DNA of 64,000 nucleotides from Oscillospiraceae bacterium (GTDB taxonomy: Bacteria > Bacillota > Clostridia > Oscillospirales > CAG-272). Under the pieces are notes generated by a model. That model was not told where the DNA came from. It searched no databases and saw only the letters and a program-made list of their open reading frames with translations. The stretch spans positions 1,336 through 65,335 of the forward strand of contig SVUF01000001.1 of NCBI GenBank assembly GCA_015063395.1. The letters are read 5' to 3'. The position numbers and the translations under genes are program-made. Positions within the stretch are counted from its first letter, which is position 1. Every line of letters begins with the position of its first letter. This document shows, one piece after another, positions 1 to 64,000 of this stretch.

Positions 1-1
1 A

Positions 2-322
2 CAGATCGAGGAGAAGGCAATTGAGATCCTTCTTGAAAAGCTGCCCCCGGAGCTTTCGGAGGATTACAGAGAGATCTTTTATTACGAGGACAACGATCCC
101 GAAGCCAAAAAGCTTATAAAGGCTGCTGACAAAATATGCGCGTATATTAAGTGCCTTGATGAAGAAAGGTGCGGCAACAATGAATTTACATCTGCCAAAG
201 GCACTCTTTTGAGGGCTATTGATGAACTCAACTGTCCCGAGGCTGAATATTTCATGGAGCATTTTCTTTCCTATTTCAATATGACTCTTGACGAGCTCCA
301 AAGAAACGGTGAAGAGAACTGA
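2..322 (+). CDS. HD-domain 5'-deoxynucleotidase, YfbR-like (3' fragment; start lies upstream of window)
   Basis: The frame is open from the window edge to TGA at 320-322. The translation (..KAADKICAYIKCLDEERCGNNEFTSAKGTLL..YFMEHFLSYFNMTLDEL) matches by eye the C-terminal half of E. coli YfbR (..[23 protein letters not shown]..). Confidence 0.75.
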   Translation, partial: QIEEKAIEILLEKLPPELSEDYREIFYYEDNDPEAKKLIKAADKICAYIKCLDEERCGNNEFTSAKGTLLRAIDELNCPEAEYFMEHFLSYFNMTLDELQRNGEEN

Positions 323-360
323 TAGAATTGAAAACGGAAAGAAGCAAGGAGAACAACATA

Positions 361-2940
361 ATGAAAAAAATAATAAGAACTGCACTGCTTTTGGCGGTGA
401 TGGCAATTATGGCGTTTGCGGCAGTATCCTGCAATCCCCCCGAGGAGCCCTTTGAAACTCCTGTAATAAGCATAACAAACGGATACAGAACGCTGTTTTA
501 CAATAAGTCGGGGGAGGTCAACATCACTCCCTACATGGATGCGGGACAGATCGAAATCAAAAACCATTCGGAATTCAAGGTGGATATTCATATCGCCTAC
601 GATAGCGCTGATAAAAGAGCAAATACACAGCTTACCGTGGAAAGCGGTGAAGCAGTGTCATCTGAGGTGACCGAGGGAACACTTTATTCAATCGTTTTAA
701 AATATACACCGAAGGGTGAGAACGAAAGCAAGACTGTGGAGTATCCCGCTACGGAGGAGGCTTTCGTACAGGCGCTTTCAGAAAAAGGAGAACATCAATT
801 TGTTGTGCTGGGCATAAACCTGAAAAAAGATCTCGTTGAGATCACAAGACCTCTTACACTTGTTCTTGAAAGAGATCTTGAGGTTGATACAGTATATTGC
901 CACGGCGATTTTGAGGGTAAGATAATAATTGACGAGGAAAGCGGGGATCTTGAGCCCGGAAAGCTTTTTGCTGACGGAGCGGGTATAGTTCTTGACATTC
1001 CAAAGCTCAAATTCATTGAGGAGAATCCAACATACTATCTTCGGGTCAAGGTATATAACAGCCGAGAGCTTGATACATCAAGGATCACCTTAAACAGCCT
1101 TGAGGAGTGGGAGGCGCTGTATTCCGAGGAGATGCTTCCAAAGCTGTATCCCGACACCACTCTTGTGTTTGAAGGAAAGTATACCATTTCATCAAAAATA
1201 TCCTTCAACATTCCCGTAAACATAGAGTTTAATGATGGGGTCGTGCTGGAAAACTCTATAAGCATTACGCTTGACAAGGCGGCAAAGCTCAGCTTCAAGG
1301 CGGAGCGCGGTGCGGATCTGCCCGATTATCCCATAGATCTCAATGCTCCGGAGGCGGAGGTTACATGGGAGATTCCCACAAATTCGGGCATCACCATGTA
1401 TGATATCGCAAAGCACCTTGGTGCATTGACTGTAAACGGAAGATCTCCCGAAAGCTATGCTCTCGGCGGAGACGGCTCATCAAAGCTTACATCGGTAACC
1501 CTTCATATGACGGAAAACCGAAACATCACAGAAAGCATCATCTGGAAGGCTGACGGATTTGTTCTCACGGCAACTATTGATTGTATTGCCGATCCCAATA
1601 CACTGAGAAATGCCAAGCTCCAGACTGTTGTGACAGGCGGCGGAAAAATTGAGTTTGATGAAAACGTAGTAACATCAACAGGCGGTGTGGATCTTCTTTC
1701 ACCCACGGGCTGTTATGCCACGGTAACCGATTCCTCGGGCAGATCAAACAGATATCTGATTGAAACCGAGTATATTCCTTCGTCTCTTCCAATCGTTGTA
1801 ATAGAGGTAGAGGGCGGAGCCGAGGTTGCTTCCAATGAGGAATATCAGAAGGCGACAATATACATGACCACCGATGGAACGGAATATAAAGCCCTTGGAG
1901 AGTCAACAATACAGATAAGAGGACGCGGACATTCCACATGGAAGTGGGAGAAGAAGCCATATAAGATCAAGTTTGACAAGAAAACTTCCCTTTTCGGACT
2001 TGAGGCAAATAAGGATTGGACACTTCTTGCAAACTATACTGACAAGGCGCTTATAAGAAACTATGTTGCTATGGAGGGAGCAAAGCTTTTGTCCTTTGCA
2101 TATACCCCTTCACAATATCCCGTTGACGTGTTTGTAAACGGAAAATATCAGGGGATCTATACAATGGGCGAACAGCTTGAAGCCAAAAACGGCAGAATTG
2201 AGCTTGCTGAAAAGGGATCCGAGGTAGATACGGGATATTTACTTGAAATTGGAGGAACAAGCTCCGAGGACGTATGGAACGAGACCTGCTTCTATACAAC
2301 TCTTTGTAAGTATGTAAAGGTAAAGGCGCCCGATGAGGATACACTGACCAAGGATCAGGTTGCGTTTATAAGGGATTATGTAAAGAAAGCCGATGCGGCA
2401 GTCATGGCAGGAGAGGGATATGAGGAATATATTGACCTCGATGCGCTCATCGATTGGGTAATCGTCCATGAGCTTTATTATAATATCGACTGTGCCTTCA
2501 GAAGAAGCTGTTATTTTACAAAAGACGCAGGCGGAAAGCTTACAATGGGACCCATTTGGGACTTTGACAACGCCTTCGGAAACTTCTGGAAGGATGACAA
2601 GACGTATTCAACATGGGCAACCGCGGACTCCACAACGGGATATATATGGGACAACTGGATGTCATATCTGATCACCTATCCGGAGTTCCGCGAAAAATAC
2701 AGAGCCCGTTGGGACGAAATAAAATATGATCTTCTTGATAAGCTTATGGAAGCCGTTGATACGGGAAGCGAGCTTTGCTCAAGAAGTGCTGCATATAATT
2801 TCGAGGTTTGGGATATTCTCAACCGCAGAGTAGGATGTCAGGACTCCTCGATAAAGAAGTATAACACATATGAAAAGCAGATCGAGTATATGAGAAGCTT
2901 CATCAAAACAAGATGGACTTGGATGGATGAAAATATATAA
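361..2940 (+). CDS. CotH-family (spore coat protein H-like) lipoprotein with a long N-terminal region of unknown function
   Basis: ATG at 361 lies downstream of AAGGAG; the track start at 328 is TTG. The signal/lipobox is MKKIIRTALLLAVMAIMAFAAVSC. The C-terminal half has CotH-like strings (IQIRGRGHSTWKWEKKPYKIKFDKK, DWTLLANYTDKALIRNY, GPIWDFDNAFG). Confidence 0.75.
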   Translation: MKKIIRTALLLAVMAIMAFAAVSCNPPEEPFETPVISITNGYRTLFYNKSGEVNITPYMDAGQIEIKNHSEFKVDIHIAYDSADKRANTQLTVESGEAVSSEVTEGTLYSIVLKYTPKGENESKTVEYPATEEAFVQALSEKGEHQFVVLGINLKKDLVEITRPLTLVLERDLEVDTVYCHGDFEGKIIIDEESGDLEPGKLFADGAGIVLDIPKLKFIEENPTYYLRVKVYNSRELDTSRITLNSLEEWEALYSEEMLPKLYPDTTLVFEGKYTISSKISFNIPVNIEFNDGVVLENSISITLDKAAKLSFKAERGADLPDYPIDLNAPEAEVTWEIPTNSGITMYDIAKHLGALTVNGRSPESYALGGDGSSKLTSVTLHMTENRNITESIIWKADGFVLTATIDCIADPNTLRNAKLQTVVTGGGKIEFDENVVTSTGGVDLLSPTGCYATVTDSSGRSNRYLIETEYIPSSLPIVVIEVEGGAEVASNEEYQKATIYMTTDGTEYKALGESTIQIRGRGHSTWKWEKKPYKIKFDKKTSLFGLEANKDWTLLANYTDKALIRNYVAMEGAKLLSFAYTPSQYPVDVFVNGKYQGIYTMGEQLEAKNGRIELAEKGSEVDTGYLLEIGGTSSEDVWNETCFYTTLCKYVKVKAPDEDTLTKDQVAFIRDYVKKADAAVMAGEGYEEYIDLDALIDWVIVHELYYNIDCAFRRSCYFTKDAGGKLTMGPIWDFDNAFGNFWKDDKTYSTWATADSTTGYIWDNWMSYLITYPEFREKYRARWDEIKYDLLDKLMEAVDTGSELCSRSAAYNFEVWDILNRRVGCQDSSIKKYNTYEKQIEYMRSFIKTRWTWMDENI

Positions 2941-3132
2941 TGAGCTTTGATAAGGCGATTTGAAGCGAAAAAATTATGGAAAAAATGTTGAATTTATGGG
3001 AAAAATTCAAAAATACTCTTGAAAAAAAAGGAAATGTGTGTTAGTATATTCAAAGTTAAATGAAAAACATAAAATTAATATGCCGCCGTGCGGAGACGCA
3101 AATATAGCGGACGGCAATAAATGGAGGAAAAT

Positions 3133-4338
3133 ATGGCAATGTACAACAAAAAGAGCATTGAAGACGTAGAAGTAGCCGGCAAGAAGGTTCTTGTTCGTTG
3201 CGACTTTAACGTACCTATGAAGGATGGAGTTATCACCAGCGACAAGAGAATCGTTGAAGCACTCCCCACAATTAAGTATCTTCTTTCAAAGGGCGCAAAG
3301 GTAATTCTTTGCTCACATATGGGTAAGCCCAAGGGACAGGTAGTTGAAAAGTATTCACTTGCTCCTGTAGCAGCTCGTCTTTCCGAGCTTCTTGGAATTA
3401 ACGTAGCACTTGCAGCAGACACAACAGGCGAGGATGCTAAGGCAAAGGCAGCAGCTCTCAAGGAGGGCGAGGCTATGCTTCTTGAAAATGTTCGTTTTGA
3501 TATCAGAGAAGAAAAGAACGATCCTACAATGGCGAAGGAGCTTGCAGATCTTGCAGAGCTTTATGTAAATGATGCTTTCGGTACAGCTCACAGAGCACAT
3601 GCATCTACAGCAGGTGTTGCTGACTATCTTCCTGCAGTTTGCGGATACCTCATCGGCAAGGAGATCGGCATAATGGGTAAGGCTCTTTCCAATCCTGAAA
3701 GACCCTTCGTTGCAATTCTCGGCGGTGCAAAGGTTAAGGATAAGCTCAGTGTAATCAACAACCTTCTCACAAAGGTTGATACACTCATCATCGGCGGCGG
3801 AATGGCATATACATTCCTCGCAGCACAGGGCAAGGGAACAGGAACATCACTTCTTGATGAGTCCAAGATCGACTACTGCCGTGAAATGCTTGAAAAGGCA
3901 GAGGCACAGGGTGTAAAGATCCTTCTTCCTGTTGATACAGTGGTTGCAAAGGAATTCCCCGATCCTATTGACGCAGAGATCGAAACAACAACAGTATGCT
4001 CATGCTGCATTCCCGAGGACATGATGGGTCTTGATATCGGTGAAAAGACAGCAGCTCTCTATGCAGAAGCAGCAAAGAATGCAAAGACAGTTGTATGGAA
4101 CGGACCTATGGGCGTATTTGAGAACCCCACACTTGCAAAGGGTACAATCGCAGTAGCACAGGCTCTTGCTGACAGCGAGGCAACAACAATCGTTGGCGGC
4201 GGTGACTCTGCAGCGGCTTGCGAGCAGCTTGGATTCGCTTCCGAGATCACACACATTTCCACAGGTGGCGGCGCTTCTCTTGAATTCCTTGAAGGTCTTG
4301 AGCTTCCCGGCATCGCTTGTCTCAACGATAAGGAATAA
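3133..4338 (+). CDS. pgk: phosphoglycerate kinase
   Basis: Full-length Pgk-like translation ([42 protein letters not shown]). GGAGG at 3123-3127 favours ATG 3133 over the track start at 3121. Confidence 0.95.
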
Positions 4339-4429
4339 TATAAATACTAATATTGTAAACTAATGGGGTCCGGAAACGGATCCCCTTAATAAAATAAAAG
4401 ATATATAGATTTTAAGGAGAAAACATAAA

Positions 4430-5200
4430 ATGGGTAACAGAAGAAAGAGAACGGTAATTGCCGGAAACTGGAAGATGAATATGACTCCTGCTCAGGCAAA
4501 GGAGCTTGTTTCACAGATTTACAGCAAGGTTAAGGGAAGAAAGGCTTGTGACATCGTTGTATGTGTACCTTTCGTTGATATTCCCGTTGTAGCTTCAATG
4601 GTTAAGGGATCAATCATCAAGGTTGGCGCACAGAACGTACACTACGAGAAGAGCGGTGCTTTCACAGGAGAAATTTCTGCTGATATGCTCAAGGAGTGCG
4701 GTGTTCAGTACGTAATCGTTGGACACAGTGAGCGCAGACAGTATTTTGGAGAAACAGACAAGACTGTAAATCTCCGTACACTTGCAGCTCTTGAGGCAGG
4801 TCTTCGTGTAATCGTATGTGTTGGTGAAACACTTGCAGACCGTGAATCCGATATTACTCGTGAGGTTGTTGCTCGTCAGACAAAGCTCGCTCTTGAAAAC
4901 GTTACTGCAGAGCAGATGAAGAATGTAATCATTGCTTATGAGCCTGTATGGGCAATTGGAACAGGCAAGACAGCTACCAATGAACAGGCTAACGAGGTTT
5001 GCGGAATTATCCGTCAGGTAGTTGCTGACAAGTACGGTAAGGTTCTTGCAAAGTCCACAGTAATCCAGTACGGCGGAAGCATGAATGCAAAGAACGCAGA
5101 AGGACTTCTTTCTATGAACCACATCGACGGCGGTCTTATCGGCGGCGCTTCTCTCAAGCCCGATGACTTTGCTGCCATCGTTCTCGCAGCTCAGGAATAA
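4430..5200 (+). CDS. tpiA: triosephosphate isomerase
   Basis: TIM hallmarks are present (AGNWKMN, VIVGHSERR, AYEPVWAIGTG, YGGS), and AAGGAG lies upstream. Confidence 0.95.
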   Translation: MGNRRKRTVIAGNWKMNMTPAQAKELVSQIYSKVKGRKACDIVVCVPFVDIPVVASMVKGSIIKVGAQNVHYEKSGAFTGEISADMLKECGVQYVIVGHSERRQYFGETDKTVNLRTLAALEAGLRVIVCVGETLADRESDITREVVARQTKLALENVTAEQMKNVIIAYEPVWAIGTGKTATNEQANEVCGIIRQVVADKYGKVLAKSTVIQYGGSMNAKNAEGLLSMNHIDGGLIGGASLKPDDFAAIVLAAQE

Positions 5201-5223
5201 TTTGGTTTTATAACGATTTCTAC

Positions 5224-5690
5224 GGGGAGAAACTTTTTGAAAAAAGGTTTCTCCCCGTACCCCTCTTCAAAAACTTTAGGAAATAGAGAAATTTATCGTT
5301 TTTTGCTTGTGCGCAAATTTTTCACGAATAAAATATATTTGTTTTAGGGGTGCAGCGTCACGCTGCCTTTTTGAAAAAAGGTTTCTCCCCGTACCCCTCT
5401 TCAAAAACTTTAGGAAATAGAGAAATTTATCGTTTTTTTGTTTGTGCGCAAATTTTTCACGAATAAAATATATTTGTTTTAGGGGTGCAGCGTCACGCTG
5501 CCTTTTTGAAAAAAGGTTTCTCCCCGTACCCCTCTTCAAAAACTTTAGGAAATAGAGAAATTTATCGTTTTTTTGCTTGTGCGCAAATTTTTCACGAATA
5601 AAATAATTTGTTTTAGGGGTGCAGCGTCACGCTGCTTTTTTCAAAAAGTTTCTTTGGTGGGGTAGGGCAAAGCCCCCAAAAAAATAATCA
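5224..5690. repeat. Tandem array of a ~134-bp modular intergenic repeat (three full units plus a diverged fourth start)
   Basis: The landmark tttttgaaaaaaggtttctcccc recurs at 5234, 5368 and 5503 and, diverged, at 5636 (periods 134/135/133). Each unit contains the hairpins GGGGAGAAAC..GTTTCTCCCC (complete only in unit 1) and GCAGCGtcaCGCTGC. The array ends in ggtggggtagggcaaagccccc. Confidence 0.9.
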
Positions 5691-5701
5691 AAGGAAATGA
5701 A

Positions 5702-7147
5702 ATGAATAGATATAAGAAGCTGATGGCTAATTCGGGAATGATAGCCATAGGAAATTTCGGATCGAAACTTTTAATATATTTTTTGATCAGGTTTTACACG
5801 GCGTATCTTACACCTGAAATGTACAGTACGGCGGATCTGATCACACAGACGTCGAAGCTTCTCATGCCGATCATGTCCCTCGGAATCGCCGAGGCGGTAT
5901 TCAGATTTGCTTTGGATAAAGAAAATGATAAACGCGAGGTATACTCGGCAGGGTTATATATCCTTGGCGCAGGATCTTTGCTTTTGATACCCGTGTTTAC
6001 GGTATTTACCGTTATGGGTCTTTTTGACGGGTATTCATATCTGATAGTACTGTATGTAATAGCGGCAAATCTTCACGGAGTAACGACCTTATATATAAGA
6101 ACGAAGGACCATTTCAAATTTTTTGCAGTACAGGGAATAATCAATACCGGAACAATGGTGGTACTGAATATTTTGTTCCTTGCCGTATTTAAAATGGGGG
6201 TTGAGGGATATGTGCTGTCGGGAGTAATTGCAGATTTGTTCTCGACCTTTATAGTATTTGTAAAGGAAAAGCTTTGGAGGGACATCGTACTGCCCAAAAG
6301 GATTGATAGGAATATCTTCCGCAAAATGCTGAAGTTCAGCTTGCCGATGATCCCAACCAATATTTTGTGGTGGGTGACCAATGTTTCCGACAGATATGTT
6401 GTAAAGTATTTTGAAGGAGATTTTGCCAACGGACTGTATTCGGTGGCGTATAAGATTCCGTCACTGCTTGTTTTGATATGCTCCATATTCATTCAGGCGT
6501 GGAACTATTCATCGGTTAAGGAAGAAAACGAAAAGGAACGGAAGAAGTTTTTCAGTACGGTATTTTCAGCATATTCGGCAATACAGTTTTTGGGAAGTTC
6601 AGCAATAATGCTGGTGCTTGATATTCTGGTGGTCATGCTGTTTGACCCTAAATTTCACGGAGCGGCATTGTATATACCGACATTGGTGTTTTCAACGGCA
6701 TTTTCAAGCCTTGTAACGTTCCAGGGAAGTGTATATACACTGAATAAGAAAAGCATGAATCTGCTGTATACAGCAATAACTGCGGCTCTTGTGAATGTTG
6801 TTCTGAATTTTGTATTAGTTCCAAATTCTCTGTTTGGAGTTAAAATGGCGGGACTTGGAGCAATCGGAGCGGCAATAGCAACGCTTATCAGCTATGTGGT
6901 GGTGTTTGCTGTCAGAGCTATCAATATTAAAAAGGTATATCCTTTTGATATGAAGATCGGGTATCTCGTGGCAAACGCTGTTTGCGTGGGGATACAGTGC
7001 ATAGTTGCAACACTTCGACCCGAAGGTTATATTTTCTATCAGATCCCGATTTTTATAGCAGTGATAATAATAAACTTAAAATCCCTTTCGGCAACGTTTA
7101 AAAAGCTGATTTTCAAGGATAAAAAGCCTGAAATGATAGATAATTGA
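5702..7147 (+). CDS. polysaccharide/oligosaccharide flippase family protein (MOP/Wzx-SpoVB-like, multi-TM)
   Basis: 481-aa polytopic membrane protein. Its N-terminus (KKLMANSGMIAIGNFGSKLLIYFLIRFYT) and overall hydrophobic pattern are typical of polysaccharide biosynthesis (Wzx/MurJ superfamily) proteins. Confidence 0.7.
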   Translation: MNRYKKLMANSGMIAIGNFGSKLLIYFLIRFYTAYLTPEMYSTADLITQTSKLLMPIMSLGIAEAVFRFALDKENDKREVYSAGLYILGAGSLLLIPVFTVFTVMGLFDGYSYLIVLYVIAANLHGVTTLYIRTKDHFKFFAVQGIINTGTMVVLNILFLAVFKMGVEGYVLSGVIADLFSTFIVFVKEKLWRDIVLPKRIDRNIFRKMLKFSLPMIPTNILWWVTNVSDRYVVKYFEGDFANGLYSVAYKIPSLLVLICSIFIQAWNYSSVKEENEKERKKFFSTVFSAYSAIQFLGSSAIMLVLDILVVMLFDPKFHGAALYIPTLVFSTAFSSLVTFQGSVYTLNKKSMNLLYTAITAALVNVVLNFVLVPNSLFGVKMAGLGAIGAAIATLISYVVVFAVRAINIKKVYPFDMKIGYLVANAVCVGIQCIVATLRPEGYIFYQIPIFIAVIIINLKSLSATFKKLIFKDKKPEMIDN

Positions 7148-7172
7148 AGAAAAACAGAATTGAATAAAAAAG

Positions 7173-7210
7173 CCCCGACAGATTTTTCGGTCTGTCGGGG
7201 TATTGTTTTG
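7173..7210. terminator. Bidirectional-looking intrinsic terminator hairpin between convergent genes
   Basis: Perfect 10-bp stem ccccgacaga (7173-7182) / tctgtcgggg (7191-7200) with T-rich flanks. A near copy occurs at 55137-55166. Confidence 0.7.
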
Positions 7211-7241
7211 TAATTATTTAAAATTTTAGATTGAATAAATT

Positions 7242-7574
7242 TTAATCTCCCGGTCTTGGATTGTTTGGCAAAGGCACTCCGTTTTCATCTCTGTTTATTG
7301 GAGTTGCTTTAAGATGAAAGTGTATGCTTTTGCATGGACATACTAAATTCATTTCATATTTTGAGTTTGAACCTCTATGAGTAAAATCTCCTCCGCATCT
7401 TATAACTTCACACCATGTATATACCTGTGACATCAGTCGTGGGCACATACCGGCGGGACATTCATATGTAAAGACGAACTTATCTCCTTTTTCAAAACCA
7501 AGTCGACAATTAGCTGATCTACCTTCAATAGCTGTCAATTCAAATTGCCAATCTTCTACTACCCATTTTTTCAT
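7242..7574 (-). CDS. small Cys-rich protein, TIGR04076-like (function unknown)
   Basis: 110 aa with the pattern C..G...GD.F.F....P.G.CP...(W)...GG.F.....CP, reminiscent of the TIGR04076 family. The assignment is from memory only. Confidence 0.45.
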   Translation of the reverse strand: MKKWVVEDWQFELTAIEGRSANCRLGFEKGDKFVFTYECPAGMCPRLMSQVYTWCEVIRCGGDFTHRGSNSKYEMNLVCPCKSIHFHLKATPINRDENGVPLPNNPRPGD

Positions 7575-7618
7575 GCTATAAATCTCCTTTTAGAAAGCTG
7601 ATTTAGTGAAAAAAGTTT

Positions 7619-8152
7619 TCAAGCTTTAAAATACCATTTCATAGGATTAGTATATATATAATTTCGTTTTGTTTCATAATCCTCTCTGTTGCGAATAATA
7701 TGTTCTGCTGAGGACCTTTGGAATATTTTTTCTATACCATATTGTTGTTTGCAAATACGGGATGTTAACGATTTAAAAGCACAGATCACATCATCCAACG
7801 TAGGGGAGGGGCTTGCTCCTCCCGCTATTTTATGCAAGAATATAATTGCGTGTATGTGGTCTGGCATAATTACATAATCCTTGATAGAAACGGTTGGAAA
7901 TCTTTTCTCTATCAAGGATAATTGTTCTTTTGCGATCTTTCCGCAGGGCTTTAGTTTTACGGTATATTCGGGAGGAGCAAGCCCCTCCCCTACGTACAAA
8001 CCGGTGGTTTTGTCTATAAAAGCGAGATCGGTTTTAATTACTTCGGACAATAGTTGTTTTCTGTCCCTTGTGCAAATAGTAACAAAATACAATTGCTTCG
8101 AACTGTAATCAAAATTCTTCAATCTGGTGGATTTTCTTTTTGGAAGTTCCAT
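7619..8152 (-). CDS. REP-associated tyrosine transposase (RAYT) / IS200-like Y1 HUH transposase family protein
   Basis: 177 aa with an HUH motif (MPDHIHAII) and a C-terminal Tyr helix (RNYIYTNPMKW). The N-terminus (RLKNFDYSSKQLYFVTICT) is typical of the COG1943/RayT family. Confidence 0.8.
   Translation of the reverse strand: MELPKRKSTRLKNFDYSSKQLYFVTICTRDRKQLLSEVIKTDLAFIDKTTGLYVGEGLAPPEYTVKLKPCGKIAKEQLSLIEKRFPTVSIKDYVIMPDHIHAIIFLHKIAGGASPSPTLDDVICAFKSLTSRICKQQYGIEKIFQRSSAEHIIRNREDYETKRNYIYTNPMKWYFKA
7798..7824. repeat. Left arm of a perfect 27-bp inverted repeat inside the RAYT ORF
   Basis: acgtaggggaggggcttgctcctcccg. The exact reverse complement is found at 7969-7995. Confidence 0.95.
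7969..7995. repeat. Right arm of a perfect 27-bp inverted repeat inside the RAYT ORF
   Basis: cgggaggagcaagcccctcccctacgt is the reverse complement of 7798-7824. The arms are separated by 144 bp. Confidence 0.95.
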
Positions 8153-8173
8153 TGTAATTTTGTTAAACAGTGT

Positions 8174-9829
8174 TTATTGCGGCTTATAGGAATCCTTCAA
8201 GGAAACAGAACGGTTGAACGTGCTCGGGTTCTTGGTGTCGGGTGTGAAATAGCCTGTTCTTACAAATTGGAACTTGTCACCCGGCTTTGCGTCCTTGAGG
8301 GAAGCTTCTGCTTTGCAGTGTGTGAGCTTCTTTACTGAATCGGGGTTTACATAATCAAGATAATTCTCACCTTCGGGAAGAACGATCATGTCTTTTCTTG
8401 TAAACAGACGGTCATAAAGCATTACGTCAACGTCGATACACTCGGTAGCAGATACCCAATGGATCGTTCCCTTGATCTTTCTTCCGTCAACGGGATTTCC
8501 GTTTCCGCTTTCAAGGTCAGCGGTGCAGAGGATCTCCTTGATGCTTCCATCTTCGTTCTTGACAATTTCGTTGCACTTAACGATATAAGCGCCCATGAGA
8601 CGAACTTCACCGTCGGGCTTCATTCTGAAGAATTTCGGGGGAGGAACCTCGGCAAAGTCCTCGCGGTCGATGTATACTTCCCTTGTAAATGGTATCTTTC
8701 TTGTACCTGCTTCAGGGCAGTTAGGGTTATTTGTTACCTCAAAGTATTCAGTTTTGTCCTCGGGATAGTTGGTGATCACTACCTTTATAGGATCGAGAAC
8801 GCAGATACGTCTTTCTGCCTTTTGGTTCAGCTCCTCGCGCAGACAATGCTCAAGAAGCTCAATGTCAACAATGCTGTTGGCTTTGGCAACACCTGTTCTT
8901 GCGGCAAAATCAAGAATTGAGGAGGGTGTATATCCGCGGCGTCTGAGGGCCTTCAGAGTGGGCATTCTGGGGTCGTCCCAACCGTCAACTCTGCCTGTTT
9001 CAACAAGCTCGCGGAGATATCTCTTACTCATTACGGTGTAGGTCACGTTCATTCTTGCAAATTCTCTCTGCTTGGGCTTATGCTCAAATCCGATATTGTC
9101 AACTACCCACTCATAAAGAGGACGGTGGTTTTCAAATTCGATGGAGCAAAGGGAGTGCGTGATGCCCTCAAGTGCGTCCTGAATGGGATGTGCGTAGTCA
9201 TAAAGAGGATAGATGCACCACTTGTTACCCTGACGGTGATGAGTTGCTCTTACAATTCTGTAGATGGCAGGGTCGCGCATGTTAAGGTTTGGGGAAGCCA
9301 TATCGATCTTTGCTCTGAGAGTTTTTGAGCCATCGGCAAATTCACCGTTTTTCATTCTCTCAAAAAGATCAAGGTTTTCTTCGATGCTGCGGTTACGGTA
9401 GGGGCTGTCCTTGCCGGGCTCGGTAAGGGTTCCGCGGTACTCACGCATTTCGTCCTTGGAAAGATCGCAGACATATGCCTTTCCGTCCTTGATGAGCTTT
9501 ACTGCAAATTCATAGCAGGCGTCAAAATAGTCGGAGCCGTAGTAAATTCCGCCGTCGGGCTCAGCACCAAGCCACATTAGATCCTCGTAAATGGACTCTA
9601 CATATTCGTTGTCCTCTTTTGCAGGGTTGGTGTCATCATAACGGAGATTGAAAAGACCGTTGTATTTCTGTTTTGTTGAGTAGTTGATCCATATCGCCTT
9701 TGCACTTCCGATGTGAAGATATCCGTTGGGCTCGGGCGGAAAACGGGTGTGGATCTTTTCAACAGCGCCTTCAGCAAGGTCGGCGTCAATTATATCATGT
9801 ATAAAATTACCTTTGATTTCTTCTGCCAT
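8174..9829 (-). CDS. glnS: glutamine--tRNA ligase
   Basis: Class I motifs are present: RFPPEPNGYLHIGSAKA (HIGH) and VMSKR (KMSKS). The 551-aa length is typical of GlnRS. Confidence 0.93.
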   Translation of the reverse strand: MAEEIKGNFIHDIIDADLAEGAVEKIHTRFPPEPNGYLHIGSAKAIWINYSTKQKYNGLFNLRYDDTNPAKEDNEYVESIYEDLMWLGAEPDGGIYYGSDYFDACYEFAVKLIKDGKAYVCDLSKDEMREYRGTLTEPGKDSPYRNRSIEENLDLFERMKNGEFADGSKTLRAKIDMASPNLNMRDPAIYRIVRATHHRQGNKWCIYPLYDYAHPIQDALEGITHSLCSIEFENHRPLYEWVVDNIGFEHKPKQREFARMNVTYTVMSKRYLRELVETGRVDGWDDPRMPTLKALRRRGYTPSSILDFAARTGVAKANSIVDIELLEHCLREELNQKAERRICVLDPIKVVITNYPEDKTEYFEVTNNPNCPEAGTRKIPFTREVYIDREDFAEVPPPKFFRMKPDGEVRLMGAYIVKCNEIVKNEDGSIKEILCTADLESGNGNPVDGRKIKGTIHWVSATECIDVDVMLYDRLFTRKDMIVLPEGENYLDYVNPDSVKKLTHCKAEASLKDAKPGDKFQFVRTGYFTPDTKNPSTFNRSVSLKDSYKPQ

Positions 9830-9865
9830 GTTATTTTACTCCTTTTGGTTTGGATTTGTTTTTTT

Positions 9866-10033
9866 GGGGCGTTGCCCCATACCCCACCAAAGAAACTTTT
9901 TGAAAAAAGTTTCTTTGGAATCTTCAAAAACTTTTGGGATTTTGGATATGATTTAGAGGCACTGACTAAAATAAAAAGAAAACCTCAATTATAAAAGTTT
10001 TTTGATCCAAACTTTTTTACAAAAAAGTTTGGT
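9866..10033. repeat. Mosaic of hairpin repeat modules filling the gltX-glnS spacer
   Basis: The modules are ggggcgttgccccataccccacc (9866-9888), the palindrome ccaaagaaactttttgaaaaaagtttctttgg (9887-9918), cttcaaaaacttttggg, and a 39-mer at 9995-10033 that is identical to 47606-47644. Confidence 0.9.
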
Positions 10034-10053
10034 AAAAAGCCCCATTATAAATA

Positions 10054-11745
10054 TCATAAATTACAAATAAAATTTTTAATTCTTTCGTTGACCTTGTCCT
10101 GACCGATGATCTGCATTATGGTGTAGAGATCGGGTGAGTTGAGCTTGCCCGTAACAGCAACGCGCAAGAACATGCTGACGTCGCCAACGTGTCCGCGGTA
10201 GGCATCGGGGTTTGATTTATAAAGCTTAACATCGGGAGCATATCCGATCTGCTCGGAGATAGCCTTTACGTTTTCAAACCAAGCGTTGTTATCGCAGGCG
10301 GGGTCATAGGTTGTCATGAATTTTTCAAGAGCGGATTTTACATCAGCTTTTGAGAAATTTTCGGGGATCTCGTCGATGTATGAGAAATAATCGTCATAGA
10401 AAAGGGACATATAGGGCTTAACATCCGTCCATGTTGCAAAGTCCTTACGGGGCTTCTTGCCGCCTCTGCCAATTGACAGGATCGCTTTTGCATAGTCCTC
10501 GTCGGCGGTAAGCTTTTCGTAGAAGTGGGGGTCAAAGTCCTTTGCCCACAGAACAACTTCGTTGTAGACCTCTTCTGCTGTCATTCTGCAGATCACGTTT
10601 TTTGAAACGTCATTCAGCTTGTTAAAGTCGAAAAGACAGCCGGAGGTTGACATTTTTTTGATGTTGAAGGGAAATTCTGTGTATGGCTTTTCGGGATTTT
10701 GTGTGTGCCATTCCTCGTAGTTGGAGTTGAGCAGAGTCATGATATATTCGATGACAGCCTTAGGTGAATATCCCATGCGTGTATAGTCGTCCATGTTTGC
10801 GCCCATATCACGTTTTGAAAGCTTCTTTTTGTTTCCTTCCTCGTCAAGACGCATGATCTGAGCGATGTGCATATATTTTGGAAGCTTAAAGCCAAGATAT
10901 TCAAAAAGCATAATGTGACGGGGCAGGCTGGGGAGCCATTCCTCACCTCTGATTACATGTGTGGTGCCCATGAGGTGATCGTCCACTGCGTGAGCAAAAT
11001 GATATGTGGGGATTCCGTTGCTCTTGAGGAGAACCTCGTCCTTATCGTTTACGGGAAGCTCCAATGTGCCTTTGATGAGGTCGGTGATCTTTATTTTCTT
11101 TTCGGGATCATCGCATTTTGCAAGCATACGGAGTACAAATTGGTCACCGTTTGCAAGATGGGATTCAACCTCTTCTATGGTGATCTCGCGGAGCTTCAGC
11201 ATTTCAGCCATTTGTGCAGCAGTCGCTTCCTCTGTCCATTCTTTATTTTTGATCTCTGTTTTTTTGTCGGTCTTTTCAAGCTCCTCAAGCTCTTCAGCCG
11301 ATGTGAATACAGGGTAGGCAAGACCTTTTTTTACAAGCTCCTTGGCAAATACGTGGTAGATCTCTTTACGCTGACTCTGCTTGTAGGGACCGTAATCGCC
11401 CTTGGAACCAATTGCGCCGTCCTCGTTGATCACTGCGCCCTCGTCAAATTTGATGCCATAGCGTTCAAGGGTTTTTATAAGACCTTCTGCGGCGCCGGGA
11501 ACCTCTCTTTTTCCGTCGGTGTCTTCGATTCTGAGGTAAAATACACCACCCGAAAGGTGAGCAAGTCTTTCACCTACGGTTGAAGGGAAAAGACCGCCAA
11601 AATGTACAAATCCCGTGGGGCTTGGGGCAAATCTGGTAACCTTTGCTCCTTCGGGGAGCTGTCTTTTGGGGTATCTCTGCTCAATTTCCTCGGGAGTGAG
11701 TGTCACATCGGGAAAAAGCAGATCCGCAAGTTTCTGATAATCCAT
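10054..11745 (-). CDS. gltX: glutamate--tRNA ligase (long form)
   Basis: RFAPSPTGFVHFGG (HIGH-type) and KLSKRD (KMSKS) are present. The protein is 563 aa. Confidence 0.9.
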   Translation of the reverse strand: MDYQKLADLLFPDVTLTPEEIEQRYPKRQLPEGAKVTRFAPSPTGFVHFGGLFPSTVGERLAHLSGGVFYLRIEDTDGKREVPGAAEGLIKTLERYGIKFDEGAVINEDGAIGSKGDYGPYKQSQRKEIYHVFAKELVKKGLAYPVFTSAEELEELEKTDKKTEIKNKEWTEEATAAQMAEMLKLREITIEEVESHLANGDQFVLRMLAKCDDPEKKIKITDLIKGTLELPVNDKDEVLLKSNGIPTYHFAHAVDDHLMGTTHVIRGEEWLPSLPRHIMLFEYLGFKLPKYMHIAQIMRLDEEGNKKKLSKRDMGANMDDYTRMGYSPKAVIEYIMTLLNSNYEEWHTQNPEKPYTEFPFNIKKMSTSGCLFDFNKLNDVSKNVICRMTAEEVYNEVVLWAKDFDPHFYEKLTADEDYAKAILSIGRGGKKPRKDFATWTDVKPYMSLFYDDYFSYIDEIPENFSKADVKSALEKFMTTYDPACDNNAWFENVKAISEQIGYAPDVKLYKSNPDAYRGHVGDVSMFLRVAVTGKLNSPDLYTIMQIIGQDKVNERIKNFICNL

Positions 11746-11795
11746 TTTTTATCTCCTTTGATCTGAATGTTTGCTGATTTGGAAAATATTATTTA

Positions 11796-12401
11796 TTATT
11801 TTTCTCCGAAATATTCGGCAATTGTAAATTCGCAAGGTCCGTGTCCGGGGTATATCAGGGTGTCCTTGGGTAAATTTTTCAAGGATCTGATGGATCTTAC
11901 TATGGTGTCAAAGCTGCCGCCGTAAAGATCCACCCTGCCGTAAGAGCCGTAAAAAACCAAGTCTCCTGAAAAAAGACGGTTGTCGATAAGGTATGAAACA
12001 GAACCCTTGGAATGTCCGGGAGTGTGGAAAGCTCTGATTGTAATGTCCTTTATATACAGGAACGGATCCCCGCAGATGTGTCTGACACGGTTTGTGTTTA
12101 TGGTTTGTCCGCAAAAAAGCAAATGCAAGGAGCCGTTTTTTGAGCCATCCTCCAGCATTTCCGCATCATCCTCATGAATATAGATGTCAACGCCATATTT
12201 CTCGGCAAGAGTGTCTGCGCCGGTGATGTGGTCAAAATGTCCGTGAGTCAGAAGAATTGCCGACGGCTTTTTGTTATCTTCAAGATGTTTTATAAGCTCG
12301 TAGCAGCAATCGGCGGGATCGATTATGAGACAGGCTTCGTCGGACTCCACTATATAGGTGTTTGTGGAAAGAAGTCCCGTTGCGATGCGTTTGATTTTCA
12401 T
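11796..12401 (-). CDS. MBL-fold metallo-hydrolase (glyoxalase II-like)
   Basis: LLTHGHFDHITG metal-binding motif, 201 aa. Confidence 0.8.
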   Translation of the reverse strand: MKIKRIATGLLSTNTYIVESDEACLIIDPADCCYELIKHLEDNKKPSAILLTHGHFDHITGADTLAEKYGVDIYIHEDDAEMLEDGSKNGSLHLLFCGQTINTNRVRHICGDPFLYIKDITIRAFHTPGHSKGSVSYLIDNRLFSGDLVFYGSYGRVDLYGGSFDTIVRSIRSLKNLPKDTLIYPGHGPCEFTIAEYFGEK

Positions 12402-12545
12402 AATAACCGTTTCCTAACATTATATTTCATTATATAATAACATATTGCCGATATGATGTCAAGAATTTTTTTGAGTTTTGCGGGGAAATGCAAAGAAAAT
12501 TGATGAGAAATTAATAGAATGTTTACAAAAAATGAGGAAAAACTC

Positions 12546-12574
12546 TTGACAAAAATCGGAAAATGTAGTAATAT
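12546..12574 (+). promoter_or_regulatory. sigma-A type promoter for rpsF-ssb-rpsR
   Basis: TTGACA (12546-12551), a 17-nt spacer, then TAATAT (12569-12574). Confidence 0.6.
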
Positions 12575-12662
12575 AACTTGTCAGAAAAGTTGAAAAGGCT
12601 TTTCTCCTTACTGCGGAAAATATTGAGTCCGCAGTCTAAAGTCCATAGGGAGGTGTAAAGAA

Positions 12663-12953
12663 ATGGCAAAAACAATTTCGTCTTACGAAACAATTTTTGT
12701 TGTTGATCTTCAGCTCGGTGATGAAGGTGTTGCCGCTGTAATTGAGAAGTTCAAGGCTCTTATTGCAGAAAACGGAACAATTTCTGAAGTAAACGAGTGG
12801 GGCAAGCGCAGACTTGCATATCCGATCAACGACCAGAATGACGGCTATTATGTTTATGTTACATTCACAGCTGCTCCGGATTTTCCCGCAGAGCTCAACA
12901 GAGTGTACCACATAACAGAAGGCATTCTCAGAAGCGTTGTAGTCAGCAAGTAA
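12663..12953 (+). CDS. rpsF: 30S ribosomal protein S6
   Basis: YETIFVV...WGKRRLAYPI. The conserved rpsF-ssb-rpsR gene order supports the call. Confidence 0.95.
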   Translation: MAKTISSYETIFVVDLQLGDEGVAAVIEKFKALIAENGTISEVNEWGKRRLAYPINDQNDGYYVYVTFTAAPDFPAELNRVYHITEGILRSVVVSK

Positions 12954-12971
12954 TTGAAGGGGTAGTGAATA

Positions 12972-13430
12972 ATGGCTAATTTTAATTTTAACAAAGTTAT
13001 TCTTGGCGGTAGACTTACAGCCGATCCCGAACTTAAGCAGACACCAAACGGAACATCCGTAACAACATTCACGGTAGCGGTAAACCGCCGTTCATCAAAG
13101 GCTGAACAGCGTACAGCGGATTTCATCAACTGTGTTGCATGGCGTCAGCAGGCGGAGCTTATCTCAAGATATTTCCACAAGGGCAGCTGTATCTGCATTG
13201 TGGGTAATATTCAGGTGAGAAACTGGACTGATCAAAACGGTCAGAAGCGCTACACTACGGAAGTAATTGTTGATGAAGTGAACTTTGTTGACAGTGCTTC
13301 AGAGAACAAGGGAAGCTCGGAAGCTGCATACAATCCTTACGGAAACGCAGAAACTCCGACATTCTCATCAAACAAGGACGAAGCTCCTAAATTTGAACAG
13401 ATGGTCGATGATGACGATCTTCCGTTCTGA
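12972..13430 (+). CDS. ssb: single-stranded DNA-binding protein
   Basis: An OB-fold N-terminus (NKVILGGRLTADPELKQTPNG) and an acidic C-terminal tip (DDDLPF). Confidence 0.95.
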   Translation: MANFNFNKVILGGRLTADPELKQTPNGTSVTTFTVAVNRRSSKAEQRTADFINCVAWRQQAELISRYFHKGSCICIVGNIQVRNWTDQNGQKRYTTEVIVDEVNFVDSASENKGSSEAAYNPYGNAETPTFSSNKDEAPKFEQMVDDDDLPF

Positions 13431-13456
13431 AAAATCTGACAAGGAGGAAATAAGAA

Positions 13457-13798
13457 ATGAATCTTGAGAACGTAGCAGTTCAGGAGACAGAGGTAGTAGC
13501 TCCCGAAACTGAAAATACAACAGAAGCTCCCGCAGCACCTGCTGAGGAAGGCGTAAAGAAGCCCTACCGTTCAGGAAATATGAACAACCGTAGAAAGAAG
13601 AAGGTTTGTCTTTTCTGCACAGACAAGACAGCAACAATCGACTACAAAGAGCCCAACAAGCTCCGCAAGTTCACATCTGAGCGCGGCAAGATCCTTCCCA
13701 GAAGAGTAACAGGAACTTGTGCTATGCATCAGCGTGAGGTAACAAGAGCAATCAAGCTTGCAAGAGTTGTTGCACTTCTTCCCTACACAACAGACTAA
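13457..13798 (+). CDS. rpsR: 30S ribosomal protein S18 (with an acidic/Pro-Ala-rich N-terminal extension)
   Basis: The S18 core is [44 protein letters not shown] lies 8 nt upstream of ATG 13457. Confidence 0.9.
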
Positions 13799-13825
13799 TT
13801 GAAGGTCGGTAAACTAAATATACAG

Positions 13826-13866
13826 AGTTCCGCAGATCTGCAAGGATTTGCGGAGCTTTTTTGTTT
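13826..13866 (+). terminator. intrinsic terminator after rpsR
   Basis: Stem tccgca(13829-13834)/tgcgga(13849-13854) followed by gcttttttg. Confidence 0.6.
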
Positions 13867-13921
13867 TAAAAAACAGTTGATAAGGTGGTATTGGAATCGT
13901 CTGTGATAATTGTTTCTTAAC

Positions 13922-13948
13922 GGACCGCGCGAGGACTTCGGTCCCTGC
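13922..13948. repeat. GGACCG...CGGTCC hairpin repeat (copy 1 of 2)
   Basis: ggaccgcgcgaggacttcggtccctgc. Compare ggaccgtcgaggacgccggtccctac at 55205-55230. Confidence 0.8.
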
Positions 13949-14234
13949 AAAAAATCAGTTAGTGCATCTTGGGGATGTTTGATCTATAAATCACCTGCCC
14001 AAGACAGACGAAAGCGCAGTGGAGCAAGGGGGAATGAGTTCGGCGAAGGCTTTATAATACATCGATCAAAGAAAGAAGCAAGACGAGGCAAAGTGATTGA
14101 CAAAGCGGATTGCGATTCCCGACAGCAATGAGGCTTAATGAGTATTTTTTTCCTCATTTCGGAAAGCTAAGTACGGATTTACAAAAATGTAAAGAAGAAA
14201 ACATGGAAAAGAAGTAGAAATTTCAAAAAACACC

Positions 14235-14263
14235 TTGACAGAAAAGTGGAAAGATTGTATAAT
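14235..14263 (+). promoter_or_regulatory. consensus sigma-A promoter of the hydrogenase operon
   Basis: TTGACA (14235-14240), a 17-nt spacer, then TATAAT (14258-14263). Confidence 0.7.
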
Positions 14264-14321
14264 TGAGTCAACAGTGCGCACAGACAAATGCTGTGCAAGA
14301 AAGATAAGGAGGCAAAAAATT

Positions 14322-14810
14322 ATGGCTCATTTAAATGAAGCTGCTGTCGCTAAAATTAACGAAATATGCGACAGATATGCAGAGGAAAGAACACCCCTTA
14401 TGATGATTTTGAGCGACATTCAGAAGGAATACGGATACATTCCTTTGGAGGTACAGGAAATCGTCAGCAAGAGAACAGGACTCAGCGTTTCTGAGATCTA
14501 CGGTGTTGTAACCTTTTATTCGTTCTTCTCACTTAAACCGAAAGGAAAATACATCGTCGGAGTATGTCTCGGTACTGCTTGTTACGTTAAGGGCGCACAG
14601 CAGGTAATCGATAAGTTTTCCGAGCTTCTCGGCATTGCACCCGGTGAAACAACCGAGGACGGAATGTTCACAATCGACGCACTCCGTTGCATCGGTGCTT
14701 GCGGTATCGCACCCGCAGTATCCATTAACGGAAAGGTATACCCCAAGGTTGCAGTTTCTGCAGTAAAGGGTATTATTGACGAACTTCGTGCAGAAGGAGG
14801 AGCAAACTAA
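14322..14810 (+). CDS. hydC: NuoE-like [2Fe-2S] subunit of the trimeric [FeFe]-hydrogenase (HydC/HndA type)
   Basis: ATG 14322 follows AAGGAGG. The Cys pattern (VCLGTACYVKG ... LRCIGACGIAP) is thioredoxin-like NuoE. The gene is translationally abutted to the NuoF-like gene. Confidence 0.85.
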   Translation: MAHLNEAAVAKINEICDRYAEERTPLMMILSDIQKEYGYIPLEVQEIVSKRTGLSVSEIYGVVTFYSFFSLKPKGKYIVGVCLGTACYVKGAQQVIDKFSELLGIAPGETTEDGMFTIDALRCIGACGIAPAVSINGKVYPKVAVSAVKGIIDELRAEGGAN

Positions 14811-16699
14811 TGTTTATTAAGAATTTTGATGAGCTTGCAAAAATACAGGCAAGCTGTACAACCGCTCTCAGCGGAAAATTCTCAGGCGAAGGCAACAAGC
14901 GCGCAATCGTGCTTTGCGGAGGAACAGGATGTCTTTCTTCCAATTCTGCTGATATTAAGGCGAAGATCGAGGCTAAGCTTGAGGAAAAGGGACTCACAGA
15001 CAGAGTGTCCGTAAACCTTGTTGGTTGCTTTGGATTCTGCTCACAGGGACCTTTCGTAAAGATCTATCCCGAAGATACACTTTATCGTCTTGTTACTCTT
15101 GATGATGTTGACGAGATCATTGAAAAGGATATCATCGGCGGAGAAGTAGTTGAAAGACTTCTCTATGTTGATCCCTCCACACTTGAAAAGGTAACAAAGC
15201 AGGAGGATATCAACTTCTATAAGAAGCAGGTAAGAATCAGCCTTGACGGTTGCGGCGTAATCAATCCTGAGGACATTAATGAGGCTCTTGGAGCAGGCGC
15301 ATTTGCAGGTCTTGCAAAGGCACTTCAGATGGATCGCGCAGACGTAATCAAGGAAGTACTTGATTCCGGACTCAGAGGCCGTGGAGGCGGCGGATTCCCT
15401 ACAGGAAGAAAGTGGCAGTTCGCATATGCTCAGCCCGACGGCGAAAAGTATGTAGTATGTAACGGTGACGAGGGCGACCCCGGTGCGTTCATGGACCGTT
15501 CCATTCTTGAAGGTAACCCCCTTGCAGTTATCGAAGGTATGGCTATCGCAGGTTATGCAATCGGTGCACAGAACGGTTACTTCTATGTAAGAGCAGAGTA
15601 CCCCATTGCTGTAAACCGTCTCAGACTTGCAATCAAGCAGGCTGAAGAGGTCGGACTTCTCGGAGACAATATTCTCGGAACAGACTTCTCCTTCCGTGCG
15701 CACATCAGACTTGGTGCAGGTGCGTTTGTATGCGGAGAGGAAACAGCTCTTCTTAACTCTATTGAAGGACAGAGAGGTATGCCCAGACCCCGTCCTCCGT
15801 TCCCTGCAGTTAAGGGACTTTGGGAATGTCCTACAATCGTTAACAACGTTGAATCACTTGCGTGTGTTCCTTACATACTTCGTAACGGCGCTGAAAAGTT
15901 TGCTCAGTACGGTACAGAGAAGTCCAAGGGTACAAAGGTATTTGCGCTTGGCGGTAAGGTAAACAACGTAGGTCTTGTTGAAATTCCTATGGGAACAACT
16001 CTCCGTGAGCTTATCTATGATATCGGCGGCGGAATCCCGGATGGAAAGAAGTTCAAGGCAATCCAGACAGGCGGACCTTCAGGCGGATGTCTTACAGAAA
16101 AGGATCTTGACGTAGCTATCGACTTTGATAGCCTTGTTGCTAAGGGCTCAATGATGGGTTCAGGCGGAGCTATCGTAATGGACGAGGACAACTGTATGGT
16201 TGACGTTGCTAAGTTCTATATGGAATTTATCTGCGACGAGTCCTGCGGTAAGTGTACACCTTGCCGTGTTGGTACAAAGAGACTTCTTGAATACCTTGAG
16301 AAGATCTGTGACGGTAAGGCAACAATGCAGGATCTTGAGGAGCTTGAGGCTCTTGCTGAGACAATCAAGGCAGGATCACTTTGCGCTCTCGGACAGACAG
16401 CAGCAAACCCTGTACTTTCAACACTCAAGTCATTCAGAGACGAATACATCGCTCATATCGTTGACAAGAAATGTCCCGCAAAGGTATGTAAGAACCTTAT
16501 GTCTTACGCTATCGATCCCGACAAGTGCGTAGGATGCGGACTTTGCGAAAGACAGTGTCCCGTATCTGCAATCATTAAGACAGATTACGTTGCACCCGGT
16601 CACAAGCTTCCTTCAAGAAAGATTCTTGATGACAAGTGTATCAAGTGCGGTTTGTGTATGTCTTCTTGTAAGAAGTTCAATGCTATTGAAAAGAAATAA
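14810..16699 (+). CDS. hydB: NuoF-like flavoprotein subunit (NAD(P)-binding, FMN, Fe-S) of the [FeFe]-hydrogenase (HydB type)
   Basis: GLRGRGGGGFPTGRKW, CNGDEGDPGAF, ESCGKCTPCR and two C-terminal CxxCxxCxxxCP ferredoxin motifs are present, together with an N-terminal [2Fe-2S] thioredoxin-like domain. Confidence 0.9.
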   Translation: MFIKNFDELAKIQASCTTALSGKFSGEGNKRAIVLCGGTGCLSSNSADIKAKIEAKLEEKGLTDRVSVNLVGCFGFCSQGPFVKIYPEDTLYRLVTLDDVDEIIEKDIIGGEVVERLLYVDPSTLEKVTKQEDINFYKKQVRISLDGCGVINPEDINEALGAGAFAGLAKALQMDRADVIKEVLDSGLRGRGGGGFPTGRKWQFAYAQPDGEKYVVCNGDEGDPGAFMDRSILEGNPLAVIEGMAIAGYAIGAQNGYFYVRAEYPIAVNRLRLAIKQAEEVGLLGDNILGTDFSFRAHIRLGAGAFVCGEETALLNSIEGQRGMPRPRPPFPAVKGLWECPTIVNNVESLACVPYILRNGAEKFAQYGTEKSKGTKVFALGGKVNNVGLVEIPMGTTLRELIYDIGGGIPDGKKFKAIQTGGPSGGCLTEKDLDVAIDFDSLVAKGSMMGSGGAIVMDEDNCMVDVAKFYMEFICDESCGKCTPCRVGTKRLLEYLEKICDGKATMQDLEELEALAETIKAGSLCALGQTAANPVLSTLKSFRDEYIAHIVDKKCPAKVCKNLMSYAIDPDKCVGCGLCERQCPVSAIIKTDYVAPGHKLPSRKILDDKCIKCGLCMSSCKKFNAIEKK

Positions 16700-16712
16700 G
16701 GGGGAATAACAA

Positions 16713-18485
16713 ATGGCAAAGATTAATATAAAAATTGAAGGCGTTCCCTATCAGGTAGAAGAGGGATTGACCATACTTGAAGCTGCAAAGGCTTGTGGAT
16801 ATGAAATTCCCACACTTTGTGCTTTCAACCACGGAGAATGCAATAAGGGTTCTTGCCGTGTATGTCTTGTTGAGGCAACAGGCGCAAGAGGACTTGTAGC
16901 ATCTTGTGTATATCCCATAAATGAGGGAATGGAGATCACAATTTCCTCCCCCAAGGCAGCAGCAGCTCGCCGTGCTTCTGTTGAGCTTTTGCTCTCTAAC
17001 CACTCCATGCTCTGCCAGACATGTGACAAGAACGAGAAGTGTGAGCTTCTTCACGTTGCTCGTATTACAGGCGCAAGAGACGGTATGTTCCAGGGAACAC
17101 AGACTCCCGTTACTGTTGATGAGATCAGCCCCTCCATCGTAAGAGATACATCCAAGTGCGTACTCTGCGGAAGATGTGTTGCTCGTTGTGCAAACGCTCA
17201 CGGAAACGGCGTAATCGGTTTCCAGAACAGAGGATTCAGAACAATTATAGGCCCTGCAGAAAACAGAGCATTTACTGATTCTCCCTGTATCCTTTGCGGA
17301 CAGTGCGTAAACGTATGTCCCACAGGCGCTCTTATGGAAAAGAGCGAGATCTCTAAGGTTGACGAGGCTTTCGCAGCAGGCAAGTACGTTGTTGTTCAGA
17401 CAGCTCCTGCAGTAAGAGCAGCTCTCGGTGAAGAATTCGGCATGAAGATCGGTACTCCCGTAACAGGAAAGATGGTAGCCGCTCTCCGTCGTCTCGGATT
17501 CAAGAAGGTATTCGATACCAACTATGCCGCTGACCTTACAATCATGGAAGAAGCAACAGAGCTCCTTTCCAGAATCAAGAACGGCGGAGCACTTCCCATG
17601 CTTACTTCTTGCTCACCCGGTTGGGTTAACTATGCAGAGGTTTACTACGGTGACTGCCTTGATCACATTTCAAGCTGTAAGTCTCCTCACGAGATGCAGG
17701 GTGCGATCCTTAAGCACTACTATGCAGCTAAGATCGGTGTAAATCCCGAGGATATGTTCGTAGTTTCAATTATGCCTTGTACAGCTAAGAAGTTTGAGAA
17801 GGAAAGAGACGCTCTCAAGACAAAGGGACTTGCAGATGTAGATGCAGTTCTTACAACAAGAGAGCTCGGCAAGCTCATCAAGAGAAGCGGAATCAACTTC
17901 ACAAAGCTTCCCGACGAAGAGTTTGACAGCGATATTATCGGAGAATACACAGGCGCAGGCGTTATCTTTGGTGTAACCGGCGGTGTTATGGAAGCAGCTC
18001 TTAGAACAGCTTACTACGTTCTCACAGGTGAAGAGCATGCAGAGATCAAGTTCGAGCAGGTAAGAGGCTTTGACGGAATCAAGGAAGCAAGCTTCAACCT
18101 TGCAGGAATGGAAGTTAATGTTGCTGTAGCTCACGGCATGAAGAACGCAAAGGTTCTCATGGACGAGATCCGTGCAGGTACAAGCAAGTATCACTTCATC
18201 GAAGTAATGGGATGTCCCGGCGGATGTATTAACGGCGGCGGACAGCCTTACGTAAGAGAGTGCTTCCTTCCCAACGAAGACGCTGACATTATGGATACTT
18301 ATAAGGAAAAGCGTGCGCAGGCTCTCTATTCAGAGGACGAAAGACAGACTCTCCGTCAGTCACACAACAATCCTCAGATCAAGGCTCTCTACGATGAGTT
18401 CCTTGGCGAGCCCAACTCACACCTTGCTCACGAGCTTCTCCATACTCACTATGGTGCTCGTAAGCCCTTTCCCGAAAAGGAATAA
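16713..18485 (+). CDS. hydA: [FeFe]-hydrogenase catalytic subunit (HydA, group A-like, multi-FeS N-terminus)
   Basis: The N-terminus has a [2Fe-2S] site, an HxxxCxxCxxxxxC site and 2x[4Fe-4S] motifs. For the H-cluster, L2 (MPCTAKKFE) and L3 (EVMGCPGGCINGGGQP) are canonical. L1 reads TSCSPGW, which is atypical (see findings). Confidence 0.9.
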   Translation: MAKINIKIEGVPYQVEEGLTILEAAKACGYEIPTLCAFNHGECNKGSCRVCLVEATGARGLVASCVYPINEGMEITISSPKAAAARRASVELLLSNHSMLCQTCDKNEKCELLHVARITGARDGMFQGTQTPVTVDEISPSIVRDTSKCVLCGRCVARCANAHGNGVIGFQNRGFRTIIGPAENRAFTDSPCILCGQCVNVCPTGALMEKSEISKVDEAFAAGKYVVVQTAPAVRAALGEEFGMKIGTPVTGKMVAALRRLGFKKVFDTNYAADLTIMEEATELLSRIKNGGALPMLTSCSPGWVNYAEVYYGDCLDHISSCKSPHEMQGAILKHYYAAKIGVNPEDMFVVSIMPCTAKKFEKERDALKTKGLADVDAVLTTRELGKLIKRSGINFTKLPDEEFDSDIIGEYTGAGVIFGVTGGVMEAALRTAYYVLTGEEHAEIKFEQVRGFDGIKEASFNLAGMEVNVAVAHGMKNAKVLMDEIRAGTSKYHFIEVMGCPGGCINGGGQPYVRECFLPNEDADIMDTYKEKRAQALYSEDERQTLRQSHNNPQIKALYDEFLGEPNSHLAHELLHTHYGARKPFPEKE

Positions 18486-18514
18486 TTTATAATATCAACT
18501 AACCTATATAATTA

Positions 18515-18550
18515 GCGTGATACTCTAAGCGTAGAGTATCACGCTTTTTT
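18515..18550 (+). terminator. intrinsic terminator after hydA
   Basis: gcgtgatactct-aagcg-tagagtatcacgc followed by tttttt. Confidence 0.85.
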
Positions 18551-18675
18551 GATTTTATAGAAAATTGTTTTTTGATGCAGAAAGATTTAAAAGCGCAATT
18601 GTGAGATGCTTTGGAAAATTTAAGGATCCGTTACATTGGAATTGTAAACAAATTATTAATTTATTTAACATTGTG

Positions 18676-18704
18676 TTGAAAAAAATCGAAAACCGTAGTA
18701 AAAT
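18676..18704 (+). promoter_or_regulatory. putative sigma-A promoter upstream of xpt
   Basis: TTGAAA (18676-18681), a 17-nt spacer, then TAAAAT (18699-18704). Confidence 0.45.
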
Positions 18705-18833
18705 ACATTGAAAGCATATGAGCAGAATTTTTTGTTATTAAAATGGACTTTGCACATATGTTTGTTTTGTTTTAAGGCGATTTTTTAATAGAACTCAAAT
18801 GCTGATTTGAGACAAGTAGAGAAAGGAATTTGT

Positions 18834-19409
18834 ATGAAGCTTCTTGAAGACAGAATAATTCGTGACGGAAAGATATTTGAAGGAGATGTTTTGAAGGTTG
18901 ACAGCTTTGTAAACCATCAGATAGACGTTAATTTCATCAGTGAGCTTGGAAAAGAGTTTAAAAGACTTTATGAGGGATCTGAGATAAACAAGATCCTCAC
19001 AATCGAGGCGTCGGGAATTGGCATTGCCTGCCTTGTTGCAATGCATTTTAATGTTCCTGTTGTGTTTGCCAAGAAATCCAAGTCAATAAATATCAGTGCA
19101 GATGTTTATACATCAAAGGTTGTTTCGTACACTCACAAGAGAGAGTATGATGTGATCGTGTCCAAAGAATTTCTCAGTAAGGGGGACAAGGTGCTTATAA
19201 TTGATGATTTTCTTGCTCAGGGAAGTGCGCTGAAGGCTCTTGTTGATCTTGTGAATCAATCGGGAGCAGAGGCAGTGGGCGCAGGAATCATCATCGAAAA
19301 GGCATATCAGCAGGGCGGTGAAATTGTAAGAAACGAGCTTGGACTGCGAGTTGAATCCCTTGCAAGAATTGCTTCGATGAGCGTAGAAGACGGTATAAAA
19401 TTCTGCTGA
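18834..19409 (+). CDS. xpt: xanthine phosphoribosyltransferase
   Basis: MKLLEDRIIRDGKIFEGDVLKVDSFVNHQID is typical of Xpt, and the PRPP motif VLIIDDFLAQGSA is present. ATG 18834 follows GAAAGGA. Confidence 0.9.
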   Translation: MKLLEDRIIRDGKIFEGDVLKVDSFVNHQIDVNFISELGKEFKRLYEGSEINKILTIEASGIGIACLVAMHFNVPVVFAKKSKSINISADVYTSKVVSYTHKREYDVIVSKEFLSKGDKVLIIDDFLAQGSALKALVDLVNQSGAEAVGAGIIIEKAYQQGGEIVRNELGLRVESLARIASMSVEDGIKFC

Positions 19410-19476
19410 GTACGGCACTTATTATGTTAAACGCGGGAAAACCCGTGGAATATATTTTTATCGGAGGAACATTAAA

Positions 19477-20691
19477 ATGTTCAAGAGAGTACTTTCATTA
19501 GTTATTGCGGTTATGATGATCGCAGGTGCTGCGATGACATTTTCATCATGCACCACAGGAGATGACGGCGTATTCAGACTTGGCGTAATTCTTCTTCACG
19601 ACGAATTCTCTACATATGACCTTAACTTTATCAACGGAATCAATGCCGCTGCTAAAGCTCTTGGCCTTACTGCAGAGCAGGTTATCATCAAGAAGAATAT
19701 CCCCGAGTCCAATGACTGCTACGAGGCAGCTTGTGACCTTGTTGCAGAGGGATGCGACGTAATTTTTGCAGACAGCTTTGGTCATGAGTCATTCCTTCTC
19801 AAGGCAGCTAAGGAGAACCCCAACGTAGAGTTCTGCCATGCTACAGGAACAATGGCGCATACAGAAAAGCTTGACAACTTCCACAATGCTTTTGCGGCAA
19901 TCTACGAGGGTAGATTCCTTGCAGGTGTTGCTGCAGGTCTCAAGATCAACGAAATGATCGAGTCGGGTAAGATCACAGCAGAGCAGGCAAAGATGGGTTA
20001 TGTAGGCGCACACCCCTATGCAGAGGTTATTTCCGGTTACACATCCTTCTATCTTGGCGCAAAGAGCGTTTGCCCCAGCGTTACAATGGAGGTTCAGTTC
20101 ACAGGTGACTGGTACCACGAAACAAAGGAAAACAACACAGCACTCGCTCTCATTAACAACGGATGTATCCTTATAAGCCAGCACGCTGACTCCATGGGTG
20201 CTCCTACTGCTTGTGAGGACAAGGGTGTTCCCAATGTTTCCTACAACGGAAGCACAGTAAAGGACTGTCCCGAGACATTCATCATTTCTTCAAGAATTGA
20301 CTGGACACCTTATATCAAGTACATTTGCGAGCAGGCAATGGCAGATAAGCCCATCGATACAGACTGGACAGGTACAATCGCTAACGGTGCTGTTGTAGTT
20401 ACAGAGATCAACGAAAAAGCTGCAGCTGCAGGTACTGCTGCTAAGCTTGAAGATGTTAAGGCTCAGCTCGTTGCAGGCACACTTCACGTATTTGACGTAA
20501 CAAAGGACAACTACATCACAGTAAACGGCGAAAAGGTTACAAGCTATATGGCTGACGTTGATACAGACGATAAGTTCACACCCGATACAGAGGCAATATA
20601 CGGCGGATATTTCCATGAGTCCGAGAAGCGTTCTGCTCCTTACTTCAACATGGCAATTGACGGAATTACGATTCTCAACAACGAAGGCTAA
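19477..20691 (+). CDS. BMP-family (PnrA/Med-like) ABC transporter substrate-binding lipoprotein, probably for nucleosides
   Basis: Lipobox AMTFSSC, the BMP-family pattern, and downstream RnsBCD-like ABC genes. Confidence 0.8.
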   Translation: MFKRVLSLVIAVMMIAGAAMTFSSCTTGDDGVFRLGVILLHDEFSTYDLNFINGINAAAKALGLTAEQVIIKKNIPESNDCYEAACDLVAEGCDVIFADSFGHESFLLKAAKENPNVEFCHATGTMAHTEKLDNFHNAFAAIYEGRFLAGVAAGLKINEMIESGKITAEQAKMGYVGAHPYAEVISGYTSFYLGAKSVCPSVTMEVQFTGDWYHETKENNTALALINNGCILISQHADSMGAPTACEDKGVPNVSYNGSTVKDCPETFIISSRIDWTPYIKYICEQAMADKPIDTDWTGTIANGAVVVTEINEKAAAAGTAAKLEDVKAQLVAGTLHVFDVTKDNYITVNGEKVTSYMADVDTDDKFTPDTEAIYGGYFHESEKRSAPYFNMAIDGITILNNEG

Positions 20692-20910
20692 TAAATAAAT
20701 TAACCAAAAAGCTTTGGCTGTTTGGAAAAGCAAAGGGAACTTTTTATAAAAAAGTTCCCTTTGTAAAAGTTTAATGTTTTAATCAAAGTATTAAAAATCT
20801 GAAAAATTGATGCTTTTATCAAAATATTAAAATATAAAAAAGCAAAAAAGGTTATTAAATTTTGGTTTGGAGCAAAGCTCTGAAAAAGAAAAGCAAAGAT
20901 GGGGGAAGAA

Positions 20911-22500
20911 ATGGACAAGTCGGTTGCGTTGGATCTGAAGAAAATAACTAAAAGATTCGGTAATGTTGTTGCAAACAACGAAGTAGACCTGACGGTGTAC
21001 AAGGGCGAGATCCTTGCTATACTTGGCGAGAACGGTTGCGGCAAGACAACACTTATGAATATGATTGCGGGAATATACTATCCCGATGCAGGTCATATAT
21101 ATGTAAACGGCGAAGAGGTTGTAATACGTTCGCCAAAGGACGCGTTCAGACACGGAATTGGAATGATACATCAGCATTTCAAGCTGGTTGACATATTTTC
21201 CGCAAGTGAAAATATTGTACTTGGAATAAAAGACGGCAAAAAGTACAATCTCAAGGATGTAAACAAAAGAGTGTTGGAAATTTCACAGCGGTACGGCTTT
21301 AATATAGATCCAACAAAAAAAATATATGAAATGTCAGTTTCGGAAAAGCAGACGGTTGAGATCATCAAGGTGCTTTACAGAGGCGCTGACATATTGATAC
21401 TTGACGAGCCTACAGCGGTTCTGACCCCTCAGGAAACAGAAAAGCTGTTTAATGTGCTGCGCAAGATGAGGGATGACGGAAAGTCCATAATAATTATTAC
21501 ACATAAGCTCCACGAGGTGCTTTCTCTGTCCGACAGAGTTGCGGTTCTGAGAAAGGGTGAGCATATCGGAAGTGTAAAAACAGAAGAGACCTCGGAAAAC
21601 GAGCTGACTGAAATGATGGTTGGCAAGAAGATCGAGCTTAATATTGAGAGAACCGATTGCCTCGGACTTGGGGAAAGACTGATTGTAAAGGATCTCAATT
21701 GCTTTAATGAGGAGGGAGTAAAGATACTTCATGATGTGTGCTTCTCGGTACGCGGCGGCGAGATCCTGGGAATTGCGGGAATTGCAGGAAGCGGTCAAAG
21801 AGAGCTTCTTGAAGCGATTGCAGGGCTTCAGCCAACTGAAAGCGGCGAGATCACATACATTGATCCCAATGAAAACACATCGATTGACTTGAGAACAAAG
21901 AATGCTGCAGAAATCAGAGATCTTGGAATCAAGCTTTCATTTGTTCCTGAGGATAGACTTGGCATGGGGCTTGTGGGCAATATGGACGCAACGGACAATA
22001 TGATGCTCCGAAGCTATGAAAAGACCCATGTATTTCTTGACAGAAAGAATCCCAAAAAGCTTGCAACCAAGATCATAGATGAGCTTGAGGTAGTGACCCC
22101 CGGTGTGTCAACTCCTGTAAGACGTCTTTCGGGAGGTAACGTACAAAAGCTTCTTGTGGGACGAGAGATTTCATCGGCACCCAAGGTGTTTATGGCGGCA
22201 TATCCTGTAAGAGGTCTTGATATAAACTCATCATATACTATATATAACCTTTTGACCAAGCAAAAGCAGGGCGGTACTGCGGTAATATTTGTAGGCGAGG
22301 ACCTTGATGTTCTTCTTGAGCTTTGCGACAGAATTATGGTAATTGCATCGGGAAAGATCACGGGAATCGTTGACGGAAGAACTGCCACCAAGGAACAGCT
22401 TGGTGTATTGATGACAAAATCCACATCCATATTTGAGGATGCGGAGATTGAGCTTAACAGAATGAAAAAGAATGATGAAGGAGGCGCCGGCAATGAATAA
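20911..22500 (+). CDS. ABC transporter ATP-binding protein (tandem NBDs, sugar/nucleoside type)
   Basis: Walker A motifs GENGCGKTT and GIAGSGQRE, with signatures MSVSEKQ / LSGGNVQK. ATG 20911 is better spaced from the GGGGGA RBS than 20899. Confidence 0.88.
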   Translation: MDKSVALDLKKITKRFGNVVANNEVDLTVYKGEILAILGENGCGKTTLMNMIAGIYYPDAGHIYVNGEEVVIRSPKDAFRHGIGMIHQHFKLVDIFSASENIVLGIKDGKKYNLKDVNKRVLEISQRYGFNIDPTKKIYEMSVSEKQTVEIIKVLYRGADILILDEPTAVLTPQETEKLFNVLRKMRDDGKSIIIITHKLHEVLSLSDRVAVLRKGEHIGSVKTEETSENELTEMMVGKKIELNIERTDCLGLGERLIVKDLNCFNEEGVKILHDVCFSVRGGEILGIAGIAGSGQRELLEAIAGLQPTESGEITYIDPNENTSIDLRTKNAAEIRDLGIKLSFVPEDRLGMGLVGNMDATDNMMLRSYEKTHVFLDRKNPKKLATKIIDELEVVTPGVSTPVRRLSGGNVQKLLVGREISSAPKVFMAAYPVRGLDINSSYTIYNLLTKQKQGGTAVIFVGEDLDVLLELCDRIMVIASGKITGIVDGRTATKEQLGVLMTKSTSIFEDAEIELNRMKKNDEGGAGNE

Positions 22501-23614
22501 GGAAAATAAAGCTTCCGCAGCAAAAGAAAAAATAAAAAAAGAGCCTCTTTTCCATATAGCAAAAAGAGCACCCCTTCCATTTTGGAAGTCCGCGATGATA
22601 AGAGTAATTGCGGTCTTACTTGCTCTTGTTGTATGTGCTGTCGTATGTTACATCTTAGGTGAGGGAAAGGTAAATCCCCTGGAGCTTTTCTCAAAGCTTT
22701 TTGAGGGTAACTTTGAGACTGAAAGAAAGATATGGAGAACTCTCAAGGATATAGCGGTGCTTCTTTGCATATCCCTTGCAGTAACACCCGCATTTAAAAT
22801 GCGCTTTTGGAACATCGGAGCTGAGGGTCAGGTGCTTGTAAGCTGTCTTGCTTCAGTTGCATGTGTATACTATCTTGGATCCTCCCTTCCTAACGGAGTA
22901 TTGCTCCTTTGTATGTTTGGTGCGGCTCTTGTGACAGGCATTCTTTGGGCGGTTCTTCCTGCCATATTCAAGGCAAAGTGGAACACAAACGAAACTCTGT
23001 TCACGCTTATGATGAACTATATAGCAACATCACTTGTATCATTTTTCTTGATCATATGGACTCCCGACGGTTCAAGCTCATTGAAGGAATTCCAGATAGG
23101 ACAGCTTCCCGTGGTATATAACCAATATTTGCTTCTTGTAATAATCGTAGCCCTTTTGACTGTTGGTATGTATATATATTTGAAGTACAGCAAGCAGGGA
23201 TATGAAATTGCTGTTGTTGGAGAAAGCCAGAAAACTGCTTGTTATATAGGTATCAGTGTTAAAAAGGTAATCGTCAGAACAATGATCGTGTCGGGCGCCC
23301 TTTGCGGACTTGCAGGATTTCTCATTGTCAGTGCCCTTGACCACTCTGTAACCACCAATACTGTTGGCGGACGCGGTTTTACTGCCATAATGGTTTCATG
23401 GCTTGGAAAATTCAATCCGTTTATCATGGTGCTTACATCATTCCTCATTGTGTTCCTTGAACACGGTGCCCAGGAGGTATCGTCAGACTTCCCCGCAATA
23501 AACTCTGCATTCCCAAGTATAATTACAGGAATTATCCTGTTCTTCATCATCGGTTGCGAGTTCTTTGTAAATTATAAGCTTGTAATGCGTCAGAAGGAGG
23601 AAAGCGCGAAATGA
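22493..23614 (+). CDS. ABC transporter permease (BMP/ribose-type)
   Basis: Polytopic membrane protein. AAGGAGG at 22476-22482 favours ATG 22493, which overlaps the ATPase stop. Confidence 0.85.
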   Translation: MNKENKASAAKEKIKKEPLFHIAKRAPLPFWKSAMIRVIAVLLALVVCAVVCYILGEGKVNPLELFSKLFEGNFETERKIWRTLKDIAVLLCISLAVTPAFKMRFWNIGAEGQVLVSCLASVACVYYLGSSLPNGVLLLCMFGAALVTGILWAVLPAIFKAKWNTNETLFTLMMNYIATSLVSFFLIIWTPDGSSSLKEFQIGQLPVVYNQYLLLVIIVALLTVGMYIYLKYSKQGYEIAVVGESQKTACYIGISVKKVIVRTMIVSGALCGLAGFLIVSALDHSVTTNTVGGRGFTAIMVSWLGKFNPFIMVLTSFLIVFLEHGAQEVSSDFPAINSAFPSIITGIILFFIIGCEFFVNYKLVMRQKEESAK

Positions 23615-24579
23615 TGATCTTAGAATATTTATTGAGCGCACTTGCTCTCGGAATGACATTCCTTTACGGATCAACAGGTGAGATAATCACCGAAAAGGCG
23701 GGACATTTGAATCTTGGAATACCCGGAGTAATGTGTATCGGTGCGGCAGGCGGTTGTGCGTCACTTCATTTGATGGTCATGGCAGGTATCAATATTCCTG
23801 TGGTTTGGGTAGTTGTGGGACTTTTGTGCGCCTTTCTTTCAGCGGCTCTTGCAGGATTGCTCTATAGCTTTCTTGCTGTTACATTGCAGTCAAATCAGAA
23901 CGTAACGGGACTTGTACTCACAACATTCGGCGTGGGACTTATGAAGTATATTATGTTCGGACTTACAGACGGTGATGGCGGTGTTCCGTATCTTAAAACA
24001 CTTTCTGCCTTCCGTTTTCCTTTTTCCGAATCAACAACAAGCCTTCAGAAATGCAGTATAACAGCGCTTCTTGCGGTAGTGATTGCTCTTGTGACTTCAT
24101 TTGTACTGTTCAAAACCAAGGTGGGACTGAACCTCAGAGCAGTTGGTGAAAATCCTGCAACAGCGGACGCCGCAGGAATAAATGTTGTTGGATATAAGTA
24201 TGCGGCAACCTGTATAGGAAGCGGAATTGCAGGAATCGGCGGACTTTCATACATTATGAACTGTTCAGGATCAAGAGAGGGATACCTCAGTATCGAGGCA
24301 TTTGGATGGCTTGCAATTGCTCTTGTAATCTTTGCACTTTGGAAGCCCCATCTTTCAGTTTTCGGATCATTCCTGTTTGGACTTCTGTATATTGCAGGAT
24401 CGTTTATTCCAAGTATCATTCCCATTGCAGGCTTCAAGACCATGTGGGCGACACCTCTTTTTGAAATGCTTCCATATGTTGTAACCATTATAGTACTTGT
24501 AATATCGAGTATTAAAGAGAAAAAGGAAAATCAGCCCCCCGCTTCATTGGGTCTTTCCTATTTCAGAGAAGAAAGATAA
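23611..24579 (+). CDS. ABC transporter permease (second subunit)
   Basis: Polytopic membrane protein, with an ATGA start/stop overlap with the preceding permease. Confidence 0.85.
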   Translation: MMILEYLLSALALGMTFLYGSTGEIITEKAGHLNLGIPGVMCIGAAGGCASLHLMVMAGINIPVVWVVVGLLCAFLSAALAGLLYSFLAVTLQSNQNVTGLVLTTFGVGLMKYIMFGLTDGDGGVPYLKTLSAFRFPFSESTTSLQKCSITALLAVVIALVTSFVLFKTKVGLNLRAVGENPATADAAGINVVGYKYAATCIGSGIAGIGGLSYIMNCSGSREGYLSIEAFGWLAIALVIFALWKPHLSVFGSFLFGLLYIAGSFIPSIIPIAGFKTMWATPLFEMLPYVVTIIVLVISSIKEKKENQPPASLGLSYFREER

Positions 24580-24600
24580 ATTTCGAAATGTAAAATCATT

Positions 24601-24637
24601 TTGCCCGGATTCCTGTAAGGAGGACGGGCAATTTTTT
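24601..24637 (+). terminator. intrinsic terminator after the ABC operon
   Basis: ttgcccg ... cgggcaa stem followed by tttttt. Confidence 0.8.
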
Positions 24638-24751
24638 ATTTGCTTTATACGCTTCAGCAAACATAGTTCTTGTTTTCTCTCCCTAATTATGTTATAATAA
24701 GAGTAATAGAAACCCGAAACCGATAAATAAATGAGAGAAAAGGAGATGACT

Positions 24752-25048
24752 ATGATTTTTAGGCGTTTTAATAAAAACTTTCCATTTGGTGATATGCCAA
24801 ATACAATGTGTTTTACTTGTTGTCATGTATTGGACAATAATAAACCGATACTGTATGTTTCTCACGACGAAGATGGCTGTTGGCAATTCTTGTGCGGTCA
24901 AATGCATTCTCAAGAAGATGCAAGAATTATTTCTTTGTCAGAAATTATAAGCTTTGACAAAAACATTTTGAAGCTTGGTGATTTGCAATGTGGAGAATAT
25001 GCCAGCTTTGAAGAAAACAAGCGTAAATGGAGAGTTTTTAAGAAATAA
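24752..25048 (+). CDS. small cytosolic hypothetical protein (possibly DUF2185-like)
   Basis: The ORF has an AGGAG RBS, but the start is ambiguous (24731/24746/24752). The motif SHDEDGCWQFLCGQ resembles the DSGW.F..G core I associate with DUF2185. The surrounding sequence is AT-rich. Confidence 0.4.
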   Translation: MIFRRFNKNFPFGDMPNTMCFTCCHVLDNNKPILYVSHDEDGCWQFLCGQMHSQEDARIISLSEIISFDKNILKLGDLQCGEYASFEENKRKWRVFKK

Positions 25049-25178
25049 TTGTAAAGCGATATTTACAACTATTGATAATAAAAATGATAAAATGTATATA
25101 AAACATACAAAAGCCCTTGACAAAGTGGGATCTCATTGATTATAATTGATTTATAATCTAAACTAATTGGAGGTTAGT

Positions 25179-26618
25179 ATGAAAAATAATATTTTAAAAG
25201 CGGCTGTTTGCATGGTGCTTTCATTGGCATTTGTTCTTTCTGCAGCAATAACATCATTTGCAGACGGTACACACGGATTTTTCATGACCTGTTATACAGA
25301 TGTAACAGACGATAAAACTGACGGATTTATGATGGATTTCTATTCCGACAGTGAAAACGCACTTTGTACATATTGGTCAAATGCAAACTGGAGCATGTAT
25401 ACAGGCGCATCTGTAAAGAAGCTTGGATATCTGAGTATTACGGGCGGCGGAGCTTATGCGGGCTTACAGATTCTGGACAGACCCGAGCAGCGCCGTGGAA
25501 TCATGTCCATGTGGAGATATGAATACACAGATATAAAGACACGCGAGAGAAAGTATCTTTATGCAAAGGCGATTTATGGAAAGACCACATCCTTCAGTAA
25601 CGAGGGTAGCGGAACCTCCTGTGTAATGGAATACGATTGGAAGAGCAACCAGTGGTACCGTGAAATGATTCTGTGCTGGGAAGATGCTGAAACAGGGTAT
25701 ACCTTCATCGGTAACTGGTACTACGACTACGAAGCTGATCAGTGGTCACTGTTTGCATATTACAATACGTTCCTTGTTGAATCCTATATGAAGGGTGATA
25801 TCGGACAGTTCCTTGAGAATTTCGTGGAATCTACACGTGAAAACTACAGATCCTTCAGATACAGAAATATTTATATGCTTCCCTATCAGGGACAGGGAAT
25901 TGATGATTGGAAGTCCTGTGACAAGATATACATCACCTCCGACGCCAACCCCAAGGCGCACGGTGAAGCACAGCTTGGACTTTCCGATGACAAAACATAT
26001 GTTTGGGCATGGGTTGACGGAAAATCATCCGTAGATACCGACGAAAAGATAGACCTTACAGCAAAGCTTGTACAGCCCGACAAGCCCACAGTCGGAACTC
26101 CCTCCATTGGTGAGTTTACAGTTAAGGATTCTGTGAACAAGGACGGAGAGATCAAGCACACCAAGGTTGAGTGGTCCATGGCAGATCATAGTACACCTCA
26201 GCTTTCTTATAATGTTGTATTTACAGATATAGACGGTAAGGTGCTTGCAAGTGCTTCGGGAACACGTCCCGAGGTTGAGACTGTTACTGTTGATTCCTTT
26301 GGAACAGATGCATATAAGTGTACAATTACCGTCAAGGACGTATTTGGACAGACAGCTACATCGGAATATGAGTCTGCAACATACGGCAAGGCTGATACCA
26401 CAGCTCCCGACGGAACAGTAACACCCGACAAGACAGATGATATAGCTCCCGAAACAAAAGCTCCCGAAACATCTACAACTCCCGTTGAGACAGGTTCTGA
26501 AAACGGTGAGGAAAAGAGTAATATGGGAACAGTCGTTGCAATAGTTGCTGCAGCGGTAGTTGCCATTGGAGTTGTTGCATTTGTCCTTATAACCATAAAA
26601 AACAGAAAGAAGAAGTAA
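25179..26618 (+). CDS. secreted, C-terminally membrane-anchored protein with a DUF3472-like N-terminal domain, Ig-like repeats and a Pro/Thr linker
   Basis: GGAGG is followed by ATG 25179. A signal peptide is present. The domain assignment (AGLQILDRPEQRRGIMSMWRYEY ... FLENFVE) is tentative. The C-terminal TM segment is VAIVAAAVVAIGVVAFVLITI followed by KNRKKK. Confidence 0.5.
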   Translation: MKNNILKAAVCMVLSLAFVLSAAITSFADGTHGFFMTCYTDVTDDKTDGFMMDFYSDSENALCTYWSNANWSMYTGASVKKLGYLSITGGGAYAGLQILDRPEQRRGIMSMWRYEYTDIKTRERKYLYAKAIYGKTTSFSNEGSGTSCVMEYDWKSNQWYREMILCWEDAETGYTFIGNWYYDYEADQWSLFAYYNTFLVESYMKGDIGQFLENFVESTRENYRSFRYRNIYMLPYQGQGIDDWKSCDKIYITSDANPKAHGEAQLGLSDDKTYVWAWVDGKSSVDTDEKIDLTAKLVQPDKPTVGTPSIGEFTVKDSVNKDGEIKHTKVEWSMADHSTPQLSYNVVFTDIDGKVLASASGTRPEVETVTVDSFGTDAYKCTITVKDVFGQTATSEYESATYGKADTTAPDGTVTPDKTDDIAPETKAPETSTTPVETGSENGEEKSNMGTVVAIVAAAVVAIGVVAFVLITIKNRKKK

Positions 26619-26628
26619 TCATTTAATA

Positions 26629-27723
26629 ATGAAAAAAATAGCAGCATTTTTACTGTTGACAATGGCACTTTTAACATCGTGTACAGTGTCAACAGTGTAT
26701 ATAACTCCGCCGTCATCGGATTACGGTACAAAAACTGCGGTGTCCGTGTTGGAGACCTTTGGGAACGAAACACCTGAACCTGATGATACAAACTCCACTT
26801 CTGTTGTTGGGACAGCTACAGGAGCAGATACGGCAACACCTACAGATGTCAATAAGGAAACTGAAACTCCTGACAACAGTGATGTTACCGATACCCCAAC
26901 TCCGACTCCCACCCCAACTAAAACTCCCGTTGTAGACGATAAGGGAGTAAAGGAGCTGAAGCTGGATGTGTATGAGGTAACACTGTATGTGGGTAAGGAT
27001 CACGAGCCCGAGGTTACAGTTCTTCCCGAGAATGCAGAAAACAAGGAGTACTATCTTGAAAGTGACGATCCTTCGGTTGCGCTGATCAAGGATAATTCTG
27101 TAATTTCCGCAAGAGGAAAGGGTAGCTGTGCTGTAAATGTCATTTCCAAGGATAACGGTGATGCCCGGGCAAGGATCGAGGTTACTGTTCTCCATACTCC
27201 CGAGGGCGAGATCACCTATATTGAGGGGATACTTATAGCCAACAAAACATTTGCGTTGCCTTCAACATATGGACCGGGTGTTGATCCCGAGGCAAAGGAA
27301 GCTCTGAACGATATGTTTGCGGCAGCTAAAAAGGACGGATTGAAGCTTTTCATTTGTTCAGGCTACAGAACCTATGCATACCAGAAATCACTGTACAACA
27401 GATATGTAGACAGGGACGGAAAGGAAAAGGCGGATACATATTCTGCTCGCCCGGGACATTCGGAGCATCAGACAGGTCTTGCCTTTGATCTCAACAAGGT
27501 GGACGACTCTTTTGACGGAACTCCCGAGGCAATCTGGATCGCAGAGCATGCCCATGAATACGGATTTATAGTGAGATATCCCAAGGGAAAACAGGAGATC
27601 ACAGGATATAAATACGAGCCGTGGCACGTAAGGTATATCGGTGTTGAAAAGGCAAAGGCTGTGTATGAAAGCGGTCTGTGCCTTGAAGAATATCTTGGAA
27701 TTACGTCGGTATACGGTTACTGA
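26629..27723 (+). CDS. M15-family D-alanyl-D-alanine carboxypeptidase (VanY-like) lipoprotein with an Ig-like (Big_2-type) domain
   Basis: Lipobox LLTSC, then SGYRTYAYQ, SEHQTGLAFD and EPWHVRY. Confidence 0.85.
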   Translation: MKKIAAFLLLTMALLTSCTVSTVYITPPSSDYGTKTAVSVLETFGNETPEPDDTNSTSVVGTATGADTATPTDVNKETETPDNSDVTDTPTPTPTPTKTPVVDDKGVKELKLDVYEVTLYVGKDHEPEVTVLPENAENKEYYLESDDPSVALIKDNSVISARGKGSCAVNVISKDNGDARARIEVTVLHTPEGEITYIEGILIANKTFALPSTYGPGVDPEAKEALNDMFAAAKKDGLKLFICSGYRTYAYQKSLYNRYVDRDGKEKADTYSARPGHSEHQTGLAFDLNKVDDSFDGTPEAIWIAEHAHEYGFIVRYPKGKQEITGYKYEPWHVRYIGVEKAKAVYESGLCLEEYLGITSVYGY

Positions 27724-27765
27724 AACACTTCAAAATTAAGCGAATTTCTATAAAATAAAAAAGAG

Positions 27766-27802
27766 CTGTAAAAACAGAATTGAGTTTTTACAGTTCTTTT
27801 TC
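27766..27802. terminator. terminator hairpin between convergent genes
   Basis: ctgtaaaaac (27766-27775) pairs with gtttttacag (27784-27793), followed by a T-run. Confidence 0.7.
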
Positions 27803-27825
27803 TTATAAAGGAAAACAGCTTGAAA

Positions 27826-28566
27826 TCAGTTTATAGTCAATTTGGAGAATACCTTTCCCAAGGAATCGTTGATTACAAGATCGGCAATGCTGTCTCGCTT
27901 TGTGGGGTCACGGTTTATGAGAACTATACTGCCGCCCCTGAAGTATTCTATTAGAGCTGCAGCAGGATATACTGTCAAGGAGGTGCCGCCTATGATGAGC
28001 AGGTCGGCGTCCATGATCTTGGCTACAGCACCCTCCACAGTATCTTCGTCAAGGGGTTCTTCGTAGAGAACAACATCGGGTTTGATTATGCCGCCGCAAT
28101 GGTCACAGAGGGGAACATTTGATGCCTTTGATACGTAATCAATACCAAAAAACTTATGGCATTTGGTGCAGTAGTTTCTGCAAAGTGAGCCGTGAAGCTC
28201 ATAAACATTTTGACTTCCTGCCATTTGGTGAAGACCGTCAATATTCTGGGTGATCACAGCCGTAAGCTTTCCCGCCTTTTCAAGATCTGAAAGAAAGCGG
28301 TGGGTTATATTTGGTTTAACATCGGGATTTACAAGCTTATCGCGGTAAAACTCGTAAAAATCCTCGGTGTTTGAGAAGAAAAAGCTATGGCTGAGCATGA
28401 TTTCGGGGGGGAATTTGTGCTTTTCTCTGTAAAGACCGTCCTGTGATCTGAAGTCCTTGATTCCGCTTTCGGTGGAAACCCCTGCGCCGCCAAAGAACAC
28501 TATACGCTCAGCGCGATCCACAAGCTCTTGAAGCTTTGCGATCTTATCTTGAATTTGATTTTCCAT
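27826..28566 (-). CDS. cobB: NAD-dependent protein deacylase (Sir2 family)
   Basis: GAGVSTESGIKDFRS, QNIDGLH and a Zn-ribbon (CTKC...CDHCGG). The first ATG is at 28566; the track start at 28587 is TTG inside rluB. Confidence 0.88.
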   Translation of the reverse strand: MENQIQDKIAKLQELVDRAERIVFFGGAGVSTESGIKDFRSQDGLYREKHKFPPEIMLSHSFFFSNTEDFYEFYRDKLVNPDVKPNITHRFLSDLEKAGKLTAVITQNIDGLHQMAGSQNVYELHGSLCRNYCTKCHKFFGIDYVSKASNVPLCDHCGGIIKPDVVLYEEPLDEDTVEGAVAKIMDADLLIIGGTSLTVYPAAALIEYFRGGSIVLINRDPTKRDSIADLVINDSLGKVFSKLTIN

Positions 28567-28567
28567 A

Positions 28568-29296
28568 TTATTTATCCTTCTTGCCAATGAGGTATTTTAC
28601 CTGCGAGGCGGTAAGAGGGCGCCATTTTCCCGATCCGAGATCGGAAAGGGTCAGGTTGCCGATGGCAACACGCTTCAGTGATCGAATAGTCAAGCCTGTT
28701 TGCTCACACATTTTTCTGATCTGGCGGTTTCTGCCTTCATACAGGGTCATTTCCACAACGGTTGAGGTGTGCTTTCTTTCGATTACGCGGCAATCAACAC
28801 CTTGGATTTCATAGCCGTCAATGCGCATAGGAGCACTTAATCTTGCAAGATCATCACCGCTGAGGTCGCCCTTGATGCGAACATGATATATTTTTGGAAT
28901 TTCATGCTTTGGGTGGGTCATTTGCTCGGTAAATGCGCCGTCATTTGTCATGAGAAGCAGACCCTCGGAATTGTAGTCAAGGCGTCCAACGGGATAAACT
29001 CTGATGCCCAGATCGGCAACAAGCTCGGCAACACATTTTCTGCCCTTTTCATCGGACATGGTGGTGACATACCCCTTAGGCTTGTTCAGCATTATGTATG
29101 TGTATCCGTTGGGCTTTTCGTTGGTTACAGGCTTACCCTTGTACTCAACAACATCGTTTATAGGGTCGATCTTCATGCCGATCTCTGCAGTAACACCGTT
29201 TACGGTAAAATTACCTGCTTCAATTTCTTTTTCTGCGCTTCTTCTTGACATAAGACCGCTGTCGGATATATATTTTTGTAATCTGCAATCTTTCAT
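28568..29296 (-). CDS. rluB: rRNA pseudouridine synthase (RluB/RsuA family)
   Basis: An N-terminal S4 domain (RLQKYISDSGLMSRRSAEKEI) and the catalytic GRLDYNSEGLLL. Confidence 0.88.
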   Translation of the reverse strand: MKDCRLQKYISDSGLMSRRSAEKEIEAGNFTVNGVTAEIGMKIDPINDVVEYKGKPVTNEKPNGYTYIMLNKPKGYVTTMSDEKGRKCVAELVADLGIRVYPVGRLDYNSEGLLLMTNDGAFTEQMTHPKHEIPKIYHVRIKGDLSGDDLARLSAPMRIDGYEIQGVDCRVIERKHTSTVVEMTLYEGRNRQIRKMCEQTGLTIRSLKRVAIGNLTLSDLGSGKWRPLTASQVKYLIGKKDK

Positions 29297-29300
29297 AATT

Positions 29301-30500
29301 TTATGATATTAATTCTTTAAAAAAATCCTTTATTTTTTCAGTAAAGCTTCTATTGTCTTTTCTTTGCTCAATGTTGTATTTTGCTCTTAGGGTTGATGAG
29401 GCAACCTGGTTTTTCTCATAAAGCACAAGCACATCGCCCATGATTTTGTCCTTTTCAACGGGGGCAAAAATCGGTCTGTTTACCCGTACCTCAAATTTTA
29501 TCTTTTCGGTGTCGAAATTCTGATCTATAAAAACCGAAATGGAGTCGGCAGAATAAAGCTCCGCTGTAGGAGCATCCCCGCCAATGCAGTCAACGGGAAA
29601 ATCAAAGTCAAGGGGCTTGATCAGCTTTATGACACGGTAATTGCTGAATCCGAAGTCAAGCATGTTACGGTGAGCGTTCCAATCGTCCGTGGCGTTAAGC
29701 GTGACGGCAATCAGTGTCATACCGTTTCTTGAGGCGGCACTGACAAGACATCTTCCCGTGCGTTTGGTGAAGCCTGTTTTCATTCCCACAGCTCCATCAT
29801 AGGTGGAGAGAAGCCGATTGTGATTGGTCATATAACGATAGGTGCTTTTGTCCATAACAGGAGCCTTATAGCTTCTTGAAGCAACGATCTTTGCAATTTG
29901 AGGATCATAAAGAGCTGCTGCTGCAATTTTTGAAAGCTCTCTTGCAGTGGTATAATGCTCGTCATCGTCAAGACCGTGAGGGTTGGTGAAATTGGTGCTT
30001 TTAAGCCCTAATTCTTTGGACTTGCGATTCATAAGAACGCAAAAATCCTCAATACTTCCTGCACATTCAATGGCGAGAGCAGTTGCGGCATCGTTGGCGC
30101 TTTCAAGGAGAAGCCCGTACATCAGTGCTTCAACCGTGATTTTTTCGCCATCATAAAGGTATATGGAGCTTCCCTCAATTCCAACACTGCGTCGGTCCAC
30201 TGTTACCACCTTGTTAAAGGGCAAAAGCTCGGAAACGATCAGTGCAGTCATAAGCTTTGTGGTGCTTGCCATTGGAAGCGGAGCATCTGCGTTTTTGGCA
30301 TATAGCTCCGTGCCGCTTTCGTAATGGCACAAATATGCCGCGGCAGCATTTGGCTCGGGACAGCCCTCAACTGTATTTGCAAGTGATACTGTAATGTCAC
30401 CCCTTGGAAGAGGTGGATCATTGGAAACTGTGCTTGGAAAAACAGACGCGGAAATAGAGGTTGATATAGCTACCAAAAGAGCAATTATTTGTTTATGCAT
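29301..30500 (-). CDS. serine-type D-Ala-D-Ala carboxypeptidase (S11, PBP5/DacB-like)
   Basis: ASTTKLMT (SxxK), ESAND (SxN), KTGFT (KTG), and a signal peptide. Confidence 0.88.
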   Translation of the reverse strand: MHKQIIALLVAISTSISASVFPSTVSNDPPLPRGDITVSLANTVEGCPEPNAAAAYLCHYESGTELYAKNADAPLPMASTTKLMTALIVSELLPFNKVVTVDRRSVGIEGSSIYLYDGEKITVEALMYGLLLESANDAATALAIECAGSIEDFCVLMNRKSKELGLKSTNFTNPHGLDDDEHYTTARELSKIAAAALYDPQIAKIVASRSYKAPVMDKSTYRYMTNHNRLLSTYDGAVGMKTGFTKRTGRCLVSAASRNGMTLIAVTLNATDDWNAHRNMLDFGFSNYRVIKLIKPLDFDFPVDCIGGDAPTAELYSADSISVFIDQNFDTEKIKFEVRVNRPIFAPVEKDKIMGDVLVLYEKNQVASSTLRAKYNIEQRKDNRSFTEKIKDFFKELIS

Positions 30501-30579
30501 TTAGTAAACCGTCCTTTTTTTCGGGGGGATTTGTCCCTAAATAATATGAACGGCTTTTAAGAATTATTCTTGTAGTAAA

Positions 30580-31080
30580 TTATTGATTGACTGTGGTGTC
30601 AGCAGCAGCAGTGCCTTCGGCATCAGTGTTTTCAACAGGCTCAACTGCGGTTTCTTCCTTCTTTTTGCTGAAGATATTCTTCACTCTTTCAACGATTTCG
30701 GGAGAACGCTCTGCAAAATCGAGAACTGTGTCAAGGATGCTTACGGCGGTGGGAATATGGTTTGCAGCTTCGATGCTGAGAAGCTCAACACTTCCGTCCT
30801 TTTCTACGATCAAAAAGCCAACAGGGGACAGGGTAATTCCTGTACCGCCTCCTCCTCCAAATCCAAGGGGCTTGTCCGCGGGGGTAACCTTTTCTGCAGG
30901 AAGGTTTTTGCTGAAATAATCAAGTCCTCCGGAAGCATATCCAACTGTAACCTTGGAAACGGGGATTATAGTTGTACCCTGGGGCATATGCATGGGAGTA
31001 CCCATAATGGTATCGCAGTTTACCACTTCTTTGATGGAAGCAAGAGATTCCTTAATCATATCGTTGAGTTTTTCTGACAT
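30580..31080 (-). CDS. ytfJ: sporulation protein YtfJ (GerW family)
   Basis: TIIPVSKVTVGYASGG..GFGGGGGTGITLSPVGFLIV is typical of GerW/YtfJ. Confidence 0.85.
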   Translation of the reverse strand: MSEKLNDMIKESLASIKEVVNCDTIMGTPMHMPQGTTIIPVSKVTVGYASGGLDYFSKNLPAEKVTPADKPLGFGGGGGTGITLSPVGFLIVEKDGSVELLSIEAANHIPTAVSILDTVLDFAERSPEIVERVKNIFSKKKEETAVEPVENTDAEGTAAADTTVNQ

Positions 31081-31124
31081 TGTTATGTCCTCCGTAATTT
31101 ATTAATTTAACCTGTCAAGCAGGG

Positions 31125-31901
31125 TTAAGCTGTTTCTTTGTTGCTTTTGTCAGCGGCGGTTTTTTTAGTTTTGTCGCCGCCCTTTAGAAGCTTGGGTATA
31201 AAATGCTTTGCCGCACGAACTGCGGGAGGAATGATCATTCCGAATATTTGCCATACTCTGAATGAAATTATGATATTTATATCAGCCTCAAAGCCGTGGC
31301 AGGGAAAGTCGGGAACTACCGCAACGGAATCCTGATCCTTGATCTTCAGCTCCGAATGGCCGTCAAGGAATTCCAAAAGGGCTGTTACACCTGCCATTGT
31401 TGCTCCGTAGATAAGTGCAGTTTGATCCGGGCTTTTTCCGCCAAGAGCGATCTTCAAGGAGATTACCTCGGTTTTGATATATCCGAAAAGCTTGGTGAAC
31501 AGGAGCTTTACAATATCAAGGATCACCTTTACCAATGTGACGGTATCGGTAATTTTTTCGGAAAGCTTCTTTTTGGGAGGAGCCTTGCCCGCTTTTTCAA
31601 GATCCTTTTTCAGCTGCTTTTCCTTTTGTTTTTGAGCTTTCTTTTCCTGCTTTTTCTTTTCTTTTTTCTCTTTGCTTGCTTTTTCCTTTGCTTCCGCCTT
31701 TTCGATCTTTTTCTTCGTGTAGTTGGAAAGCTTTATTTTCTTCTTTTTTGCAGGAAGTATCTTGATTTTAAAAAACAGTATTTTAAGTGCGAGAGTGAAG
31801 TCTTTTTTGTAGCCGATGACAATTCCTATTTTCAACAATGAAACAAATAGGAAAAACAGGAGGATCGCTCCTGCAATTATCCAGCCCTTCATATACATCA
31901 C
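31125..31901 (-). CDS. DUF2953/YtfI-like sporulation membrane protein with a Lys-rich central region
   Basis: An N-terminal TM segment and a position immediately upstream of ytfJ, as in B. subtilis ytfI-ytfJ. Confidence 0.55.
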   Translation of the reverse strand: MMYMKGWIIAGAILLFFLFVSLLKIGIVIGYKKDFTLALKILFFKIKILPAKKKKIKLSNYTKKKIEKAEAKEKASKEKKEKKKQEKKAQKQKEKQLKKDLEKAGKAPPKKKLSEKITDTVTLVKVILDIVKLLFTKLFGYIKTEVISLKIALGGKSPDQTALIYGATMAGVTALLEFLDGHSELKIKDQDSVAVVPDFPCHGFEADINIIISFRVWQIFGMIIPPAVRAAKHFIPKLLKGGDKTKKTAADKSNKETA

Positions 31902-31928
31902 TCCTTTTCTGATTTATTAATGTAGCTT

Positions 31929-32564
31929 TTAAATATTCAGTGTCATTTGTTCGCCGTCGGAATCATTGTTGCTGTTTTGGAGGCTTGATGCCTTGATATC
32001 CAGATTGGGAAGCTCATCAAGCTTGCTGATGCCGAAGCATCTGAGGAAATTTTCCGTTGTTGAGTAAAGCATTGGGCGTCCGGGAACATCAAGTCTGTCC
32101 TTGGAATCCACAAGACCCTTGTCCATGAGAGAGGAAATTGCATATGAGCAGTCCACCCCTCTGATGTTTTCCACAAATGCTTTGGTTACAGGTTGATTAT
32201 AAGCTATAATTGCCAAAACCTCAAGAGATGAGGCAGAAAGCTTTCCGCTCATTTTAATTCCAAGGGCTTCTCTTATGTAATTTTTGAATTCCTCCTTGGT
32301 ACAAAGCTGAAGGCTGTCCTCAAAATTCAAGATCATGATTCCAAGCTGAAGGCTATTGAAGTAGTCACAAAGCTTTGCGGCAATTTTTCGCATTTCACGC
32401 TTGTCCTTGGAAAACACCTGACAAAGCTTTTCCATGGGTACGGGATATCCTGCGGCAAAAAGCACAGCTTCAATTGCCCTAAAAAGCTCCTCTTCACTAA
32501 GCTCTTTTTCCTCGTTTTCAACTGTCGAGGAAGCTATCATTGTTTTTTCTTCGTTCTCTGTCAT
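31929..32564 (-). CDS. scpB: segregation and condensation protein B
   Basis: IEAVLFAAGYPV..LEVLAIIAYNQPVT..IRGVD is typical of ScpB, and the gene lies downstream of scpA. Confidence 0.9.
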   Translation of the reverse strand: MTENEEKTMIASSTVENEEKELSEEELFRAIEAVLFAAGYPVPMEKLCQVFSKDKREMRKIAAKLCDYFNSLQLGIMILNFEDSLQLCTKEEFKNYIREALGIKMSGKLSASSLEVLAIIAYNQPVTKAFVENIRGVDCSYAISSLMDKGLVDSKDRLDVPGRPMLYSTTENFLRCFGISKLDELPNLDIKASSLQNSNNDSDGEQMTLNI

Positions 32565-33312
32565 AGTTTATCTCCAAAATCGGAATGTTATTCTCGTCAA
32601 ATTCTTTTATAAGGATAATATTTTTTGCAATAAGCTGCAGAGTTGCAATGAAAATTGCAACGATATCGGATCTGGTCTTGCTTTTACAGATTATTGCTTC
32701 GAAGCTCATTGCTCCTTGGGATTTCAGATCTCTGAGTATAGCGACAACCTTGACCTCAATGGGCGTGATCTTGTTGACAACAATGGTGTTGAGGTTAGCC
32801 TCTGCCTCTTCGTTTCTGCTGTCTGCAAGAAGCCTTTGCCTTTTGACGATTCGTTCAAACGCCTTTACAATGGCGTCAAGGTCATGGGGAGCTACATAGG
32901 AATTGTCAACATCGATCTCGTCAGTTTCCTTGATGGACCTTCCGCTGTATTCCATATAAAGATTTCCCAGAGATACGGTTGCTTTTTTCACGTTTTCATA
33001 GGCTATAAGTGATGAAGCAAGATCGGATCTCGGGTCTTCATCCTCTGTGCTTTTTGTTTTTGGCAAAAGCATTTTGCTTTTGATGACCATAAGCTGAGAT
33101 GCCATTGTGATGAATTCACCTGCAACGTCCATGTCCATTTCGCGCATGGCTCCGATATATTCAAGGTATTGGTCAAGTATAAGGGATATGGGGATATCGT
33201 ATATATCCACCTTGTTTTTATAGATCAAGGTCAGGAGAAGATCGAGAGGACCTTCAAAGGAAAGGTTTTCCAGCTTGAAGCTCAGCTCGTTGCTTGTATA
33301 CGCAGTATTCAT
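32518..33312 (-). CDS. scpA: segregation and condensation protein A (kleisin)
   Basis: FEGPLDLLLTLIYKNKVDIYDIPI is a typical ScpA N-terminus. Confidence 0.9.
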   Translation of the reverse strand: MNTAYTSNELSFKLENLSFEGPLDLLLTLIYKNKVDIYDIPISLILDQYLEYIGAMREMDMDVAGEFITMASQLMVIKSKMLLPKTKSTEDEDPRSDLASSLIAYENVKKATVSLGNLYMEYSGRSIKETDEIDVDNSYVAPHDLDAIVKAFERIVKRQRLLADSRNEEAEANLNTIVVNKITPIEVKVVAILRDLKSQGAMSFEAIICKSKTRSDIVAIFIATLQLIAKNIILIKEFDENNIPILEINYDRERRKNNDSFLDS

Positions 33313-33331
33313 TGGTCAGTGTTCCTTTGTA

Positions 33332-34075
33332 TTATACCAAAAATCTTGTAATTGTCACCAAAAAATCATAAATTGATCCGTAGAACCAATAAACTACATC
33401 GGAAAAACCGTCTCCGAAGCGATAGAACAGGAAGATGAAAACGATCATTATAATGCTTTCATACTTCATCAGTCCAAAATAAATACGGTCCGGCAAAAGA
33501 ACGTATGCAATTCTCGAGCCGTCAAATGGCGGGATCGGTATCAGATTGAAAAGTGCCAAGGATATATTCATGATCGAGAGCATCTCAAGAAAGATCATAA
33601 GTACATATTTCAGCTTACCAATGAGGGCAAGATCGCTTTCAAAGAGCAAGCGGATAATGTTTTGATTTGTAAAATAAAAGAGTCCGTCAAACAATAAAAG
33701 ATCAAATATACGCATGAGCAAAATGCCCACAAGGGCAAGAAGCAAATTGGATAACGGTCCTGCTGCCGCAGTCCATGCCATGCCTTTTTTGGAATTTTTA
33801 AAATATCTTGCGTTGATGGGTACGGGCTTTGCCCAACCTATGCCAAGGAATATCATGGACAGAGTTCCCAAGGGGCTGAAATGCTTCATGGGATTCAGCG
33901 ATATCCTGCCAAGATTTCTTGCGGTGGGGTCGCCCAACCTATATGCTGCATACCCGTGAGCAGATTCGTGCATTGAAAGTGAAATGCAAACGATGGGCAA
34001 ACGAAGAACTAATATGAGAAGAGCATAAAGGGCAAGTGTGCCGCCGCTGAGCAAATAAGACAACATATTCAGCAT
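33332..34075 (-). CDS. site-2 protease family (M50) membrane metalloprotease
   Basis: HESAHG motif in a polytopic membrane protein. Confidence 0.8.
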   Translation of the reverse strand: MLNMLSYLLSGGTLALYALLILVLRLPIVCISLSMHESAHGYAAYRLGDPTARNLGRISLNPMKHFSPLGTLSMIFLGIGWAKPVPINARYFKNSKKGMAWTAAAGPLSNLLLALVGILLMRIFDLLLFDGLFYFTNQNIIRLLFESDLALIGKLKYVLMIFLEMLSIMNISLALFNLIPIPPFDGSRIAYVLLPDRIYFGLMKYESIIMIVFIFLFYRFGDGFSDVVYWFYGSIYDFLVTITRFLV

Positions 34076-34129
34076 AGTCAGTAACCTCCTTTTTATTTTT
34101 TTGTTTGAGGAATGCGGTGAATTAATGCT

Positions 34130-34720
34130 TTACATCTTGCACATGGAAAATATTTCCGACCAGATCTTTTCTTTGGCTGTTGGTTTCAGCGCAGAAAAAG
34201 GAATGATTGGAATATCTTCGCCGATATATGGGTGTGTCTTCAAGGCATTAAGCATTTTTTCATACTCAGTCTTGTTGAGTTTATCGGATTTTGTTGCCAC
34301 GATAATGTGGGGAATCTCCATTTTGATCAGCCAATCGAGCATGGTGATGTCGTCCGTTGTTGGACCTACCTTCATGTCGATAAGCTGAACAACACCCATA
34401 AGGCTTGGACTTTTCGTAAGATAGCTGTCAACAAGTCCTGACCAGCGGCGGCGCTCGGAATCATCTCTCTTGGCGTAGCCGTAGCCGGGAAGGTCTACGA
34501 TATAGAGCTTTTTGTCTATACCGTAGAAATTGACGGTTATGGTCTTTCCGGGAGCTGAGCTGACTCTTGCCAAGGATTTTCTGCCGATGAGTGCATTGAT
34601 AAGTGAGCTTTTGCCCACGTTGGATCTGCCTGAAAAAGCGATCTGGGGAAGAGTGTCCTTGGGGAACTGCTCGGGAAGTCCCGTGGTTTTAAGATTTATG
34701 TTGTTAAAGTTAAGATTCAT
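34130..34720 (-). CDS. engB: ribosome biogenesis GTP-binding protein YsxC/EngB
   Basis: GRSNVGKSSLIN, DLPGYG, TKSDK. The gene is adjacent to lon, as in Bacillus. Confidence 0.92.
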   Translation of the reverse strand: MNLNFNNINLKTTGLPEQFPKDTLPQIAFSGRSNVGKSSLINALIGRKSLARVSSAPGKTITVNFYGIDKKLYIVDLPGYGYAKRDDSERRRWSGLVDSYLTKSPSLMGVVQLIDMKVGPTTDDITMLDWLIKMEIPHIIVATKSDKLNKTEYEKMLNALKTHPYIGEDIPIIPFSALKPTAKEKIWSEIFSMCKM

Positions 34721-34724
34721 GAGT

Positions 34725-37142
34725 TCACTCCGGTATTATAAGTACATTTCTGAAAGCGTCATCAAGGGTCTTGCAGAATACAAAGTTCAGATTTTCTCTG
34801 ACTGTAAGGTCAAGGTCGGGAATATCCTTTTTGTTTGCCTCGGGAACAAGGACTGTTTTTGCTCCTGCCTTGTAGGCAGCCATTGTCTTTTCTTTAAGAC
34901 CGCCAATGGGAAGCACTCTTCCGTGGAGAGTGATCTCGCCCGTCATTGCAACATCGCGGCGCGCCGGATATCCGCCAAGCTCACTTGTAATGGCACAAGC
35001 AAGGGCAACACCTGCGGAGGGGCCGTCCTTTGGAACTGCGCCTTCGGGGAAGTGGATATGTATATCCTTTTTCTTATAAAATTCGGGATCGATTCCAAGC
35101 TCCGAGGCATGTGCTCTGATGTAGGATACTGCGATCTGAGCAGATTCCTTCATTACATCGCCAAGGGATCCTGTGAATTTGGCCTTGCCGTCACCGTCGA
35201 GAGCAACAGCCTCAACTCTCAGCATTTCTCCGCCAAGCTCTGTGTAGGCAAGACCGTTTACGGTTCCAACCTCGTCAATATCATAGATCTTGTCGGGCAG
35301 AATTTTACGCTGTCCTGCAAATTCGGTAAGGTTTTTAACACCAACCTTTACCGATGTCTCGCCGTCAGCGATCTTCTTAGCGGCTTTGCGGCATATTCCT
35401 GCGATCTGTCTTTCAAGATTACGCACACCTGCCTCGTGGGTATAGAAATCGGCAAGGTCGTAGAATACCTTTTCATCGATCTTAAGCTGACGCTTTGTAA
35501 GTCCGTGACGCTTCAGCTGCTTTGGATAAAGATACCCCTTTGCGATCTCCAGCTTTTCTCGGCGGTTGTATATGGGAAGCTCAATGATCTCCATACGGTC
35601 GATAAGAGGCTTGGCAACACCCTCAAGAGAGTTGGCGGTGGCGATGAACATACAGTCGGAAAGATCCACGGGAATCTCAACAAAGTGGTCGCGGAATGAC
35701 TTGTTCTGTTCACTGTCAAGAACCTCAAGCATGGCAGAAGCAGGGTCGCCTCTGTGATCGTTGGACATTTTGTCGATCTCGTCAAGAAGTATCAACGGAT
35801 TATTGACTCCTGCCTGAATAAGAGCGTTGACGATCCTTCCCGGCATGGAGGCAACGTAGGTTTTTCTGTGTCCGCGTATATCGGACTCGTCTTTAACTCC
35901 GCCAAGGGATACTCTTACATATTTTCTTCCCATAGCTTTTGCAATGGAGGAGGCAACGGAGGTCTTACCAACGCCGGGAGCGCCAACAAGACAAATGATC
36001 TGATTTTTGATCTCGGGGTTGAGCTGTCTCACGGCAATGTATTCAAGGATCCTTTCCTTAACCTTTTCAAGTCCGTAGTGATCCTTGTCAAGCTGAGCCT
36101 GTGCTCTTGCCACATCTGTTTTGTCAACAGTCTTTTTTGACCAGGGAATTTCAAGACAGATGTCAAGGTAATTGCGCAATACTGTTGATTCTGCGGAGCT
36201 GTAGGGAGTTTTGGAAAGCTTTGAAACCTCTTTGAGAAGCTTTTCCTCAACCTCCTCGGGAAATTTGCCTTCAAGAACCTTGCGTCCGTATTCTGCAACC
36301 TCGTCATCGTCATCAACGTCAATTCCGTTGGAGAAGGGAGAAGAAGGAGTTTGTGAAATGTCGTCAAGCTCCTCCTTGATGACCTTAAGCTGCTCCTTGA
36401 GATAATATTCTCTCTGATTTGTTTCGATTCTTGTTTTGACCTTTTTGTGAATGTCCATTTCGTTGTAAAGGAATTCAAGCTCCTCGATCATAAGCTCAAT
36501 AAGCTTTTCAAGACGCTTGTAGACATCCGCCTCTTCAAGAATATTTTCCTTGTGAGGATATGCAACAAAGGCGGAAAATGCCATTTTGTCAATCATCACG
36601 GAAAGATTTTTTTCACTAAGCACATCGTCCTTGATGTTTTTGGGAAAGTGGGGAATGAGCCTTGTCATTTCCTTGTAGTATTTTTTTGCACTTGCAATAT
36701 TAACCTCATCGCGTACCTCAAGCTCCCTTGAGGCGTTTTCCTCAATGACGGGCATAACGTATACAAATCCGTCAATGAGGAAGTTTTTGGGTGTAAGAAT
36801 TGCTCTGACAGAGCCTGTAAAGGTGATCTTGGCATAGCCGTTTTCAAGATCTTCCACAGAATCCACCTTGCCAAGACAGCCTATTTCATAAAAGCTGTGT
36901 CTTGAGGGAAGCCCCGATGAATTCATTTCTTTTTTTGTAATTACAAAAACGTCGTCGTTTTGTCTGTGGGCAACACGGCAGTTTTTGATGACATCGGAAT
37001 CGGAGATTTCAAAGGTTGTTGCAAATCCGGGGAAAACCACGATTCCGTTTAACGGAACACACGGAACATAAAGAGAGCCGTCGTCTGTCATATCATAAAA
37101 TTCTTGGTTAAAATTTTTGAGTTCAATTTTTTTGTTTGCCAT
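34725..37142 (-). CDS. lon: ATP-dependent protease Lon (LonA)
   Basis: GAPGVGKTS Walker A, the PKDGPSAG catalytic Ser motif, 805 aa. Confidence 0.95.
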   Translation of the reverse strand: MANKKIELKNFNQEFYDMTDDGSLYVPCVPLNGIVVFPGFATTFEISDSDVIKNCRVAHRQNDDVFVITKKEMNSSGLPSRHSFYEIGCLGKVDSVEDLENGYAKITFTGSVRAILTPKNFLIDGFVYVMPVIEENASRELEVRDEVNIASAKKYYKEMTRLIPHFPKNIKDDVLSEKNLSVMIDKMAFSAFVAYPHKENILEEADVYKRLEKLIELMIEELEFLYNEMDIHKKVKTRIETNQREYYLKEQLKVIKEELDDISQTPSSPFSNGIDVDDDDEVAEYGRKVLEGKFPEEVEEKLLKEVSKLSKTPYSSAESTVLRNYLDICLEIPWSKKTVDKTDVARAQAQLDKDHYGLEKVKERILEYIAVRQLNPEIKNQIICLVGAPGVGKTSVASSIAKAMGRKYVRVSLGGVKDESDIRGHRKTYVASMPGRIVNALIQAGVNNPLILLDEIDKMSNDHRGDPASAMLEVLDSEQNKSFRDHFVEIPVDLSDCMFIATANSLEGVAKPLIDRMEIIELPIYNRREKLEIAKGYLYPKQLKRHGLTKRQLKIDEKVFYDLADFYTHEAGVRNLERQIAGICRKAAKKIADGETSVKVGVKNLTEFAGQRKILPDKIYDIDEVGTVNGLAYTELGGEMLRVEAVALDGDGKAKFTGSLGDVMKESAQIAVSYIRAHASELGIDPEFYKKKDIHIHFPEGAVPKDGPSAGVALACAITSELGGYPARRDVAMTGEITLHGRVLPIGGLKEKTMAAYKAGAKTVLVPEANKKDIPDLDLTVRENLNFVFCKTLDDAFRNVLIIPE

Positions 37143-37473
37143 AAGTCCTCCTTCTTGAGAGCTTTCCGAGCTTTTGGTAAGGTAAGCACGGATTTTTTGT
37201 TTATATAGTGATTGATAATGTGTAAAAAATAAAATGAGAAAAGATATCGGTGATATCTGTTAAAACGGCGGACTTCCGCAAGAGAGATCTTTGGAGAAGC
37301 ACATATAATCCGCTCATTATATTATAGCATACTTTTATCTGTTTTTCAAATGTTTTTTACACTTTTTTTATAAACTTATTATAAATAATTTTTATAAAAA
37401 AAGGAAGTGTGTCCAGTGTGACTAATAAAATTCATAACACTGAATAAAATTTGGCAATAAATTATGCAGGTTA

Positions 37474-37502
37474 TTGACAAAAGCTTTAAATGAAGCTATA
37501 AT
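37474..37502 (+). promoter_or_regulatory. consensus sigma-A promoter for the first HEMGH lipoprotein gene
   Basis: TTGACA (37474-37479), a 17-nt spacer, then TATAAT (37497-37502). Confidence 0.65.
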
Positions 37503-37547
37503 GTATACAGTCCTATAACAAGGGATTATAGGAGAAAGGAGATAACA

Positions 37548-39056
37548 ATGAAGCTTACAAAAAAGATTATGGCGTTGGCTCTTGCACTGGTATCGTTGGT
37601 TTCATTTGCAGCATGTAACACTGCAGGCGGCGACCCGACAACAGCTCCCGTAACGGGCACCGGCCCCACGACATCAAGTGTAGTTACAACAACTCCTGAA
37701 AAAAGCAGTACTGCAACACCGGAAAATACGACTGCTACAGTGACGCCTTTGCCTTCAGCTGAGCCCACACCAACAACCGATGGGATCCCCACGGACCCAA
37801 AGGAATTTTATGAGTATAATTCCAACTATAACCTCAACACAGAAGAAGGAATTGGGGTACTTAAGGTTGGAAAATATAAGATCACCTTTACAGACGGTAC
37901 GGTTCTTTCCTATACTGAATCAGGACTTACAACAGGAGGGGACAAATTTGACTTTTCCCTTCAGTTCCAGAATGCGGGAAACGACCGCTCGGGTAAGGTT
38001 GGATATATGGTTATGCCGGGAGATACTCTTGAAAGATCACTTGCATGCTCGGGATCATCTGTGTCTCTCAAAACCACAGCATACAGAAACAACTATCAGG
38101 TTTGGAACCTTATCGAAAATGCTGACGGAAGCTATTGCTTTGTAAGCAAATCGGGGGACACCAAATATCTTTCTCTTTCCAAAGAGGACGGAAAGCTTTA
38201 TGCCAAGGGCAAAAATACCGAAGGATTTGTAAACACATTCAACCTTGAGCTTATTTCCGAAGGAAATGGTGTATGGGATCAGTACATCAGTGAAAAAGGA
38301 AACATTATAATCAGAATCAAAAAGCAATTCTATACATCTGCTCTTGTAAAGAAGGAGAGAATTGCAAAGCTTGTAAATGATATGCAGACGGTATATGAAA
38401 CATATCAGGACCTTACAAGCTTCACACCCTATGATTCAATTATAATCCATATTTTCCAGGACGAAAAATATTTTGCATACGTTGTTGGCGGATACAATAT
38501 TATTTCATTTAACTACAACAACGCAGTAACGGACTTGAGAAAAATGCAGTTCCGCACCGACAAGGAATATGCAAATGACTGGAGCTTCTGTCTCATGCAC
38601 GAAATGGGACATATGTTTGACTGGAACCGCGGTTGGAGATTTGACGGAGAATCCGCAACAAATATAAAGCTTGCATATGCTCTTTGGGCAAATCTTGACA
38701 AAAAGGCGGTTGCCGCTCAGTCGGGATATTCATACAAGGATTATTTTGACGGAAATACAATTTCTGAAACATGGAAGAGCGAAGCTCCCATGAAAATGGA
38801 GGACGGAAAGACCCTCGGAGAAAAGGTTGTGAGAACATGTTACATATTCTCAACTTATGCTCTCAATGAGATTGGATGGGAAGCCTTCCGTAAATCTTAT
38901 CACGAGATCAATGCTCTTGAAGCACAGCCCACCGATGTTAATGTAAGACTGAAAATATTTACCGATGCCCTTGAAAAGCATGGCGGAAAGCACATTAAGG
39001 ATTATATTGGTGAGGAAGAATGGAATGTTCTTGTGGCTAAATGCGCAGGTAATTAA
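37548..39056 (+). CDS. lipoprotein with a Pro/Thr-rich linker and a C-terminal putative zinc metallopeptidase domain (HEMGH..E; possibly M60-like/gluzincin)
   Basis: Lipobox LVSFAAC, the linker TTAPVTGTGPTTSSVVTTTPE..., and the motif CLMHEMGHMFDWNRGWRFDGES. The family assignment is unverified. Confidence 0.55.
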   Translation: MKLTKKIMALALALVSLVSFAACNTAGGDPTTAPVTGTGPTTSSVVTTTPEKSSTATPENTTATVTPLPSAEPTPTTDGIPTDPKEFYEYNSNYNLNTEEGIGVLKVGKYKITFTDGTVLSYTESGLTTGGDKFDFSLQFQNAGNDRSGKVGYMVMPGDTLERSLACSGSSVSLKTTAYRNNYQVWNLIENADGSYCFVSKSGDTKYLSLSKEDGKLYAKGKNTEGFVNTFNLELISEGNGVWDQYISEKGNIIIRIKKQFYTSALVKKERIAKLVNDMQTVYETYQDLTSFTPYDSIIIHIFQDEKYFAYVVGGYNIISFNYNNAVTDLRKMQFRTDKEYANDWSFCLMHEMGHMFDWNRGWRFDGESATNIKLAYALWANLDKKAVAAQSGYSYKDYFDGNTISETWKSEAPMKMEDGKTLGEKVVRTCYIFSTYALNEIGWEAFRKSYHEINALEAQPTDVNVRLKIFTDALEKHGGKHIKDYIGEEEWNVLVAKCAGN

Positions 39057-39118
39057 TGTTTGACGGCAAAGTATCTGTGCTTTAACATAAAATAAAAATA
39101 ATAAATAAGGAGAAAAAC

Positions 39119-40741
39119 ATGAAAAAGATAATAGCCCTTGCGCTTGTTATTGCAACAATGCTTTCTTTTGCGGCTTGTACAACTGACAACACTGCAACAC
39201 CCACACCAACACCCACAGAAACGCAGAAAACAGAAGCTCCCGCAACAACGCCCGATCCGACTCCTTCTGCAACACCCACTCCCTCGGTGGAGCCGACGCC
39301 TACTCCTTCAGCAACGCCCACACCTACGGAGGATCTTGAGAAGGGTATGACCGAGGAAGAAATGGGAGTGCTTCCCGTTGGTAGATATAAGATCACAATT
39401 CCCGGCGTTGATGGATATTTGTCATTTGCGCTTTCAGAAAATAATATAGATAATGATAAGCCCCTTTTCGTTTCAAAAGAGGACAAGGACAATATTTTTA
39501 CAATCATTTATCAGACAACAGGAGAAAATCCCAGCTATACAATTTCTCCTAACGACGAAGTATATCATGTAATCGGACTTCCCGTTGCATATCCTTCATC
39601 ATCTACAATGAAGTCAGGTTCAGTTGTATACTCAAACTACCGTATGAGATATACAAACACAACAAGACCTCAGACACAGGATAGTTATGCTACGATCAGA
39701 TGGTACTTTGAACCCAATGAGGACGGAACATATAAGATGGCGATCTATTCCTCTACAAACTTCACAGTGTCCAATCTTACAAAATACTATGCTTCCTATG
39801 AGGATGGCAAGATCGTGCTCAGAAAGGAAAGCGAAAATATTTCAACAAACTTCAAGCTTGATATGATTGAGCGCGGAAGTGAGCAGTTCCTCCAGTATAT
39901 TTCCAACGAAGGAAAGATCACTCTCCGTCTGCCTCCCAAGATGAAGAAGGAATTCATCATCACTCTTGATAAGAAGCAGGGTAAGTTTACCGACGAGTTT
40001 GGTCAGACATGGGCGAACAATGCTGAAGATTGCTACTTCTCATTCATCGAGCTTACAAATTATATTCCCCACGAGAATATTATTGTAAAGGCATATGCAA
40101 ATTGTGACTACATGGCGTATGTAACAAGCGGTTATAATACCATTACAGCATCCTACAGTGCGGTAGGCAACGATTTCGGAAACGCATCCACATGGTTCTC
40201 CAATGACATTAAGGAAATGGTTGCAAGAGGACCTGAGGCAAGAGACGTAAACTTCGGAGTTATGCACGAAATGGGACACATGTTCGATATCGGCGCGGAC
40301 TGGTACTTTGAGACAGAGTCCATGACAGACTTTAAGCTTGCTTACTGTCTTGATAAGAACGGACTTTCCGCTTCCCCCTCTGAGTTCACAACGTCCCAGT
40401 ATTTCACATACAGCAATATTGAGGAAGCATACCTTTCACTTGGTAAGGACATTTCCAAGACAAATGAGTATACATTCTACGGTGCCGCTTACCGAATGAT
40501 CCTGATTCAAAAGGAACTTGGTTGGGAGCCCTTCAGACAGACATACCACTGGTTTATGGAAAACAGAACAAAGATCGGAACTGACGAGCATGTGGCAATA
40601 CCCACAAAGAAATATGAAAAGTGTGAGCTTTTCTACAAGAAGGTTTCCGAGTTTGCAGGCAGAGATGTTGTAGCCATGATCCCCGCAAACGAATGGAAGG
40701 TTTGGCTTGAATATATGGGTAAGCCCGCTGACGAAGAATAA
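39119..40741 (+). CDS. paralogous lipoprotein with a Pro/Thr-rich linker and a putative zinc metallopeptidase domain (HEMGH..E)
   Basis: Lipobox MLSFAAC, the linker PTPTPTETQKTEAPATTPDPTPSATPTPS..., and the motif GVMHEMGHMFDIGADWYFETES. The architecture is colinear with 37548-39056. Confidence 0.55.
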   Translation: MKKIIALALVIATMLSFAACTTDNTATPTPTPTETQKTEAPATTPDPTPSATPTPSVEPTPTPSATPTPTEDLEKGMTEEEMGVLPVGRYKITIPGVDGYLSFALSENNIDNDKPLFVSKEDKDNIFTIIYQTTGENPSYTISPNDEVYHVIGLPVAYPSSSTMKSGSVVYSNYRMRYTNTTRPQTQDSYATIRWYFEPNEDGTYKMAIYSSTNFTVSNLTKYYASYEDGKIVLRKESENISTNFKLDMIERGSEQFLQYISNEGKITLRLPPKMKKEFIITLDKKQGKFTDEFGQTWANNAEDCYFSFIELTNYIPHENIIVKAYANCDYMAYVTSGYNTITASYSAVGNDFGNASTWFSNDIKEMVARGPEARDVNFGVMHEMGHMFDIGADWYFETESMTDFKLAYCLDKNGLSASPSEFTTSQYFTYSNIEEAYLSLGKDISKTNEYTFYGAAYRMILIQKELGWEPFRQTYHWFMENRTKIGTDEHVAIPTKKYEKCELFYKKVSEFAGRDVVAMIPANEWKVWLEYMGKPADEE

Positions 40742-40764
40742 TACTCCATCAATTTAATTATCAT

Positions 40765-40802
40765 CATCTGTAAAAATGAAAGCTTTTACAGATGATTTTT
40801 TT
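40765..40802 (+). terminator. intrinsic terminator after the lipoprotein pair
   Basis: catctgtaaaa-atgaaagc-ttttacagatg followed by attttttt. Confidence 0.85.
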
Positions 40803-40890
40803 ATTTAAAGGGTTGACAAACATGTTGAATTGTTGTACTATATAAATATAACAATTCCATTTTATCTTTATACAAAAGGACGGATAGCTT

Positions 40891-41514
40891 ATGAATGACA
40901 ATCAATTAAAAGAAAATAATGATATTCGTGACGTATCGCTTAAAAACAAAACGGTGGTGACACCGGAGGTTTACTGCGAATTTTCCGACCACAGCATGGA
41001 TTTTTGCAAAGGCAGTCTTGCTATGAAAAAATTATCAAAAATTCTCAATTTGATCTTATTGACGATTTTAAAGTTATGCATAGAGATTGGTGGCGGTCTG
41101 ATTATAATTAACTTTTTTTCAAGATTTGAAGGTACTTTGGAGTATCTGAAAATCTTTATCTACGCTGTAGTATTGTCAATTCTGCTCATAATTCTTAATT
41201 ACTTTGACTATATCAGCTTCAGCAAGAAGATCAATAGATTTTTCTTTAAAAACTACAAAACAATTAATACAGAATATACGTTCAGGGATAACGGTTTTAC
41301 CGACGTTTCCGTAAGGGGTAAAAAGACGAAAACAATAAACGTTCCCTACCGCAAGATCAAGTACGTTTATGAAATAGAAAACCTTATTCTGCTGTATAAC
41401 ACCCCTTTCTCTGCCTATATCGTACAAAAAAACGGATTTGAAACTGCTGAGGATCTTGAGGCTTTTTGCGGAATTTTAAAAAGAAAAATCACCAAAAACA
41501 ACTATTTAAAATAG
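40891..41514 (+). CDS. YcxB-like membrane protein (two TM helices plus a C-terminal YcxB-type domain)
   Basis: Two central TM helices, then VPYRKIKYVYEIENLILLYNTPFSAYIVQKNGFETAEDLEAFCGILKRK, a pattern I associate with PF14317. Confidence 0.5.
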   Translation: MNDNQLKENNDIRDVSLKNKTVVTPEVYCEFSDHSMDFCKGSLAMKKLSKILNLILLTILKLCIEIGGGLIIINFFSRFEGTLEYLKIFIYAVVLSILLIILNYFDYISFSKKINRFFFKNYKTINTEYTFRDNGFTDVSVRGKKTKTINVPYRKIKYVYEIENLILLYNTPFSAYIVQKNGFETAEDLEAFCGILKRKITKNNYLK

Positions 41515-41547
41515 CAGTCCACGGCTGCAGGGAAAAGCCAGACTCCA
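41507..41547. repeat. 41-nt direct repeat, copy 1 (overlaps the stop codon of the upstream ORF)
   Basis: taaaatagcagtccacggctgcagggaaaagccagactcca. Compare copy 2 at 41606-41646. Confidence 0.85.
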
Positions 41548-41605
41548 CACGAGTGCGGCTTTTTGTAGCTTTTCAACTTTATACTTCAGCATTTTCCTAT
41601 ATAGT

Positions 41606-41646
41606 AAAATAGCAGCCCACGGCTGCAGGGGGAAAGCCAGACTCCA
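41606..41646. repeat. 41-nt direct repeat, copy 2
   Basis: taaaatagcagcccacggctgcagggggaaagccagactcca, which contains the hairpin gcagcc-ca-cggctgc. Confidence 0.85.
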
Positions 41647-41699
41647 AAACCAAACAAATTCCTATAAAGTAAAAAAATTTGAGAATAAATTAAAAAAGG

Positions 41700-41728
41700 T
41701 TGATTTTAGAAAAAAGATGTGATACAAT
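41700..41728 (+). promoter_or_regulatory. putative sigma-A promoter (extended -10) for the oxidoreductase gene
   Basis: TTGATT (41700-41705), a 17-nt spacer ending in TGa, then TACAAT (41723-41728). Confidence 0.5.
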
Positions 41729-41783
41729 AAACGGAGTAGTATTGCTTATATTTTATCCTATTGAAAGAAAAAGAGGTTAAGCT

Positions 41784-42866
41784 ATGGAAACTTCAAGAAT
41801 AATAAAAGCGGCTATAATCGGATGCGGCGGAATTGCAAAAAGCAAGCATATGCCGGGACTTGCTACTGTTGAAAATGTAAAGATGGTGGCATTTTGTGAT
41901 ATCATTCCCGAAAGAGCCGAGGAAGCAAAGGAAAAGTTCGGAACTCCCGATGCAAAGGTATATACTGATTATAAGGAGCTTCTCAAGGATAAGGAAATTG
42001 ACGTTGTACATATTTGTACCCCAAATCGTTCGCACAGCTTCATCACAATTGATTCTCTCAGAGCGGGAAAGCACGTAATGGTTGAAAAGCCCATGGCAAA
42101 AACCGCCGAGGAGGCTCGCGAAATGTGCCGTGTTGCAAAAGAAACAGGCATGAAGCTTACGGTTGGTTATCAGAACAGATGCCGTCCCGAAAGCCTTGAG
42201 CTGAGACGCAGGATCAAGGAAGGAGAGCTTGGTGAGATCTACTATGCAAAGGCATTGGCTCTTCGCCGCCGTAAGACGCCTACATGGGGCGTATTCCTCA
42301 ATGAATTTGAGCAGGGCGGAGGACCCCTCATAGACATTGGAACCCATGCTCTTGACCTTACCCTCTATATGCTTGACAACTACAAGCCCAAGATGGTTGT
42401 CGGAACCAAATATAAAAAGCTGACAGACCCCAATTGCGCAAACGAATGGGGACCTTGGGATCCCAAGGAGCATACCGTTGAGGATTCCGCCTTCGGATTT
42501 ATCATAATGCAGGACGGTACAACCATCAATCTTGAATCAAGCTGGGCGCTTAACATACTTGATCCCATTGAGGCAAGTACAGTTCTTTGCGGAACAAAGG
42601 CGGGAGCGCAGATCAAGAATCAGCAGCTTTTCCTCAATTATGACAAGGACGGAAAACTCTGCGAGGAATGTCCCGACATGAACTACACCACCACAATGAA
42701 GCTTACTGCCGCTGCAATTGAAGCAAAGCAGTGGATCGAAGCCATTGTAAACGATACAGACCCCTGTGTGCTTCCCGAGGAGGCATGCGCCGTTTCAGAG
42801 ATACTGGAAGCGGTTTATGAGTCTGCGGCAAATGGAGGCAAACCCGTATTTTTTGACGAAAAATAA
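41784..42866 (+). CDS. Gfo/Idh/MocA family NAD(P)-dependent oxidoreductase
   Basis: The N-terminal Rossmann segment AAIIGCGGIAKSKHMP, then EKPMA, 360 aa. Confidence 0.85.
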   Translation: METSRIIKAAIIGCGGIAKSKHMPGLATVENVKMVAFCDIIPERAEEAKEKFGTPDAKVYTDYKELLKDKEIDVVHICTPNRSHSFITIDSLRAGKHVMVEKPMAKTAEEAREMCRVAKETGMKLTVGYQNRCRPESLELRRRIKEGELGEIYYAKALALRRRKTPTWGVFLNEFEQGGGPLIDIGTHALDLTLYMLDNYKPKMVVGTKYKKLTDPNCANEWGPWDPKEHTVEDSAFGFIIMQDGTTINLESSWALNILDPIEASTVLCGTKAGAQIKNQQLFLNYDKDGKLCEECPDMNYTTTMKLTAAAIEAKQWIEAIVNDTDPCVLPEEACAVSEILEAVYESAANGGKPVFFDEK

Positions 42867-43090
42867 TAAATAGCAAGTAAAAGAGCCGTAAAAAACTCAT
42901 TGAGTTGTTTATGGCTCTCTGTTTTATAAAGAATTATAAAAAAATTCCGATTTTTTTCAAGGAACACCCAACCTTTTTAATCTTTTTAGGGACTTATAAG
43001 TGAAAGCCCCAAAAAACAAAAGGCAATGGAAAAGGATCCGAGGCATAACCGCGGAGGCTGTAGGGTCAGGATAACGGAAAGGGAAACAAA

Positions 43091-45700
43091 ATGAATAAGT
43101 ATTTAAACCATAGTGACGAAAACCTTGTTGAGCTGTCTTTGCTTGGAAACCAAGCGGCATTTGAAGAGCTTGTCAGAAGACATGAGGGCGCAGTAATGGG
43201 AACGGCGTATAAGGTAACGGAAAACCGATTTTCTGCACAGGATGCTTCACAGGACGCCTTTGTATGCGCTTGGATAAATCTTGATAAGCTTCAGAAACGA
43301 GGCAGCTTTGGGTCGTGGGTATGTAATATAGCGAGAAATAAGGCGTATAAGCTTGTGGCGCATTACAGAAACGCCATACCCGATATAAGCCTTGACGTTA
43401 TGAAAATTATGTCTGCCACAGATGAAGAAAACGAGGAGCTTATGGAAATGCTTGGTCTTTCTGATTATTCCCGTGATGAGGAGCTGTCGGAGCTTCGCTT
43501 GGCAGTGGAAGCTCTCAGTGAAAAGATCAGACAGACGGTAAAGCTGCATTATTTTGAAGGACTTTCCGTAATGGAGATTTCAAAGCGTCTGTTTATACCC
43601 GTAGGAACGGTAAAATACAGACTCAGTGAGGGGCGTAAGCAACTGAGAAAGGAATATGGAATTATGGAAAAGACATACGATGAAAACGAAAGCATAAAGG
43701 ATCGTGTAATGAGACATGTTGAGCAGTTGAAGCTTTGGAGAATAAGGGAAGACCGTACGGGCTTTGAGGCAGAATACCGACAGGTTCTTGAGGCTGTTGA
43801 AAATCTTGAGGAGTCAATTGAAAAGAAATATGCTCTTGCAGACGTACTCAGGGCAGGATATTGGTGGATTCCCGGCGAAAAGAACGATGAGATTCTTGAA
43901 AGAATGAAGACGGCGGCTCTTGAAAGCCACAACGAAGAGGTCATGGAAACCGTAATTGCCGTTGAGGAAGAAAGATACAGCGGCGCAGAAAAGCTGAAGT
44001 TCATGGAGGAAACACAGATCCCTTGGCTTCGCGACAACGGATTTACAGATGCTCTGGCATATGCTTATTTCTGGTACGGCTACTATCAGGGTAATGAGGG
44101 TAACTATGAGAAATTAGTAGACTCATATAAAAAGGTACTGGAGCTTCTTACACCCGATAAGCTATACTATGCCAATACACTCGCGGCATTGGAGCTTGAA
44201 GAAAAGCTTCATTCTCTTGGAGAAATCGACAATTTCAAATATTCGATGAGAGCAACGGGCGAGGTATATAAGTATATAGACGGTAAGCTCTATTTCTGGA
44301 CGCAGCCGGGATATAACAGAGGATACTTTGAGTCTGTTGACGACTGTCTGTTCTGGAATTGTTCAAGAATTGGCAAAATGATCCTTGATCCTGAAATGAA
44401 GCAGGGAGAGGTCAAGACCTCCAAGGACGGATTGAGCAAAATTACATGTAAGGATAAAAATGCAGTAATAGAAACTCCTGCAGGTAGGTTTGAAAATTGC
44501 AGCGTATACGTTTTAGAAGGCAATTTTTACGGAAGAACCTATTGTGAAACCGCCTTTGCGCCCGATGTGGGAATTGTAAGTCAGACCTTGAATAATTACG
44601 GTTCAAGGGATACATGGCTTTTGAAGGAGTATGAGATCCATGGCGGCGAGGGCTTGTTCCCCATGGGAACGGGCAATAAATGGAGCTATACCGTAGATAA
44701 CCCCGAGGGCATGGAGCTTGAGGTTCTGAATACCTTTGAGATTACAGGCTCCGATGGCAACAGCGCAACTGTAAAGTCATGTGCCTTTAGTATGCTTTTG
44801 AACTATGATGATTCATGGATGGGCAATATACTTAAAATGAGAAATAATTATGCAGAGCAAGAGGGAAATGACGGTCGACTTCTTGACGTTAGTCATGAGA
44901 TGAAGCGTGCTGCCGAGCTTGCAGTAACCAAGAGACAAAAGGTTCATACCGCAATTGCCAACGAGGTAATGGAAAGAATCTTTGATACCGACGAGAATTT
45001 CAATCCCGAATATACCGAAAGAGGACTCTGGAACTTCTTTGAGTACTGTCCCGTACAGCGTGAAAACGGTAAGGTAAGGATGGACTGTGACAGAAGCTAT
45101 TCGTTTGAGTGGAAGGAGGTAGGCGATTGGTCGGGAGAAAGATTCAAGCTTCTTTACAGCTTCCTTTACGATATTCTGTGCGATGCCGCAGGATGCGTAT
45201 GGAGCGACGAATGGGTTCCCGGCTATCACCGTGACGAGAAGAAAGATTCACATTGGAACGGCGCACAGCATCTTATTTTCGACGTTCTTGAGGATGAAAA
45301 GGTCATCACCAAGGCAGGAGAATTTGAAAACTGCCGTCATATAAAGCTCAGCCTTGTGGGATTAAACGGCGGATACGGATACCGTGGCGGTCATATGGAA
45401 TACTGGTTTGCTCCCGAGGTTGGAATAGTTAAGTTCTCACGTCCCTACGGCGAGGGTGGAAAGCTTGATTGCATCTGGGAGCTGACGGACTACAGGGGAA
45501 AGGGAGAGGGCTATTTCCCCACAGATGACGGACTTTTCCGCAGATACGAGCCCACAGAGCTTGGCAGTGGATATCACGGATCCGTTGAATACACCTTTGA
45601 TACCGATGAAAACGGAACGGTAATGTTCCGCAACGCCCTTGGAACACAGGACAGAGCAGATTTTGAGGCATTTCGCAGGGCAAAAGAGAATAAACAATAA
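43091..45700 (+). CDS. ECF-type sigma-70 family factor fused to a ~670-aa C-terminal extension of unknown function
   Basis: Residues ~1-190 carry region 2 (FEELVRRHEGAVMGTAYKV..DASQDAFVCAW) and region 4 (LHYFEGLSVMEISKRLFIPVGTVKYRLSEGRKQL). The remainder has no hydrophobic TM stretch and contains an internal duplication (AG.FENC...FAP.VGIV). Confidence 0.75.
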   Translation: MNKYLNHSDENLVELSLLGNQAAFEELVRRHEGAVMGTAYKVTENRFSAQDASQDAFVCAWINLDKLQKRGSFGSWVCNIARNKAYKLVAHYRNAIPDISLDVMKIMSATDEENEELMEMLGLSDYSRDEELSELRLAVEALSEKIRQTVKLHYFEGLSVMEISKRLFIPVGTVKYRLSEGRKQLRKEYGIMEKTYDENESIKDRVMRHVEQLKLWRIREDRTGFEAEYRQVLEAVENLEESIEKKYALADVLRAGYWWIPGEKNDEILERMKTAALESHNEEVMETVIAVEEERYSGAEKLKFMEETQIPWLRDNGFTDALAYAYFWYGYYQGNEGNYEKLVDSYKKVLELLTPDKLYYANTLAALELEEKLHSLGEIDNFKYSMRATGEVYKYIDGKLYFWTQPGYNRGYFESVDDCLFWNCSRIGKMILDPEMKQGEVKTSKDGLSKITCKDKNAVIETPAGRFENCSVYVLEGNFYGRTYCETAFAPDVGIVSQTLNNYGSRDTWLLKEYEIHGGEGLFPMGTGNKWSYTVDNPEGMELEVLNTFEITGSDGNSATVKSCAFSMLLNYDDSWMGNILKMRNNYAEQEGNDGRLLDVSHEMKRAAELAVTKRQKVHTAIANEVMERIFDTDENFNPEYTERGLWNFFEYCPVQRENGKVRMDCDRSYSFEWKEVGDWSGERFKLLYSFLYDILCDAAGCVWSDEWVPGYHRDEKKDSHWNGAQHLIFDVLEDEKVITKAGEFENCRHIKLSLVGLNGGYGYRGGHMEYWFAPEVGIVKFSRPYGEGGKLDCIWELTDYRGKGEGYFPTDDGLFRRYEPTELGSGYHGSVEYTFDTDENGTVMFRNALGTQDRADFEAFRRAKENKQ

Positions 45701-45762
45701 CTTAAATAACAAAGCCTCCTACGGTTTTCCGCGGGAGGCATTTTAACTTATTCGGATTTAAA

Positions 45763-47490
45763 TCAGTCTACATTTGAAATGGCATTGATCATTTCCGTAA
45801 CCTTTGCCTTGATAAGCTCTGCCGCGTTGTCTGCGGTGAGATCTACGGTAAAGGACTTATCTCTTGCGGAAAGCTCAATTGCTCCTCGTTCAAGAGTTCT
45901 TGGGCTGACAACTGCACGGAGAGGTACGCCTATAAGGTCTGCATCTGCAAACATAGAGCCTGCACCGATGTTTCTGTCATCATAGATAACCTCAACGCCA
46001 AGCTTTTTCAGATCCTCATAGAGCTTATCCGCTGTCTTTCTTACATTTTCATCGTCAACACGGAGAGCGCAGAGCTGAACCTGCCACGGTGCTATGGTAA
46101 TGGGCCAGATAGGTCCAAACTTGTCACGGCGTACCTGACATACGGAGGCGATAAGTCTTCCCACACCGATACCGTAACAGCCCATAATGGGGCACTGAAG
46201 CTCGCCGTTGCTGTCAAGGTACTGAAGTCCCATGGATTCTGTATATTTTGTTCCAAGCTGGAATATATTACCAACCTCAATACCGCGGCTGATCTTAATG
46301 GAATGCTTGCCGCAAACAGGACATATACCGCCCTCAAATGCTTTTGCAACGCTTACGTATTCAACATCTCCAATATCACGAGCCATATTCATTCCAACAT
46401 AGTGGTAGTCGGTCTTGTTAGCCCCCGCAACGAAGCTTTCAAGAGTGCGAAGTGACTCGTCATATACAACGGTAACGCCCTCGGGGAGTCCCTTGGGTCC
46501 TATATATCCTGCGCAAACCCCCATTTCCTCGGTGACGATTGCAGGGTGGATATCTGCCTTCAAGTGATTCTTGAGCTTTGTTTCGTTTACGTCAAGGTCA
46601 CCTCTCAGGAATACGATAACAAGGGAATCGTCAACGTTTCTCTGATAAAGCACTGCCTTGCATGAATTGATGGCAGGCTTCTTGAGGTATGTACATACCT
46701 CCTCAATTGTTTTATATCCGGGTGTGTGAACCTCGGCAAGCTCTTCAACTCCGCAGGGAGCATTTTCAACAATGCAGTCAGCCGCTTCCATATTGGAACG
46801 GTAATTACATTCGGGACAGATCACAATTGTGTCCTCACCGATGTCTGTAAGAAGCATGAATTCATGGGAAACGCGTCCGCCCATCATGCCCGAGTCGGAT
46901 TTAACTGCCACGACCTCCGGTACTCCGCAGCGTGCGAAAATACGCTCGTAGGCATGGTAGCAAATCTCATAGTACTTTTCAAGATCCTCTTGTGAGGTGT
47001 GGAAGGAGTATGCATCCTTCATTGTAAATTCACGGGTACGGATAAGTCCTCCGCGGGAACGGGGCTCATCTCTGAACTTGGTCTGGATCTGGTAGATCAT
47101 GAACGGATATTTTGCATATGACTGAGCCACATCTCTTACGATCTGAACAGCCGCTTCCTCATGTGTCATTCCAAGGACCATATCAATGCCGTTTCTGTCC
47201 TTGAAGCGCAGAAGCTCGGATCCGATGGAATCAAAACGTCCCGATTCCTGCCACAATGCTCCGGGCATTACTACGGGGAACAATACCTCCTGTCCGTCGA
47301 TTCTGTCCATTTCCTCTCTCATGATGGTTTCGATCTTGTGGGCGATACGCTTTGTTGCAGGGAACATTGAGAATACTCCTGTTCCAACAGGCTTGATATA
47401 TCCGCCCCTCATCATAAGTGACTGGCTTTCAATTATACAATCGGCAGGAGCTTTTTTTTCGGTTTTAAATAATAATTGCTGTACCTTCAT
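45763..47490 (-). CDS. proS: proline--tRNA ligase (bacterial type with an editing insertion)
   Basis: 575 aa. The N-terminus (ESQSLMMRGGYIKPVGTGVFSMFP) and the class II motifs and anticodon-binding C-terminus are typical of ProRS. Confidence 0.92.
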   Translation of the reverse strand: MKVQQLLFKTEKKAPADCIIESQSLMMRGGYIKPVGTGVFSMFPATKRIAHKIETIMREEMDRIDGQEVLFPVVMPGALWQESGRFDSIGSELLRFKDRNGIDMVLGMTHEEAAVQIVRDVAQSYAKYPFMIYQIQTKFRDEPRSRGGLIRTREFTMKDAYSFHTSQEDLEKYYEICYHAYERIFARCGVPEVVAVKSDSGMMGGRVSHEFMLLTDIGEDTIVICPECNYRSNMEAADCIVENAPCGVEELAEVHTPGYKTIEEVCTYLKKPAINSCKAVLYQRNVDDSLVIVFLRGDLDVNETKLKNHLKADIHPAIVTEEMGVCAGYIGPKGLPEGVTVVYDESLRTLESFVAGANKTDYHYVGMNMARDIGDVEYVSVAKAFEGGICPVCGKHSIKISRGIEVGNIFQLGTKYTESMGLQYLDSNGELQCPIMGCYGIGVGRLIASVCQVRRDKFGPIWPITIAPWQVQLCALRVDDENVRKTADKLYEDLKKLGVEVIYDDRNIGAGSMFADADLIGVPLRAVVSPRTLERGAIELSARDKSFTVDLTADNAAELIKAKVTEMINAISNVD

Positions 47491-47522
47491 ATTTTCTCTC
47501 CTTTTTACTTTAGGTTATTTTA

Positions 47523-47664
47523 GGGGAACTTTTTTTCAAAAAGTTCCCCTATAACCCCTCAAAAACTTTTGGAATTGTTGTATAAATAACTGAATCCTTT
47601 TATTGAAGTTTTTTGATCCAAACTTTTTTACAAAAAAGTTTGGTGGGTGTGGGGCAAAGCCCCA
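47523..47664. repeat. Mosaic of hairpin repeat modules filling the thrS-proS spacer (same architecture as 9866-10033)
   Basis: The modules are ggggaactttttttcaaaaagttcccc (47523-47549), cccctcaaaaacttttgg, a 39-mer at 47606-47644 identical to 9995-10033, and ggtgggtgtggggcaaagcccca (47642-47664). Confidence 0.9.
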
Positions 47665-47674
47665 TACTAAACAA

Positions 47675-49450
47675 TTAATCTTTGATCTGATCAAGAGCAG
47701 TGATGAGGTCGAGGGATTTTTCCTCGTTCATCTGCTCGGACATTTTGAGGAATGTGGTGTAGGGAATGCCGTTGAGGCTCTTGCCGCCGCGGATGTTGAG
47801 GGAAACTGCCTCTTCCTGAACTTCCTTGTCGCCGATTACAATTACATAGGGAAGTCTTTCGTTCTTGTACTTCTTGATCTTTTCCTTCATGTTGGAATCG
47901 GAGGTGTCGAGCTCATAGCGGATCTTCTTCTTTCTGAAGATTGCTGCAAGCTTTTCAGCATATTCGTTATGCTCGGGGCGGATGGGAACTATGCCTACCT
48001 GAACGGGAGATACCCAATAGGGGAATGCGCCCTTGAAGTTTTCGATGAGGATTCCGAGGAATCTTTCCATTGAACCGTAGATTACGCGGTGAATGATAAC
48101 AGGGGTCTTCTGTGAGCCGTCGGAATCGGTGTAAGTGATGTCAAAATTACGGGGGAGCTGGAAGTCGAGCTGGATGGTACCCATCTGCCACTGACGCTTC
48201 AGAGCGTCCTTCATCATAATGTCGATCTTGGGACCGTAGAATGCGCCGTCGCCTTCGTTGATGTCATAGCCGCCCTCACCGTATCTTGCGTCGAGAATAG
48301 CCTTAAGAGCTGTTTCGGCCTTATCCCAAAGTTCAATGTCGCCCATAAAGTCATCGGGTCTTGTGGAAAGCTCGGGACGGTATTCAAGACCGAAGATTCC
48401 GTAGAATTTGTCAGCGATGTCGAGGATCGCGTTAACCTCGTCAAAGATCTGATTTTCGGTAATGAAGTTGTGTGAGTCGTCCTGACGGAACATCTGAACT
48501 CTGAGAAGTCCGTTTAGCTCACCTGACTTTTCCTTTCTGTGAAGAACGTCGCAGTCGGAAAGTCTGAGGGGAAGCTCTCTGTAGGAGCGGCCCTTTCTCT
48601 TGTAAACGATAATTGAGTTGGGGCAGTTCATGGGCTTTACGCCGTAGGTTGTGTTCTCATCGATATTGATGGTGAACATATTGTGCTGATAGTGATCCCA
48701 GTGTCCCGAAGTAACCCAAAGAGAGTTGGAGTTGATGATGGGAGAAGAGATCTCCTGATATCCGCGAGCCTCGTGCTCCTCGCGCCAGAAATCGAGAATG
48801 AGGTTGAAGAGCTTCCAGCCCTTTGGAAGCCAATAAGGCATACCGGGGGCAGTTTCGTCCATAAAGAACAGATCAAGCTGAGGACCGAGCTTTCTGTGGT
48901 CGCGTTCCTTTGCTTCTTCAAGGAACTTGAGATGCTCTTTCAGCTCATCCTTGGACTTAAATGCGAACACATAGATTCTCTGGAGGTTTTCTCTCTTTTC
49001 GTCGCCTCTCCAATATGCGCTGGAGCAGGATTTGATCTTGTAGGCGCAGTTGAGAAGATCCTGTGAGTTGTCAACGTGAGGGCCACGGCAAAGATCCACA
49101 AAATCGTTGCCTGTTTTGTAGATCGTGATCTTTTCGTTCTCGGGAAGATCGTTGATAAGCTCCACCTTAAAGGGCTGATCTGCAAAAAGCTCAAGGGCAG
49201 CCTCACGGCTGAGCTCTTCACAGGTGAAGTCCTCTTTACGTCTGAGGATCTCTCTCATTTTATCTTCGATCTTTGGGAAGTCCTCTGAAGTAATGGATTG
49301 GGGAAGCAAAAAGTCATAGTAGAAGCCCTCGTCGATCTGCGGACCGATTGCAAGCTTTGTGTTTTCCTTACCGTATATTTCGGTAACGGCTTTAGCAAGA
49401 ATGTGAGCTAAAGAGTGACGGAAACACTGATTGAAAATTTCCTTGTTCAT
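47675..49450 (-). CDS. thrS: threonine--tRNA ligase (short form; begins at the editing domain with no N-terminal TGS domain)
   Basis: The editing-domain HSLAHILAKAV lies at the extreme N-terminus. A class II core and an anticodon-binding C-terminus follow. A T-box leader with an ACC specifier lies upstream. Confidence 0.92.
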   Translation of the reverse strand: MNKEIFNQCFRHSLAHILAKAVTEIYGKENTKLAIGPQIDEGFYYDFLLPQSITSEDFPKIEDKMREILRRKEDFTCEELSREAALELFADQPFKVELINDLPENEKITIYKTGNDFVDLCRGPHVDNSQDLLNCAYKIKSCSSAYWRGDEKRENLQRIYVFAFKSKDELKEHLKFLEEAKERDHRKLGPQLDLFFMDETAPGMPYWLPKGWKLFNLILDFWREEHEARGYQEISSPIINSNSLWVTSGHWDHYQHNMFTINIDENTTYGVKPMNCPNSIIVYKRKGRSYRELPLRLSDCDVLHRKEKSGELNGLLRVQMFRQDDSHNFITENQIFDEVNAILDIADKFYGIFGLEYRPELSTRPDDFMGDIELWDKAETALKAILDARYGEGGYDINEGDGAFYGPKIDIMMKDALKRQWQMGTIQLDFQLPRNFDITYTDSDGSQKTPVIIHRVIYGSMERFLGILIENFKGAFPYWVSPVQVGIVPIRPEHNEYAEKLAAIFRKKKIRYELDTSDSNMKEKIKKYKNERLPYVIVIGDKEVQEEAVSLNIRGGKSLNGIPYTTFLKMSEQMNEEKSLDLITALDQIKD

Positions 49451-49499
49451 TTGGTTTCTCCTTATATCTTAAAATATCAATAACAAATTTACGGAAGGA

Positions 49500-49714
49500 C
49501 GCCTAAAAATAAAGAAAGCATCCTTAATTGATCCCGAAAGGGAAAAATTTAAGGACGCAATTTATGCGCGGTTCCACCTTAATTGTATGAAAACATACCA
49601 CTCATTTAATGTATAACGATGTCAAAAGCGAAGTGGTTTCGACGCTTGGGGCTTTTACTGCACTCACACCAACGGCAGCTCTCTGCGAAAAGCTTGTCAA
49701 GGCTACTTGTCTTC
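49500..49714 (-). promoter_or_regulatory. T-box riboswitch leader (Thr-specific) of thrS
   Basis: On the minus strand: an AGAGA/GA motif, a GGUGUGAG distal-loop-like motif, the specifier context GAA-ACC-A (ACC = complement of 49635-49637), the T-box sequence AATTAAGGTGGAACCGCG (complement of 49567-49584), and a terminator gcgtccttaa...ttaaggatgc followed by a U-run (49506-49558). Confidence 0.85.
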
Positions 49715-49720
49715 TCGGTG

Positions 49721-49749
49721 ATTATAGCATTTTCTTTATATTTTGTCAA
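49721..49749 (-). promoter_or_regulatory. consensus sigma-A promoter of the thrS T-box leader
   Basis: On the minus strand: TTGACA (49749-49744), a 17-nt spacer, then TATAAT (49726-49721). Confidence 0.7.
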
Positions 49750-49921
49750 GTGGTGCGGAAATTTTTTTGAAAAAACTATTGACTTTTACCCTACGGAAAA
49801 TGATAAAACATAATAAAACATGGGGAGAAGGCAGCGCAAAGTGTCTATTGTGGATAATAACCAAATATCATATTATGAATTTGTGCATAAAAGAGAATTG
49901 CGAAAAATCCTTAAAACTCTG

Positions 49922-49951
49922 TTGACAATCATGTGACTGTTATGGTATAAT
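49922..49951 (+). promoter_or_regulatory. consensus sigma-A promoter at the head of the AT-rich membrane-protein island
   Basis: TTGACA (49922-49927), an 18-nt spacer, then TATAAT (49946-49951). AAAGGAGG (49966-49973) and ATG 49982 follow. Confidence 0.65.
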
Positions 49952-50018
49952 TGTGATACAAGGACAAAGGAGGTATTTGTCATGAAAAAATAAAAAGAGA
50001 ATTATAAGAGTAATTGCG

Positions 50019-50927
50019 GTGGCAACACTTTTGCTGATTGCATTGAGCTTACTTGTGTCCTGCGAAAGCTTCAGCGAAGAAAAACAAATGGAAATGAAGA
50101 CGAAAGCAGAGATTTTTGTAGATTGCTTGATGAAAAAAGATGTGGAAAAAGCCTTTGATCAAGTGAATAAACGTTATATATCTAAAGAAGATTTTTATGC
50201 TGCGTTTCCTCAGATGATAGAATATTTAGGCGGCTTTTCTCGATACAATTTAACCGGTCCTGTAGGCTATAGAGTGAAAACTTCAAATGGAGTAACATAT
50301 GCTTGGATGGATTTCCTTGTGGAGACAGATAATCGCGACTTCTACATTGAAGTTGGAACGGCAGGAGACAGCACTGCTCTTGCAAGCTGTAACGTATCGT
50401 TGAAGGATGATGTGGATGTTGCATCGGGCAAGCCGTTTGCAAATATAATCGGCAAATCTCCGCTTCAGATCGTGGTTTTGGCATATGGGGTTGCTTCTTT
50501 GGCATTTGTGGTACTGATGGTGATCGACTGTGCAAGAAAGAACATCAAGAAAAAGGCTCTTTGGATAGTAGTGATCATTCTTGGACAAATAGCGTTTATT
50601 TTTAACATGGGAAACGGCGTCAGCACCAGCTTTAATTTAGGTTTTTATTTAACCTTCAGCGCTCTGTCAATTTCGGAGAATATCTCAGTTTTGAGATTGA
50701 TCGTTCCCGTCGGTGCCATAATTTACATGATAAGACGCAAAAGACTTGTTGTGAACGAACAAAGCCATATAGTTGCGGAATTTGAGGTGTCAGAACAGAC
50801 CTGTCCCGCCTCTTCGGACAACGGTCTTTCGGATAATTGTAACAGTAGCGAAGGCGAAACAGAAGAGCCGAAAGAGAATGTAACGGAAGAAAAAAAAGAA
50901 AAGGAAGATGGCAACAATGAAGGCTAA
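50019..50927 (+). CDS. lipoprotein-like membrane protein (N-terminal soluble domain, TM helices, acidic tail); the natural ATG at 49982 is offset by 1 nt at an A-tract
   Basis: The ORF as called starts at GTG 50019 (MATLLLIALSLLVSC). The same frame is open back to 49986 and encodes KNKKRIIRVIAV, i.e. the missing n-region of a lipoprotein signal peptide. See the finding. Confidence 0.55.
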   Translation: MATLLLIALSLLVSCESFSEEKQMEMKTKAEIFVDCLMKKDVEKAFDQVNKRYISKEDFYAAFPQMIEYLGGFSRYNLTGPVGYRVKTSNGVTYAWMDFLVETDNRDFYIEVGTAGDSTALASCNVSLKDDVDVASGKPFANIIGKSPLQIVVLAYGVASLAFVVLMVIDCARKNIKKKALWIVVIILGQIAFIFNMGNGVSTSFNLGFYLTFSALSISENISVLRLIVPVGAIIYMIRRKRLVVNEQSHIVAEFEVSEQTCPASSDNGLSDNCNSSEGETEEPKENVTEEKKEKEDGNNEG

Positions 50928-51642
50928 ACTGCAAACCGACAAGGAGCAGAGCATGGTTCAGCTCAATTTATTTGCGTCCGTTGAAATGATGCTCACCGCG
51001 TATATAGTTTTCATTCTTTCCGTGTACTTCATAGGCAGGCTTGCGAAAAACGCAGAGATCGTTTCATGGGGACTGCTCGGATATGGAGCTTTGATGTCGA
51101 TCCTTGCGATTATTCCTCATTATTTTGGAAAACGCAACAGGGCTTTTTATGTAGTGAGTTTTATAATGAATATCATAGGCGCGGGCTCCGCGGCATCTGC
51201 GCTGATCAAGGAGACCTTGCCCGCGCTTCATGAGCTTATAGGCTATTGTGTACCGTCATTTGTATTTTTATTTGTCATAGGCGCGATAATGTTCATTTTC
51301 ACATGCTTTTCCGAGGATGCAAGAGCCTATGCGTCTGTTGGAGCGATGATTCTTGGAATAGTGTTTGCTGTTGTGATGCTGGTAATGTGGATCAAAAACG
51401 GAGGCTTTTTGTGGAGCTTTGGATTTTTTACAAGCGTAATTACCGCATTTTTGACTGTTGCCATGGCTTTGTCCCTTGATGGAAATGAGTTTTTGGCAAT
51501 GAAGCATACTTCCATGGGAAGCTTTGGCGGATTTTTGATAGTTTTTATCGTGGTTCTTTTCGTTTTGTCCGAAGGAGAGATCCTTGATTCACTTGACATT
51601 GATTTGCCGGGCGGAAAAAAGAATAAGGCTGTAAAGAAATAG
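50917..51642 (+). CDS. polytopic membrane protein, function unknown
   Basis: ~6 predicted TM helices. AAGGAAG is suitably spaced from ATG 50917 (the track start is 50908). The gene overlaps the upstream stop. Confidence 0.5.
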   Translation: MKAKLQTDKEQSMVQLNLFASVEMMLTAYIVFILSVYFIGRLAKNAEIVSWGLLGYGALMSILAIIPHYFGKRNRAFYVVSFIMNIIGAGSAASALIKETLPALHELIGYCVPSFVFLFVIGAIMFIFTCFSEDARAYASVGAMILGIVFAVVMLVMWIKNGGFLWSFGFFTSVITAFLTVAMALSLDGNEFLAMKHTSMGSFGGFLIVFIVVLFVLSEGEILDSLDIDLPGGKKNKAVKK

Positions 51643-51652
51643 GGGAAATAAA

Positions 51653-52150
51653 ATGATAAAATTTGAAGGCAGTTTATCAGAGACTTGCTATAAATTTTTT
51701 GTAAAGGCAAGGTTTAAATATGCTATAAAGGGTTGGCTTATTGTGGAGATATTCTTTTTATGTCCATTTTTAACTTTGGCTCTATTATTTGATTCTCCTG
51801 AGTGGCACATATTTTACATATGTATTGTTGCAGTTTGTTCACTTGGTTTAGGTTTATTGTTTTTGCTTCCACCATTAAAATATAATTACGAAAATGTCGT
51901 ACCCAAAAAAGTTGTTTTTTACGAGGATGGACATATGCAGGCTCAAACAAAAAACCTTAAGGAACACAGAACAATTGACAATGTAAAGTATGTTGTTGAT
52001 TTTGGCGAGGGCTATTTTATATATTTTGATTGGTGGCACAAAAGCATATCTTTTATCTGTCAAAAGGATTTAGTATCTGAAGATAGCATAGAAAAATTCG
52101 AGAAACTTTTTGAAGGCAGAATTGAACGTGTTCAGAATAAAAATAAATAA
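51653..52150 (+). CDS. YcxB-like membrane protein (paralogue of 53975-54475)
   Basis: Two TM helices, then ...FICQKDLVSEDSIEKFEKLFEGRIERVQNK. The C-terminus is near-identical in pattern to the 53975 product. Confidence 0.5.
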   Translation: MIKFEGSLSETCYKFFVKARFKYAIKGWLIVEIFFLCPFLTLALLFDSPEWHIFYICIVAVCSLGLGLLFLLPPLKYNYENVVPKKVVFYEDGHMQAQTKNLKEHRTIDNVKYVVDFGEGYFIYFDWWHKSISFICQKDLVSEDSIEKFEKLFEGRIERVQNKNK

Positions 52151-52167
52151 GAGAGCAGGTGAATTAT

Positions 52168-52500
52168 ATGAAAAACAATCGTAAAAACCGAATTGTGCAA
52201 TTATGTATGAGTATTATCCCACTGTTTTCAACGTTATTTATAGCAATAACAACATTTGTTGCAATTTCAAAAATCCAAGATACTAAGGTTAAGGACAAAA
52301 TATATCTAACTCTTGGTTCTATTTGTTTGATTTCAGGATTGCTTAGCAGTCTTTTGAACAGATATCTGATTTACAATCAAGAAATATTGATTAGAGTTGC
52401 AATCACCGGCTGTGTGTTGTTTCTCTTTAATTGTGTTTTTGTTGTTATTCAAAGAAAATGTGAGAACATAATTTCAAACGAAAAAGATTCAAACGAATGA
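52168..52500 (+). CDS. small membrane protein (3 TM), function unknown
   Basis: ATG 52168 (the track start at 52159 is GTG). The sequence is hydrophobic and the gene is tightly spaced in the island. Confidence 0.45.
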   Translation: MKNNRKNRIVQLCMSIIPLFSTLFIAITTFVAISKIQDTKVKDKIYLTLGSICLISGLLSSLLNRYLIYNQEILIRVAITGCVLFLFNCVFVVIQRKCENIISNEKDSNE

Positions 52501-52579
52501 AATTTTAGATTAAAGTTGATAATTGCGAAGATATTATAGAAAGGATCATTATATATCATTTCGTGAGGTATTTAATACG

Positions 52580-53701
52580 ATGCATTTTAGTTATTCAGAG
52601 TATTATAATAATGGATTCGTTATTCCCTTGTTTTTTCTGATTGCATCCTTTTCTTTTGCTGTCATTTCAATTATTAACTATCGCAGGAAAGTTAAGAAGG
52701 CAACTCTTGAACAATCAAATAATAAAAAATCCTTAATATTAATACTAATTTCATGTATTGTGGCTGTAATAATAGTTTCCACTCAAATGCAAACATTGAT
52801 GTATGGGATAAATCTTGTTGGTGAGTCTGCGGAAGATGCTATAGAATATGCCGGAGAGATCAAGCGCATAGAAAAAGTAGATCAATCTCCAAGATATATG
52901 CATAACGGTTCAGTTGTAAGAGCTTCAATTGTTGATGTCGGAGAAATGAGTTTTTATTTTATGACTGCTTCCGGTCTTAAAGTTGGTGATAAAATAAACA
53001 TTACGTATTTGCCCAATAGTACTATGGTTTTATCTTATGAATTGACTGACGATGGTTTTTTAAGTGATCAAGTCGTTGAAAATAAGGACGAAAATAGTAA
53101 TAAACATGGAACGTTTCTTTTCATGACTGTTTTGGTGTTGTTGTTTTTAGCAATTAAAGTTTCTCAATATATTGAAAAGAGTTATGTTAAACAAAAGTTA
53201 TCGGATGAGCTTGTATGGACTAAAAATGAGATTAGAGCATATAAAACATTAAAGATTAGATTCTTATCCTCTTTCTCTGTAGTATTTTGGTCTATGTTAT
53301 GTTCGATAATTAAAAAAGACATAACAATTACAATTCCATTTTGGGTAGCATTTTTGTTATTTTTTCTTACGTATAAAAATCGAAGAATTATATACAACAA
53401 CGACGGAATTACTCTATTTAACTTGTTTGGAAAAGCTACTATATACTCATGGAGCAAAATCACTTCAGTAGTTGAGGACAAACATTCAAATTTTTTATCA
53501 ACTACCGAAGATAAAGTTTTGAATATTACTTATAAAAGACAAAGTATATTCAAAACTGATGTTTTTCGTAATATATCGTTTGCCAGCGACGATTATATTG
53601 GTATTTTGCGCTTTTTGAAATACATTGATGATAATGAAGTATTAACTTACAAAGGGGTGATTGATTCAGACAATAGTAATATAAAAAACGAAAGTGTTTA
53701 A
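52580..53701 (+). CDS. membrane protein with two TM pairs and soluble beta-rich segments, function unknown
   Basis: The first ATG is at 52580 (the track start at 52523 is TTG), with GAGG upstream. I recognise no motif. Confidence 0.45.
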   Translation: MHFSYSEYYNNGFVIPLFFLIASFSFAVISIINYRRKVKKATLEQSNNKKSLILILISCIVAVIIVSTQMQTLMYGINLVGESAEDAIEYAGEIKRIEKVDQSPRYMHNGSVVRASIVDVGEMSFYFMTASGLKVGDKINITYLPNSTMVLSYELTDDGFLSDQVVENKDENSNKHGTFLFMTVLVLLFLAIKVSQYIEKSYVKQKLSDELVWTKNEIRAYKTLKIRFLSSFSVVFWSMLCSIIKKDITITIPFWVAFLLFFLTYKNRRIIYNNDGITLFNLFGKATIYSWSKITSVVEDKHSNFLSTTEDKVLNITYKRQSIFKTDVFRNISFASDDYIGILRFLKYIDDNEVLTYKGVIDSDNSNIKNESV

Positions 53702-53974
53702 AAAAGGATTCATAATACATAAAAAATTAAGATAAATCACCGGCAATATCATAAATCACTGTAAAAATTACTAAAATTTACAGAAATCTCATCGATTATC
53801 CCAAAAAATCGTTAATTATCCCAAATCGTTGACTTTTTTCTCAATTTATGTTACCGTATAAGCGGAAAAAGGTCAAACGTGGTATGGGGTGACGGACTGA
53901 AGAGTTACAATGGTTCAGCCGCCATTACAACAATCATTTCATCCGTAAACTTAACATATAAGGAGGTACACAAT

Positions 53975-54475
53975 ATGAATAGTGTTTTTGAATTTACAGG
54001 TGAATTATCAACAAAAGTTAAAAAGCGTATTTGTAATATTCACAAAATTACAACTTTAATTATCTTAACCATATCTACGCCAATTAGTCTTTTAATATCA
54101 TTGCCCGTGATAGGTTTGCTTATGGAAAACGGTACAAAGATAGCTCTTATAGTTACTGCATTGAGCTATCCGGTATTAATGATTATGTTGGCATTGATTT
54201 ATCCTACAAAATATGAGTATCCCGAAATTTTTCCTAAAATAATTTATATCACAGATGATGGATATATTGTAAGCCGGTGCGAAAAAGCAAAACGTGAAGA
54301 TAGCATTGACGGGGTTAAAAATGTTAAGGATTACGGTGAATGGTATGAGATAAACTTCTCAGGCGTTAAACACAAAGGCTTTTTTGTATGTCAAAAAGAC
54401 TTGTTAACAAAAGGATCCATTGAAGAATTTGAAAAGCTTTTTGAAGGCAGGATCGAGCGTATACAGAATAAATAA
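53975..54475 (+). CDS. YcxB-like membrane protein (paralogue of 51653-52150)
   Basis: AAGGAGG at 53960-53966 is followed by ATG 53975. Two TM helices, then ...FFVCQKDLLTKGSIEEFEKLFEGRIERIQNK. Confidence 0.5.
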   Translation: MNSVFEFTGELSTKVKKRICNIHKITTLIILTISTPISLLISLPVIGLLMENGTKIALIVTALSYPVLMIMLALIYPTKYEYPEIFPKIIYITDDGYIVSRCEKAKREDSIDGVKNVKDYGEWYEINFSGVKHKGFFVCQKDLLTKGSIEEFEKLFEGRIERIQNK

Positions 54476-54565
54476 AAAAAGAGACCATTAGGAACGTTCT
54501 CATAAGGATGTTTACAAATGTTGTTTTCTCTGCCGATTTGTGTTATAATGGTGGCAGCAAAAAAG

Positions 54566-54753
54566 CCTTCCTCCGAGAGGAAGGGGGACCACGAAGTGGT
54601 GGAAGGAGCCTGCGTAACTTTGGGTTTGGAGTAATCTCATTGTAACGCACTCTCCCTCAGTCGCTAACGCGACAGCTCCCTCCCGGAGGGAGCCTTGGTA
54701 TACGTGCAACCATAGGGGCATGGGCTTTGCCCTATGCCTTTGTAATACAAAGG
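54566..54753. repeat. Cluster of at least five different GC-rich hairpin modules (REP/MITE-like)
   Basis: The modules are ccttcctc-cga-gaggaagg (54566-54584), gtcgc-taac-gcgac (54660-54673), gctccctcc-c-ggagggagc (54675-54693), ggggcatgggctttgccctatgcc (54715-54738) and cctttgta-a-tacaaagg (54737-54753). Confidence 0.85.
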
Positions 54754-54805
54754 CGAAACCGGCGATAAAAGGAAAAATAATAGTTTATTTAAAAGGAGAA
54801 AAGGT

Positions 54806-55129
54806 ATGTTTTCACTATTTTCTAAAAAAGTTATGAATGAGGAAGCAGCAAGAGCTTTCTGGGCTTGGTTTGAAGAACAAGAGTCATGGATCATCAATTG
54901 TCTTTCTAATCACGATTCAGCTTTTGTTTGGGCAATTGACGAACGGTTAAAGCCGGTGTTCCCCTATTGTAAGAAAGAACTTGAATTCCAATTGGGATAT
55001 AATGAAGGAAAAGGAGAATTCTTTTTCTTCCACTTTGGAAACAAAAATCTTATTAAAGATGCTGACGCCCTGGCACAAATGATGCCTAAAAACATTTCTG
55101 AACATTGGACTTTTATAGCAGAAAAATAA
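54806..55129 (+). CDS. small cytosolic hypothetical protein
   Basis: A 107-aa ORF with AAGGAGAA upstream and a terminator downstream. I recognise no family. Confidence 0.45.
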   Translation: MFSLFSKKVMNEEAARAFWAWFEEQESWIINCLSNHDSAFVWAIDERLKPVFPYCKKELEFQLGYNEGKGEFFFFHFGNKNLIKDADALAQMMPKNISEHWTFIAEK

Positions 55130-55136
55130 CAACAAA

Positions 55137-55176
55137 CCCCGACAGATTTTTGAAAGTCTATCGGGGTTACTTATTT
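55137..55176. terminator. terminator hairpin, near-copy of the 7173-7200 hairpin
   Basis: ccccgacaga (55137-55146) pairs with tctatcgggg (55157-55166) with one mismatch, followed by a T-rich tail. Confidence 0.65.
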
Positions 55177-55204
55177 GTTTTCTGCGGAGCAATTATGCCT
55201 TTTT

Positions 55205-55230
55205 GGACCGTCGAGGACGCCGGTCCCTAC
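55205..55230. repeat. GGACCG...CGGTCC hairpin repeat (copy 2 of 2); reads GTAGGGACCGGCGTCCTCGACGGTCC on the minus strand
   Basis: ggaccgtcgaggacgccggtccctac. Compare 13922-13948. Confidence 0.8.
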
Positions 55231-55339
55231 AAGGAGAAATCAAACTTCTTTATGAGAAGTCGCCTTTATGAATCTGTTTACAGAAAGGTGAAAAAATATG
55301 CTTAACTTTCTAATTTGTCAAATTCTATATGATTATCAG

Positions 55340-56305
55340 TTATACCCACCACATAGCAGAGGGCTCGTCAAAAATTATTACATCCTTGAGGAAAGAAACT
55401 GCTTTTTCAAGTCCTTCTTTGGGGGACATCAAGGGATCCTCATGCTCAATGGAAATTACTCCGTTGTAGCCCGTAGCCTTAAGTGTGGATATAATGCTGT
55501 TCCAAAGAAGCTTGTCGTGACCGTAGCCTACGGTGCGGAACTCCCATGAACGTGAAAGGATATCGCCATAGCCTGCAGTGTCAAGAACACCTGTAACGGC
55601 TATATTTGCCGGATCCATGAATGTGTCCTTTGCGTGAAAATGGTAGATGGCTCCCTTGAGATATTTGATAGCCTCAACAGGATCGATTCCCTGCCAGAAA
55701 AGGTGGCTTGGGTCGAAGTTTGCGCCAATTATATCGCCAACTGCCTCGCGGAGCTTCATCAGTGTGGGGGGATTGTATACGCAAAAGCCGGGGTGCATCT
55801 CAAAAGCGATCTTGTCAACACCGTGAGCGCGGCAAAATTCAGCCTTGTTTTTCCAATAGGGAATCAGAACCTCGTTCCACTGCCATTTCAGAACCCTCTG
55901 GTAGTCCGTTGGCCATGTACATGTAACCCAGTTGGGCTCGCGGCTTTCGGGGCAGTCTCCGGGACAGCCTGAAAAGCCTACGATGGTGTGGATACCGAGC
56001 TTTTCCGCAAGAAGCACTGCGGCGTCAAAATCGTCCTCAAAGCGCTTTGCGGTGTCACGGTTGGGGTGAACGGGGTTTCCGTGGCAAGCAAGGGCGGGAA
56101 TATCAATATTGTATTTTTCCATGTAAGAGCGAAGAGCATCGATCTTTTCGGGGTGGGCAAGAAAATCTGCGGCATCGCAATGTGCCTTGCCGGGATAGCC
56201 TCCGACACCAAGCTCGATGGATTGTACGCCAAGGCTTGACAGGTATTTGAACATTTCCTCAAGAGAAATTCCTCCGAGAACGGGTGACATAACTCCAAGT
56301 TTCAT
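55340..56305 (-). CDS. sugar phosphate isomerase/epimerase (xylose isomerase-like TIM barrel)
   Basis: 321 aa. The pattern (..SIELGVGGYPG..FEMHPG..SIEHED) is typical of the AP endonuclease 2/xylose isomerase-like TIM family. Confidence 0.75.
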   Translation of the reverse strand: MKLGVMSPVLGGISLEEMFKYLSSLGVQSIELGVGGYPGKAHCDAADFLAHPEKIDALRSYMEKYNIDIPALACHGNPVHPNRDTAKRFEDDFDAAVLLAEKLGIHTIVGFSGCPGDCPESREPNWVTCTWPTDYQRVLKWQWNEVLIPYWKNKAEFCRAHGVDKIAFEMHPGFCVYNPPTLMKLREAVGDIIGANFDPSHLFWQGIDPVEAIKYLKGAIYHFHAKDTFMDPANIAVTGVLDTAGYGDILSRSWEFRTVGYGHDKLLWNSIISTLKATGYNGVISIEHEDPLMSPKEGLEKAVSFLKDVIIFDEPSAMWWV

Positions 56306-56528
56306 AATCTTTTTCCTTTCCTCATGGTTTCATAATTGTTGTATATTTGTTGTGCTATGCAGTAAAATCTACATATGTATATATAATATGGCAAAGAAAT
56401 ATGAACTCTTTTTGACGCAATTGTTAATTTTCCTTGATGCATAAAAAGATATAGTAAAATTCAAAAATATTTGATATAATCACATAGCCAACATATTTGA
56501 GGTAAATATGCATCAAGCGAGGTAGAAT

Positions 56529-57275
56529 ATGCCAAGAATTTATATATCTAAAAATGAAATAAGCGAAAAAAAGGCAGTGCTTGAGGGTGAACGCGCAAAT
56601 CACATCTCAAGATCCTTGCGTATGAGGGTCGGAGATGAAATAACCCTGTGCGACAAGGAGAGAACTGACTACACGGGAGTCATTGAGAAAATCACCTCCG
56701 ACAAGGTATATCTTGATATAATTGAGGAGAAGAGAAGCGAGGGAGAGCCGACCTACAGAGCAAGGCTTTTCATGGCGCTTCCCAAGTCGGATAAAATGGA
56801 GCTGATTGTTCAAAAGGCAGTGGAAACGGGGGCTTATGAAATAATCCCTTTTATATCCGAAAGATGTATATCACGTCCCGATGAAAGCTCCGGCAGAAAA
56901 AAGGTTGAGAGATGGAACAAGATCGCAGAAAGTGCGGCAGAGCAGTGCGGCAGAGGAATAATCCCCGCGGTTCACGGCATAGTATCATACAAAAGGGCGC
57001 TTGAAATGGCAGCAGAGGACAAGGAGAGCTTTATTTGCTACGAAAAGGAAAAGGAGCTGGGTGTTTTTGAGGCACTTGCTCCATTGAGAGACTGTGACTG
57101 CGAAGGCTTGAGCATTTCTTTTTTTGTGGGAGCCGAGGGAGGCTTTTCCGAGGAGGAGGCAAACGCCGCGCGCGAGAGCGGAATCAAGTCCGTGTCCCTT
57201 GGAAAGCGTATTCTCAGATGTGAGACAGCGCCGATGTTTATGCTGTCGGTTCTCAGCGCCATGCTTGAAAAATAA
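56529..57275 (+). CDS. rsmE: 16S rRNA (uracil1498-N3)-methyltransferase
   Basis: MPRIYI...HISRSLRMRVGD and the C-terminal FFVGAEGGFSEEE..LGKRILRCETA are typical of RsmE. Confidence 0.88.
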   Translation: MPRIYISKNEISEKKAVLEGERANHISRSLRMRVGDEITLCDKERTDYTGVIEKITSDKVYLDIIEEKRSEGEPTYRARLFMALPKSDKMELIVQKAVETGAYEIIPFISERCISRPDESSGRKKVERWNKIAESAAEQCGRGIIPAVHGIVSYKRALEMAAEDKESFICYEKEKELGVFEALAPLRDCDCEGLSISFFVGAEGGFSEEEANAARESGIKSVSLGKRILRCETAPMFMLSVLSAMLEK

Positions 57276-57392
57276 ATGGAAAAAACAGTTAAATAATAAT
57301 ACTCGAAGGGTGTATTTTGAGATTTTTTTGAAAAATTTAGACATAATGCACGAAAAAAATTAAAAAAATTATAAAAAATTACGATTTACCTA

Positions 57393-57421
57393 TTGAAAAA
57401 TTACACAAAATCGTGTAAAAT
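57393..57421 (+). promoter_or_regulatory. putative sigma-A promoter (extended -10) for the PucR-like regulator gene
   Basis: TTGAAA (57393-57398), a 17-nt spacer ending in TG, then TAAAAT (57416-57421). Confidence 0.5.
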
Positions 57422-57521
57422 ACAATTGATTATATGTTTATTTTGCTTTCGAAGACGGGATCTTCATGAATGAAAATAAATAAAAATACAAAATAACTGG
57501 GTAAATCAGGGGGAAACAAAA

Positions 57522-58610
57522 ATGTCAAACAGACTGTTTCAAGGAATAATTTTTCAGATGAAGGATGCGATAAACCGCGTTATCGGCGTTATTGACGAAA
57601 ACGGTGTTGTAATTGCCTGCAGTGAGCTTGTAAAGATCGGAGAAGTGCGCACAGGACTTCGCGAGGAATTCAACTTCAGCACAGATGCGGTAATTACAGG
57701 CGGATTTACATACCGTCCCATCGGAACCAGTCAAAGAGTGGAGTATGCAGCATTTGTTGAAGGCGAGGACAGAGTTGCGGAAAAGATTGCCGGAGTAATT
57801 GCAATTGCGCTTAACAATATCAAGAGCATGTATGATGAGAAGTACAACAAAAATTCTCTCATCAAGAATATTCTTCTTGATAACATTCTGCCTTCGGATA
57901 TTTATATCAAGTCCAAGGAGCTCAGATTTGATCCCGAGGTGTCAAGAGTTGTATATCTTATCAAGTTCCCTGTAAAAAATGATATAGTACCCTTTGATAT
58001 CATTCAGAATATGTTCCCTGACAAGAACAAGGAAAGCGTAATCAGCATAGGAGAATATGATGTGGTTCTTGTAAAGGAAACACCCATTACAACCGAAGCG
58101 TATGAGCTTGAGGCTGTTGCGCAGACAATTTATGATACTCTTTGCGCAGAGTTCTATACCAATGTATCAATTGGCGTCGGAACTGTTGTAGAGACTGTAA
58201 AGGATCTTGCCCGTTCATACAAGGAGGCTCAGATCGCCCTTGATGTCGGAAAGATCTTTGAAAACGAAAAGAGCATCAACAGCTATGAAAACTTGGGAAT
58301 CGGAAGACTTATATATCAGCTTCCCACCACACTTTGTGATATGTTCCTTCAGGAAGTGTTCAAGAAGGGCTCAATCGAGTCATTGGATCAGGAAACACTG
58401 ACAACCATTCAGGCATTCTTTGAAAATAATCTTAACGTATCGGAAACATCAAGAAAGCTGTTTGTACACCGTAATACTCTTGTGTACAGACTTGAAAAGA
58501 TACGTAAGCTCACAGGTCTTGACCTTCGTGAGTTTGACCATGCGATCACCTTTAAGGTTGCCCTTATGGTTAAGAAGTATCTTTCGGAAAAGCATTCTCC
58601 AATTAACTGA
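57522..58610 (+). CDS. PucR/CdaR-family transcriptional regulator
   Basis: The C-terminal HTH is NVSETSRKLFVHRNTLVYRLEKIRKLTG. 362 aa. Confidence 0.78.
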   Translation: MSNRLFQGIIFQMKDAINRVIGVIDENGVVIACSELVKIGEVRTGLREEFNFSTDAVITGGFTYRPIGTSQRVEYAAFVEGEDRVAEKIAGVIAIALNNIKSMYDEKYNKNSLIKNILLDNILPSDIYIKSKELRFDPEVSRVVYLIKFPVKNDIVPFDIIQNMFPDKNKESVISIGEYDVVLVKETPITTEAYELEAVAQTIYDTLCAEFYTNVSIGVGTVVETVKDLARSYKEAQIALDVGKIFENEKSINSYENLGIGRLIYQLPTTLCDMFLQEVFKKGSIESLDQETLTTIQAFFENNLNVSETSRKLFVHRNTLVYRLEKIRKLTGLDLREFDHAITFKVALMVKKYLSEKHSPIN

Positions 58611-58651
58611 ATCGGACAAAATATTCAGTCCGCGTGTGATAGAATAAGGTC

Positions 58652-59329
58652 ATGATAGAACTTGAAAACGTAAAAAAGATATATCCCAACGGCACGGTTG
58701 CCCTTGACAATGTTAACTTGAAGATCGAGGACGGAGAATTTGTGTTTGTTGTGGGAGCGTCGGGCGCGGGCAAGTCCACACTTATGAAGCTTCTCATGAG
58801 GGAGGAAAAGCCCACCGACGGAAGAATTATTGTTGACGGACAGGATATAGCTGAATTAAAGGCAGGACAGATCCCGAAATACCGCCGCGGACTCGGAGTG
58901 GTATTTCAGGATTTCCGCCTTTTTCCAAAGATGACGGTATATGAAAATATAGCGTTTGCCATGAGAGTTACGGGTTGGACAAAAAAAGAGATCGATGCAA
59001 GAGTGCCGTTGATATTGCACATTGTTGCACTTGACGGAAAGCAGGATCGCTACCCATCGGAGCTTTCGGGCGGAGAGCAGCAGAGAGTTGCACTTGGAAG
59101 GGCACTTTCCAACAACCCGTCATATATAATTGCAGACGAGCCCACGGGCAACATCGACACGGATCTTTCCCGTGAGATAATGTCCATGCTGATCAAGATA
59201 CATAAAATGGGAAAGACTGTAATTGTTGTCACCCATGAAAGAGGGCTTGTCAGATATTTTGGAGAAAGAGTAGTAACCATAAACGGCGGCAAGGTCGTGT
59301 CAGATATAGCGGGAGAGATAGAACAATGA
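58652..59329 (+). CDS. ftsE: cell division ATP-binding protein FtsE
   Basis: GASGAGKST, LSGGEQQRVALGRAL, and a coupled ftsX. Confidence 0.92.
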   Translation: MIELENVKKIYPNGTVALDNVNLKIEDGEFVFVVGASGAGKSTLMKLLMREEKPTDGRIIVDGQDIAELKAGQIPKYRRGLGVVFQDFRLFPKMTVYENIAFAMRVTGWTKKEIDARVPLILHIVALDGKQDRYPSELSGGEQQRVALGRALSNNPSYIIADEPTGNIDTDLSREIMSMLIKIHKMGKTVIVVTHERGLVRYFGERVVTINGGKVVSDIAGEIEQ

Positions 59330-60228
59330 AAAATATATTCAGAAAACTTGAATCTTTTGGATATCTTGTCACTCAAGCGTTTGTGGGCATTGTAAGGAAC
59401 GGGGCTTTGAGTTTTGCATCAATTGCGGTACTCATTGCCTGTTTGCTTATTACGGGCAGTTTTGTTCTGATAATTGGAAACATAGACTATAATATGCAGG
59501 ATACGGAGTATCTTAACCGTATTGTAGTGTATATTAATCCGGATTGCCCCGAAAACGAGGTTTTAGATATATATAACAGAATACTTCAGCTTGAAAATGT
59601 AAATGATGCCGCTACAAAGCTTATAACCAAGGAGCAGGCTCTTCTTGAGGAAATGGAAAAGAACCCTGATTATTTTGTTTCCCTTGAGGAAGGGGACAAC
59701 CCCTACCGTGACAGCGTGGTGATAACCTATGTGGATTCCGCAAAGGTGGAGGAGCTTGAGGGACAGCTTGCGGCTTTTCCGGATATCGATGATATAATGA
59801 GCCGTGTGGAGATCGCAAACACGGTGGAATCATTGAAAAGCGTACTGTATGTAGTGTCGGTGGGCTTTTTTGTGTCGCTTCTTGTGGTGACGGTATTTAT
59901 TATAATAACCACAATAAGAGTAACGATCTTTTCAAGAAAGAAAGAAATCGAGCTTATGGACGCCATTGGCGCAACAAGGACGTTTATAACAATGCCCTTT
60001 GTAATCGAGGGATTTGTGCTGGGAATGGTGGCATCTCTCTTGGCATATTTTGCACAGGGGTGGATTTACGGATCCCTTGAGTCGATGGCATTGAAGAATT
60101 ATTCACTTATAAAGATCCTGCCCTATGACGAGGTTTCGGGAACGATACTTGTTGGATTTTTGGCAGTTGGTCTTGTTACAGGCGTTTTCGGAAGCTTGAT
60201 ATCACTTATAAAATATATGAAGAATTAA
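59326..60228 (+). CDS. ftsX: cell division permease-like protein FtsX
   Basis: 4-TM FtsX topology with a large first extracellular loop, and an ATGA overlap with ftsE. Confidence 0.88.
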   Translation: MKNIFRKLESFGYLVTQAFVGIVRNGALSFASIAVLIACLLITGSFVLIIGNIDYNMQDTEYLNRIVVYINPDCPENEVLDIYNRILQLENVNDAATKLITKEQALLEEMEKNPDYFVSLEEGDNPYRDSVVITYVDSAKVEELEGQLAAFPDIDDIMSRVEIANTVESLKSVLYVVSVGFFVSLLVVTVFIIITTIRVTIFSRKKEIELMDAIGATRTFITMPFVIEGFVLGMVASLLAYFAQGWIYGSLESMALKNYSLIKILPYDEVSGTILVGFLAVGLVTGVFGSLISLIKYMKN

Positions 60229-60264
60229 GGTATACAGGGATATACCGTAAGGAGAAGATGTAAA

Positions 60265-61476
60265 ATGAAAAAGAGACTGTTCCGGTTTATCTGCAGCTCG
60301 GTCATATTACTCTCAATACTTTTGACAAGCGTTTCGTCCTTTGCGGATGTTATAACCCCCGGGGATATAACGAAGCTTGAGGAAGAGCTTGAGGCCATAA
60401 AAAAGCGTCAGGAAGAAACAGAAAAGGCTCTTGCGGACATAATCAAGGATAAGAACTACGTGGAAAGCTCCATAGCATATTCAGAGGAGCTTATTGCGGG
60501 ATATGCGGAATATGTTCTTTTACTTACCGAGGTCATCGAGGGATATGATGAAGCCATTGATGAGACTGAGGGCAAGATCGAAGAGCTTCGAGCTAAGTAT
60601 GAGGATGTTTATGAAGTATATCTTCAGCGTCTTCGCATGGCAAGAGAGCAGAATACATATTCGGTTCTTGAGCTTGTTTTTTCCTCGGAAACATTGGTAG
60701 AGCTTATAGAGGCAGCAGAGAGAGTCACCGATTCTCTTAATTATGATAAAAGAATTATAAAAAAGCTTGAGGAACAAAAGATCACCCTTGCAGGCGAGCT
60801 TGAATCCTTTGAAAAGCTGAAAAAAAGTCAGCAGGAGCAGATCGACGGGTATGAGCTTTTGAAATCGTCGGTAAGCGAAAGAGTTGACGAATTGAATACC
60901 CAGCTTGCAGAGCTTCAGGGAAAGCAGGATGACACTGAAAATCAGATTTCACTTGATGAAATTCTCGAGGCACAGGCAGATGAAGCGCTTGAGGCTCTTA
61001 TAAAGGCTTATGAAAAGCAGGTTGCAGAAAGTGCCGAGTATGCCCAGGGCGAAAAGATGATATGGCCCCTTGACGACAGGTGGACATATGTATCAAGCCC
61101 ATTTGGATATAGGCTTCATCCCGTACATAATGTGTGGAAGGGACACAAGGGCATTGATTTGCCTGCAAACAACAAAGAGAATATATATGCTGCTTTGTCG
61201 GGTAAAGTAATTACATCAGTCTACAGCCCAAGCTACGGGTATTATGTAATGATCGATCACGGCATATACGGAAATACGGGAAAGAGACTGTATACCCTTT
61301 ATGCCCACGCATCAAAGCTTCTTGTTGATAAGGGAGACATGGTCAAGCAGGGCGATGTAATTGCCAAGGTGGGCACAACGGGAACGTCAACGGGTTATCA
61401 CCTGCATTTTGAGGTGAGATTTGATTCAACTCCCGTGGATCCACTTGACGGATATGTGAAGATCCCAAAAAAATAA
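60265..61476 (+). CDS. M23-family peptidoglycan DD-metalloendopeptidase with an N-terminal coiled-coil (EnvC/PcsB-like)
   Basis: A signal peptide, a long heptad-rich region, then HKGIDL ... GYHLHFEV. Confidence 0.85.
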   Translation: MKKRLFRFICSSVILLSILLTSVSSFADVITPGDITKLEEELEAIKKRQEETEKALADIIKDKNYVESSIAYSEELIAGYAEYVLLLTEVIEGYDEAIDETEGKIEELRAKYEDVYEVYLQRLRMAREQNTYSVLELVFSSETLVELIEAAERVTDSLNYDKRIIKKLEEQKITLAGELESFEKLKKSQQEQIDGYELLKSSVSERVDELNTQLAELQGKQDDTENQISLDEILEAQADEALEALIKAYEKQVAESAEYAQGEKMIWPLDDRWTYVSSPFGYRLHPVHNVWKGHKGIDLPANNKENIYAALSGKVITSVYSPSYGYYVMIDHGIYGNTGKRLYTLYAHASKLLVDKGDMVKQGDVIAKVGTTGTSTGYHLHFEVRFDSTPVDPLDGYVKIPKK

Positions 61477-61516
61477 TTGCAGTATACGCAAAACAGAAAT
61501 ATAAAGAGGAAAAAAT

Positions 61517-62704
61517 TTGAATAAAAAAGTATCGCTTGGCACAACGGTTTTTTTGTGCATTCTTGTGGGAATTATATCATTCATGTCCGCTTGGACCATC
61601 ACAAGAGGATCTTATAATAATAAGATCAATGAGCTGTATCTTCAGTATCCCGAGGCTATGAAGCTCATGGAGATAATTGACTATTATGAAAGCTACTACA
61701 TCGGGGCTCTTGATATGGAGGAAACGGAGGCGCTTGCTGCAAAGGGGTTCGTTCACGGTACGGGCGACACCTATGGGTATTATTATACCCCAGAGGAATA
61801 TGCAGAGCTTATTGCTTCTAACAACGGTGAATATGTTGGAATCGGAGTGATGGTATCCTACGAAAGAGAGGATGGACTTTTAATAGAGCATGTAATTCCG
61901 GAATCTCCTGCAGAAAAGGCGGGGCTCAAGGACGGAGATCTTGTCATCAAGGTGGCTGATATTCCTGCGGAATCGGGAATTGAGAAAATGAGAGATGCCA
62001 TTTTGGGTGAGGAGGGTTCCTCTGTTGACATCGTGGTTATAAGAGAGGGAAAAGAGATAACAGTTAAAGCTGTGAGAGGCACCTATGTTATGGAGTCTGT
62101 TTTCAGCGGGTATATAGAAGAGGAGAAGATAGGATTTATCCGCATTTTCAGCTTTGATAATACCACTGCAGATCAGTTTGAAAAGGCATTGACGGAGCTT
62201 AAGGGCAAGGGCGCTGAAAGCTTCATCTTTGATATGCGTGACAATGGCGGAGGGTTGCTTTCATCACTGATCGATGTGCTTGAATGTATGCTTCCAAAGG
62301 ACAGCCTTGTTACCACATCAACCATGAAAAACGGAAAAACAACGGAATATAAAACCAAAAAGGGAACTGACAGCTTTGATTATCCGACAGCGATCCTCAT
62401 AAACGGCAACACTGCAAGTGCGGCAGAGCTGTTTACATCGGCACTCAGGGATTATGATATGGCTGTGATCGTAGGGGAAAAATCCTATGGGAAAGGCGTG
62501 ATGCAGTCAACGGTGGAGCTTTCGGACGGATCGGCGCTGAAGCTTACTACAGCGTATTATTCGTCTCCAAAGGGTGAAAACTATGACGGAGTTGGCATAA
62601 AGCCCAATGTGGAGGCTGTAACGGAAGACTCTTCAATAAGCTATTACGAGCTTGATATGAGCGATGCTGTAATCAAGGCAGCAATAAAGGAACTTAGTAA
62701 ATAA
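61517..62704 (+). CDS. S41-family C-terminal processing peptidase (Ctp)
   Basis: A TTG start 7 nt after AGAGGA. A PDZ segment (GLKDGDLVIKV), the catalytic-Ser region (GNTASAAELF) and the Lys region (GEKSYGKG). Confidence 0.85.
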   Translation: MNKKVSLGTTVFLCILVGIISFMSAWTITRGSYNNKINELYLQYPEAMKLMEIIDYYESYYIGALDMEETEALAAKGFVHGTGDTYGYYYTPEEYAELIASNNGEYVGIGVMVSYEREDGLLIEHVIPESPAEKAGLKDGDLVIKVADIPAESGIEKMRDAILGEEGSSVDIVVIREGKEITVKAVRGTYVMESVFSGYIEEEKIGFIRIFSFDNTTADQFEKALTELKGKGAESFIFDMRDNGGGLLSSLIDVLECMLPKDSLVTTSTMKNGKTTEYKTKKGTDSFDYPTAILINGNTASAAELFTSALRDYDMAVIVGEKSYGKGVMQSTVELSDGSALKLTTAYYSSPKGENYDGVGIKPNVEAVTEDSSISYYELDMSDAVIKAAIKELSK

Positions 62705-62745
62705 ATATAATTAATCATATAAATTAACAATAAGGAGATATAATA

Positions 62746-63237
62746 ATGGAAAAGCAAGAAATTAAAATTGTCACACAAGAGGGTTATGATGAATTAATTA
62801 AGGAGCTCCATTTCCGTAAAACAGAGTATACGGATGCAATTTCCGAGAGGATCAGTGTTGCCCGCGGCTTCGGAGACCTTAAGGAGAACTCTGAATATGA
62901 TGAGGCAAAAAACGAAGAAGCAAAAAACGCTGCAAGAATTGCAGAGCTTGAAGAACAGCTGAAGAATATCAAGGTAATCAGTGCTGATGAGATCAACTCA
63001 ACACGTGTAAGCGTTGGAACAGTGGTTAAGGTACTCAACCGCACAAGAAACATAGAGACAACATATTCACTTGTTGGTTTCAGCGAAACAGATCCTTTCA
63101 GCGGACGTATTTCAGACCAGTCCCCCATAGGAAAGGCAATCAACCATAAGTCCGTTGGAGATGTTGTAACAGTGGAAGCTCCTGCAGGAGTATTTGAGCT
63201 TGAGATCCTTGATATTTCCGTACCAAAGAATGACTGA
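62746..63237 (+). CDS. greA: transcription elongation factor GreA
   Basis: GDLKENSEYDEAK and the C-terminal SPIGKAINHKSVGDVV. Confidence 0.93.
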   Translation: MEKQEIKIVTQEGYDELIKELHFRKTEYTDAISERISVARGFGDLKENSEYDEAKNEEAKNAARIAELEEQLKNIKVISADEINSTRVSVGTVVKVLNRTRNIETTYSLVGFSETDPFSGRISDQSPIGKAINHKSVGDVVTVEAPAGVFELEILDISVPKND

Positions 63238-63279
63238 TCAAGGTCTTGACGTTATTAAAGCTTTCAAGGAGAAATAAAA

Positions 63280-64000
63280 ATGGAAGAAAAGAACATTGTT
63301 GAACAGCAGGTCAACGAGACAGAATATAACGATCTTGTAAGAGTAAGACGTGAAAAGCTTGCAAATCTCGTTGCCGAGGGAAAGGATCCCTTTGAGATTA
63401 CAAAATATGATGTTGATACTACATCGGAGGAAATCAAAAATTCATATGAGGAGCTTGAGGGCAAAACTGTAAAGATCGCAGGAAGAATTATGAGCCGTAG
63501 GATCATGGGTAAGGCTTCCTTTGCCCATGTTTCAGATGCCGCAGGTACAATTCAGATATATGTAAAGCGTGATGATGTAGGGGAGGAGCTCTACAACAAC
63601 GGCTTCAAAAAGTGGGATATCGGTGATATCATCGGTGTTGAAGGCTTTGTTTTCAAGACCAAAACAGGAGAAACATCCCTTCATGCAACAGGCTTGACAC
63701 TTCTTGCAAAGTCACTTTTGCCACTGCCTGAAAAATACCACGGACTTACCAACACGGATATGAGATACCGTCAGAGATATGTTGACCTTATCGTAAATCC
63801 TGAGGTAAAGGACACATTTATAAAGAGAAGCAGAATACTTACAGAGATCCGTGCGTTCCTTGATTCCAAGGGATTTTTGGAGGTTGATACCCCCATTCTT
63901 CTTCCCATTGAGATCGGCGCTTCTGCAAGATCCTTCAAAACACATCACAATACACTTGATATTGATATGTATTTGAGAATCGAAACAGAGCTGTATCTCA
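63280..64000 (+). CDS. lysS: lysine--tRNA ligase (class II), 5' part; continues beyond the window
   Basis: ATG 63280. The translation MEEKNIVEQQVNETEYNDLVRVRREKLANLVAEGKDPF...GRIMSRRIMGKASFAHV...RYRQRYVDLI...LRIETELYL is typical of LysS. There is no stop before the window end. Confidence 0.92.
   Translation, partial: MEEKNIVEQQVNETEYNDLVRVRREKLANLVAEGKDPFEITKYDVDTTSEEIKNSYEELEGKTVKIAGRIMSRRIMGKASFAHVSDAAGTIQIYVKRDDVGEELYNNGFKKWDIGDIIGVEGFVFKTKTGETSLHATGLTLLAKSLLPLPEKYHGLTNTDMRYRQRYVDLIVNPEVKDTFIKRSRILTEIRAFLDSKGFLEVDTPILLPIEIGASARSFKTHHNTLDIDMYLRIETELYL

Follow-up and report, generated by a model that had tools for sequence, protein, structure and literature searches.

A tandem array of a composite palindromic repeat between tpiA and a flippase gene in an uncultured Oscillospiraceae lineage, and its probable origin by recombination

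Introduction

In an uncultured gut lineage of the Oscillospiraceae/Ruminococcaceae, a non-coding array of head-to-tail repeats occupies the spacer that separates tpiA from a flippase gene, and this raises the question of how the array arose: by recombination between short repeats, by the action of a transposase homologue encoded nearby, through selection for a regulatory role, or merely during assembly of the reads. In Proteobacteria, GTAG-tagged REPs are known to be reiterated in tandem along with the DNA that flanks them (Di Nocera et al. 2013, PMC3733652; Nunvar et al. 2010, PMC2817692). Clostridia are reported to carry RAYTs of Group 1 (PMC5581495). A literature search returned nothing relevant on REP-like elements in the Ruminococcaceae/Oscillospiraceae. 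To our knowledge, REP/RAYT biology in Gram-positive anaerobes is almost unstudied.

Organization of the repeat array

Within the window (the whole stretch of 64,000 nucleotides analysed) the genes are ordered CotH-domain protein, pgk, tpiA, array and Wzx-like flippase, followed on the minus strand by a TIGR04076-like gene, a 177-aa RAYT-like gene and a Glu/Gln-tRNA synthetase gene. The upstream neighbour tpiA (triosephosphate isomerase; 4430-5200, plus strand; Pfam PF00121, E 6.7e-97) has a product identical to MBE6542762.1, from a 66-kb contig of a MAG labelled Ruminococcaceae/Oscillospiraceae bacterium. Glycolytic genes are usually highly expressed, and the same is expected of pgk-tpiA. The downstream gene (5723-7147, plus strand) is assigned as a Wzx-like polysaccharide flippase by Pfam PF01943/PF13440 (Polysacc_synt) and by gene calls in two related contigs (L001 and L003); its called start is at 5723, and the longest open reading frame starts at 5702.

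TRF identifies a single array at 5233-5647, with a period of 135, 3.1 copies, 97% matches and a score of 795. No other tandem repeat in the 64-kb window comes close to it in strength or has a long period. This agrees with the first-pass annotation, which described three and a bit tandem copies of about 134 bp between tpiA and the flippase gene. The landmark TTTTTGAAAAAAGGTTTCTCCCC occurs exactly at 5234, 5368 and 5503, as had been noted, with an expectation of zero in shuffled sequence, and a fourth, diverged core, CTTTTTTCAAAAAG, lies at 5635-5648. By TRF and alignment, unit 1 (5233-5366; 134 nt) comprises the palindrome core and right arm, a box, an AT-rich spacer and a small hairpin, and is followed on the same plus strand by unit 2 (5367-5501; 135 nt) and unit 3 (5502-5634; 133 nt). 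The three units vary at only three columns: a T6/T7 run, a C>T change at 5441 that is private to unit 2, and a one-nucleotide deletion in unit 3. Unit 2 is a hybrid, with a T7 run as in unit 3 at its left marker and ATATATT as in unit 1 at its right marker. The array starts in one core (5233-5246) and ends in another (5635-5648).

The first module is a complete long palindrome, TACGGGGAGAAAC-TTTTTGAAAAAAG-GTTTCTCCCCGTA (P1; 5221-5259), found by an inverted-repeat search 20 nt past the tpiA stop codon. Its 39 nt form an 18-bp stem (RNA fold -26.4 kcal/mol, z -5.9) around the conserved core CTTTTTGAAAAAAG. The left arm GGGGAGAAAC is confined to unit 1, in keeping with the earlier observation that only this unit has both stem arms, and units 2 and 3 each carry half a palindrome. 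Next is the box CCCCTCTTCAAAAACTTT (5260-5277, 5394-5411 and 5529-5546, plus strand), whose exact sites in the window are restricted to the array; related boxes are present at 9924-9937 and 47559-47572. Read on the minus strand, this box (CCCC..TCAAAAACTTT) becomes AAAGTTTTTGAAGA-GGGGTAC-GGGG, which places a head before the palindrome arm in every unit.

The remainder of each unit is formed by an AT-rich, weakly promoter-like 32-mer, TTGCTTGTGCGCAAATTTTTCACGAATAAAAT (5303-5334, 5438-5469 and 5573-5604, plus strand), and by a small GC hairpin, GCAGCGTCACGCTGC (GGGGTGCAGCGTCACGCTGC), which is followed by CTTTTTG in a terminator-like arrangement (5352-5366, 5487-5501 and 5621-5635, plus strand). 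The hairpin occurs in the array only, and its fold (-10.8 kcal/mol, z -1.85) is not exceptional. The 32-mer has only these three sites in the window and no exact match in the genome contig collection; it also has none in the metagenome contig collection, a weak negative because JGI samples in which the segment is present are evidently missing from that collection. The array terminus (5635-5683, plus strand) consists of the second core, the right arm TTTCTTTGG, the head GGGGTAG, the GC hairpin GGGCAAAGCCC at 5665-5675, and an A-run. After the core the order is TTTCTTTGG-TGGGGTAG-GGCAAAGCCCCC-A7, followed by the flippase ribosome-binding site, and the GTAG-headed hairpin previously proposed to end the array is present here as GGTGGGGTAGGGCAAAGCCCCC at 5655-5676.

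A unit therefore combines about 45 nt belonging to a dispersed family (core, right arm and box) with about 85 nt specific to this locus (the AT-rich segment and the GCAGCG hairpin). The first-pass annotation held that all of the modules occur singly elsewhere in the window; this is correct for the core and arm and for the TCTTCAAAAACTTT box, which recur at 9859-9937 and 47523-47572, but the AT-rich segment and the GCAGCGTCACGCTGC hairpin are confined to the array, which leaves two of the four modules outside the dispersed family. The whole unit was found at no other locus in the window, the genome contig collection, plasmids or phages, and blastn of the whole spacer gave no plasmid or phage match. 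Derivation of the unit from a MITE or other transposon was considered and rejected, as the units are head-to-tail and there are no dispersed whole-unit copies in the collections searched.

The dispersed palindrome family

When the spacer was compared with the 64-kb window by short-word blast and the matches were read, two sister mosaics were recognized. The first (9859-10040, minus strand) lies between two Glu/Gln-tRNA synthetase genes and contains a GC hairpin, head, complete palindrome, box, spacer and second palindrome; the second (47523-47665, plus strand) lies between thrS and proS and contains a palindrome, box, spacer, second palindrome and GGGTGT-GGGGCAAAGCCCC. The core palindrome, box, second palindrome and head with GC hairpin thus recur at three mosaic loci in differing orders. 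There is also a lone palindrome near 20740 and a RAYT-less cassette at 54715. Pairs of inverted palindromes are predicted by inverted-repeat search and RNA folding to be capable of forming larger hairpins.

Positions 5635-5683, the array terminus, match 9859-9909 in reverse complement at 92% identity, and at that sister element the terminal 51 nt lie directly upstream of the glnS start codon; a third copy of the terminal motif (47640-47665) is at the 3' end of a gene rather than the 5' end. There are four exact sites for GGGCAAAGCCC in 64 kb and, with one mismatch allowed, five sites against 1.0 expected. The heads differ among loci, being GTAG at 5662, GTAT at 9867 (minus strand), GTGT at 47647 and GTAC before the long palindromes. 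In a related MAG (GCA_045595565.1; locus L110) the version of the 9859-10040 mosaic contains an additional internal duplication, diverged and about 103 nt long, recognized from blast offsets and reading of the sequence and not flagged by TRF.

Copy number and distribution among relatives

Copy number was compared among contigs encoding an identical TpiA, all of them from short-read metagenome assemblies. A JGI assembly (L003) has a 522-bp spacer with three units and, across 3,180 bp, shows 100% identity with the window, the SNP that is private to unit 2 included. Two other contigs have 387-bp spacers with two units, corresponding to units 1 and 3 of the window, and differ from it by one flank SNP (L001) or none (L004); unit 2 is absent from both and unchanged in L003. 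The two-copy contigs come from JGI samples 3300031555 and 3300029705, and the three-copy contig from 3300032167. In GCA_045595565.1, which is 97-99% identical, one contig stops inside unit 1 and another opens with CCTTTTTG, the form seen at unit junctions; these contig ends suggest that the genome probably has at least two units, of which at least one is seen, and that the assembler broke there.

The array is a real local duplication, since an independent assembly (L003) contains the identical three-copy array with the SNP private to unit 2. It is certain that there are at least two units, as every assembly spanning the locus has at least two, and three units are supported by two independent assemblies; no one-copy allele was found in this lineage. 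The prediction that copy number would vary among strains is borne out at the level of short-read assemblies, with three copies in the window and L003 and two in L001 and L004. This difference could reflect either rapid variation or collapse of three-copy arrays during assembly, since the two-copy contigs come from short-read assemblies and have essentially identical flanks. The duplication is probably unstable.

Three sister lineages (L085, L086 and L109; about 90% DNA identity, TpiA 98-99%) have retained the P1 hairpin, at 20 nt past tpiA. Their homology to the window ends near 5267, and of the array they retain the first hairpin alone. The L109 spacer is 114 nt and consists of the hairpin, GCACTCTTTTTGG and a ribosome-binding site, and those of L085 and L086 are about 230 nt of sequence unrelated to the window. 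Species at 80-82% TpiA identity conserve the pgk-tpiA-flippase synteny, with spacers of 102-153 nt and ordinary terminators. Because the spacers of both groups are short or unrelated, the mosaic past P1 and its amplification appear to be derived in the lineage of the window. The closest GTDB species representatives, at no more than 74% TpiA identity, lack this spacer. At other loci in Oscillospiraceae/Clostridia MAGs (L016, L059, L087, where it is inverted, L045 and L088), often right after tpiA (L016, L059 and L087), there are core hairpins whose arms are different but compensating, and intergenic arrays of 100-160 bp beside tpiA recur in unrelated Clostridia MAGs.

The RAYT-like gene and its associated hairpins

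The first-pass annotation placed a RAYT gene 2 kb from the array. The 177-aa product of this gene (7619-8152, minus strand; 1.9 kb away) is a RAYT-like Y1 HUH transposase homologue, matching NCBIfam NF047646 (REP_Tyr_transpos) with E 6.6e-18 and 65 bits, below the cut-off of 80. It also matches E. coli TnpA_REP (PDB 4ER8; E 5e-5), with the PDHIH (HUH-type) and YIYTNP stretches falling in line, and has no Pfam match. Together with the TIGR04076-like gene it constitutes a 969-bp strain-variable module (7205-8173), which is missing from L110, a locus whose contig opens with array sequence. More than 1,000 homologues were found, some named RayT by JGI; the best 120, from Clostridia MAGs, have 64-99% identity to the query, for the most part 73-79%. 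Three loci in the metagenome contig collection encode such homologues. The neighbourhoods of these genes differ between genomes and the gene is strain-variable in this lineage, both of which suggest that it is more IS-like than domesticated.

Some of the homologues have a hairpin on one side. In three of six lineages (L097, L100 and L101, and not L099, L102 or L103) the gene is followed by TAAGGGGTATGGGCTT(T/C)GCCC..., and the motif GGGGTA(T/G)-GGGC-N3-GCCC is common to these 3' flanks and the array end. A search of 789 kb with a head-plus-hairpin regular expression found only the array end, 9867 (minus strand), 54715, L097 and L101. Since the matches are confined to so few sites, the terminal GGGGTAG-GGCAAAGCCC hairpin is plausibly, from its sequence, the cognate REP-like sequence of this RAYT-like family, as is known from REP-RAYT systems (PMC2817692, PMC3733652, PMC5581495). 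The description of the unit as REP/BIME-like in the first-pass annotation is likewise a fair one, because this hairpin agrees with the motif found 3' of RAYT homologues in other genomes and the unit is built in part from the dispersed palindromic family. The adjacency of gene and array, to which significance had been attached, is not conserved: GCA_045595565.1 lacks the 969-bp module and has array sequence at both contig ends. No hairpins were found on the immediate flanks of the window gene itself, and because of this and the absence of the module from L110, proximity is not evidence of causation.

Origin of the array

We consider it likely, with a probability of roughly 65%, that the array is a by-product of repeat-mediated recombination in a REP/BIME-like mosaic, and neither a gene nor a transposition product. 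Two features point to slippage or unequal crossing-over: each end of the array lies within a palindrome core, and the middle unit combines sequence from both of its neighbours. A single-copy ancestor would have had a spacer with the long hairpin and its core CTTTTTGAAAAAAG, the CCCC..TCAAAAACTTT box, the AT-rich spacer with the small GC hairpin, a second core, and the GGGGTAG-headed GC hairpin, in that order. The two cores, 134 bp apart, could then have provided the direct-repeat homology for duplication of the intervening segment, and homologous exchange among units would subsequently shift copy number between two and three. A hybrid such as unit 2 would be expected from unequal exchange in a two-copy allele, and its deletion would regenerate the two-copy allele; both directions, two to three copies or three to two, fit the data.

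In L110 the end core reads TTTTTTGAAAAAAGG and has the same orientation as the start core, giving a direct repeat of about 15 nt; in the window the centre of the end core is inverted relative to the start core. At the unit junction the sequence is GCTGC-C-TTTTTG; a simple crossover within the T-run would leave one C fewer, and one extra substitution or indel at the junctions has to be assumed. Of the two explanations first offered for the tandem amplification, recent activity or recombination, the second is favored by the boundaries in the core loops and the mosaic middle unit, and activity of the RAYT is not. As in slipped-strand mispairing and unequal crossing-over generally, the period equals the spacing of two 14-15-nt cores, the middle unit is a hybrid and copy number differs between assemblies; nothing is distinctive here in these respects.

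A broader interpretation concerns the family from which the mosaic is drawn. The long core palindromes, box and GGGGTA(K)-headed GC hairpins might together be an undescribed REP/REPIN- or PATE-like population belonging to a highly conserved Clostridial RAYT/IS200-like cassette, with the mosaics at 5221-5690, 9859-10040, 47523-47665 and 54476-54805 as its non-autonomous derivatives. In this putative cassette the Y1 transposase gene would be preceded by a 5' hairpin that has a strong promoter and followed by a GGGGTAT-GGGC hairpin on its 3' side. We put this forward tentatively, and give it about one chance in four.

Possible functions of the spacer

A separate proposal is that the array is a selected regulatory device, in which promoter/terminator or small-RNA units set or phase-vary flippase expression, or stabilize tpiA mRNA, through their copy number. 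The GCAGCGTCACGCTGC hairpin does conform to the intrinsic-terminator pattern, with a 6-bp stem including five GC pairs, a 3-nt loop, and then CTTTTTG or TTTTTTC, so that each unit has a terminator-like hairpin and T-run. Each also has AT-rich promoter-like stretches, TTGTGC-16-TAAAAT (about 8/12, and the best found by eye) and TTGCTT-17-GAATAA. With a criterion of two hexamers matching at nine or more of 12 positions and spaced by 16-18 nt, there is no sigma-70-type site on the plus strand of the units above the scan threshold, and the number of sites does not exceed the shuffle expectation. The promoter reading of the AT-rich segment is accordingly rejected as not above chance, including the TTGCTT-17-GAATAA site proposed in the first-pass annotation, and RNA started at the putative promoter would in any case reach the terminator about 30 nt further on.

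No Rfam 15 family scores above its gathering threshold anywhere in the 64-kb window, the spacer yielding only sub-threshold hairpin look-alikes (miRNA models, far below the gathering score), which argues against small-RNA units. The difference in copy number between assemblies of near-identical strains, the placement of the terminal 51 nt directly upstream of glnS as well, and the 100-160-bp arrays beside tpiA in unrelated Clostridia MAGs would all suit a regulatory role, but close relatives do without the whole segment and the copy at 47640-47665 is 3' and not 5' of a gene. Selection for regulation is therefore an unlikely account of the array. A coding reading was also rejected: the sole open reading frame, of 87 aa at 5276-5539 (minus strand, TTG start), is repeat-derived and has no Shine-Dalgarno sequence, and its DUF6548 match reaches 21.3 bits against a cut-off of 27.3.

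More modest effects can be envisaged. Each extra unit would add one weak hairpin-plus-U-tract terminator and one weak promoter-like stretch between pgk-tpiA and the flippase gene, and judging from these motifs array copy number might at most tune read-through into the flippase gene. REPs in E. coli act as terminators or 3' stabilizers. By analogy, and given its conserved position after tpiA, P1 may be a terminator or 3' stabilizer for that gene.

Discussion

The proximity of a RAYT-like gene invites an explanation in which the encoded Y1 transposase homologue, or a paralogue, recognizes GTA(N)-headed hairpins and copied the unit replicatively, in the manner of a REPIN. The PDHIH (HUH-type) and YIYTNP stretches that align with TnpA_REP, the occurrence of GGGGTA(T/G)-GGGC-N3-GCCC at the array end and 3' of three RAYT homologues while being nearly absent otherwise from 789 kb, and the GGGGTAC-GGGG preceding the palindrome arm on the minus strand of each unit are in its favor. 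Against it, the units run head-to-tail, and some 85 nt of each is non-palindromic DNA specific to this locus; their boundaries lie in hairpin loops and not at the heads, half a palindrome is all that units 2 and 3 possess, and the middle unit is mosaic. Furthermore, no copy of the unit was found at any other locus in the window, contig collections, plasmids or phages, the L110 array sequence has no RAYT gene adjacent to it, and the window gene is not immediately flanked by hairpins. We regard such amplification as improbable, at around one chance in ten. Still less probable is that the three copies, or the difference between two and three, are a short-read mis-assembly: the sources are all short-read metagenomes, the 135-bp unit is close to common read and k-mer lengths, the contigs of one MAG break exactly at the array and the flanks of two- and three-copy contigs are identical, but three variant columns including the private SNP tell the units apart, L003 independently assembled the same three units, and at least two are present wherever the locus is spanned.

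Seen as a product of recombination within a mosaic, the array is an ordinary kind of bacterial repeat and not a new system or mechanism. It resembles REP clusters and BIMEs in having short (about 20-40 nt), dispersed extragenic palindromes that join other short motifs in mosaic arrangements, a GTA(G/T/C) tetranucleotide before the hairpin, a REP repeated head-to-tail with adjacent DNA, and a genomic Y1 HUH (RAYT-like) gene, some of whose homologues have a matching hairpin on one flank. There are also clear differences. The host is a Gram-positive gut anaerobe. At 39 nt the main palindrome is long, and GC arms that vary enclose a conserved, AT-rich core. BIMEs place REPs in alternating orientation, with a small set of recurring motifs between them, whereas the modules here recur in an order that differs from locus to locus. 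In canonical REPs the hairpin has GTAG (GT[A/G]G) at its 5' foot, whereas the heads here are similar but not consistently GTAG, and REP/BIME sequences typically number more than 100 extragenic copies per genome, whereas few copies were counted here, within 64 kb. The repeated unit is mostly non-REP spacer, and the RAYT-like gene in the window is not flanked by hairpins and falls under the NCBIfam cut-off.

The comparison with REPIN-RAYT systems (Bertels & Rainey 2011, PMC3116915; PMC5581495) is similar: the likenesses are inverted palindrome pairs that could fold into larger hairpins, and a highly conserved RAYT homologue (64-99% identity to the query in the best 120 matches). REPINs, however, are dispersed doublets and not head-to-tail arrays, there is no sign of a large REPIN population in the 64-kb window, and the RAYT homologues here, strain-variable and in varying neighbourhoods, are more IS-like.

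The array accounts for the breaking of MAG assemblies at the tpiA-flippase locus and, if its instability is real, would be an inexpensive means of telling strains apart within an uncultured Oscillospiraceae lineage of the rumen or gut. In addition, it is an example of dispersed palindromes driving expansion of a spacer beside a core glycolytic operon in Gram-positive anaerobes, and an entry point to the REP-like elements of gut Oscillospiraceae. Were the mosaics indeed derivatives of a RAYT/IS200-like cassette, their recombination-prone cores would make the length of spacers beside housekeeping genes a fast-evolving, strain-level character in these bacteria.

Genomic context of the flippase-to-glnS segment

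The 4.2-kb segment running from the flippase gene to glnS is bracketed by 51-nt inverted repeats that are 92% identical (window 5635-5683 on the forward strand and 9859-9909 on the reverse strand), and a start codon lies immediately downstream of each, that of the flippase gene and that of glnS respectively. These repeats could have a common 5'-UTR role or could mediate inversion; no inverted arrangement of the segment was seen in the two-copy contig L001 or in L110, a contig of GCA_045595565.1. The glnS-proximal repeat is part of the sister palindrome mosaic (9859-10040, reverse strand), and comparison with its L110 counterpart (3369-3730) shows that the latter has an additional, diverged copy of ~103 nt of an internal segment, TAGAGGCACTGACTAAA...TTTTTTACAAAAAAG. 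The GGTGGGGATTGGGGCAAAGCCCC hairpin is intact in the L110 mosaic, and its window counterpart has a deletion near 10030.

Within the same segment, a TIGR04076-like gene and the RAYT-like gene form a 969-bp pair (7205-8173) that the window shares with L001 and that is missing from GCA_045595565.1, which is 97-98% identical to the window. In that genome the 3' end of glnS is placed directly against the flippase terminator, and comparison of the window segment with the corresponding point in L110 (1705-1712) shows no boundary repeats.

RAYT-less cassette and Rfam searches

A non-coding cassette that elsewhere surrounds RAYT homologues is found without a RAYT gene at 54476-54805. The flanks of the RAYT genes in L096/L097, L100 and L101 match both its 5' part (54488-54552), which contains the extended -10 promoter TTGTTT-17-TGTTATAAT, and its 3' part (54714-54773), with the sequence GGGGCATGGGCTTTGCCC..CCTTTGTAATACAAAGGCGAAAC. 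In place of the ORF there are ~160 nt that are rich in GC, look structured and match no Rfam family. Across the whole 64 kb neither a T-box nor any other Rfam family was found at threshold, despite the presence of genes for four aminoacyl-tRNA synthetases (two GlxRS, one ProRS and one ThrRS; 8174-11745 and 45763-50018), including thrS with its upstream region of 568 nt (49451-50018).

The tandem array and its palindrome core

The reverse strand of the array contains an 87-aa repeat-derived ORF (5276-5539) with a weak, sub-threshold match to Pfam DUF6548 (E 2.6e-4; 21.3 bits, cut-off 27.3), which may be spurious or may be a sign that some DUF6548 members are translated similar repeats. Several other Clostridia MAGs have unrelated intergenic tandem arrays of 2-3 copies with periods of 99-161 bp, recorded without a control for the frequency of such arrays elsewhere in these genomes. 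Most directly adjoin tpiA (L023 4778-5003, L034 3503-3964 and 4801-5129, L041 3612-3945, and L054 4944-5235). The one in L088 (126-415) does not adjoin tpiA but is ~4 kb upstream of it, beside a core palindrome.

Comparison of window positions 5233-5246 with the loops of the complete palindrome P1 in the sister lineages L085, L086 and L109, and with the array end of L110, shows that the centre of the palindrome core occurs both ways round at orthologous positions (TTTTTGAAAAAAG versus TTTTTTCAAAAG), which suggests that the loop of the hairpin has been inverted between lineages.

Follow-up and report, generated by a model that had tools for sequence, protein, structure and literature searches.

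RAYTs are the textbook example of a 'domesticated transposase'. Among the closest described systems are the REPtrons and REPIN-RAYT pairs (Nunvar 2010, PMC2817692; Bertels & Rainey 2011, PMC3116915; Ton-Hoang 2012, PMC3333891; Messing 2012, PMC3479197; Corneloup 2021, PMC8266576), in which a single-copy Y1 HUH gene is accompanied by inverted GTAG-headed palindromes and the REP type is specific to the gene. Classical REPs are intergenic, flank the gene, and amount to tens to hundreds of copies per genome. [quoted passage not shown] The same text places this subclass, which corresponds to Bertels group 4, mainly in Cyanobacteria and Bacteroidetes and characterizes it by the motifs NH[IFV]H, WQ, and YIxNNP, a core of approximately 146 aa, and a median length of 194 aa; Table 1 of that paper gives Y-x3-NP as the class 2 signature and Y-x3-Q as that of IS200. 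As far as that text conveys it, the published picture is one of REPs flanking the RAYT gene, with occasional in-frame insertions after the HUH motif in one subclass (PMC6006769).

In IS200/IS605 elements, a Y1 HUH gene likewise lies between hairpins that its enzyme recognizes as single-stranded DNA; these hairpins are subterminal and non-coding, have the same orientation on one strand, and belong to a multi-copy element that is mobile as a unit. Rickettsia palindromic elements and genic REPs (Di Nocera 2013, PMC3733652) are in-frame palindromes translated in surface loops, with the protein kept, and are found sporadically in unrelated host genes. Here, we describe a RAYT-type gene located in a 64-kb stretch of DNA (the whole stretch that was analysed, termed the window). 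It shares with REPtrons and REPIN-RAYT pairs a Y1 HUH gene, present once in the window, and the inverted, gene-specific GTAG palindromes, whereas both palindromes are coding, no third copy is present in the 64 kb, and the spacer consists of 144 nt of essential coding sequence. Recognition of the hairpins as single-stranded DNA would hold by analogy with IS200/IS605; no IS200/IS605-like ends or copies were seen at the window gene, and its tyrosine motif is Y-x3-NP, not Y-x3-Q. Unlike the case of the Rickettsia elements and genic REPs, the host gene would encode the REP's own enzyme, and matched copies occupy two recurrent positions.

The features of the gene are listed in Table 1. Its product has the HUH motif, the C-terminal tyrosine, and the IS200/TnpAREP fold of a Y1 HUH endonuclease, and YIYTNP agrees with the class 2 form Y-x3-NP, as does YIxxNP in nearly all of the 150 homologous proteins taken as representatives. 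The scores against Pfam Y1_Tnp (18.2; curated cut-off, 23) and NCBIfam REP_Tyr_transpos (65 bits; cut-off, 80) were below the thresholds, and the family assignment is therefore based on profile and fold matches. The profile of alignment A2 matched TnpAREP in PDB entry 4ER8, which contains a bound REP hairpin, with an E-value of 7.8e-13, and ISDra2 TnpA with 2e-3. The AlphaFold model (pLDDT 92.1) retrieved only Y1 transposases as its 30 best Foldseek matches in the PDB; 4ER8 ranked first, as it did by sequence, and ISHp608, ISDra2, and IS200 TnpA were among the further matches. In alignment A2, M96, P97, H99, and H101 were invariant, and Y165 and I166 were almost invariant across the homologues. 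The RAYT/TnpAREP-type identity proposed from the sequence in a preliminary description was thus borne out by motifs, profile, and fold.

Table 1 Features of the RAYT-type gene and its inverted repeat in the window.
Feature	Position	Strand	Remarks
RAYT/TnpAREP-type Y1 HUH gene	7619..8152	-	177-aa ORF
Arm 1 (gene order)	7969..7995	-	GTAG head and hairpin on coding strand; Y-VGEGLAPP-E, residues 53-62
Hairpin of arm 1 on its GTAG strand	7970..7989	-	8 bp including one G·T, loop CTTG
Inter-arm segment, 144 nt (48 codons)	7825..7968	-	helix A, beta2, HUH strand
HUH motif MPDHIH, residues 96-101	7850..7867	-	translation
Arm 2 (gene order)	7798..7824	+	GTAG head and hairpin on template strand; coding strand reads A-GGASPSPT, residues 110-119
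Hairpin of arm 2 on its GTAG strand	7804..7823	+	8 bp including one G·T, loop CTTG
Catalytic tyrosine motif YIYTNP, residues 165-170	7643..7660	-	translation

One copy of the RAYT gene was found in the window. The distances to the adjacent ORFs, 21 bp upstream and 44 bp downstream, were as described earlier, and so were the neighbours: two class I Glu/Gln tRNA synthetases, a metallo-beta-lactamase-fold protein, and a TIGR04076-like protein. All close homologues have different neighbours, save one locus (L091) that also has the TIGR04076-like gene, a pattern that speaks against simple vertical synteny. None of the close homologues was syntenic with glnS, gltX, or the metallo-beta-lactamase gene, except for L018, in which the arrangement differs.

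A repeat search recovered the perfect inverted repeat of 27 nt, with 100% complementarity and 144 nt between the arms. Both arms lie within the ORF and flank MPDHIH, where they are translated as YVGEGLAPPEY and AGGASPSPT. Each begins with GTAG followed by a hairpin, GGGAGGGG-CTTG-CTCCTCCC, that contains one G·T pair, and the two are in inverted orientation, consistent with the REP-like hairpins reported previously. The 24-mer GTAGGGGAGGGGCTTGCTCCTCCC occurred exactly twice in the 64-kb window when up to three mismatches were allowed, against 0 expected from 100 shuffles. Neither this search nor a generic scan for GTAG hairpins detected a further copy of the REP in the 64 kb; the arms are the sole GTAG-headed GC hairpins there, and the only REPIN-like doublet is indeed intragenic. 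One GTGG hairpin was present at 47643, at chance level. No match to the arms was obtained in an Rfam search. The locus has the gene with inverted GT[AG]G-headed palindromes that is typical of a REPtron, though with the palindromes inside the ORF. A REPIN comprises two inverted REPs able to fold into one long hairpin and exists as a replicating population; here the inverted pair and the long hairpin were present, with a 144-nt coding spacer and no population seen in the window. The many dispersed copies expected of a cognate REP were not found within the 64 kb, nor was a further REP copy in the flanks of 43 of 62 loci, so that these data do not show a dispersed REP family in the genome. In the AlphaFold model, the arm 1 peptide (pLDDT 72-78) lies in the loop connecting strands 36-41 and 62-67 of a beta-hairpin that follows beta1 and precedes helix A, and the arm 2 peptide lies in the loop leading from the HUH strand (99-106) to the next helix (119-138). 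The model confidence was lowest at these peptides, as loops would give.

The arrangement was not confined to the window. Homologous loci were gathered by the HUH peptide pattern, not by the arms, and 91 genes with DNA were obtained (26-79% protein identity). An inverted repeat bracketing the HUH motif with a score of at least 18 was present in 60 of these 91 genes, while none of the dinucleotide shuffles (n = 273) reached a score of 14. This family-wide pattern, together with 0/273 shuffles at the observed scores, rules out chance or a one-off insertion. There were 44 distinct arm cores, and in each gene the two arms match. GTAGGG was invariant across 55 distinct arms, and the same two loop positions were filled, with 44 REP sequences, in proteins down to approximately 30% identity. 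Some relatives had no arms at all. The preliminary description had proposed that homologues carry peptide pairs resembling reverse-complement translations of each other; this proved true at the peptide level in the 150 best representatives and at the DNA level in the 91 genes. The arms also covary, as had been suspected: in A3, 97.1% of cells were paired (63% in shuffles; 41-48% when the partner was slid), 18 of 24 pairs changed on both sides, and 366 cells did so against 103 in shuffles, a count that is partly circular by itself since the set was picked for having inverted repeats. Among the 150 representatives, the motifs varied as follows: NHuH in 78 and DHuH in 50, FQ in 74 and WQ in 27, and YIxENP in 30 and YIxNNP in 24.

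Comparison of the homologous genes showed that the constraint acts on the DNA and not on the peptides; what is constrained is the GTAGGG head together with the hairpin internal to each arm, as formed on the GTAG-bearing strand. Six close homologues used identical codons for invariant residues in 10 of 14 columns within the arms and in 9 of 71 columns elsewhere (p = 1.8e-5). Arm 2 is read in two frames, ending as ..PT in 45 genes and as ..PLQ or ..SLQ in 7. Differences between the two arms of a gene fell in the hairpin loops (22), kept a wobble pair (5), or broke a pair (2), and none fell in GTAG. Six double changes between arms kept the intra-arm stem in both arms, each at the cost of two mismatches in the inter-arm duplex. 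G·T wobbles were on the GTAG strand in 16 cases and on the other strand in 2 (p = 0.0013), a bias observed in both arms, and the folding energy was lower on the GTAG strand (p = 7e-4). In their substitutions, the arms thus behave as two REP hairpins rather than as one long stem. The loop differences and the intra-arm compensation do not support selection for arm-to-arm pairing as the source of the covariation, and template switching or gene conversion could hold the arms identical without selection for matching. With regard to a possible conserved CT cleavage dinucleotide beside GTAG, the preceding bases were only pyrimidine-rich.

Comparison of the loci further showed that the placement of the copies shifts from one relative to another: both lie in the ORF, one lies in the 5' UTR, or both lie outside the ORF. 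The start codon lies downstream of arm 1 in seven loci (L008, L009, L021, L056, L064, L070, and L074), and in several relatives the distance between them is approximately 10-40 nt; in others, both copies are outside the ORF. One REP type, GTAGGGGTCGGCGyCCTCGACGACCC, was found in three layouts in genes whose proteins are only 41-51% identical; one REP is more conserved than the proteins carrying it. Five loci (L002, L004, L045, L053, and L064) have further GTAG hairpins, identical or closely related to the arms, either as inverted pairs between genes or as dispersed copies kilobases away. What looked like extra copies in L002 and L004 are intergenic pairs of a different, though related, REP (GTAGGGCGGGGGCTTGCTCCCGCC).

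We consider it probable that the arms represent the cognate REP of the gene itself, present in two inverted copies and placed in frame in two surface loops, one before helix A and one after the HUH strand. A REP consists of a GTAG(GG) head and a short GC-rich hairpin, a single-stranded DNA structure that TnpAREP/RAYT enzymes bind and cut beside, and the inverted copies would resemble a REPIN or a minimal REPtron. By extension from E. coli and other TnpAREP systems, the encoded protein may recognize each arm as a single-stranded hairpin, which for arm 1 would form on the coding strand and for arm 2 on the template strand. The arms may stay matched because enzyme specificity and the REP co-evolve, possibly helped by copy-correction between the arms. 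Placement within the ORF would link the enzyme and its substrate in a compact locus without intergenic room and could shield the REPs from loss; the peptides encoded by the arms would be tolerated by-products. The preliminary description offered three readings, namely a possible autoregulatory site of binding or cleavage, a long-range mRNA stem, and a domesticated REPIN insertion, of which the last comes closest to the evidence.

Another of those readings, a long-range mRNA stem, was not supported. It would have the arms pair in the transcript as a 27-bp duplex and so limit the expression of a potentially toxic nuclease via RNase III or a block of translation, with the likeness to REPs incidental. 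Folding of 236 nt of RNA did close the 27-bp stem (-96.3 kcal/mol, z = -9.5 against shuffles), arm 1 in the 5' UTR of several relatives could affect initiation by pairing, and Di Nocera (2013, PMC3733652) speculated that REP hairpins lower RAYT expression. Yet the six compensated double changes weaken the very duplex on which this explanation depends, and the 22 differences in the loops do not favour it either. Since the GTAG strand of arm 2 is the template and is absent from the mRNA, the wobbles in that arm also count against a stem in the transcript. Moreover, a stem does not explain why GTAGGG is invariant or why each arm is self-complementary, and it does not suit the relatives in which both copies are outside the ORF. 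We therefore regard control through an mRNA stem as unlikely; as the perfect duplex also forms in the mRNA, an RNA-level side effect is possible.

In L091, a 116,770-nt MAG contig and the nearest syntenic relative (the shared TIGR04076-like neighbour has 82% aa identity), the inter-arm segment is inverted, the arms being its exact boundaries. Over all 146 nt, this flipped segment has 75% identity to that of the window, similar to the flanks (72-77%). Re-inverting it in silico gave an intact full-length ORF, all three pieces of the gene being intact. These observations can be read as an invertible cassette in which the inverted REP pair flips the 144-nt HUH segment between an intact and a broken gene, through host recombination, template switching, or the RAYT enzyme itself, L091 being a captured OFF state. 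Two short contigs (L093 and L094) with one inverted junction each, and two contigs (L006 and L011) that end at an arm, are in keeping with such flipping. However, more than 1000 close homologues yielded a single complete inversion, and the anomalous short contigs have similarly numbered ENA analysis records as their source and k141 contig names in the MEGAHIT style. Inverted repeats are a classic source of assembly errors, a known risk that weighs against this explanation. The inverted state destroys the enzyme, which could then not flip itself back, and the cassette leaves the layouts outside the ORF and the hairpin-level constraints unexplained. Taken together, we judge a switch of this kind improbable. 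Two fold-back contigs (L092 and P0272) were treated as probable assembly artefacts. Short ORFs starting from MPDHIH on long contigs were also considered as inversions; of the two that were fetched, L095 has lost 1 nt from arm 1 and L096 is a decayed pseudogene.

Such pseudogenes with frameshifted or decayed arms would also be expected if the arms were selfish or neutral REPs in two permissive loops, their likeness being due solely to template switching at quasi-palindromes or to gene conversion, and without any role. REPs do enter many unrelated genes in frame (Di Nocera 2013, PMC3733652), armless relatives exist, and arm-bearing units are tandemly multiplied in several homologues (P0004, P0039, P0002, P0003, P0126, P0251, and P0257, among others). 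This account does not readily explain why the same two loops are occupied by so many different REP sequences in distantly related proteins, why GTAGGG is invariant and the stems are preserved through compensation, or why one REP is better conserved than its carriers; furthermore, copy-correction alone would erase the compensated differences within arms, not make them. Neutral insertion seems to us as improbable as the switch. That VGEGLAPP and GGASPSPT are functional loops from which the DNA repeat merely follows is highly improbable: the peptides are nearly invariant in close homologues, but between relatives they are wholly different while always remaining mutual reverse-complement translations, they coincide with the lowest model confidence, and a protein-level explanation is ruled out by the two frames of arm 2, arm 1 in the UTR, and the frozen synonymous sites in the arms.

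Considered as two in-frame cognate REPs, the arms closely recall the insertions in subclass 2.4, and because those insertions were published in 2018 the kind of arrangement is known; the preliminary description had overestimated its novelty in this respect (PMC6006769). As described in the text of that paper, subclass 2.4 likewise has GT[AG]G-headed hairpins in frame inside its own RAYT gene, a variable beta3/alphaC insertion after HUH, which is the position of arm 2 in the window, REPs composed of GTAGGG and an 8-12-bp stem (e.g. GTAGGGGCGAAAAATTTTTCGCCCCTAC), and the class 2 Y-x3-NP motif, and the insertions were judged peripheral to the active site (PMC6006769). The window protein differs in having DHIH, FQ, and YIYTNP and a length of 177 aa, in contrast to NH[IFV]H, WQ, and YIxNNP, and its relatives are in MAGs of Clostridia rather than mainly in Cyanobacteria and Bacteroidetes (PMC6006769). 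By its motifs, the window clade appears to be either a Clostridial branch of subclass 2.4 or its sister group. The text of PMC6006769 contains neither a second copy before HUH (beta1/alphaA), nor two matched inverted copies at conserved sites on either side of HUH, nor an alternative 5'-UTR position, arm-to-arm covariation, or intra-arm compensation. Measured against that text, what is apparently new is the pairing of the copies around HUH and how common this layout is in Clostridia.

Compared with the published picture, the arrangement is a tighter one: in a large Clostridial clade, the enzyme gene has a matched inverted pair of what are probably its own recognition hairpins, at two fixed loops around the catalytic strand. 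The dozens of REP variants that covary between arms could serve as a natural table of enzyme/REP specificity pairs. If true, the inversion would provide a self-contained on/off mechanism for a HUH nuclease. The arms further represent a clear case of a DNA-structure constraint overriding codon choice within an ORF, which accounts for the recurrent low-complexity peptides 'VG....P / G....PT' in these proteins.

The preliminary description of a perfect 27-nt inverted repeat in the window RAYT (REP-associated tyrosine transposase) gene was reproduced by a repeat search. Two copies of its 24-nt core are present, where none is expected by chance, and the 64-kb window holds no further copy of the core (up to 3 mismatches) or of the REP. 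As had been stated, both arms are coding and bracket the HUH motif: Y-VGEGLAPP-E (arm 1) and A-GGASPSPT (arm 2) flank MPDHIH. In each arm, GTAG precedes a hairpin of 8 bp, one of them a G·T pair. The tight spacing also held: the RAYT gene follows a gene for a class I Gln/Glu-tRNA synthetase after 21 bp and precedes a TIGR04076-like gene by 44 bp, all on the same strand. A terminator-like hairpin directly 3' of the TIGR04076-like gene marks the end of this string.

Coordinates of the features (window positions unless a locus is named)
Feature	Location	Strand	Description
Inverted repeat	7798-7824 and 7969-7995		arms of 27 nt each, 100% complementary, spacer 144 nt
RAYT gene	7619..8152	-	177 aa
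TIGR04076-like gene	7242-7574; L091 2510-2842	- (window)	110 aa, Cys-rich; 82% aa identity
Terminator-like hairpin	7172-7201	bidirectional	strong; 13-bp stem, T-runs either side
Antisense ORFs	7689-7877; 7881-8108	+	cross the arms
Tandem repeat	5233-5647		135-nt unit, 3.1 copies, 97% matches, intergenic
Triose-phosphate-isomerase-like ORF	4430-5200
Polysaccharide-biosynthesis ORF	5702-7147
L091 (CBCQKN010000003.1, GCA_965126855.1)	3106-3315		inverted HUH segment; 116,770-nt MAG contig encoding P0177
L002 REP pair	about 6700-6830		intergenic, inverted
L004 REP pair	about 1420-1500		intergenic, inverted
L068	917-1001		RAYT 5'-truncated, breakpoint at arm 1; second REP type just upstream
L095	1900-1923		1-nt deletion within arm 1 frameshifts RAYT gene
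L096	1779-2090		decayed RAYT pseudogene, three degenerate arms
L018	2-2377		42%-identical RAYT homologue, MBL-fold gene and gltX

Scores of the window protein fell short of the curated thresholds for Pfam Y1_Tnp and NCBIfam REP_Tyr_transpos. A profile built from 71 relatives matched E. coli TnpAREP (4ER8) with an E value of 7.8e-13, against about 2e-3 for ISDra2 TnpA. The AlphaFold model was confident (pLDDT 92.1), and its closest PDB match was 4ER8, TnpAREP with a bound REP hairpin, followed by IS200/IS605 transposases. In this model, between beta1 and helix A lies a beta-hairpin whose loop is the arm 1 peptide (residues 53-62), and the arm 2 peptide (residues 110-119) forms the loop joining the HUH strand to the next helix. 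The tyrosine motif, YIYTNP, is of the class 2 type Y-x3-NP. Because the window protein (DHIH, FQ, YIYTNP) departs from the consensus of TnpAY1 subclass 2.4 (NH[IFV]H, WQ, YIxNNP) and these positions are mixed across the wider clade, its clade is tentatively placed within or next to subclass 2.4, as a Clostridial branch or a sister group.

The homologous family is very large, with 15,942 cluster representatives at E values up to 1e-3. The reverse-complement peptide pairs suggested earlier for other Clostridia were indeed present at both positions in the best 150 representatives, for example (arm 1/arm 2) VGEGLAPP/GGASPSPT, VGRGLAPA/AGASPRPT, VGQGLAPA/AGASPCPT, VGDGALDVP/GTSKAPSPT, VGVGALDDP/GSSKAPTPT, VGEDIILP/GRMISSPT, and VGRPLAAA/AAASGRPT. 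At the DNA level, 10 loci from genomes and 80 from metagenomes were sampled; the latter were gathered via the HUH peptide pattern, so that the sample was unbiased towards arms. An inverted repeat bracketing the HUH motif and scoring at least 18 was detected in 60 of 91 genes, and none of 273 dinucleotide shuffles reached even 14. Paired arms are a family property rather than a one-off. Where the ORF contains both arms, the Pro codon of MPxHxH lies a median of 128 nt after the start of arm 1 and a median of 42 nt before that of arm 2. There were 44 distinct arm cores, and GTAGGG was invariant in all 55 distinct arms. Across 45 arm pairs in an anchored alignment, the proportion of paired cells was 97.1%, compared with 63% for shuffles and 41-48% when partners were slid, and both sides had changed in 18 of 24 pairs, the other six being the invariant head; this set was picked for repeats, so the unbiased figure is 60/91 versus 0/273.

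Several patterns indicate that the constraint behind arm conservation acts on DNA. Among six close homologues, invariant residues were encoded by identical codons in 10/14 columns within the arms and 9/71 elsewhere (Fisher p = 1.8e-5). The reading frame across arm 2 gives ..PT in 45 genes, and seven genes use a different one (..PLQ or ..SLQ). In L008, L009, L021, L056, L064, L070, and L074 (L numbers denote loci of homologous RAYT genes), the start codon comes after arm 1, and arm 2 is still in the post-HUH loop, while both copies lie outside the ORF in L028, L040, L086, L087, and L088, the classical REPtron layout of a RAYT gene with flanking inverted REPs. One REP, GTAGGGGTCGGCGyCCTCGACGACCC, was found in all three layouts although its carrier proteins are only 41-51% identical; thus, conservation is higher for the REP than for the protein, and the REP's position is labile.

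A long-range mRNA stem between the arms had also been suggested, and the RNA fold of the arm region did close the 27-bp stem (-96.3 kcal/mol, z = -9.5). Arm-to-arm differences separate this reading from that of two hairpins. Identical arms made up 28 of 55 distinct pairs. In the others, 22 differences fell in the hairpin loop or at unpaired positions, and six double changes (L020, L021, L024, L044, L057, and L071) kept the within-arm stem, each of them placing two mismatches in the arm-to-arm duplex; of the remainder, five kept a wobble, two broke a pair, and none fell in GTAG. G·T wobbles numbered 16 on the GTAG strand against two on the other (p = 0.0013), and the GTAG strand folds better than its complement (p = 7e-4); for arm 2 this is the template strand, which is absent from the mRNA. 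From differences, wobbles, and folding, selection therefore appears to act on GTAG and the hairpin within each arm, on the strand that a RAYT would read, rather than on the long duplex; a long-range mRNA stem is thus disfavoured as the target of selection. The mRNA duplex still forms in perfect-arm genes, including the window gene, but looks like a by-product.

We consider that the arms are probably two in-frame copies of the gene's putative cognate REP, constrained as DNA hairpins. Elsewhere in L045, L053, L064, and L052 there are further GTAG hairpins, the same as those of the arms or closely related; no REP copies were found in the flanks of 43 of 62 loci. At a distance of 2.4-2.8 kb from their RAYT genes, L002 and L004, both from genomes of close homologues, carry pairs of another GTAG REP, GTAGGGCGGGGGCTTGCTCCCGCC (the 'VGRGLAPA' type), which is related but not the same; these genomes therefore hold more than one REP type. 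Arm-containing units of about 14-26 codons are tandemly multiplied, up to five copies, in several homologous proteins: the arm 1 unit is doubled in P0004 and P0039, the arm 2 unit in P0002 and P0003, and tandem units recur in P0126, P0251, P0257, P0129, P0151, P0185, P0193, and P0263. This resembles the local amplification of REP clusters, or hairpin slippage. Damage is centred on the arms in L068, L095, and L096.

Intragenic REPs in RAYT genes are already published, and the subclass 2.4 REP table of the same source contains hairpins of exactly the arm form (Quentin et al. 2018, PMC6006769). Di Nocera et al. 2013 (PMC3733652) described REPtrons as well as REPs that overlap the ends of RAYT genes or lie in frame within other genes. 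A second copy before the HUH motif or a matched bracketing pair, the 5'-UTR alternative, and the covariation and compensation pattern were not found in the published text, Figure S10 of Quentin et al. aside. Worth following are the arrangement of the arms as a pair, the quantitative evidence that selection acts on hairpins within an ORF, and a lead on inversion.

This last lead concerns P0177 and P0169, homologues colinear with a window gene whose inter-arm segment is flipped in silico. In L091, the closest relative of the window locus by synteny, the RAYT 5' and 3' parts lie on one strand and a 146-nt HUH segment on the other, with breakpoints exactly at the arms; the segment is 75% identical to that of the window over all 146 nt (flanks 72-77%), and flipping it back yields an intact full-length RAYT ORF. 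L093 and L094, both short contigs, have one inverted junction each, and the fold-back junctions of two other contigs are probable artefacts of assembly. The complete inversion is a single case among more than 1000 close homologues, and inverted repeats confuse assemblers. A regulated switch is improbable; a real but occasional inversion is more likely.

The two antisense ORFs of the window read VGEGLAPP and GGASPSPT again because the arms are near-palindromic, and such ORFs are called as genes in rearranged contigs (P0177 and P0169). Among the collected loci, only L091 has the TIGR04076-like gene, the sole neighbour conserved with the RAYT gene. L018 has an MBL-fold gene and a gltX whose product shares 79% aa identity with that of the window, but its RAYT gene is upstream of and divergent from them, the window neighbourhood in a different arrangement; closer homologues, L091 excepted, share no neighbours with the window. 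The 135-nt tandem repeat, located between the triose-phosphate-isomerase-like and polysaccharide-biosynthesis ORFs, gives rise to a spurious 87-aa minus-strand ORF.

Follow-up and report, generated by a model that had tools for sequence, protein, structure and literature searches.

Four intergenic spacers of the DNA analyzed here (64,000 nucleotides from an Oscillospiraceae bacterium, referred to below as the window) hold, with a probability that we put at about 70%, a lineage-specific, noncoding, interspersed mosaic repeat of the REP/BIME/REPIN type that also resembles BOX elements. Such an element would represent a previously undescribed repeat family of a known kind, from an uncultured gut or rumen lineage of Clostridia (Oscillospiraceae). 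The element is a dispersed repeat, strictly intergenic, and present or absent between relatives. It may also have a regulatory function, for which it is a candidate only.

Two copies fill the spacers between pairs of aminoacyl-tRNA synthetase (aaRS) genes, which were assigned by NCBIfam matches: gltX (10054-11745; TIGR00464, 296 bits), glnS (8174-9829; 770 bits), thrS (47675-49450; 632 bits), and proS (45763-47490; 650 bits). All four genes lie on the minus strand, in agreement with a prior sequence-only reading of this DNA. Direct reading of the two spacers (9830-10053 and 47491-47674) bore out the common modular layout claimed for them, and every listed module was visible: AT-rich palindromes (9887-9918 and 47521-47551), a TCAAAAACTTTTGG box (9924-9937 and 47559-47572), an AT-rich filler, an exact 39-mer (9995-10033, identical to 47606-47644), and a GC hairpin, GGGGCAAAGCCCC, that is intact at 47651-47663 and degenerate at 10034-10045. 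The list needed one addition and one correction. The gltX/glnS spacer contains a second, intact GC hairpin (9866-9878) that had been missed, and the 26-nt palindrome, described as perfect, is real but consists of 12 + 12 nt around a nonpalindromic AC center (24/26 complementary). When both strands were compared, the boxes were found to point inward and the GC hairpins outward, and the five modules are best read as two copies of one asymmetric unit, inverted. We built a covariance model of this unit (R1) and searched it against the window and related loci (L001 to L019). The features of the window, including those taken up further below, are as follows.

5201-5701, no strand assigned: copy between tpiA and a polysaccharide-biosynthesis gene (repeats, R1)
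7619-8152, minus strand: RAYT-like (REP-associated tyrosine, HUH/Y1) transposase gene, 177 amino acids, 21 nt downstream of glnS
9830-10053, no strand assigned: composite copy 1, the whole gltX/glnS spacer; two inverted units with R1 hits
9859-9886, minus strand: linker TGGGGTAT, GC hairpin GGGGCAACGCCCC (9866-9878), and A7, in gene-strand order (sequence)
9887-9918, no strand assigned: 32-nt perfect AT-rich palindrome CCAAAGAAAC-T5-G-A6-GTTTCTTTGG with a 10-bp clamp, all Watson-Crick
9919-9937, plus strand: box (AATCTTCAAAAACTTTTGG), the reverse complement of the AAAGTTTTTGA box of the minus-oriented unit (sequence)
9938-9992, no strand assigned: AT-rich filler separating the two units; a portion, GGATTTTGGATATGATTT, also occurs in the L003 and L004 copies
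9993-10033, plus strand: box AAAAGTTTTTTGAT and 26-nt palindrome CCAAAC-T6-AC-A6-GTTTGG, including the 39-mer
10034-10045, plus strand: GC-hairpin remnant AAAAAGCCCCAT, degenerate, with the left arm deleted (nine-unit alignment)
20731-20881, plus strand: older, degenerate copy between genes for a Bmp-family binding protein and an ABC-ATPase (R1, 22 bits, E=0.003)
47491-47674, no strand assigned: composite copy 2, the whole thrS/proS spacer, with the inverted-pair layout of copy 1
47521-47551, no strand assigned: perfect palindrome TAGGGGAAC-T7-C-A5-GTTCCCCTA, its gene-strand end 35 nt before the proS ATG
47558-47572, plus strand: box CTCAAAAACTTTTGG (sequence)
47603-47644, plus strand: box and 26-nt palindrome, including the 39-mer (sequence)
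47644-47665, plus strand: linker TGGGTGT and GC hairpin GGGGCAAAGCCCC (47651-47663) (sequence, alignment)

The 38-mer AAGTTTTTTGATCCAAACTTTTTTACAAAAAAGTTTGG occurred exactly twice, at 9995 and 47606, compared to 0.00 occurrences expected from 100 dinucleotide shuffles, and the 39-mer match between the two spacers stretched to 45 nt at 96% identity. The palindrome core AACT5..A5GTT was found 5 times (0.00 expected from shuffles). In RNA folding, the spacers were far more structured than shuffled sequences (z = -4.2 for 9830-10053, -4.0 for 47491-47674, and -5.3 for 20731-20881). R1 recovered both units of copy 1, one on the minus strand (9851-9946; 41.5 bits, E=9e-9) and one on the plus strand (9983-10058; 64.4 bits, E=3e-15). 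In copy 2 it gave its match at 47594-47678 on the plus strand (93.2 bits, E=2e-23) and a second at 47500-47570 (25.5 bits on the plus strand, 14.4 bits on the minus strand). Although the model prefers the plus strand for the latter unit, its box lies 3' of the palindrome, suggesting a minus orientation. At the gene-facing ends, the hairpin at 9866-9878 is followed 37 nt later by the ribosome-binding site and ATG of glnS, the module at 47644-47665 stops 11 nt short of the thrS stop codon (on the opposite strand), and the 9859-9886 region matches the equivalent end at 5635-5684 at 86%.

The unit is about 85 nt long. It runs from a box, AAAGTTTT(T)(T)GA, represented in the ~85-nt unit by AAAGTTTTTTGA, through an AT-rich palindrome, a GGYGGAG-like linker, and a 7-bp GC hairpin to an A/T-rich tail. 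Alignment of nine units gave the consensus cATATyCAAAGTTTTTTGAT-CCAAAC-T6-7-N-C-A6-GTTTGG-yGGAGc-(7-bp hairpin, 3-nt loop)-A/T-rich, and the palindromes, perfect and AT-rich, follow the grammar variable clamp, T5-7, 0 to 2 nt, A5-7, clamp'. The hairpins of the unit are maintained by compensatory change. In the nine-unit alignment, 4 of the 7 pairs of the GC hairpin had changed on both sides and 100% of cells were paired, a covariation score reached by 0 of 500 shuffles; this hairpin tolerates G:T pairs, on the forward strand only. Nine different palindrome clamps were counted by script in the window and related loci (for example, ccaaac, ccaaagaaac, ggggaac, gtaagaaaac, gtaaaaaccc, cgacc, and caagc), and all were Watson-Crick paired at positions 1 to 5, with no G:T there; a MAFFT alignment of the palindrome variants was out of register and was set aside. 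The perfection of the clamps argues for a DNA-level hairpin or copying mechanism over an RNA-only structure.

Matches to R1 in the window were confined to four intergenic spacers, in DNA that is 88% coding, giving a local density of 4 loci and at least 9 units per 64 kb. The spacers that carry copies are 184 to 501 nt long, versus a median of 42.5 nt between co-oriented genes of the window. Palindromes at 5224-5256 and 20735-20759 had been noted as related to those of the aaRS spacers; both proved real, and the one at 5224-5256 belongs to a 135-nt tandem array. This copy (5201-5701) opens with the palindrome and a box, continues with the 135-nt unit tandemly repeated about 3.5 times, each repeat containing a GCAGCG-TCA-CGCTGC hairpin and then a T-run (5352, 5487, and 5621), and closes with a final forward unit (5636-5684) whose hairpin, GGGCAAAGCCC, and A7 lie at its end, 24 nt before the ATG at 5702. 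The copy at 20731-20881 consists of a palindrome (20731-20763), AT filler, and the hairpin GGAGCAAAGCTCT (20869-20881), followed by an A-run and a ribosome-binding site. Inverted pairs of a minus and a plus unit, with the boxes inside, were found by R1 at 5 loci across the window and related contigs. Since the arms of these pairs are only 49 to 61% identical, they belong to two different unit subtypes.

Comparison with relatives indicates that the repeat entered a preexisting operon. The GlnRS and ProRS of the window are 100% identical to proteins of a Ruminococcaceae/Oscillospiraceae metagenome-assembled genome (MAG). The closest relatives that could be retrieved have gltX and glnS 12 nt apart (L007; GlnRS 84% identical) or 10 nt apart (L009 and L011; GlnRS 80% identical), and a metallo-beta-lactamase-fold gene lies upstream in these three loci and the window alike. 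Given the gap of 10 to 12 nt in relatives, the 224-nt gltX/glnS spacer represents an insertion into a tight operon. The adjacency of thrS and proS is not conserved in relatives, and this junction is probably a synteny novelty of the window's species.

An exact scan for the 26-mer palindrome, covering species-representative genomes and metagenome assemblies, returned one species-representative genome (Oscillospiraceae MAG SIG655; L001) and five contigs of the metagenome assembly JAEIGA01 (L002 to L006). R1 units were present at the window's four sites and in L001 to L006, L017, and L019, again between called genes in the related loci, and R1 found nothing at E<1 in ~99 kb from relatives L007 to L016. 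Between the window and contigs from other organisms, the 38-nt core is 97 to 100% identical. An assembly artifact was ruled out by the presence of the element in independent assemblies. Phage association was also considered; two viral-contig scans gave no real match and one chance 19-mer.

Copy content also varies at syntenic positions. L002 and L017 share synteny around gyrA-x-recA, and the gap ahead of recA measures 120 bp (1 unit) in L017 and ~660 bp (at least 3 units) in L002. In the origin region, ~330 additional bp of modules, among them an inverted unit pair, lie between dnaA and dnaN in L004 but not in L017 or L018. L004 further carries tandem units (915-1000 and 1039-1110) and a ~110-nt duplication of modules, and solo units occur in L001, L006, L017, and L019. 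Two sites have kept their units across species: the one that precedes recA, in L002 and L017, and the one that precedes a different gene, in L004 and L019. This positional conservation points to retention by function over pure selfish turnover.

The same data bear on whether the element is a classical MITE, that is, a deletion derivative of an insertion sequence (IS) with terminal inverted repeats, mobilized in trans by a DDE transposase and flanked by target-site duplications. The inverted pairs make the composites resemble long terminal inverted repeats, and restriction to intergenic DNA, presence or absence between relatives, and assembly breaks nearby (L012) would all fit. Near-identical terminal repeats were not found, however; at 49 to 61% identity and of different subtypes, the unlike paired arms are closer to the alternation of REP types in BIMEs than to the terminal repeats of MITEs. 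Solo units (in the four loci listed above) and tandem amplification of internal modules are likewise not MITE-like. No target-site duplication was visible at the approximate ends of either composite, and there was no IS or DDE transposase among the Pfam domains listed for called genes of the related loci or among the subset of window open reading frames that was scanned against Pfam and NCBIfam. We consider a MITE origin very improbable. Weak IstB_IS21 ATPase-type matches, the only ones of this kind, fell on PhoH- and DnaA-like proteins in related loci.

Sequence conservation could instead reflect a dispersed site for a host DNA-binding protein, such as a nucleoid-associated protein, a global regulator, or the RNA polymerase alpha subunit at an UP element. 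The near-identity of the 38-nt core to contigs from other organisms would be expected for such a site, as would a AAAAAnTTTGGAT-like motif that recurs with a period of ~15 nt, read from related copies. The palindrome, which we take to resemble E. coli UP-element subsites, would occupy positions of about -62 to -37 if counted from the TATAAT of units on the JAEIGA contigs. However, the clamps differ completely yet stay self-complementary, which a sequence-specific site would not predict; the nearest -10 element lies at varying distances; and the repeat is absent from close relatives expected to share the host's proteins. These observations leave a protein-binding site extremely improbable as the explanation of the family. 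Resemblances to LexA (GAAC-N4-GTTC), CodY-box, and hix/gix-like recombination sites were rejected on geometry, with 13 to 14 nt between half-sites.

The sequence-only reading had placed the mosaic exactly where a terminator for the upstream aaRS gene and a promoter for the downstream one would be needed, and had proposed a portable, BIME-like cassette carrying these signals. The portable, BIME-like mosaic held up: it is absent from the gltX/glnS junction of relatives, is present at four sites in the window, and recurs in other Oscillospiraceae. The needed terminator and promoter did not, at least for gltX/glnS. Because the genes lie 10 to 12 nt apart in relatives, gltX-glnS is an operon that needs neither signal, and scans of the coding strand were empty. 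A consensus scan of the minus strand of 9830-10053 and 47491-47674 found no sigma-70-type promoter, defined as -35 and -10 hexamers 16 to 18 nt apart, and no intrinsic terminator for gltX or thrS, defined as a GC-rich stem-loop directly followed by a U-tract. Past the stop codons of gltX and thrS, a GC hairpin is followed by a 9- to 12-nt linker before any T-run; before glnS, A7 directly follows the GC hairpin, with no U-tract. The aaRS spacers share GC hairpins and T/A runs with intrinsic terminators, promoters, and T-boxes but differ in having no coding-strand U-tract, -35/-10 pair, or T-box. By contrast, the three GCAGCG hairpins of the 5201-5701 array are terminator look-alikes on the tpiA strand, canonical in form.

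The further statement that neither downstream gene has a T-box in its spacer was correct, as Rfam RF00230 had no match there even at E<=1. The window's only T-box lies upstream of thrS (49548-49722, minus strand; 85.4 bits against a gathering score of 93; E=4e-17), with a predicted ACC (Thr) specifier. Known RNA families gave 0 matches over the units at gathering score (Rfam 15); at E<=1 the only matches were chance ones to miRNAs (5207-5273), and no tRNA or tmRNA gene was found. The thrS gene has a perfect TTGACA-17-TATAAT promoter, and the same arrangement occurs upstream of rpmH, this consensus being standard in the clade. The proS genes of relatives are equipped with a TTGACT or TTGACA promoter of their own, to which L016 adds a T-box-like motif. 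Since the window's proS follows the T-box-controlled thrS and neither a promoter nor a T-box of proS itself is recognizable, the thrS/proS spacer may have promoter activity.

These results set the terms for an alternative in which the composite is a functional expression cassette, the reverse unit ending the upstream transcript and the forward unit providing a promoter and/or a 5'-untranslated-region stabilizer hairpin. Forward units stop 17 to 37 nt upstream of the start codons of at least 8 genes, among them glnS, proS, the ABC-ATPase gene, and the gene at 5702; recA (L002 and L017) and dnaN (L004) are preceded by units as well, and one in L001 lies ~130 nt upstream of an XRE (helix-turn-helix regulator) gene. 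The two positions conserved between species, the forward-strand restriction of G:T wobbles in the GC hairpin, the three terminator-like hairpins of the tpiA array, and the lack of a recognizable promoter or T-box at the window's proS, as compared with proS in relatives (TTGACA/TATAAT; T-box-like motif in L016), are in keeping with this alternative. On JAEIGA contigs, TATAAT follows the hairpin 22 to 25 nt before the ATG, and the recA unit of L017 contains TTGAAA-N17-TATAAA across its box and palindrome center.

The candidate promoters nevertheless failed on inspection. The -35 hexamer is absent at 16 to 18 nt from the JAEIGA TATAAT, where the hairpin occupies the position; the orthologous recA unit of L017 has ATTCGAT in place of TATAAT; and the conserved -10 element of the L004/L019 gene lies at a variable distance from the hairpin (11 versus 23 nt). 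For these three reasons, a promoter composed of an UP element (the palindrome) and TATAAT was rejected as a general explanation. We also rejected a promoter in which the box serves as -35 and the palindrome center as -10. The required 17-nt spacing occurs in four long-clamp variants, but it is only 11 nt in the common CCAAAC variant, and none of the centers TTCAAA, TTGAAA, and TATAAA has both A at position 2 and T at position 6; TATAAA, without the last-position T of the -10 hexamer, was not called by the scan. Together with the empty coding strand of both aaRS spacers, the ancestral gltX-glnS operon, and the fact that about half of the units face the 3' end of a convergent gene, these findings make an expression cassette rather unlikely.

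We now return to the interspersed mosaic repeat and compare it with described families. Like REP, BIME, and REPIN elements, it consists of short, repeated, palindromic extragenic units; its two unit types are inverted or alternate with linkers, and REPINs are inverted doublets; copies sit inside operons without abolishing them and are present or absent between relatives; and a RAYT-family gene lies nearby in the window. What defines REP elements is a GC-rich, imperfect palindrome that carries a conserved GTAG (or CGTC) tetranucleotide at one terminus (PMC3733652). Neither hallmark applies here. No GTAG or CGTC tag is conserved: in the nine-unit alignment, the GC hairpin is flanked 5' by GG(A/G)G(C/T)N, and GTAG appears in one copy only (5661-5664). 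The dominant palindrome, with its T-run/A-run center, is AT-rich and perfect rather than GC-rich and imperfect. The host also differs, being a Clostridium-class Firmicute, and the RAYT-like gene is not flanked by the repeat, whereas an associated single-copy RAYT gene with repeats around it is characteristic of REP systems. High copy number in REP families means tens to hundreds per genome, and our count covers 64 kb only.

BOX elements of Streptococcus pneumoniae (boxA-boxB(n)-boxC) offer a second parallel, as Firmicute mosaics of short modules that are intergenic, often near gene starts, have stable predicted secondary structure, and carry no transposase of their own. Their variable tandem internal modules have counterparts in the 135-nt array, the ~110-nt L004 duplication, and the 1 versus at least 3 units before recA. 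The module grammar (inverted unit pairs, AT palindrome, and GC hairpin) differs, and the likeness is one of layout. The bacterial MITEs Correia (Neisseria) and RUP (pneumococcus) share a length of 100 to 200 bp, an inverted-repeat appearance, insertion between cotranscribed genes, and potential long RNA hairpins in read-through transcripts. They are set apart by the divergent arms seen here, by the solo units and tandem arrays, by the lack of a visible TA or other target duplication, and by the lack of a known parent IS.

RAYTs mobilize REP and REPIN hairpins, and the gene at 7619-8152 encodes a RAYT-like protein. Its product matched NCBIfam NF047646, "REP-associated tyrosine transposase," with 65 bits (E=7e-18), short of the cutoff of 80, as well as Pfam Y1_Tnp (E=0.003) and PDB 4ER8, the E. 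coli TnpArep structure (E=5e-5), and both the HUH motif (PDHIHAI) and the catalytic-tyrosine motif (YIYTNP) are intact. The gene's flanks of 21 and 44 nt contain no unit, and the nearest copy is 1.7 kb away. A protein search of the window and related loci (236 kb) found no further RAYT; the protein family is very large (15,787 clusters). We regard the gene as a candidate mobilizer of the repeat on the basis of proximity. Group 1 RAYTs occur in Clostridia and have no known REPIN partners, only Groups 2 and 3 being clearly linked to REPINs (PMC5581495).

In the mechanism that we propose, units of two subtypes typically form inverted pairs separated by a short AT filler, tandem amplification of internal modules can occur, and copies would have inserted into intergenic DNA, including the formerly 10- to 12-nt gltX-glnS junction and the thrS/proS junction. 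Spread probably proceeds via single-stranded DNA hairpins recognized by a Y1/HUH transposase, for which the RAYT-like gene beside glnS is the natural candidate. The element would, at the aaRS loci, be transcribed within read-through mRNA, neither ending nor starting transcription. Any effect of the hairpins would most plausibly be to protect mRNA ends or to serve as processing sites, as in REP/BIME and Correia elements.

A bolder version, which we consider distinctly unlikely, takes the mosaic to be the so-far-missing cargo of a clostridial RAYT, co-opted by the host as an "operon punctuation" cassette. Such a REPIN-like Firmicutes system would use, as its recognition hairpins, perfect AT-rich palindromes together with a GC hairpin. 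Processing would take place at the long AU hairpin, and the GC hairpin, with a GGAG motif before it and an A-rich tract after it, would form a protective 5' end near the downstream ribosome-binding site. If so, glnS would be uncoupled from gltX, and proS from thrS under its Thr T-box.

To our knowledge, REP/BIME-type elements of Firmicutes and their mobilizers are poorly known. In that setting, the neighboring RAYT-like gene and the repeat constitute a testable candidate enzyme-substrate pair, and a repeat inserted at an essential aaRS operon junction, with the operon intact, provides a natural case for tolerance or for use in differential expression. The case also corrects the tempting assumption that structure in a spacer between two aaRS genes necessarily means a terminator/promoter module. 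The family adds an interspersed mosaic repeat from uncultured Oscillospiraceae to those described, and small repeats of this kind break metagenome assemblies; the L012 contig ends ~120 nt from copy 2.

The RAYT-like gene, a candidate mobiliser of the mosaic repeat lying 21 nt downstream of glnS, carries a perfect 27-nt inverted repeat (ACGTAGGGGAGGGGCTTGCTCCTCCCG) within its own coding sequence.

7619-8152, minus strand: RAYT-like transposase ORF; the two arms of the inverted repeat occupy 7798-7824 and 7969-7995

Each single arm forms a GTAG-tagged hairpin, and in-frame translation of the two arms gives YVGEGLAPP and AGGASPSPT. Because homologues of the protein keep the motifs VGxGLAP and GGASPxPT, the reverse-complementary coding pair appears to be a trait of this family, which is very large: 15,787 clusters at a threshold of E ≤ 1e-3.

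We also found repeats of other kinds in the window, together with a possible remnant of the mosaic unit.

41507-41547 and 41605-41646: direct repeat of ~41 nt, 93% identical, 98 nt apart
43003-43036: AAAGCCCCAAAAAACAAAAGG...AAAAGGA segment, upstream of the gene at 43091-45700
52051-52147 and 54382-54478: direct repeat of 97 nt, 74% identical

The ~41-nt pair lies in the 269-nt spacer upstream of the gene at 41784; both copies contain a GCAGCC-CAC-GGCTGC hairpin, and the pair is unrelated to the mosaic family. Complementary to 9840-9873 at 76%, the segment at 43003-43036 looks like that end of the pre-glnS unit which comprises hairpin, A-run and ribosome-binding site, and may be a decayed half-copy of the mosaic unit. 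In the 869-aa product of the gene that follows, regions 2 and 4 of an ECF-type sigma-70 domain at the N terminus are joined to a long C-terminal extension that is uncharacterised. The 97-nt repeat spans the 3' ends of ORFs 51653-52150 and 53879-54475, suggesting that these genes are paralogous; positions 52001-54000 are low in GC (0.30 versus ~0.43 elsewhere).

A look-alike was observed in L009, a gltX-glnS comparison locus from a relative otherwise without the mosaic family.

L009 16535-16625: mosaic look-alike; identical sequence in comparison locus L011 at 10292-10309

The element is terminator-like on the strand that neither flanking gene uses, and runs GAAAGTTTTGATGG, AGAGGGCAC-T5-C-A4-GTGCGCCTCT, then a T-run. 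Searches with R1, the covariance model built for the mosaic unit, gave no match at 16535-16625, and homology to the mosaic family is therefore uncertain.

In one metagenomic relative (L004), the origin of replication region was heavily invaded by hairpin repeats (4600-5223 and 1735-3225). Compared to L017, L018, and L019, the stretch from the DnaA-trio/AT-rich unwinding region to dnaN is ~330 bp longer, and the dnaA-rpmH spacer is ~1.2 kb rather than ~0.45 kb. Further repeat families, e.g., GCCTTCCCCAGCGGGGAAGGTGGCA, recur across the repeat-bearing contigs L002, L003, and L004.

Logan contig SRR25400508_373484 (L012), from the same species as the window (ProRS 99% identical), breaks off with its position 1 at window ~47370, leaving ~120 nt to the repeat between thrS and proS. 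Among the repeat-rich relatives, most contigs with DnaA are also short, at 1.7-5 kb. Breakage of short-read assemblies by the repeats would fit both findings.

Finally, thrS is preceded by a T-box leader.

49548-49722, minus strand: T-box leader upstream of thrS (85.4 bits, E = 4e-17)

Its score falls slightly short of Rfam's gathering threshold of 93. The specifier appears to be ACC (Thr), and a perfect TTGACA-17-TATAAT promoter lies ahead of the leader (~49717-49745). Downstream of thrS, proS has no T-box of its own, in contrast to the relative L016.

Follow-up and report, generated by a model that had tools for sequence, protein, structure and literature searches.

How is an ECF sigma factor controlled when some 670 residues of a different kind are fused to its C-terminus? 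This question is raised by an open reading frame of the window, as we call the 64,000-nucleotide stretch of Oscillospiraceae DNA analysed here. Of the "third pillar" of bacterial signalling, the branch formed by ECF sigma factors that carry fused regulatory domains is understood least, and to our knowledge an experimental basis exists for three types of ECF extension only, namely SnoaL, TPR and Cys-rich. The product of the open reading frame is deposited in GenBank as MBE6542797.1, from an Oscillospiraceae/Ruminococcaceae MAG, with "RNA polymerase sigma factor" as its sole annotation. Along the protein, a sigma2-sigma4 core (aa 1-189) is followed by a helical domain with one TPR and then by two beta-rich domains. 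The features of the locus are as follows.

41784-42866: Gfo/Idh/MocA oxidoreductase gene, upstream of the sigma gene
42966-43002, + strand: putative ECF-type promoter ACCCAACCTTTT-N13-GACTTATAAGTG, conserved across homologues, about 120 nt 5' of the ATG
43003-43090, + strand: 5' leader, starting with the family-conserved AAAGCCCCAAAAAA and carrying a Shine-Dalgarno-like GGAAAGGGAAA run before the ATG
43091-45700, + strand: whole open reading frame, ECF sigma plus fused C-terminal extension, 869 aa, ATG start
43169-43357, + strand: sigma-70 region 2 (aa 27-89; Pfam PF04542 Sigma70_r2, E=2.6e-12)
43490-43651, + strand: sigma-70 region 4 (aa 134-187; PF08281 Sigma70_r4_2 at aa 134-185, E=5.6e-11)
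43652-43693, + strand: post-sigma4 linker EYGIMEKTYDENES (aa 188-201), predicted disordered, strongly conserved
43694-44215, + strand: all-helical domain (aa 202-375), nine helices in the secondary structure of the AlphaFold2 model
44057-44146, + strand: single canonical TPR motif (aa 323-352), from Pfam and family-level TPR matches
44240-44806, + strand: beta-rich domain 1 (aa 384-572), first copy of a DUF3108-like module, motifs TPAGRFENC ... FAPDVGIV ... GGEGLFP
44816-44986, + strand: helical insert separating the beta domains (aa 576-632), from structure models
45017-45652, + strand: beta-rich domain 2 (aa 643-854), second module copy, motifs TKAGEFENC ... WFAPEVGIV ... GKGEGYFP
45763-47490, - strand: proS, convergent and downstream of the sigma gene, with a 62 nt gap

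The original prediction placed a complete ECF sigma2-sigma4 core in the first ~190 residues, and this was borne out by the Pfam matches to regions 2 and 4, both scoring above cut-off, and by the NCBIfam sigma70-ECF model TIGR02937 (81.2 bits, cut-off 42.9). Pfam detected neither region 3 nor region 1.1 in the protein. Regions 2 and 4 are joined by a 27-aa linker (aa 101-127) that is predicted to be disordered (pLDDT <50 at aa 103-123) and is poorly conserved, with a column identity of 0.36 in the family alignment versus 0.75-0.76 for sigma2 and sigma4. By domain content and ECF model score, the protein is a member of group 4 (ECF) of the sigma-70 family. Among solved structures, the core is closest in sequence to B. 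subtilis SigW (E=3.8e-17), and the solved canonical ECF factors SigW, AlgU and RpoE match it at E=3.8e-17 to 1e-13. The window protein scores far below the SigW equivalog models (91.1 bits against a cut-off of 209, and 81.7 against 243; NF007223 / TIGR02948). SigW, AlgU and RpoE are ~190 aa long, with separate membrane anti-sigma factors to hold them, whereas the window protein has 869 residues and a fused extension. As had been claimed for the part beyond the core, no transmembrane segment is present in the 869-aa protein, and the 19-residue Kyte-Doolittle mean peaks at just 1.23 (aa 685-703).

The fusion of a sigma factor to a large soluble extension is genuine, since this architecture is found again in 181 protein clusters (90% identity) and at least 448 species-representative genomes. 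Its carriers are Oscillospiraceae and other Clostridia, hundreds of genomes at 38-97% identity, with Candidatus Apopatosoma intestinale among them. The extension domains are almost exclusive to the sigma-fused architecture, and the twin-beta module begins at residue ~360-385 in nearly all full-length matches (188 at E<=1e-30 among 1.84 billion representatives). The gene product is a genuine alternative sigma factor with a soluble extension of 670 residues attached to it, and it belongs to a conserved, uncharacterised fusion family found in gut and rumen Clostridia.

Conservation is unevenly distributed over the extension. The post-sigma4 linker, of low confidence in the full-length AlphaFold2 model (pLDDT <50 at aa 188-199; mean pLDDT of the model 87.5, pTM 0.70), has a column identity of 0.75, equal to that of the sigma domains. 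The model predicts that four conserved helices adjoin sigma4 directly (aa 202-279/280), and within the helical domain the conservation is 0.74 over aa 202-280 (the first four helices) versus 0.60 over aa 281-375. The beta domains reach 0.57-0.64, versus 0.74-0.75 for the post-sigma4 linker together with aa 202-280. Since the linker and the first four extension helices are conserved like the sigma domains, this pattern fits regulation in cis. In a Foldseek comparison of the full-length model, the sigma2/sigma4 arrangement appeared closer to anti-sigma-bound compact ECF structures (TM 0.44-0.51 with SigW/RsiW, AlgU/MucA and sigmaE/RseA) than to polymerase-bound forms (TM 0.27-0.39), although AlphaFold is inclined to compact ECF conformations in any case, which weakens the closed-core reading of the model. 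The sigmaE/RseA structure 1or7 was among the structure matches, and the holoenzyme form of the same protein was absent from that listing.

The original prediction had also described a helical, TPR-like stretch in the extension. Both the helices and the TPR are real, but the stretch contains a single TPR motif. Its Pfam match in the window protein itself is weak (TPR_8, aa 323-352, E=0.23); at the family level, TPR_2 is detected in 17 of 21 members (best E=5.6e-8), and the family profile picks up PDB structures of consensus TPRs at this position. The TPR proteins LGN, Tom70, CTPR and Sgt1 were among the Foldseek matches of the full model. Profile searches of aa 196-380 returned TPR only and no anti-sigma-domain signature. 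Likewise, no ASD family or anti-sigma chain was matched by sequence, and the window protein has no ZAS motif (HxxxCxxC).

An internal duplication in the extension, proposed earlier as two copies of a ~100-aa module, was recovered at the expected positions by BLASTP self-alignment (aa ~462-528 versus aa ~740-814, 41% identity over 76 aa, E=4e-7), which corresponds to nt ~44474-44674 and ~45308-45532. Family profiles of domains 1 and 2 aligned over 120 columns in hhalign (probability 98.9%, E=3.6e-17), so the repeat is nearer 120 aa long than the length first given. A C-terminal helix (aa 855-868) follows the second domain. In this part, PF21347 (DUF3108_like) matches aa 732-792 of the window protein weakly (E=3e-3, 17.9 bits against a gathering cut-off of 27); it is recorded for most homologues and was faint in both homologues that were looked up. 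The family profile over the domain 2 module matches PDB entries 4fvs_A (E=4e-6) and 3fzx_A (E=2.5e-5), and we read the beta domains as probable remote homologues of DUF3108-like exported lipoproteins (4FVS, 3FZX). These proteins share the module TPAG-F-(x)C ... Y-W(F/Y)AP-(V/I)G(I/L)V; they are exported single-domain proteins of about 215 aa, whereas the window protein has two cytoplasmic copies of the domain joined to a sigma factor. The Cys of the FENC motif (Cys470 and Cys748) is invariant in both repeats and common to 4FVS and 3FZX. The 12 Cys of the extension are dispersed and form no cluster. Because Foldseek of the full model was dominated by the sigma part, the beta region was modelled separately; it gave weak matches to ligand-binding SRPBCC/START-like folds and to outer-membrane barrels at TM <= 0.35, a hint and not a fold assignment, and ligand binding is for this reason a guess. 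A direct PDB sequence search with the extension returned noise (SAM methyltransferases, E about 0.15), and Pfam, NCBIfam and PDB sequence searches detected no enzymatic family in the window protein.

The search for a shared ECF-type -35/-10 motif gave a divided answer: it is present upstream of 43091, and the neighbouring genes have no copy. In the window, the -35 element CCAACC (42968-42973) and the -10 element GACTTA (42991-42996) are separated by a 17 nt spacer. In 76 of 79 homologues, the upstream region contains CCAACC(T/C)T and, at a constant spacing after it, GTCTTATA. The family consensus, CCAACC(TTTT)-N17-GTCTTA, has GTCTTA in place of the window's GACTTA; it lies 59-125 nt upstream and extends to homologues of down to 38% protein identity, with an information content of about 1.8 bits per position for the -35 block in the upstream alignment. 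A position-weight-matrix scan of the 64-kb window found a single site at 37 bits, all else scoring 14 bits or less, and no sigma-70-type promoter was found on the + strand upstream of the gene. The two blocks, an AAC-type -35 and a GTC-type -10, fit a predicted cognate ECF promoter, a layout also seen for SigW, AlgU and RpoE. With the same ECF-type promoter upstream of the gene in these 76 homologues and in the window, the sigma gene is almost certainly autoregulated. Immediately after the -10 element, most close homologues carry GTGAA(A/C)(G)CCCC(A)AAAA; the GTG that precedes the conserved AAAGCCCCAAAAAA of the leader sits inside the promoter part (43000-43002). No Rfam family, riboswitch or other known RNA, matched the leader. 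A precise, conserved ECF-type target promoter for a sigma-fusion family is newly described here, which makes the system directly testable with a reporter and truncations, and the sigma/promoter pair could serve as an orthogonal part.

The genomic surroundings offered no regulator of the sigma factor. As stated in the original prediction, no anti-sigma gene is adjacent, the sigma gene lying between the oxidoreductase gene and convergent proS. All-against-all clustering of the open reading frames flanking the homologues gave no conserved gene neighbourhood, and no anti-sigma partner, protease gene or other conserved neighbour was found beside them; the homologues lie in unrelated neighbourhoods. 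The nearby HEMGH lipoprotein and oxidoreductase genes had been put forward as targets. They are unlikely regulon members because the only promoter copy in the 64 kb is the gene's own, and the neighbourhood is not conserved. When about 1 Mb of homologous loci was scanned with the matrix, two further strong promoter sites emerged. An exact-pattern scan of metagenome contigs gave 43 loci, 12 of them the family's own promoters and the others either preceding genes for unrelated secreted proteins, mostly of Bacteroidetes type, or without clear context. The regulon was not definable from the window, the ~1 Mb of homologous loci or the metagenome-contig scans.

Regulation in cis by a C-terminal extension is established for ECF41, ECF42 and ECF238 (PMC8999054; PMC7826278). 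ECF42 (Streptomyces venezuelae Sven_0747, Pseudomonas putida ECF-10) likewise has a soluble TPR-containing C-terminal extension and no anti-sigma factor, and there the extension determines activity, as it probably does here. The ECF42 extension is ~200 aa of TPRs only and occurs in Actinobacteria and Proteobacteria, whereas the window family is confined to Clostridia and differs in extension type, with 670 aa, one TPR (aa 323-352) and two DUF3108-like beta domains. ECF41 (M. tuberculosis SigJ, B. licheniformis Ecf41) shares the proposed one-component logic of a fused soluble domain that modulates activity; its C-terminal domain contacts the core and the linker and presumably modulates activity on ligand binding. 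That domain is SnoaL-like, present once and about 100-150 aa long, whereas the window protein has no SnoaL match in Pfam up to E=1 or among the fold matches, which sets it apart from the extension type of ECF41, ECF56, ECF205, ECF294 and ECF295. Its dispersed Cys residues also differ from the short Cys-rich extensions (for example CGxxGxGxCxC) of ECF238, ECF287 and ECF288. ECF57 and ECF262 are listed among the ECF groups with uncharacterised extensions, the latter in Table 2 of PMC8999054. ECF57 has long repeat-containing (WD40-like) extensions and is planctomycetal and beta-propeller based, unlike the window family. The ECF262 model protein in that table, SFB89493.1, is from Ruminococcus albus, a relative of the carriers of the window family, and the family may already be catalogued as an ECF group such as ECF262, a comparison of name and model accession only. 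With its helical/TPR part and twin DUF3108-like domains, the extension of the window family differs in kind from the types with an experimental basis and is much larger; the family is common in abundant, little-studied gut and rumen Clostridia.

On balance, we favour an autotranscribing ECF sigma factor that is kept under control in cis, with the fused cytoplasmic extension of 670 aa taking the place of a separate anti-sigma factor. We read the extension as gating sigma activity, which would make the protein a one-component ECF sigma factor, and the signal is probably sensed inside the cell. In this mechanism, the linker after sigma4, together with helices one to four of the extension, would pack on sigma2 and sigma4, giving a closed core that could not bind RNA polymerase, and the TPR-containing helical region would connect this clamp with the two DUF3108-like beta domains. 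What the beta domains recognise would be either a ligand inside the cell, probably a small and hydrophobic one, or a partner protein; its binding would alter the conformation and release the sigma core, which would amplify its own synthesis and activate a small regulon scattered in the genome. Whereas the architecture, the conserved fusion, the conserved promoter and the lack of a conserved partner gene are observed, we infer which way control runs, what kind of signal acts and which genes respond. A more specific version, which we put forward tentatively, assigns the duplicated DUF3108-like domain as ligand sensor and the helical clamp beside sigma4 as a built-in anti-sigma element of a self-contained, cytoplasmic one-component sigma that is widespread in Oscillospirales of gut and rumen. 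If it is true, this would be the first function for the DUF3108-like fold, and ECF regulation would gain a new mechanistic class that comes with a ready orthogonal promoter/sigma pair; in any case, the family could offer a first functional handle on the fold.

Control could also have the opposite sign and be activating, given that the TPR extension of ECF42 is essential for activity (PMC8999054). The extension would then be a positive module whose helical/TPR part is needed for polymerase or promoter binding and recruits a partner protein whose gene lies elsewhere, with the beta domains as partner surface and not as a sensor of small molecules. A true and conserved TPR motif, a typical protein-protein interaction element, and the highly conserved sigma4-proximal helices are consistent with this possibility, but we consider it unlikely, as there is a single detectable TPR in an extension more than three times the length of that of ECF42, no conserved partner gene was found nearby and the modelled sigma core appears closed rather than open.

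Less probable again is a role of the linker EYGIMEKTYDENES (aa 188-201) as a site of cleavage or as a degron, through which a freed 190-aa ECF sigma factor would leave an inhibitory, anti-sigma-like extension. The linker is predicted to be disordered yet is conserved like the sigma domains, the same bacteria have an unrelated family of 560-aa sigma fusions with a comparable G-(I/M)-x-x-M-x-K-T motif after sigma4, and release by proteolysis has been proposed for ECF48, ECF52 and ECF53 (PMC8999054). However, no protease gene is associated, intramolecular contact would explain the linker conservation equally well, and the known proteolysis-activated fusions are mostly membrane-anchored whereas the window protein is soluble.

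We hold it very improbable that the extension is non-regulatory (an enzyme, a scaffold or a means of polymerase localisation) or that the protein is a DNA-binding regulator not acting as a sigma factor. Such roles might suit the very large size of the extension, the lack of a known function for the DUF3108-like fold and the FENC Cys; against them, both sigma regions are intact and conserved, the searches detected no enzymatic family, and the upstream motif, with its two blocks, fixed spacer and fitting distance to the start codon, has the layout of an ECF promoter.

That the long open reading frame is an artefactual fusion, by frameshift or misassembly near 43650-43700, the event named at the outset as fatal to the proposal, is refuted to near certainty by the conserved fusion, the frame being continuous in hundreds of independent assemblies and the junction region among the best-conserved parts of the protein. 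The few database entries without a sigma part, P0070 (684 aa) and P0094 (667 aa), cluster with full-length members and lie on short contigs, and they are therefore explained as truncated gene calls.

The ECF-type sigma factor with a fused, probably regulatory extension encoded at 43091-45700 (+) is a real, conserved feature. The ORF has an ATG start and 869 codons without interruption, and its product (GenBank MBE6542797.1, from a Ruminococcaceae/Oscillospiraceae MAG) carries no annotation beyond "RNA polymerase sigma factor". A Pfam scan placed Sigma70_r2 at aa 27-89 and Sigma70_r4_2 at aa 134-185 and found no region 3. The protein passed the ECF superfamily model TIGR02937 (81.2 bits, cut-off 42.9) and missed all equivalog models, the best being SigW with 91 of the 209 bits needed; SigW, AlgU and RpoE were the nearest solved structures to the sigma core. 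Since the highest 19-residue hydropathy mean was only 1.23, the protein has no membrane segment. An AlphaFold2 model of the full-length protein, built on a 58-sequence alignment, was confident, with a mean pLDDT of 87.5 and a pTM of 0.70.

Domains of the window protein in the AlphaFold2 model
aa 1-100: sigma2
aa 103-123: sigma2-sigma4 linker, disordered and unconserved
aa 128-189: sigma4
aa 188-199: short disordered segment after sigma4
aa 202-375: nine helices
aa 384-572: beta domain 1
aa 576-632: three-helix insert between the beta domains
aa 643-854: beta domain 2
after beta domain 2: terminal helix

Modelled separately, the C-terminal 494 aa gave a pLDDT of 89.5 and a pTM of 0.83. The two repeated modules are real, as BLASTP aligned them at 41% identity over 76 aa (E=4e-7) and comparison of the two halves as family profiles gave a probability of 98.9% (E=3.6e-17, 120 columns). 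The stretch described as TPR-like contains a bona fide TPR at aa 323-352, faint in this protein by itself and clear across the family, but it holds one motif only. With that restriction, the structural observations of the original prediction (ORF, sigma domains, absence of a membrane segment, repeat and TPR stretch) were confirmed. Sequence profiles matched the repeated module to two structural-genomics proteins, 4FVS "putative lipoprotein" (E=4e-6) and 3FZX "putative exported protein" (E=2.5e-5), over the common span TPAG-F-xC ... YW(F/Y)AP-GIV; in the window protein this related module occurs twice. Consistent with these matches, Pfam DUF3108_like was weakly matched in the window protein and is recorded in most homologues. 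A literature search found no paper linking DUF3108 to a sigma factor. Structure searches with the beta region returned weak matches only, in which single- or double-domain SRPBCC/START/Bet v 1-like ligand-binding proteins recurred (StfQ, BexL, DynU16, Aha1-C, PYL, XoxI); because the TM-scores were ≤0.35, this modelled likeness is taken as a mere hint. The FENC-motif cysteines Cys470 (44498-44500) and Cys748 (45332-45334) are conserved without exception in both repeats of 58 homologues and recur in 4FVS and 3FZX, both exported and DUF3108-like; they could be structural or form a thiol/ligand site.

A search with the extension alone retrieved 181 protein clusters, 44-97% identical and nearly all 825-905 aa long with sigma domains, and at least 448 relatives turned up when one genome per species was scanned. 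Clostridia of gut, rumen or digester origin accounted for all of the best 80, under the labels Oscillospiraceae, Acutalibacteraceae, Anaerotruncus, Ruminococcus, Faecousia or Flemingiibacterium. An artefactual fusion was rejected, the same architecture being present in the 181 clusters and at least 448 species genomes. When 1.84 billion cluster representatives were searched exhaustively with the twin-beta profile (HMMER), 188 matched at E≤1e-30, and the match starts at residue ~360-385 in almost all full-length proteins, so the module is essentially confined to the sigma-fusion architecture. The few entries without a sigma part came from short contigs and grouped with full-length members. Some MAGs carry two paralogues. 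Members of a 1040-1150-aa subfamily with 38-39% identity (loci L063-L085, e.g. L072:3185-6430; clusters P0132, P0169-P0174) owe their length to an additional C-terminal ~200 aa without Pfam match, and share some MAGs with the standard subfamily (L025 with L063; L055 with L083).

New in this analysis is a predicted promoter conserved throughout the family. When the 200 nt upstream of 79 members were aligned, 76 shared the motif ACCCAACCTTTT - 13 nt - GTCTTATA(G/A)GTGAA, located 59-125 nt before the start codon, with constant internal spacing in 62 of the 76 and ~1.8 bits per position in the -35 block. Its -35 CCAACC, 17-nt spacer and -10 GTCTTA match the classic two-block ECF layout, and the motif is kept among homologues as distant as 38% protein identity. 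The window gene has its own copy:

42966-43002, + strand: family promoter motif, with GACTTA as the -10

Neither a sigma-70-type promoter on the + strand upstream of the gene nor a known RNA element in its leader was found. Positive autoregulation, as in most ECFs, would be the simplest reading, and the conserved promoter provides the strongest indirect evidence of a real sigma function. Right after the -10, GTGAA(A/C)(G)CCCC(A)AAAA (43000-43016) is kept in close homologues; this is more than a promoter requires, and the stretch could serve as a leader element or an initial-transcribed one. The 1040-1150-aa subfamily retains CCAACCTTTT and GTCT, followed by palindromic GTCTTAAAGAC and AGCGCTTAAAA.

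Scanning the 64-kb window with the promoter matrix yielded one site, the gene's own (37 bits), and no other above 14 bits; shuffled sequences gave 0-1 hits. The HEMGH lipoprotein and oxidoreductase genes, once proposed as targets, therefore do not share the promoter, and that proposal was not confirmed. The reported absence of an adjacent anti-sigma gene held on both flanks: the upstream neighbour encodes a Gfo/Idh/MocA oxidoreductase, and the downstream one is proS, convergent and 62 nt away. Clustering all flanking ORFs of 85 homologous loci revealed no conserved neighbour, and homologues adjoin unrelated genes (ABC exporters, HTH regulators, a pst operon, phage-like genes). Only two further strong sites were found in ~1 Mb of these loci. 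One, in L001, is a second copy of promoter plus leader placed before a pair of ABC exporter genes, which make the clearest regulon candidate of the whole analysis; the duplication (L001:4170-4296) spans the sigma promoter, leader and first codons, and the exporter pair lies directly upstream of the sigma gene. The other, in L072, lies ahead of two genes, one for a small membrane protein, the other for a MutS-domain-V ATPase. An exact-pattern scan, metagenome-wide, recovered mostly promoters of the family itself, and the regulon is probably small and dispersed.

The divergent MutS-domain-V ATPase (500-535 aa, 25-41% identical between loci) lies ≤6 kb from the sigma gene in 5 of the 85 loci, in variable arrangement, and is absent from the window:

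L001:11552-13138
L055:2767-4260
L057:9564-11123
L072:1625-3136
L085:2108-3715

Elsewhere in the window, the tandem lipoprotein genes (37548-39056, 39119-40741) encode the HEMGH motif and linkers rich in Thr and Pro; Pfam matched the first to Peptidase_M60 (enhancin-like) below threshold (E=7e-4) and the second to nothing. The gene at 40891-41514 specifies a YcxB-like protein. Two small membrane proteins that are paralogues (51653-52150, 53879-54475) have the common C-terminal tail ...(I/S)IE(K/E)FEKLFEGRIER(V/I)QNK; the region around them, 52-54 kb, is much poorer in G+C (0.30 versus ~0.43).

Column identity was compared along the protein.

Column identity by region
sigma2 and sigma4: 0.75-0.76
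sigma2-sigma4 linker: 0.36
linker after sigma4 (aa 188-201; predicted to be disordered): 0.75
helices 1-4 of the extension (aa 202-280): 0.74
TPR region: 0.60
beta domains: 0.57-0.64

The core-proximal part of the extension thus evolves at the slow rate of the sigma core, which argues for intimate functional contact between them. Modelled within the full-length protein, sigma2 and sigma4 are arranged more like anti-sigma-bound compact ECFs (TM 0.44-0.51) than like polymerase-bound ones (0.27-0.39); this is weak evidence, since AlphaFold itself may lean towards compact states. Profile searches detected no anti-sigma domain in the extension. We favour, as the probable reading, a one-component sigma factor whose fused extension controls the core: a helical clamp would keep the core closed, the twin DUF3108-like domains would bind an intracellular ligand or partner, and the TPR/helical region would pass the signal on. 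The extension might instead activate the core as in ECF42, the reviewed group with a TPR extension (PMC7826278; PMC8999054), which we consider unlikely for this single-TPR protein. Proteolytic release at the post-sigma4 linker, conserved and predicted to be disordered, is more doubtful still. An extension without a regulatory role is very unlikely.

Reviews describe ~19-26 ECF groups with extensions, including SnoaL-like (ECF41, 56, 205, 294, 295), TPR (as in ECF42), Cys-rich (ECF238, 287, 288), WD40-like (ECF57), membrane/zinc-finger (ECF48, 52, 53), DUF1835 (ECF264) and multi-transmembrane (ECF263) types (PMC7826278; PMC8999054). None of them is described as combining a helical domain with twin DUF3108-like domains. 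ECF262, with a model protein from Ruminococcus albus and an extension listed as uncharacterised (PMC8999054), may be the window family or a separate 556-560-aa fusion family found in the same bacteria. The latter, unrelated to the window's family, combines sigma2-sigma4 (only 28% identical to the window core) with a soluble ~370-aa extension. Its promoter, TCCAACCTTTT-N11-CGTGTCTATATAAGTGAAAGCTTTCAA, resembles that of the window gene and was located at:

L033:9546-9608
L063:77-139
L076:9250-9311

Several one-component sigma-fusion families with related promoters seem to exist in these Clostridia. The 556-560-aa proteins also carry a G-(I/M)-x-x-M-x-K-T-like motif after sigma4, resembling that of the window family.
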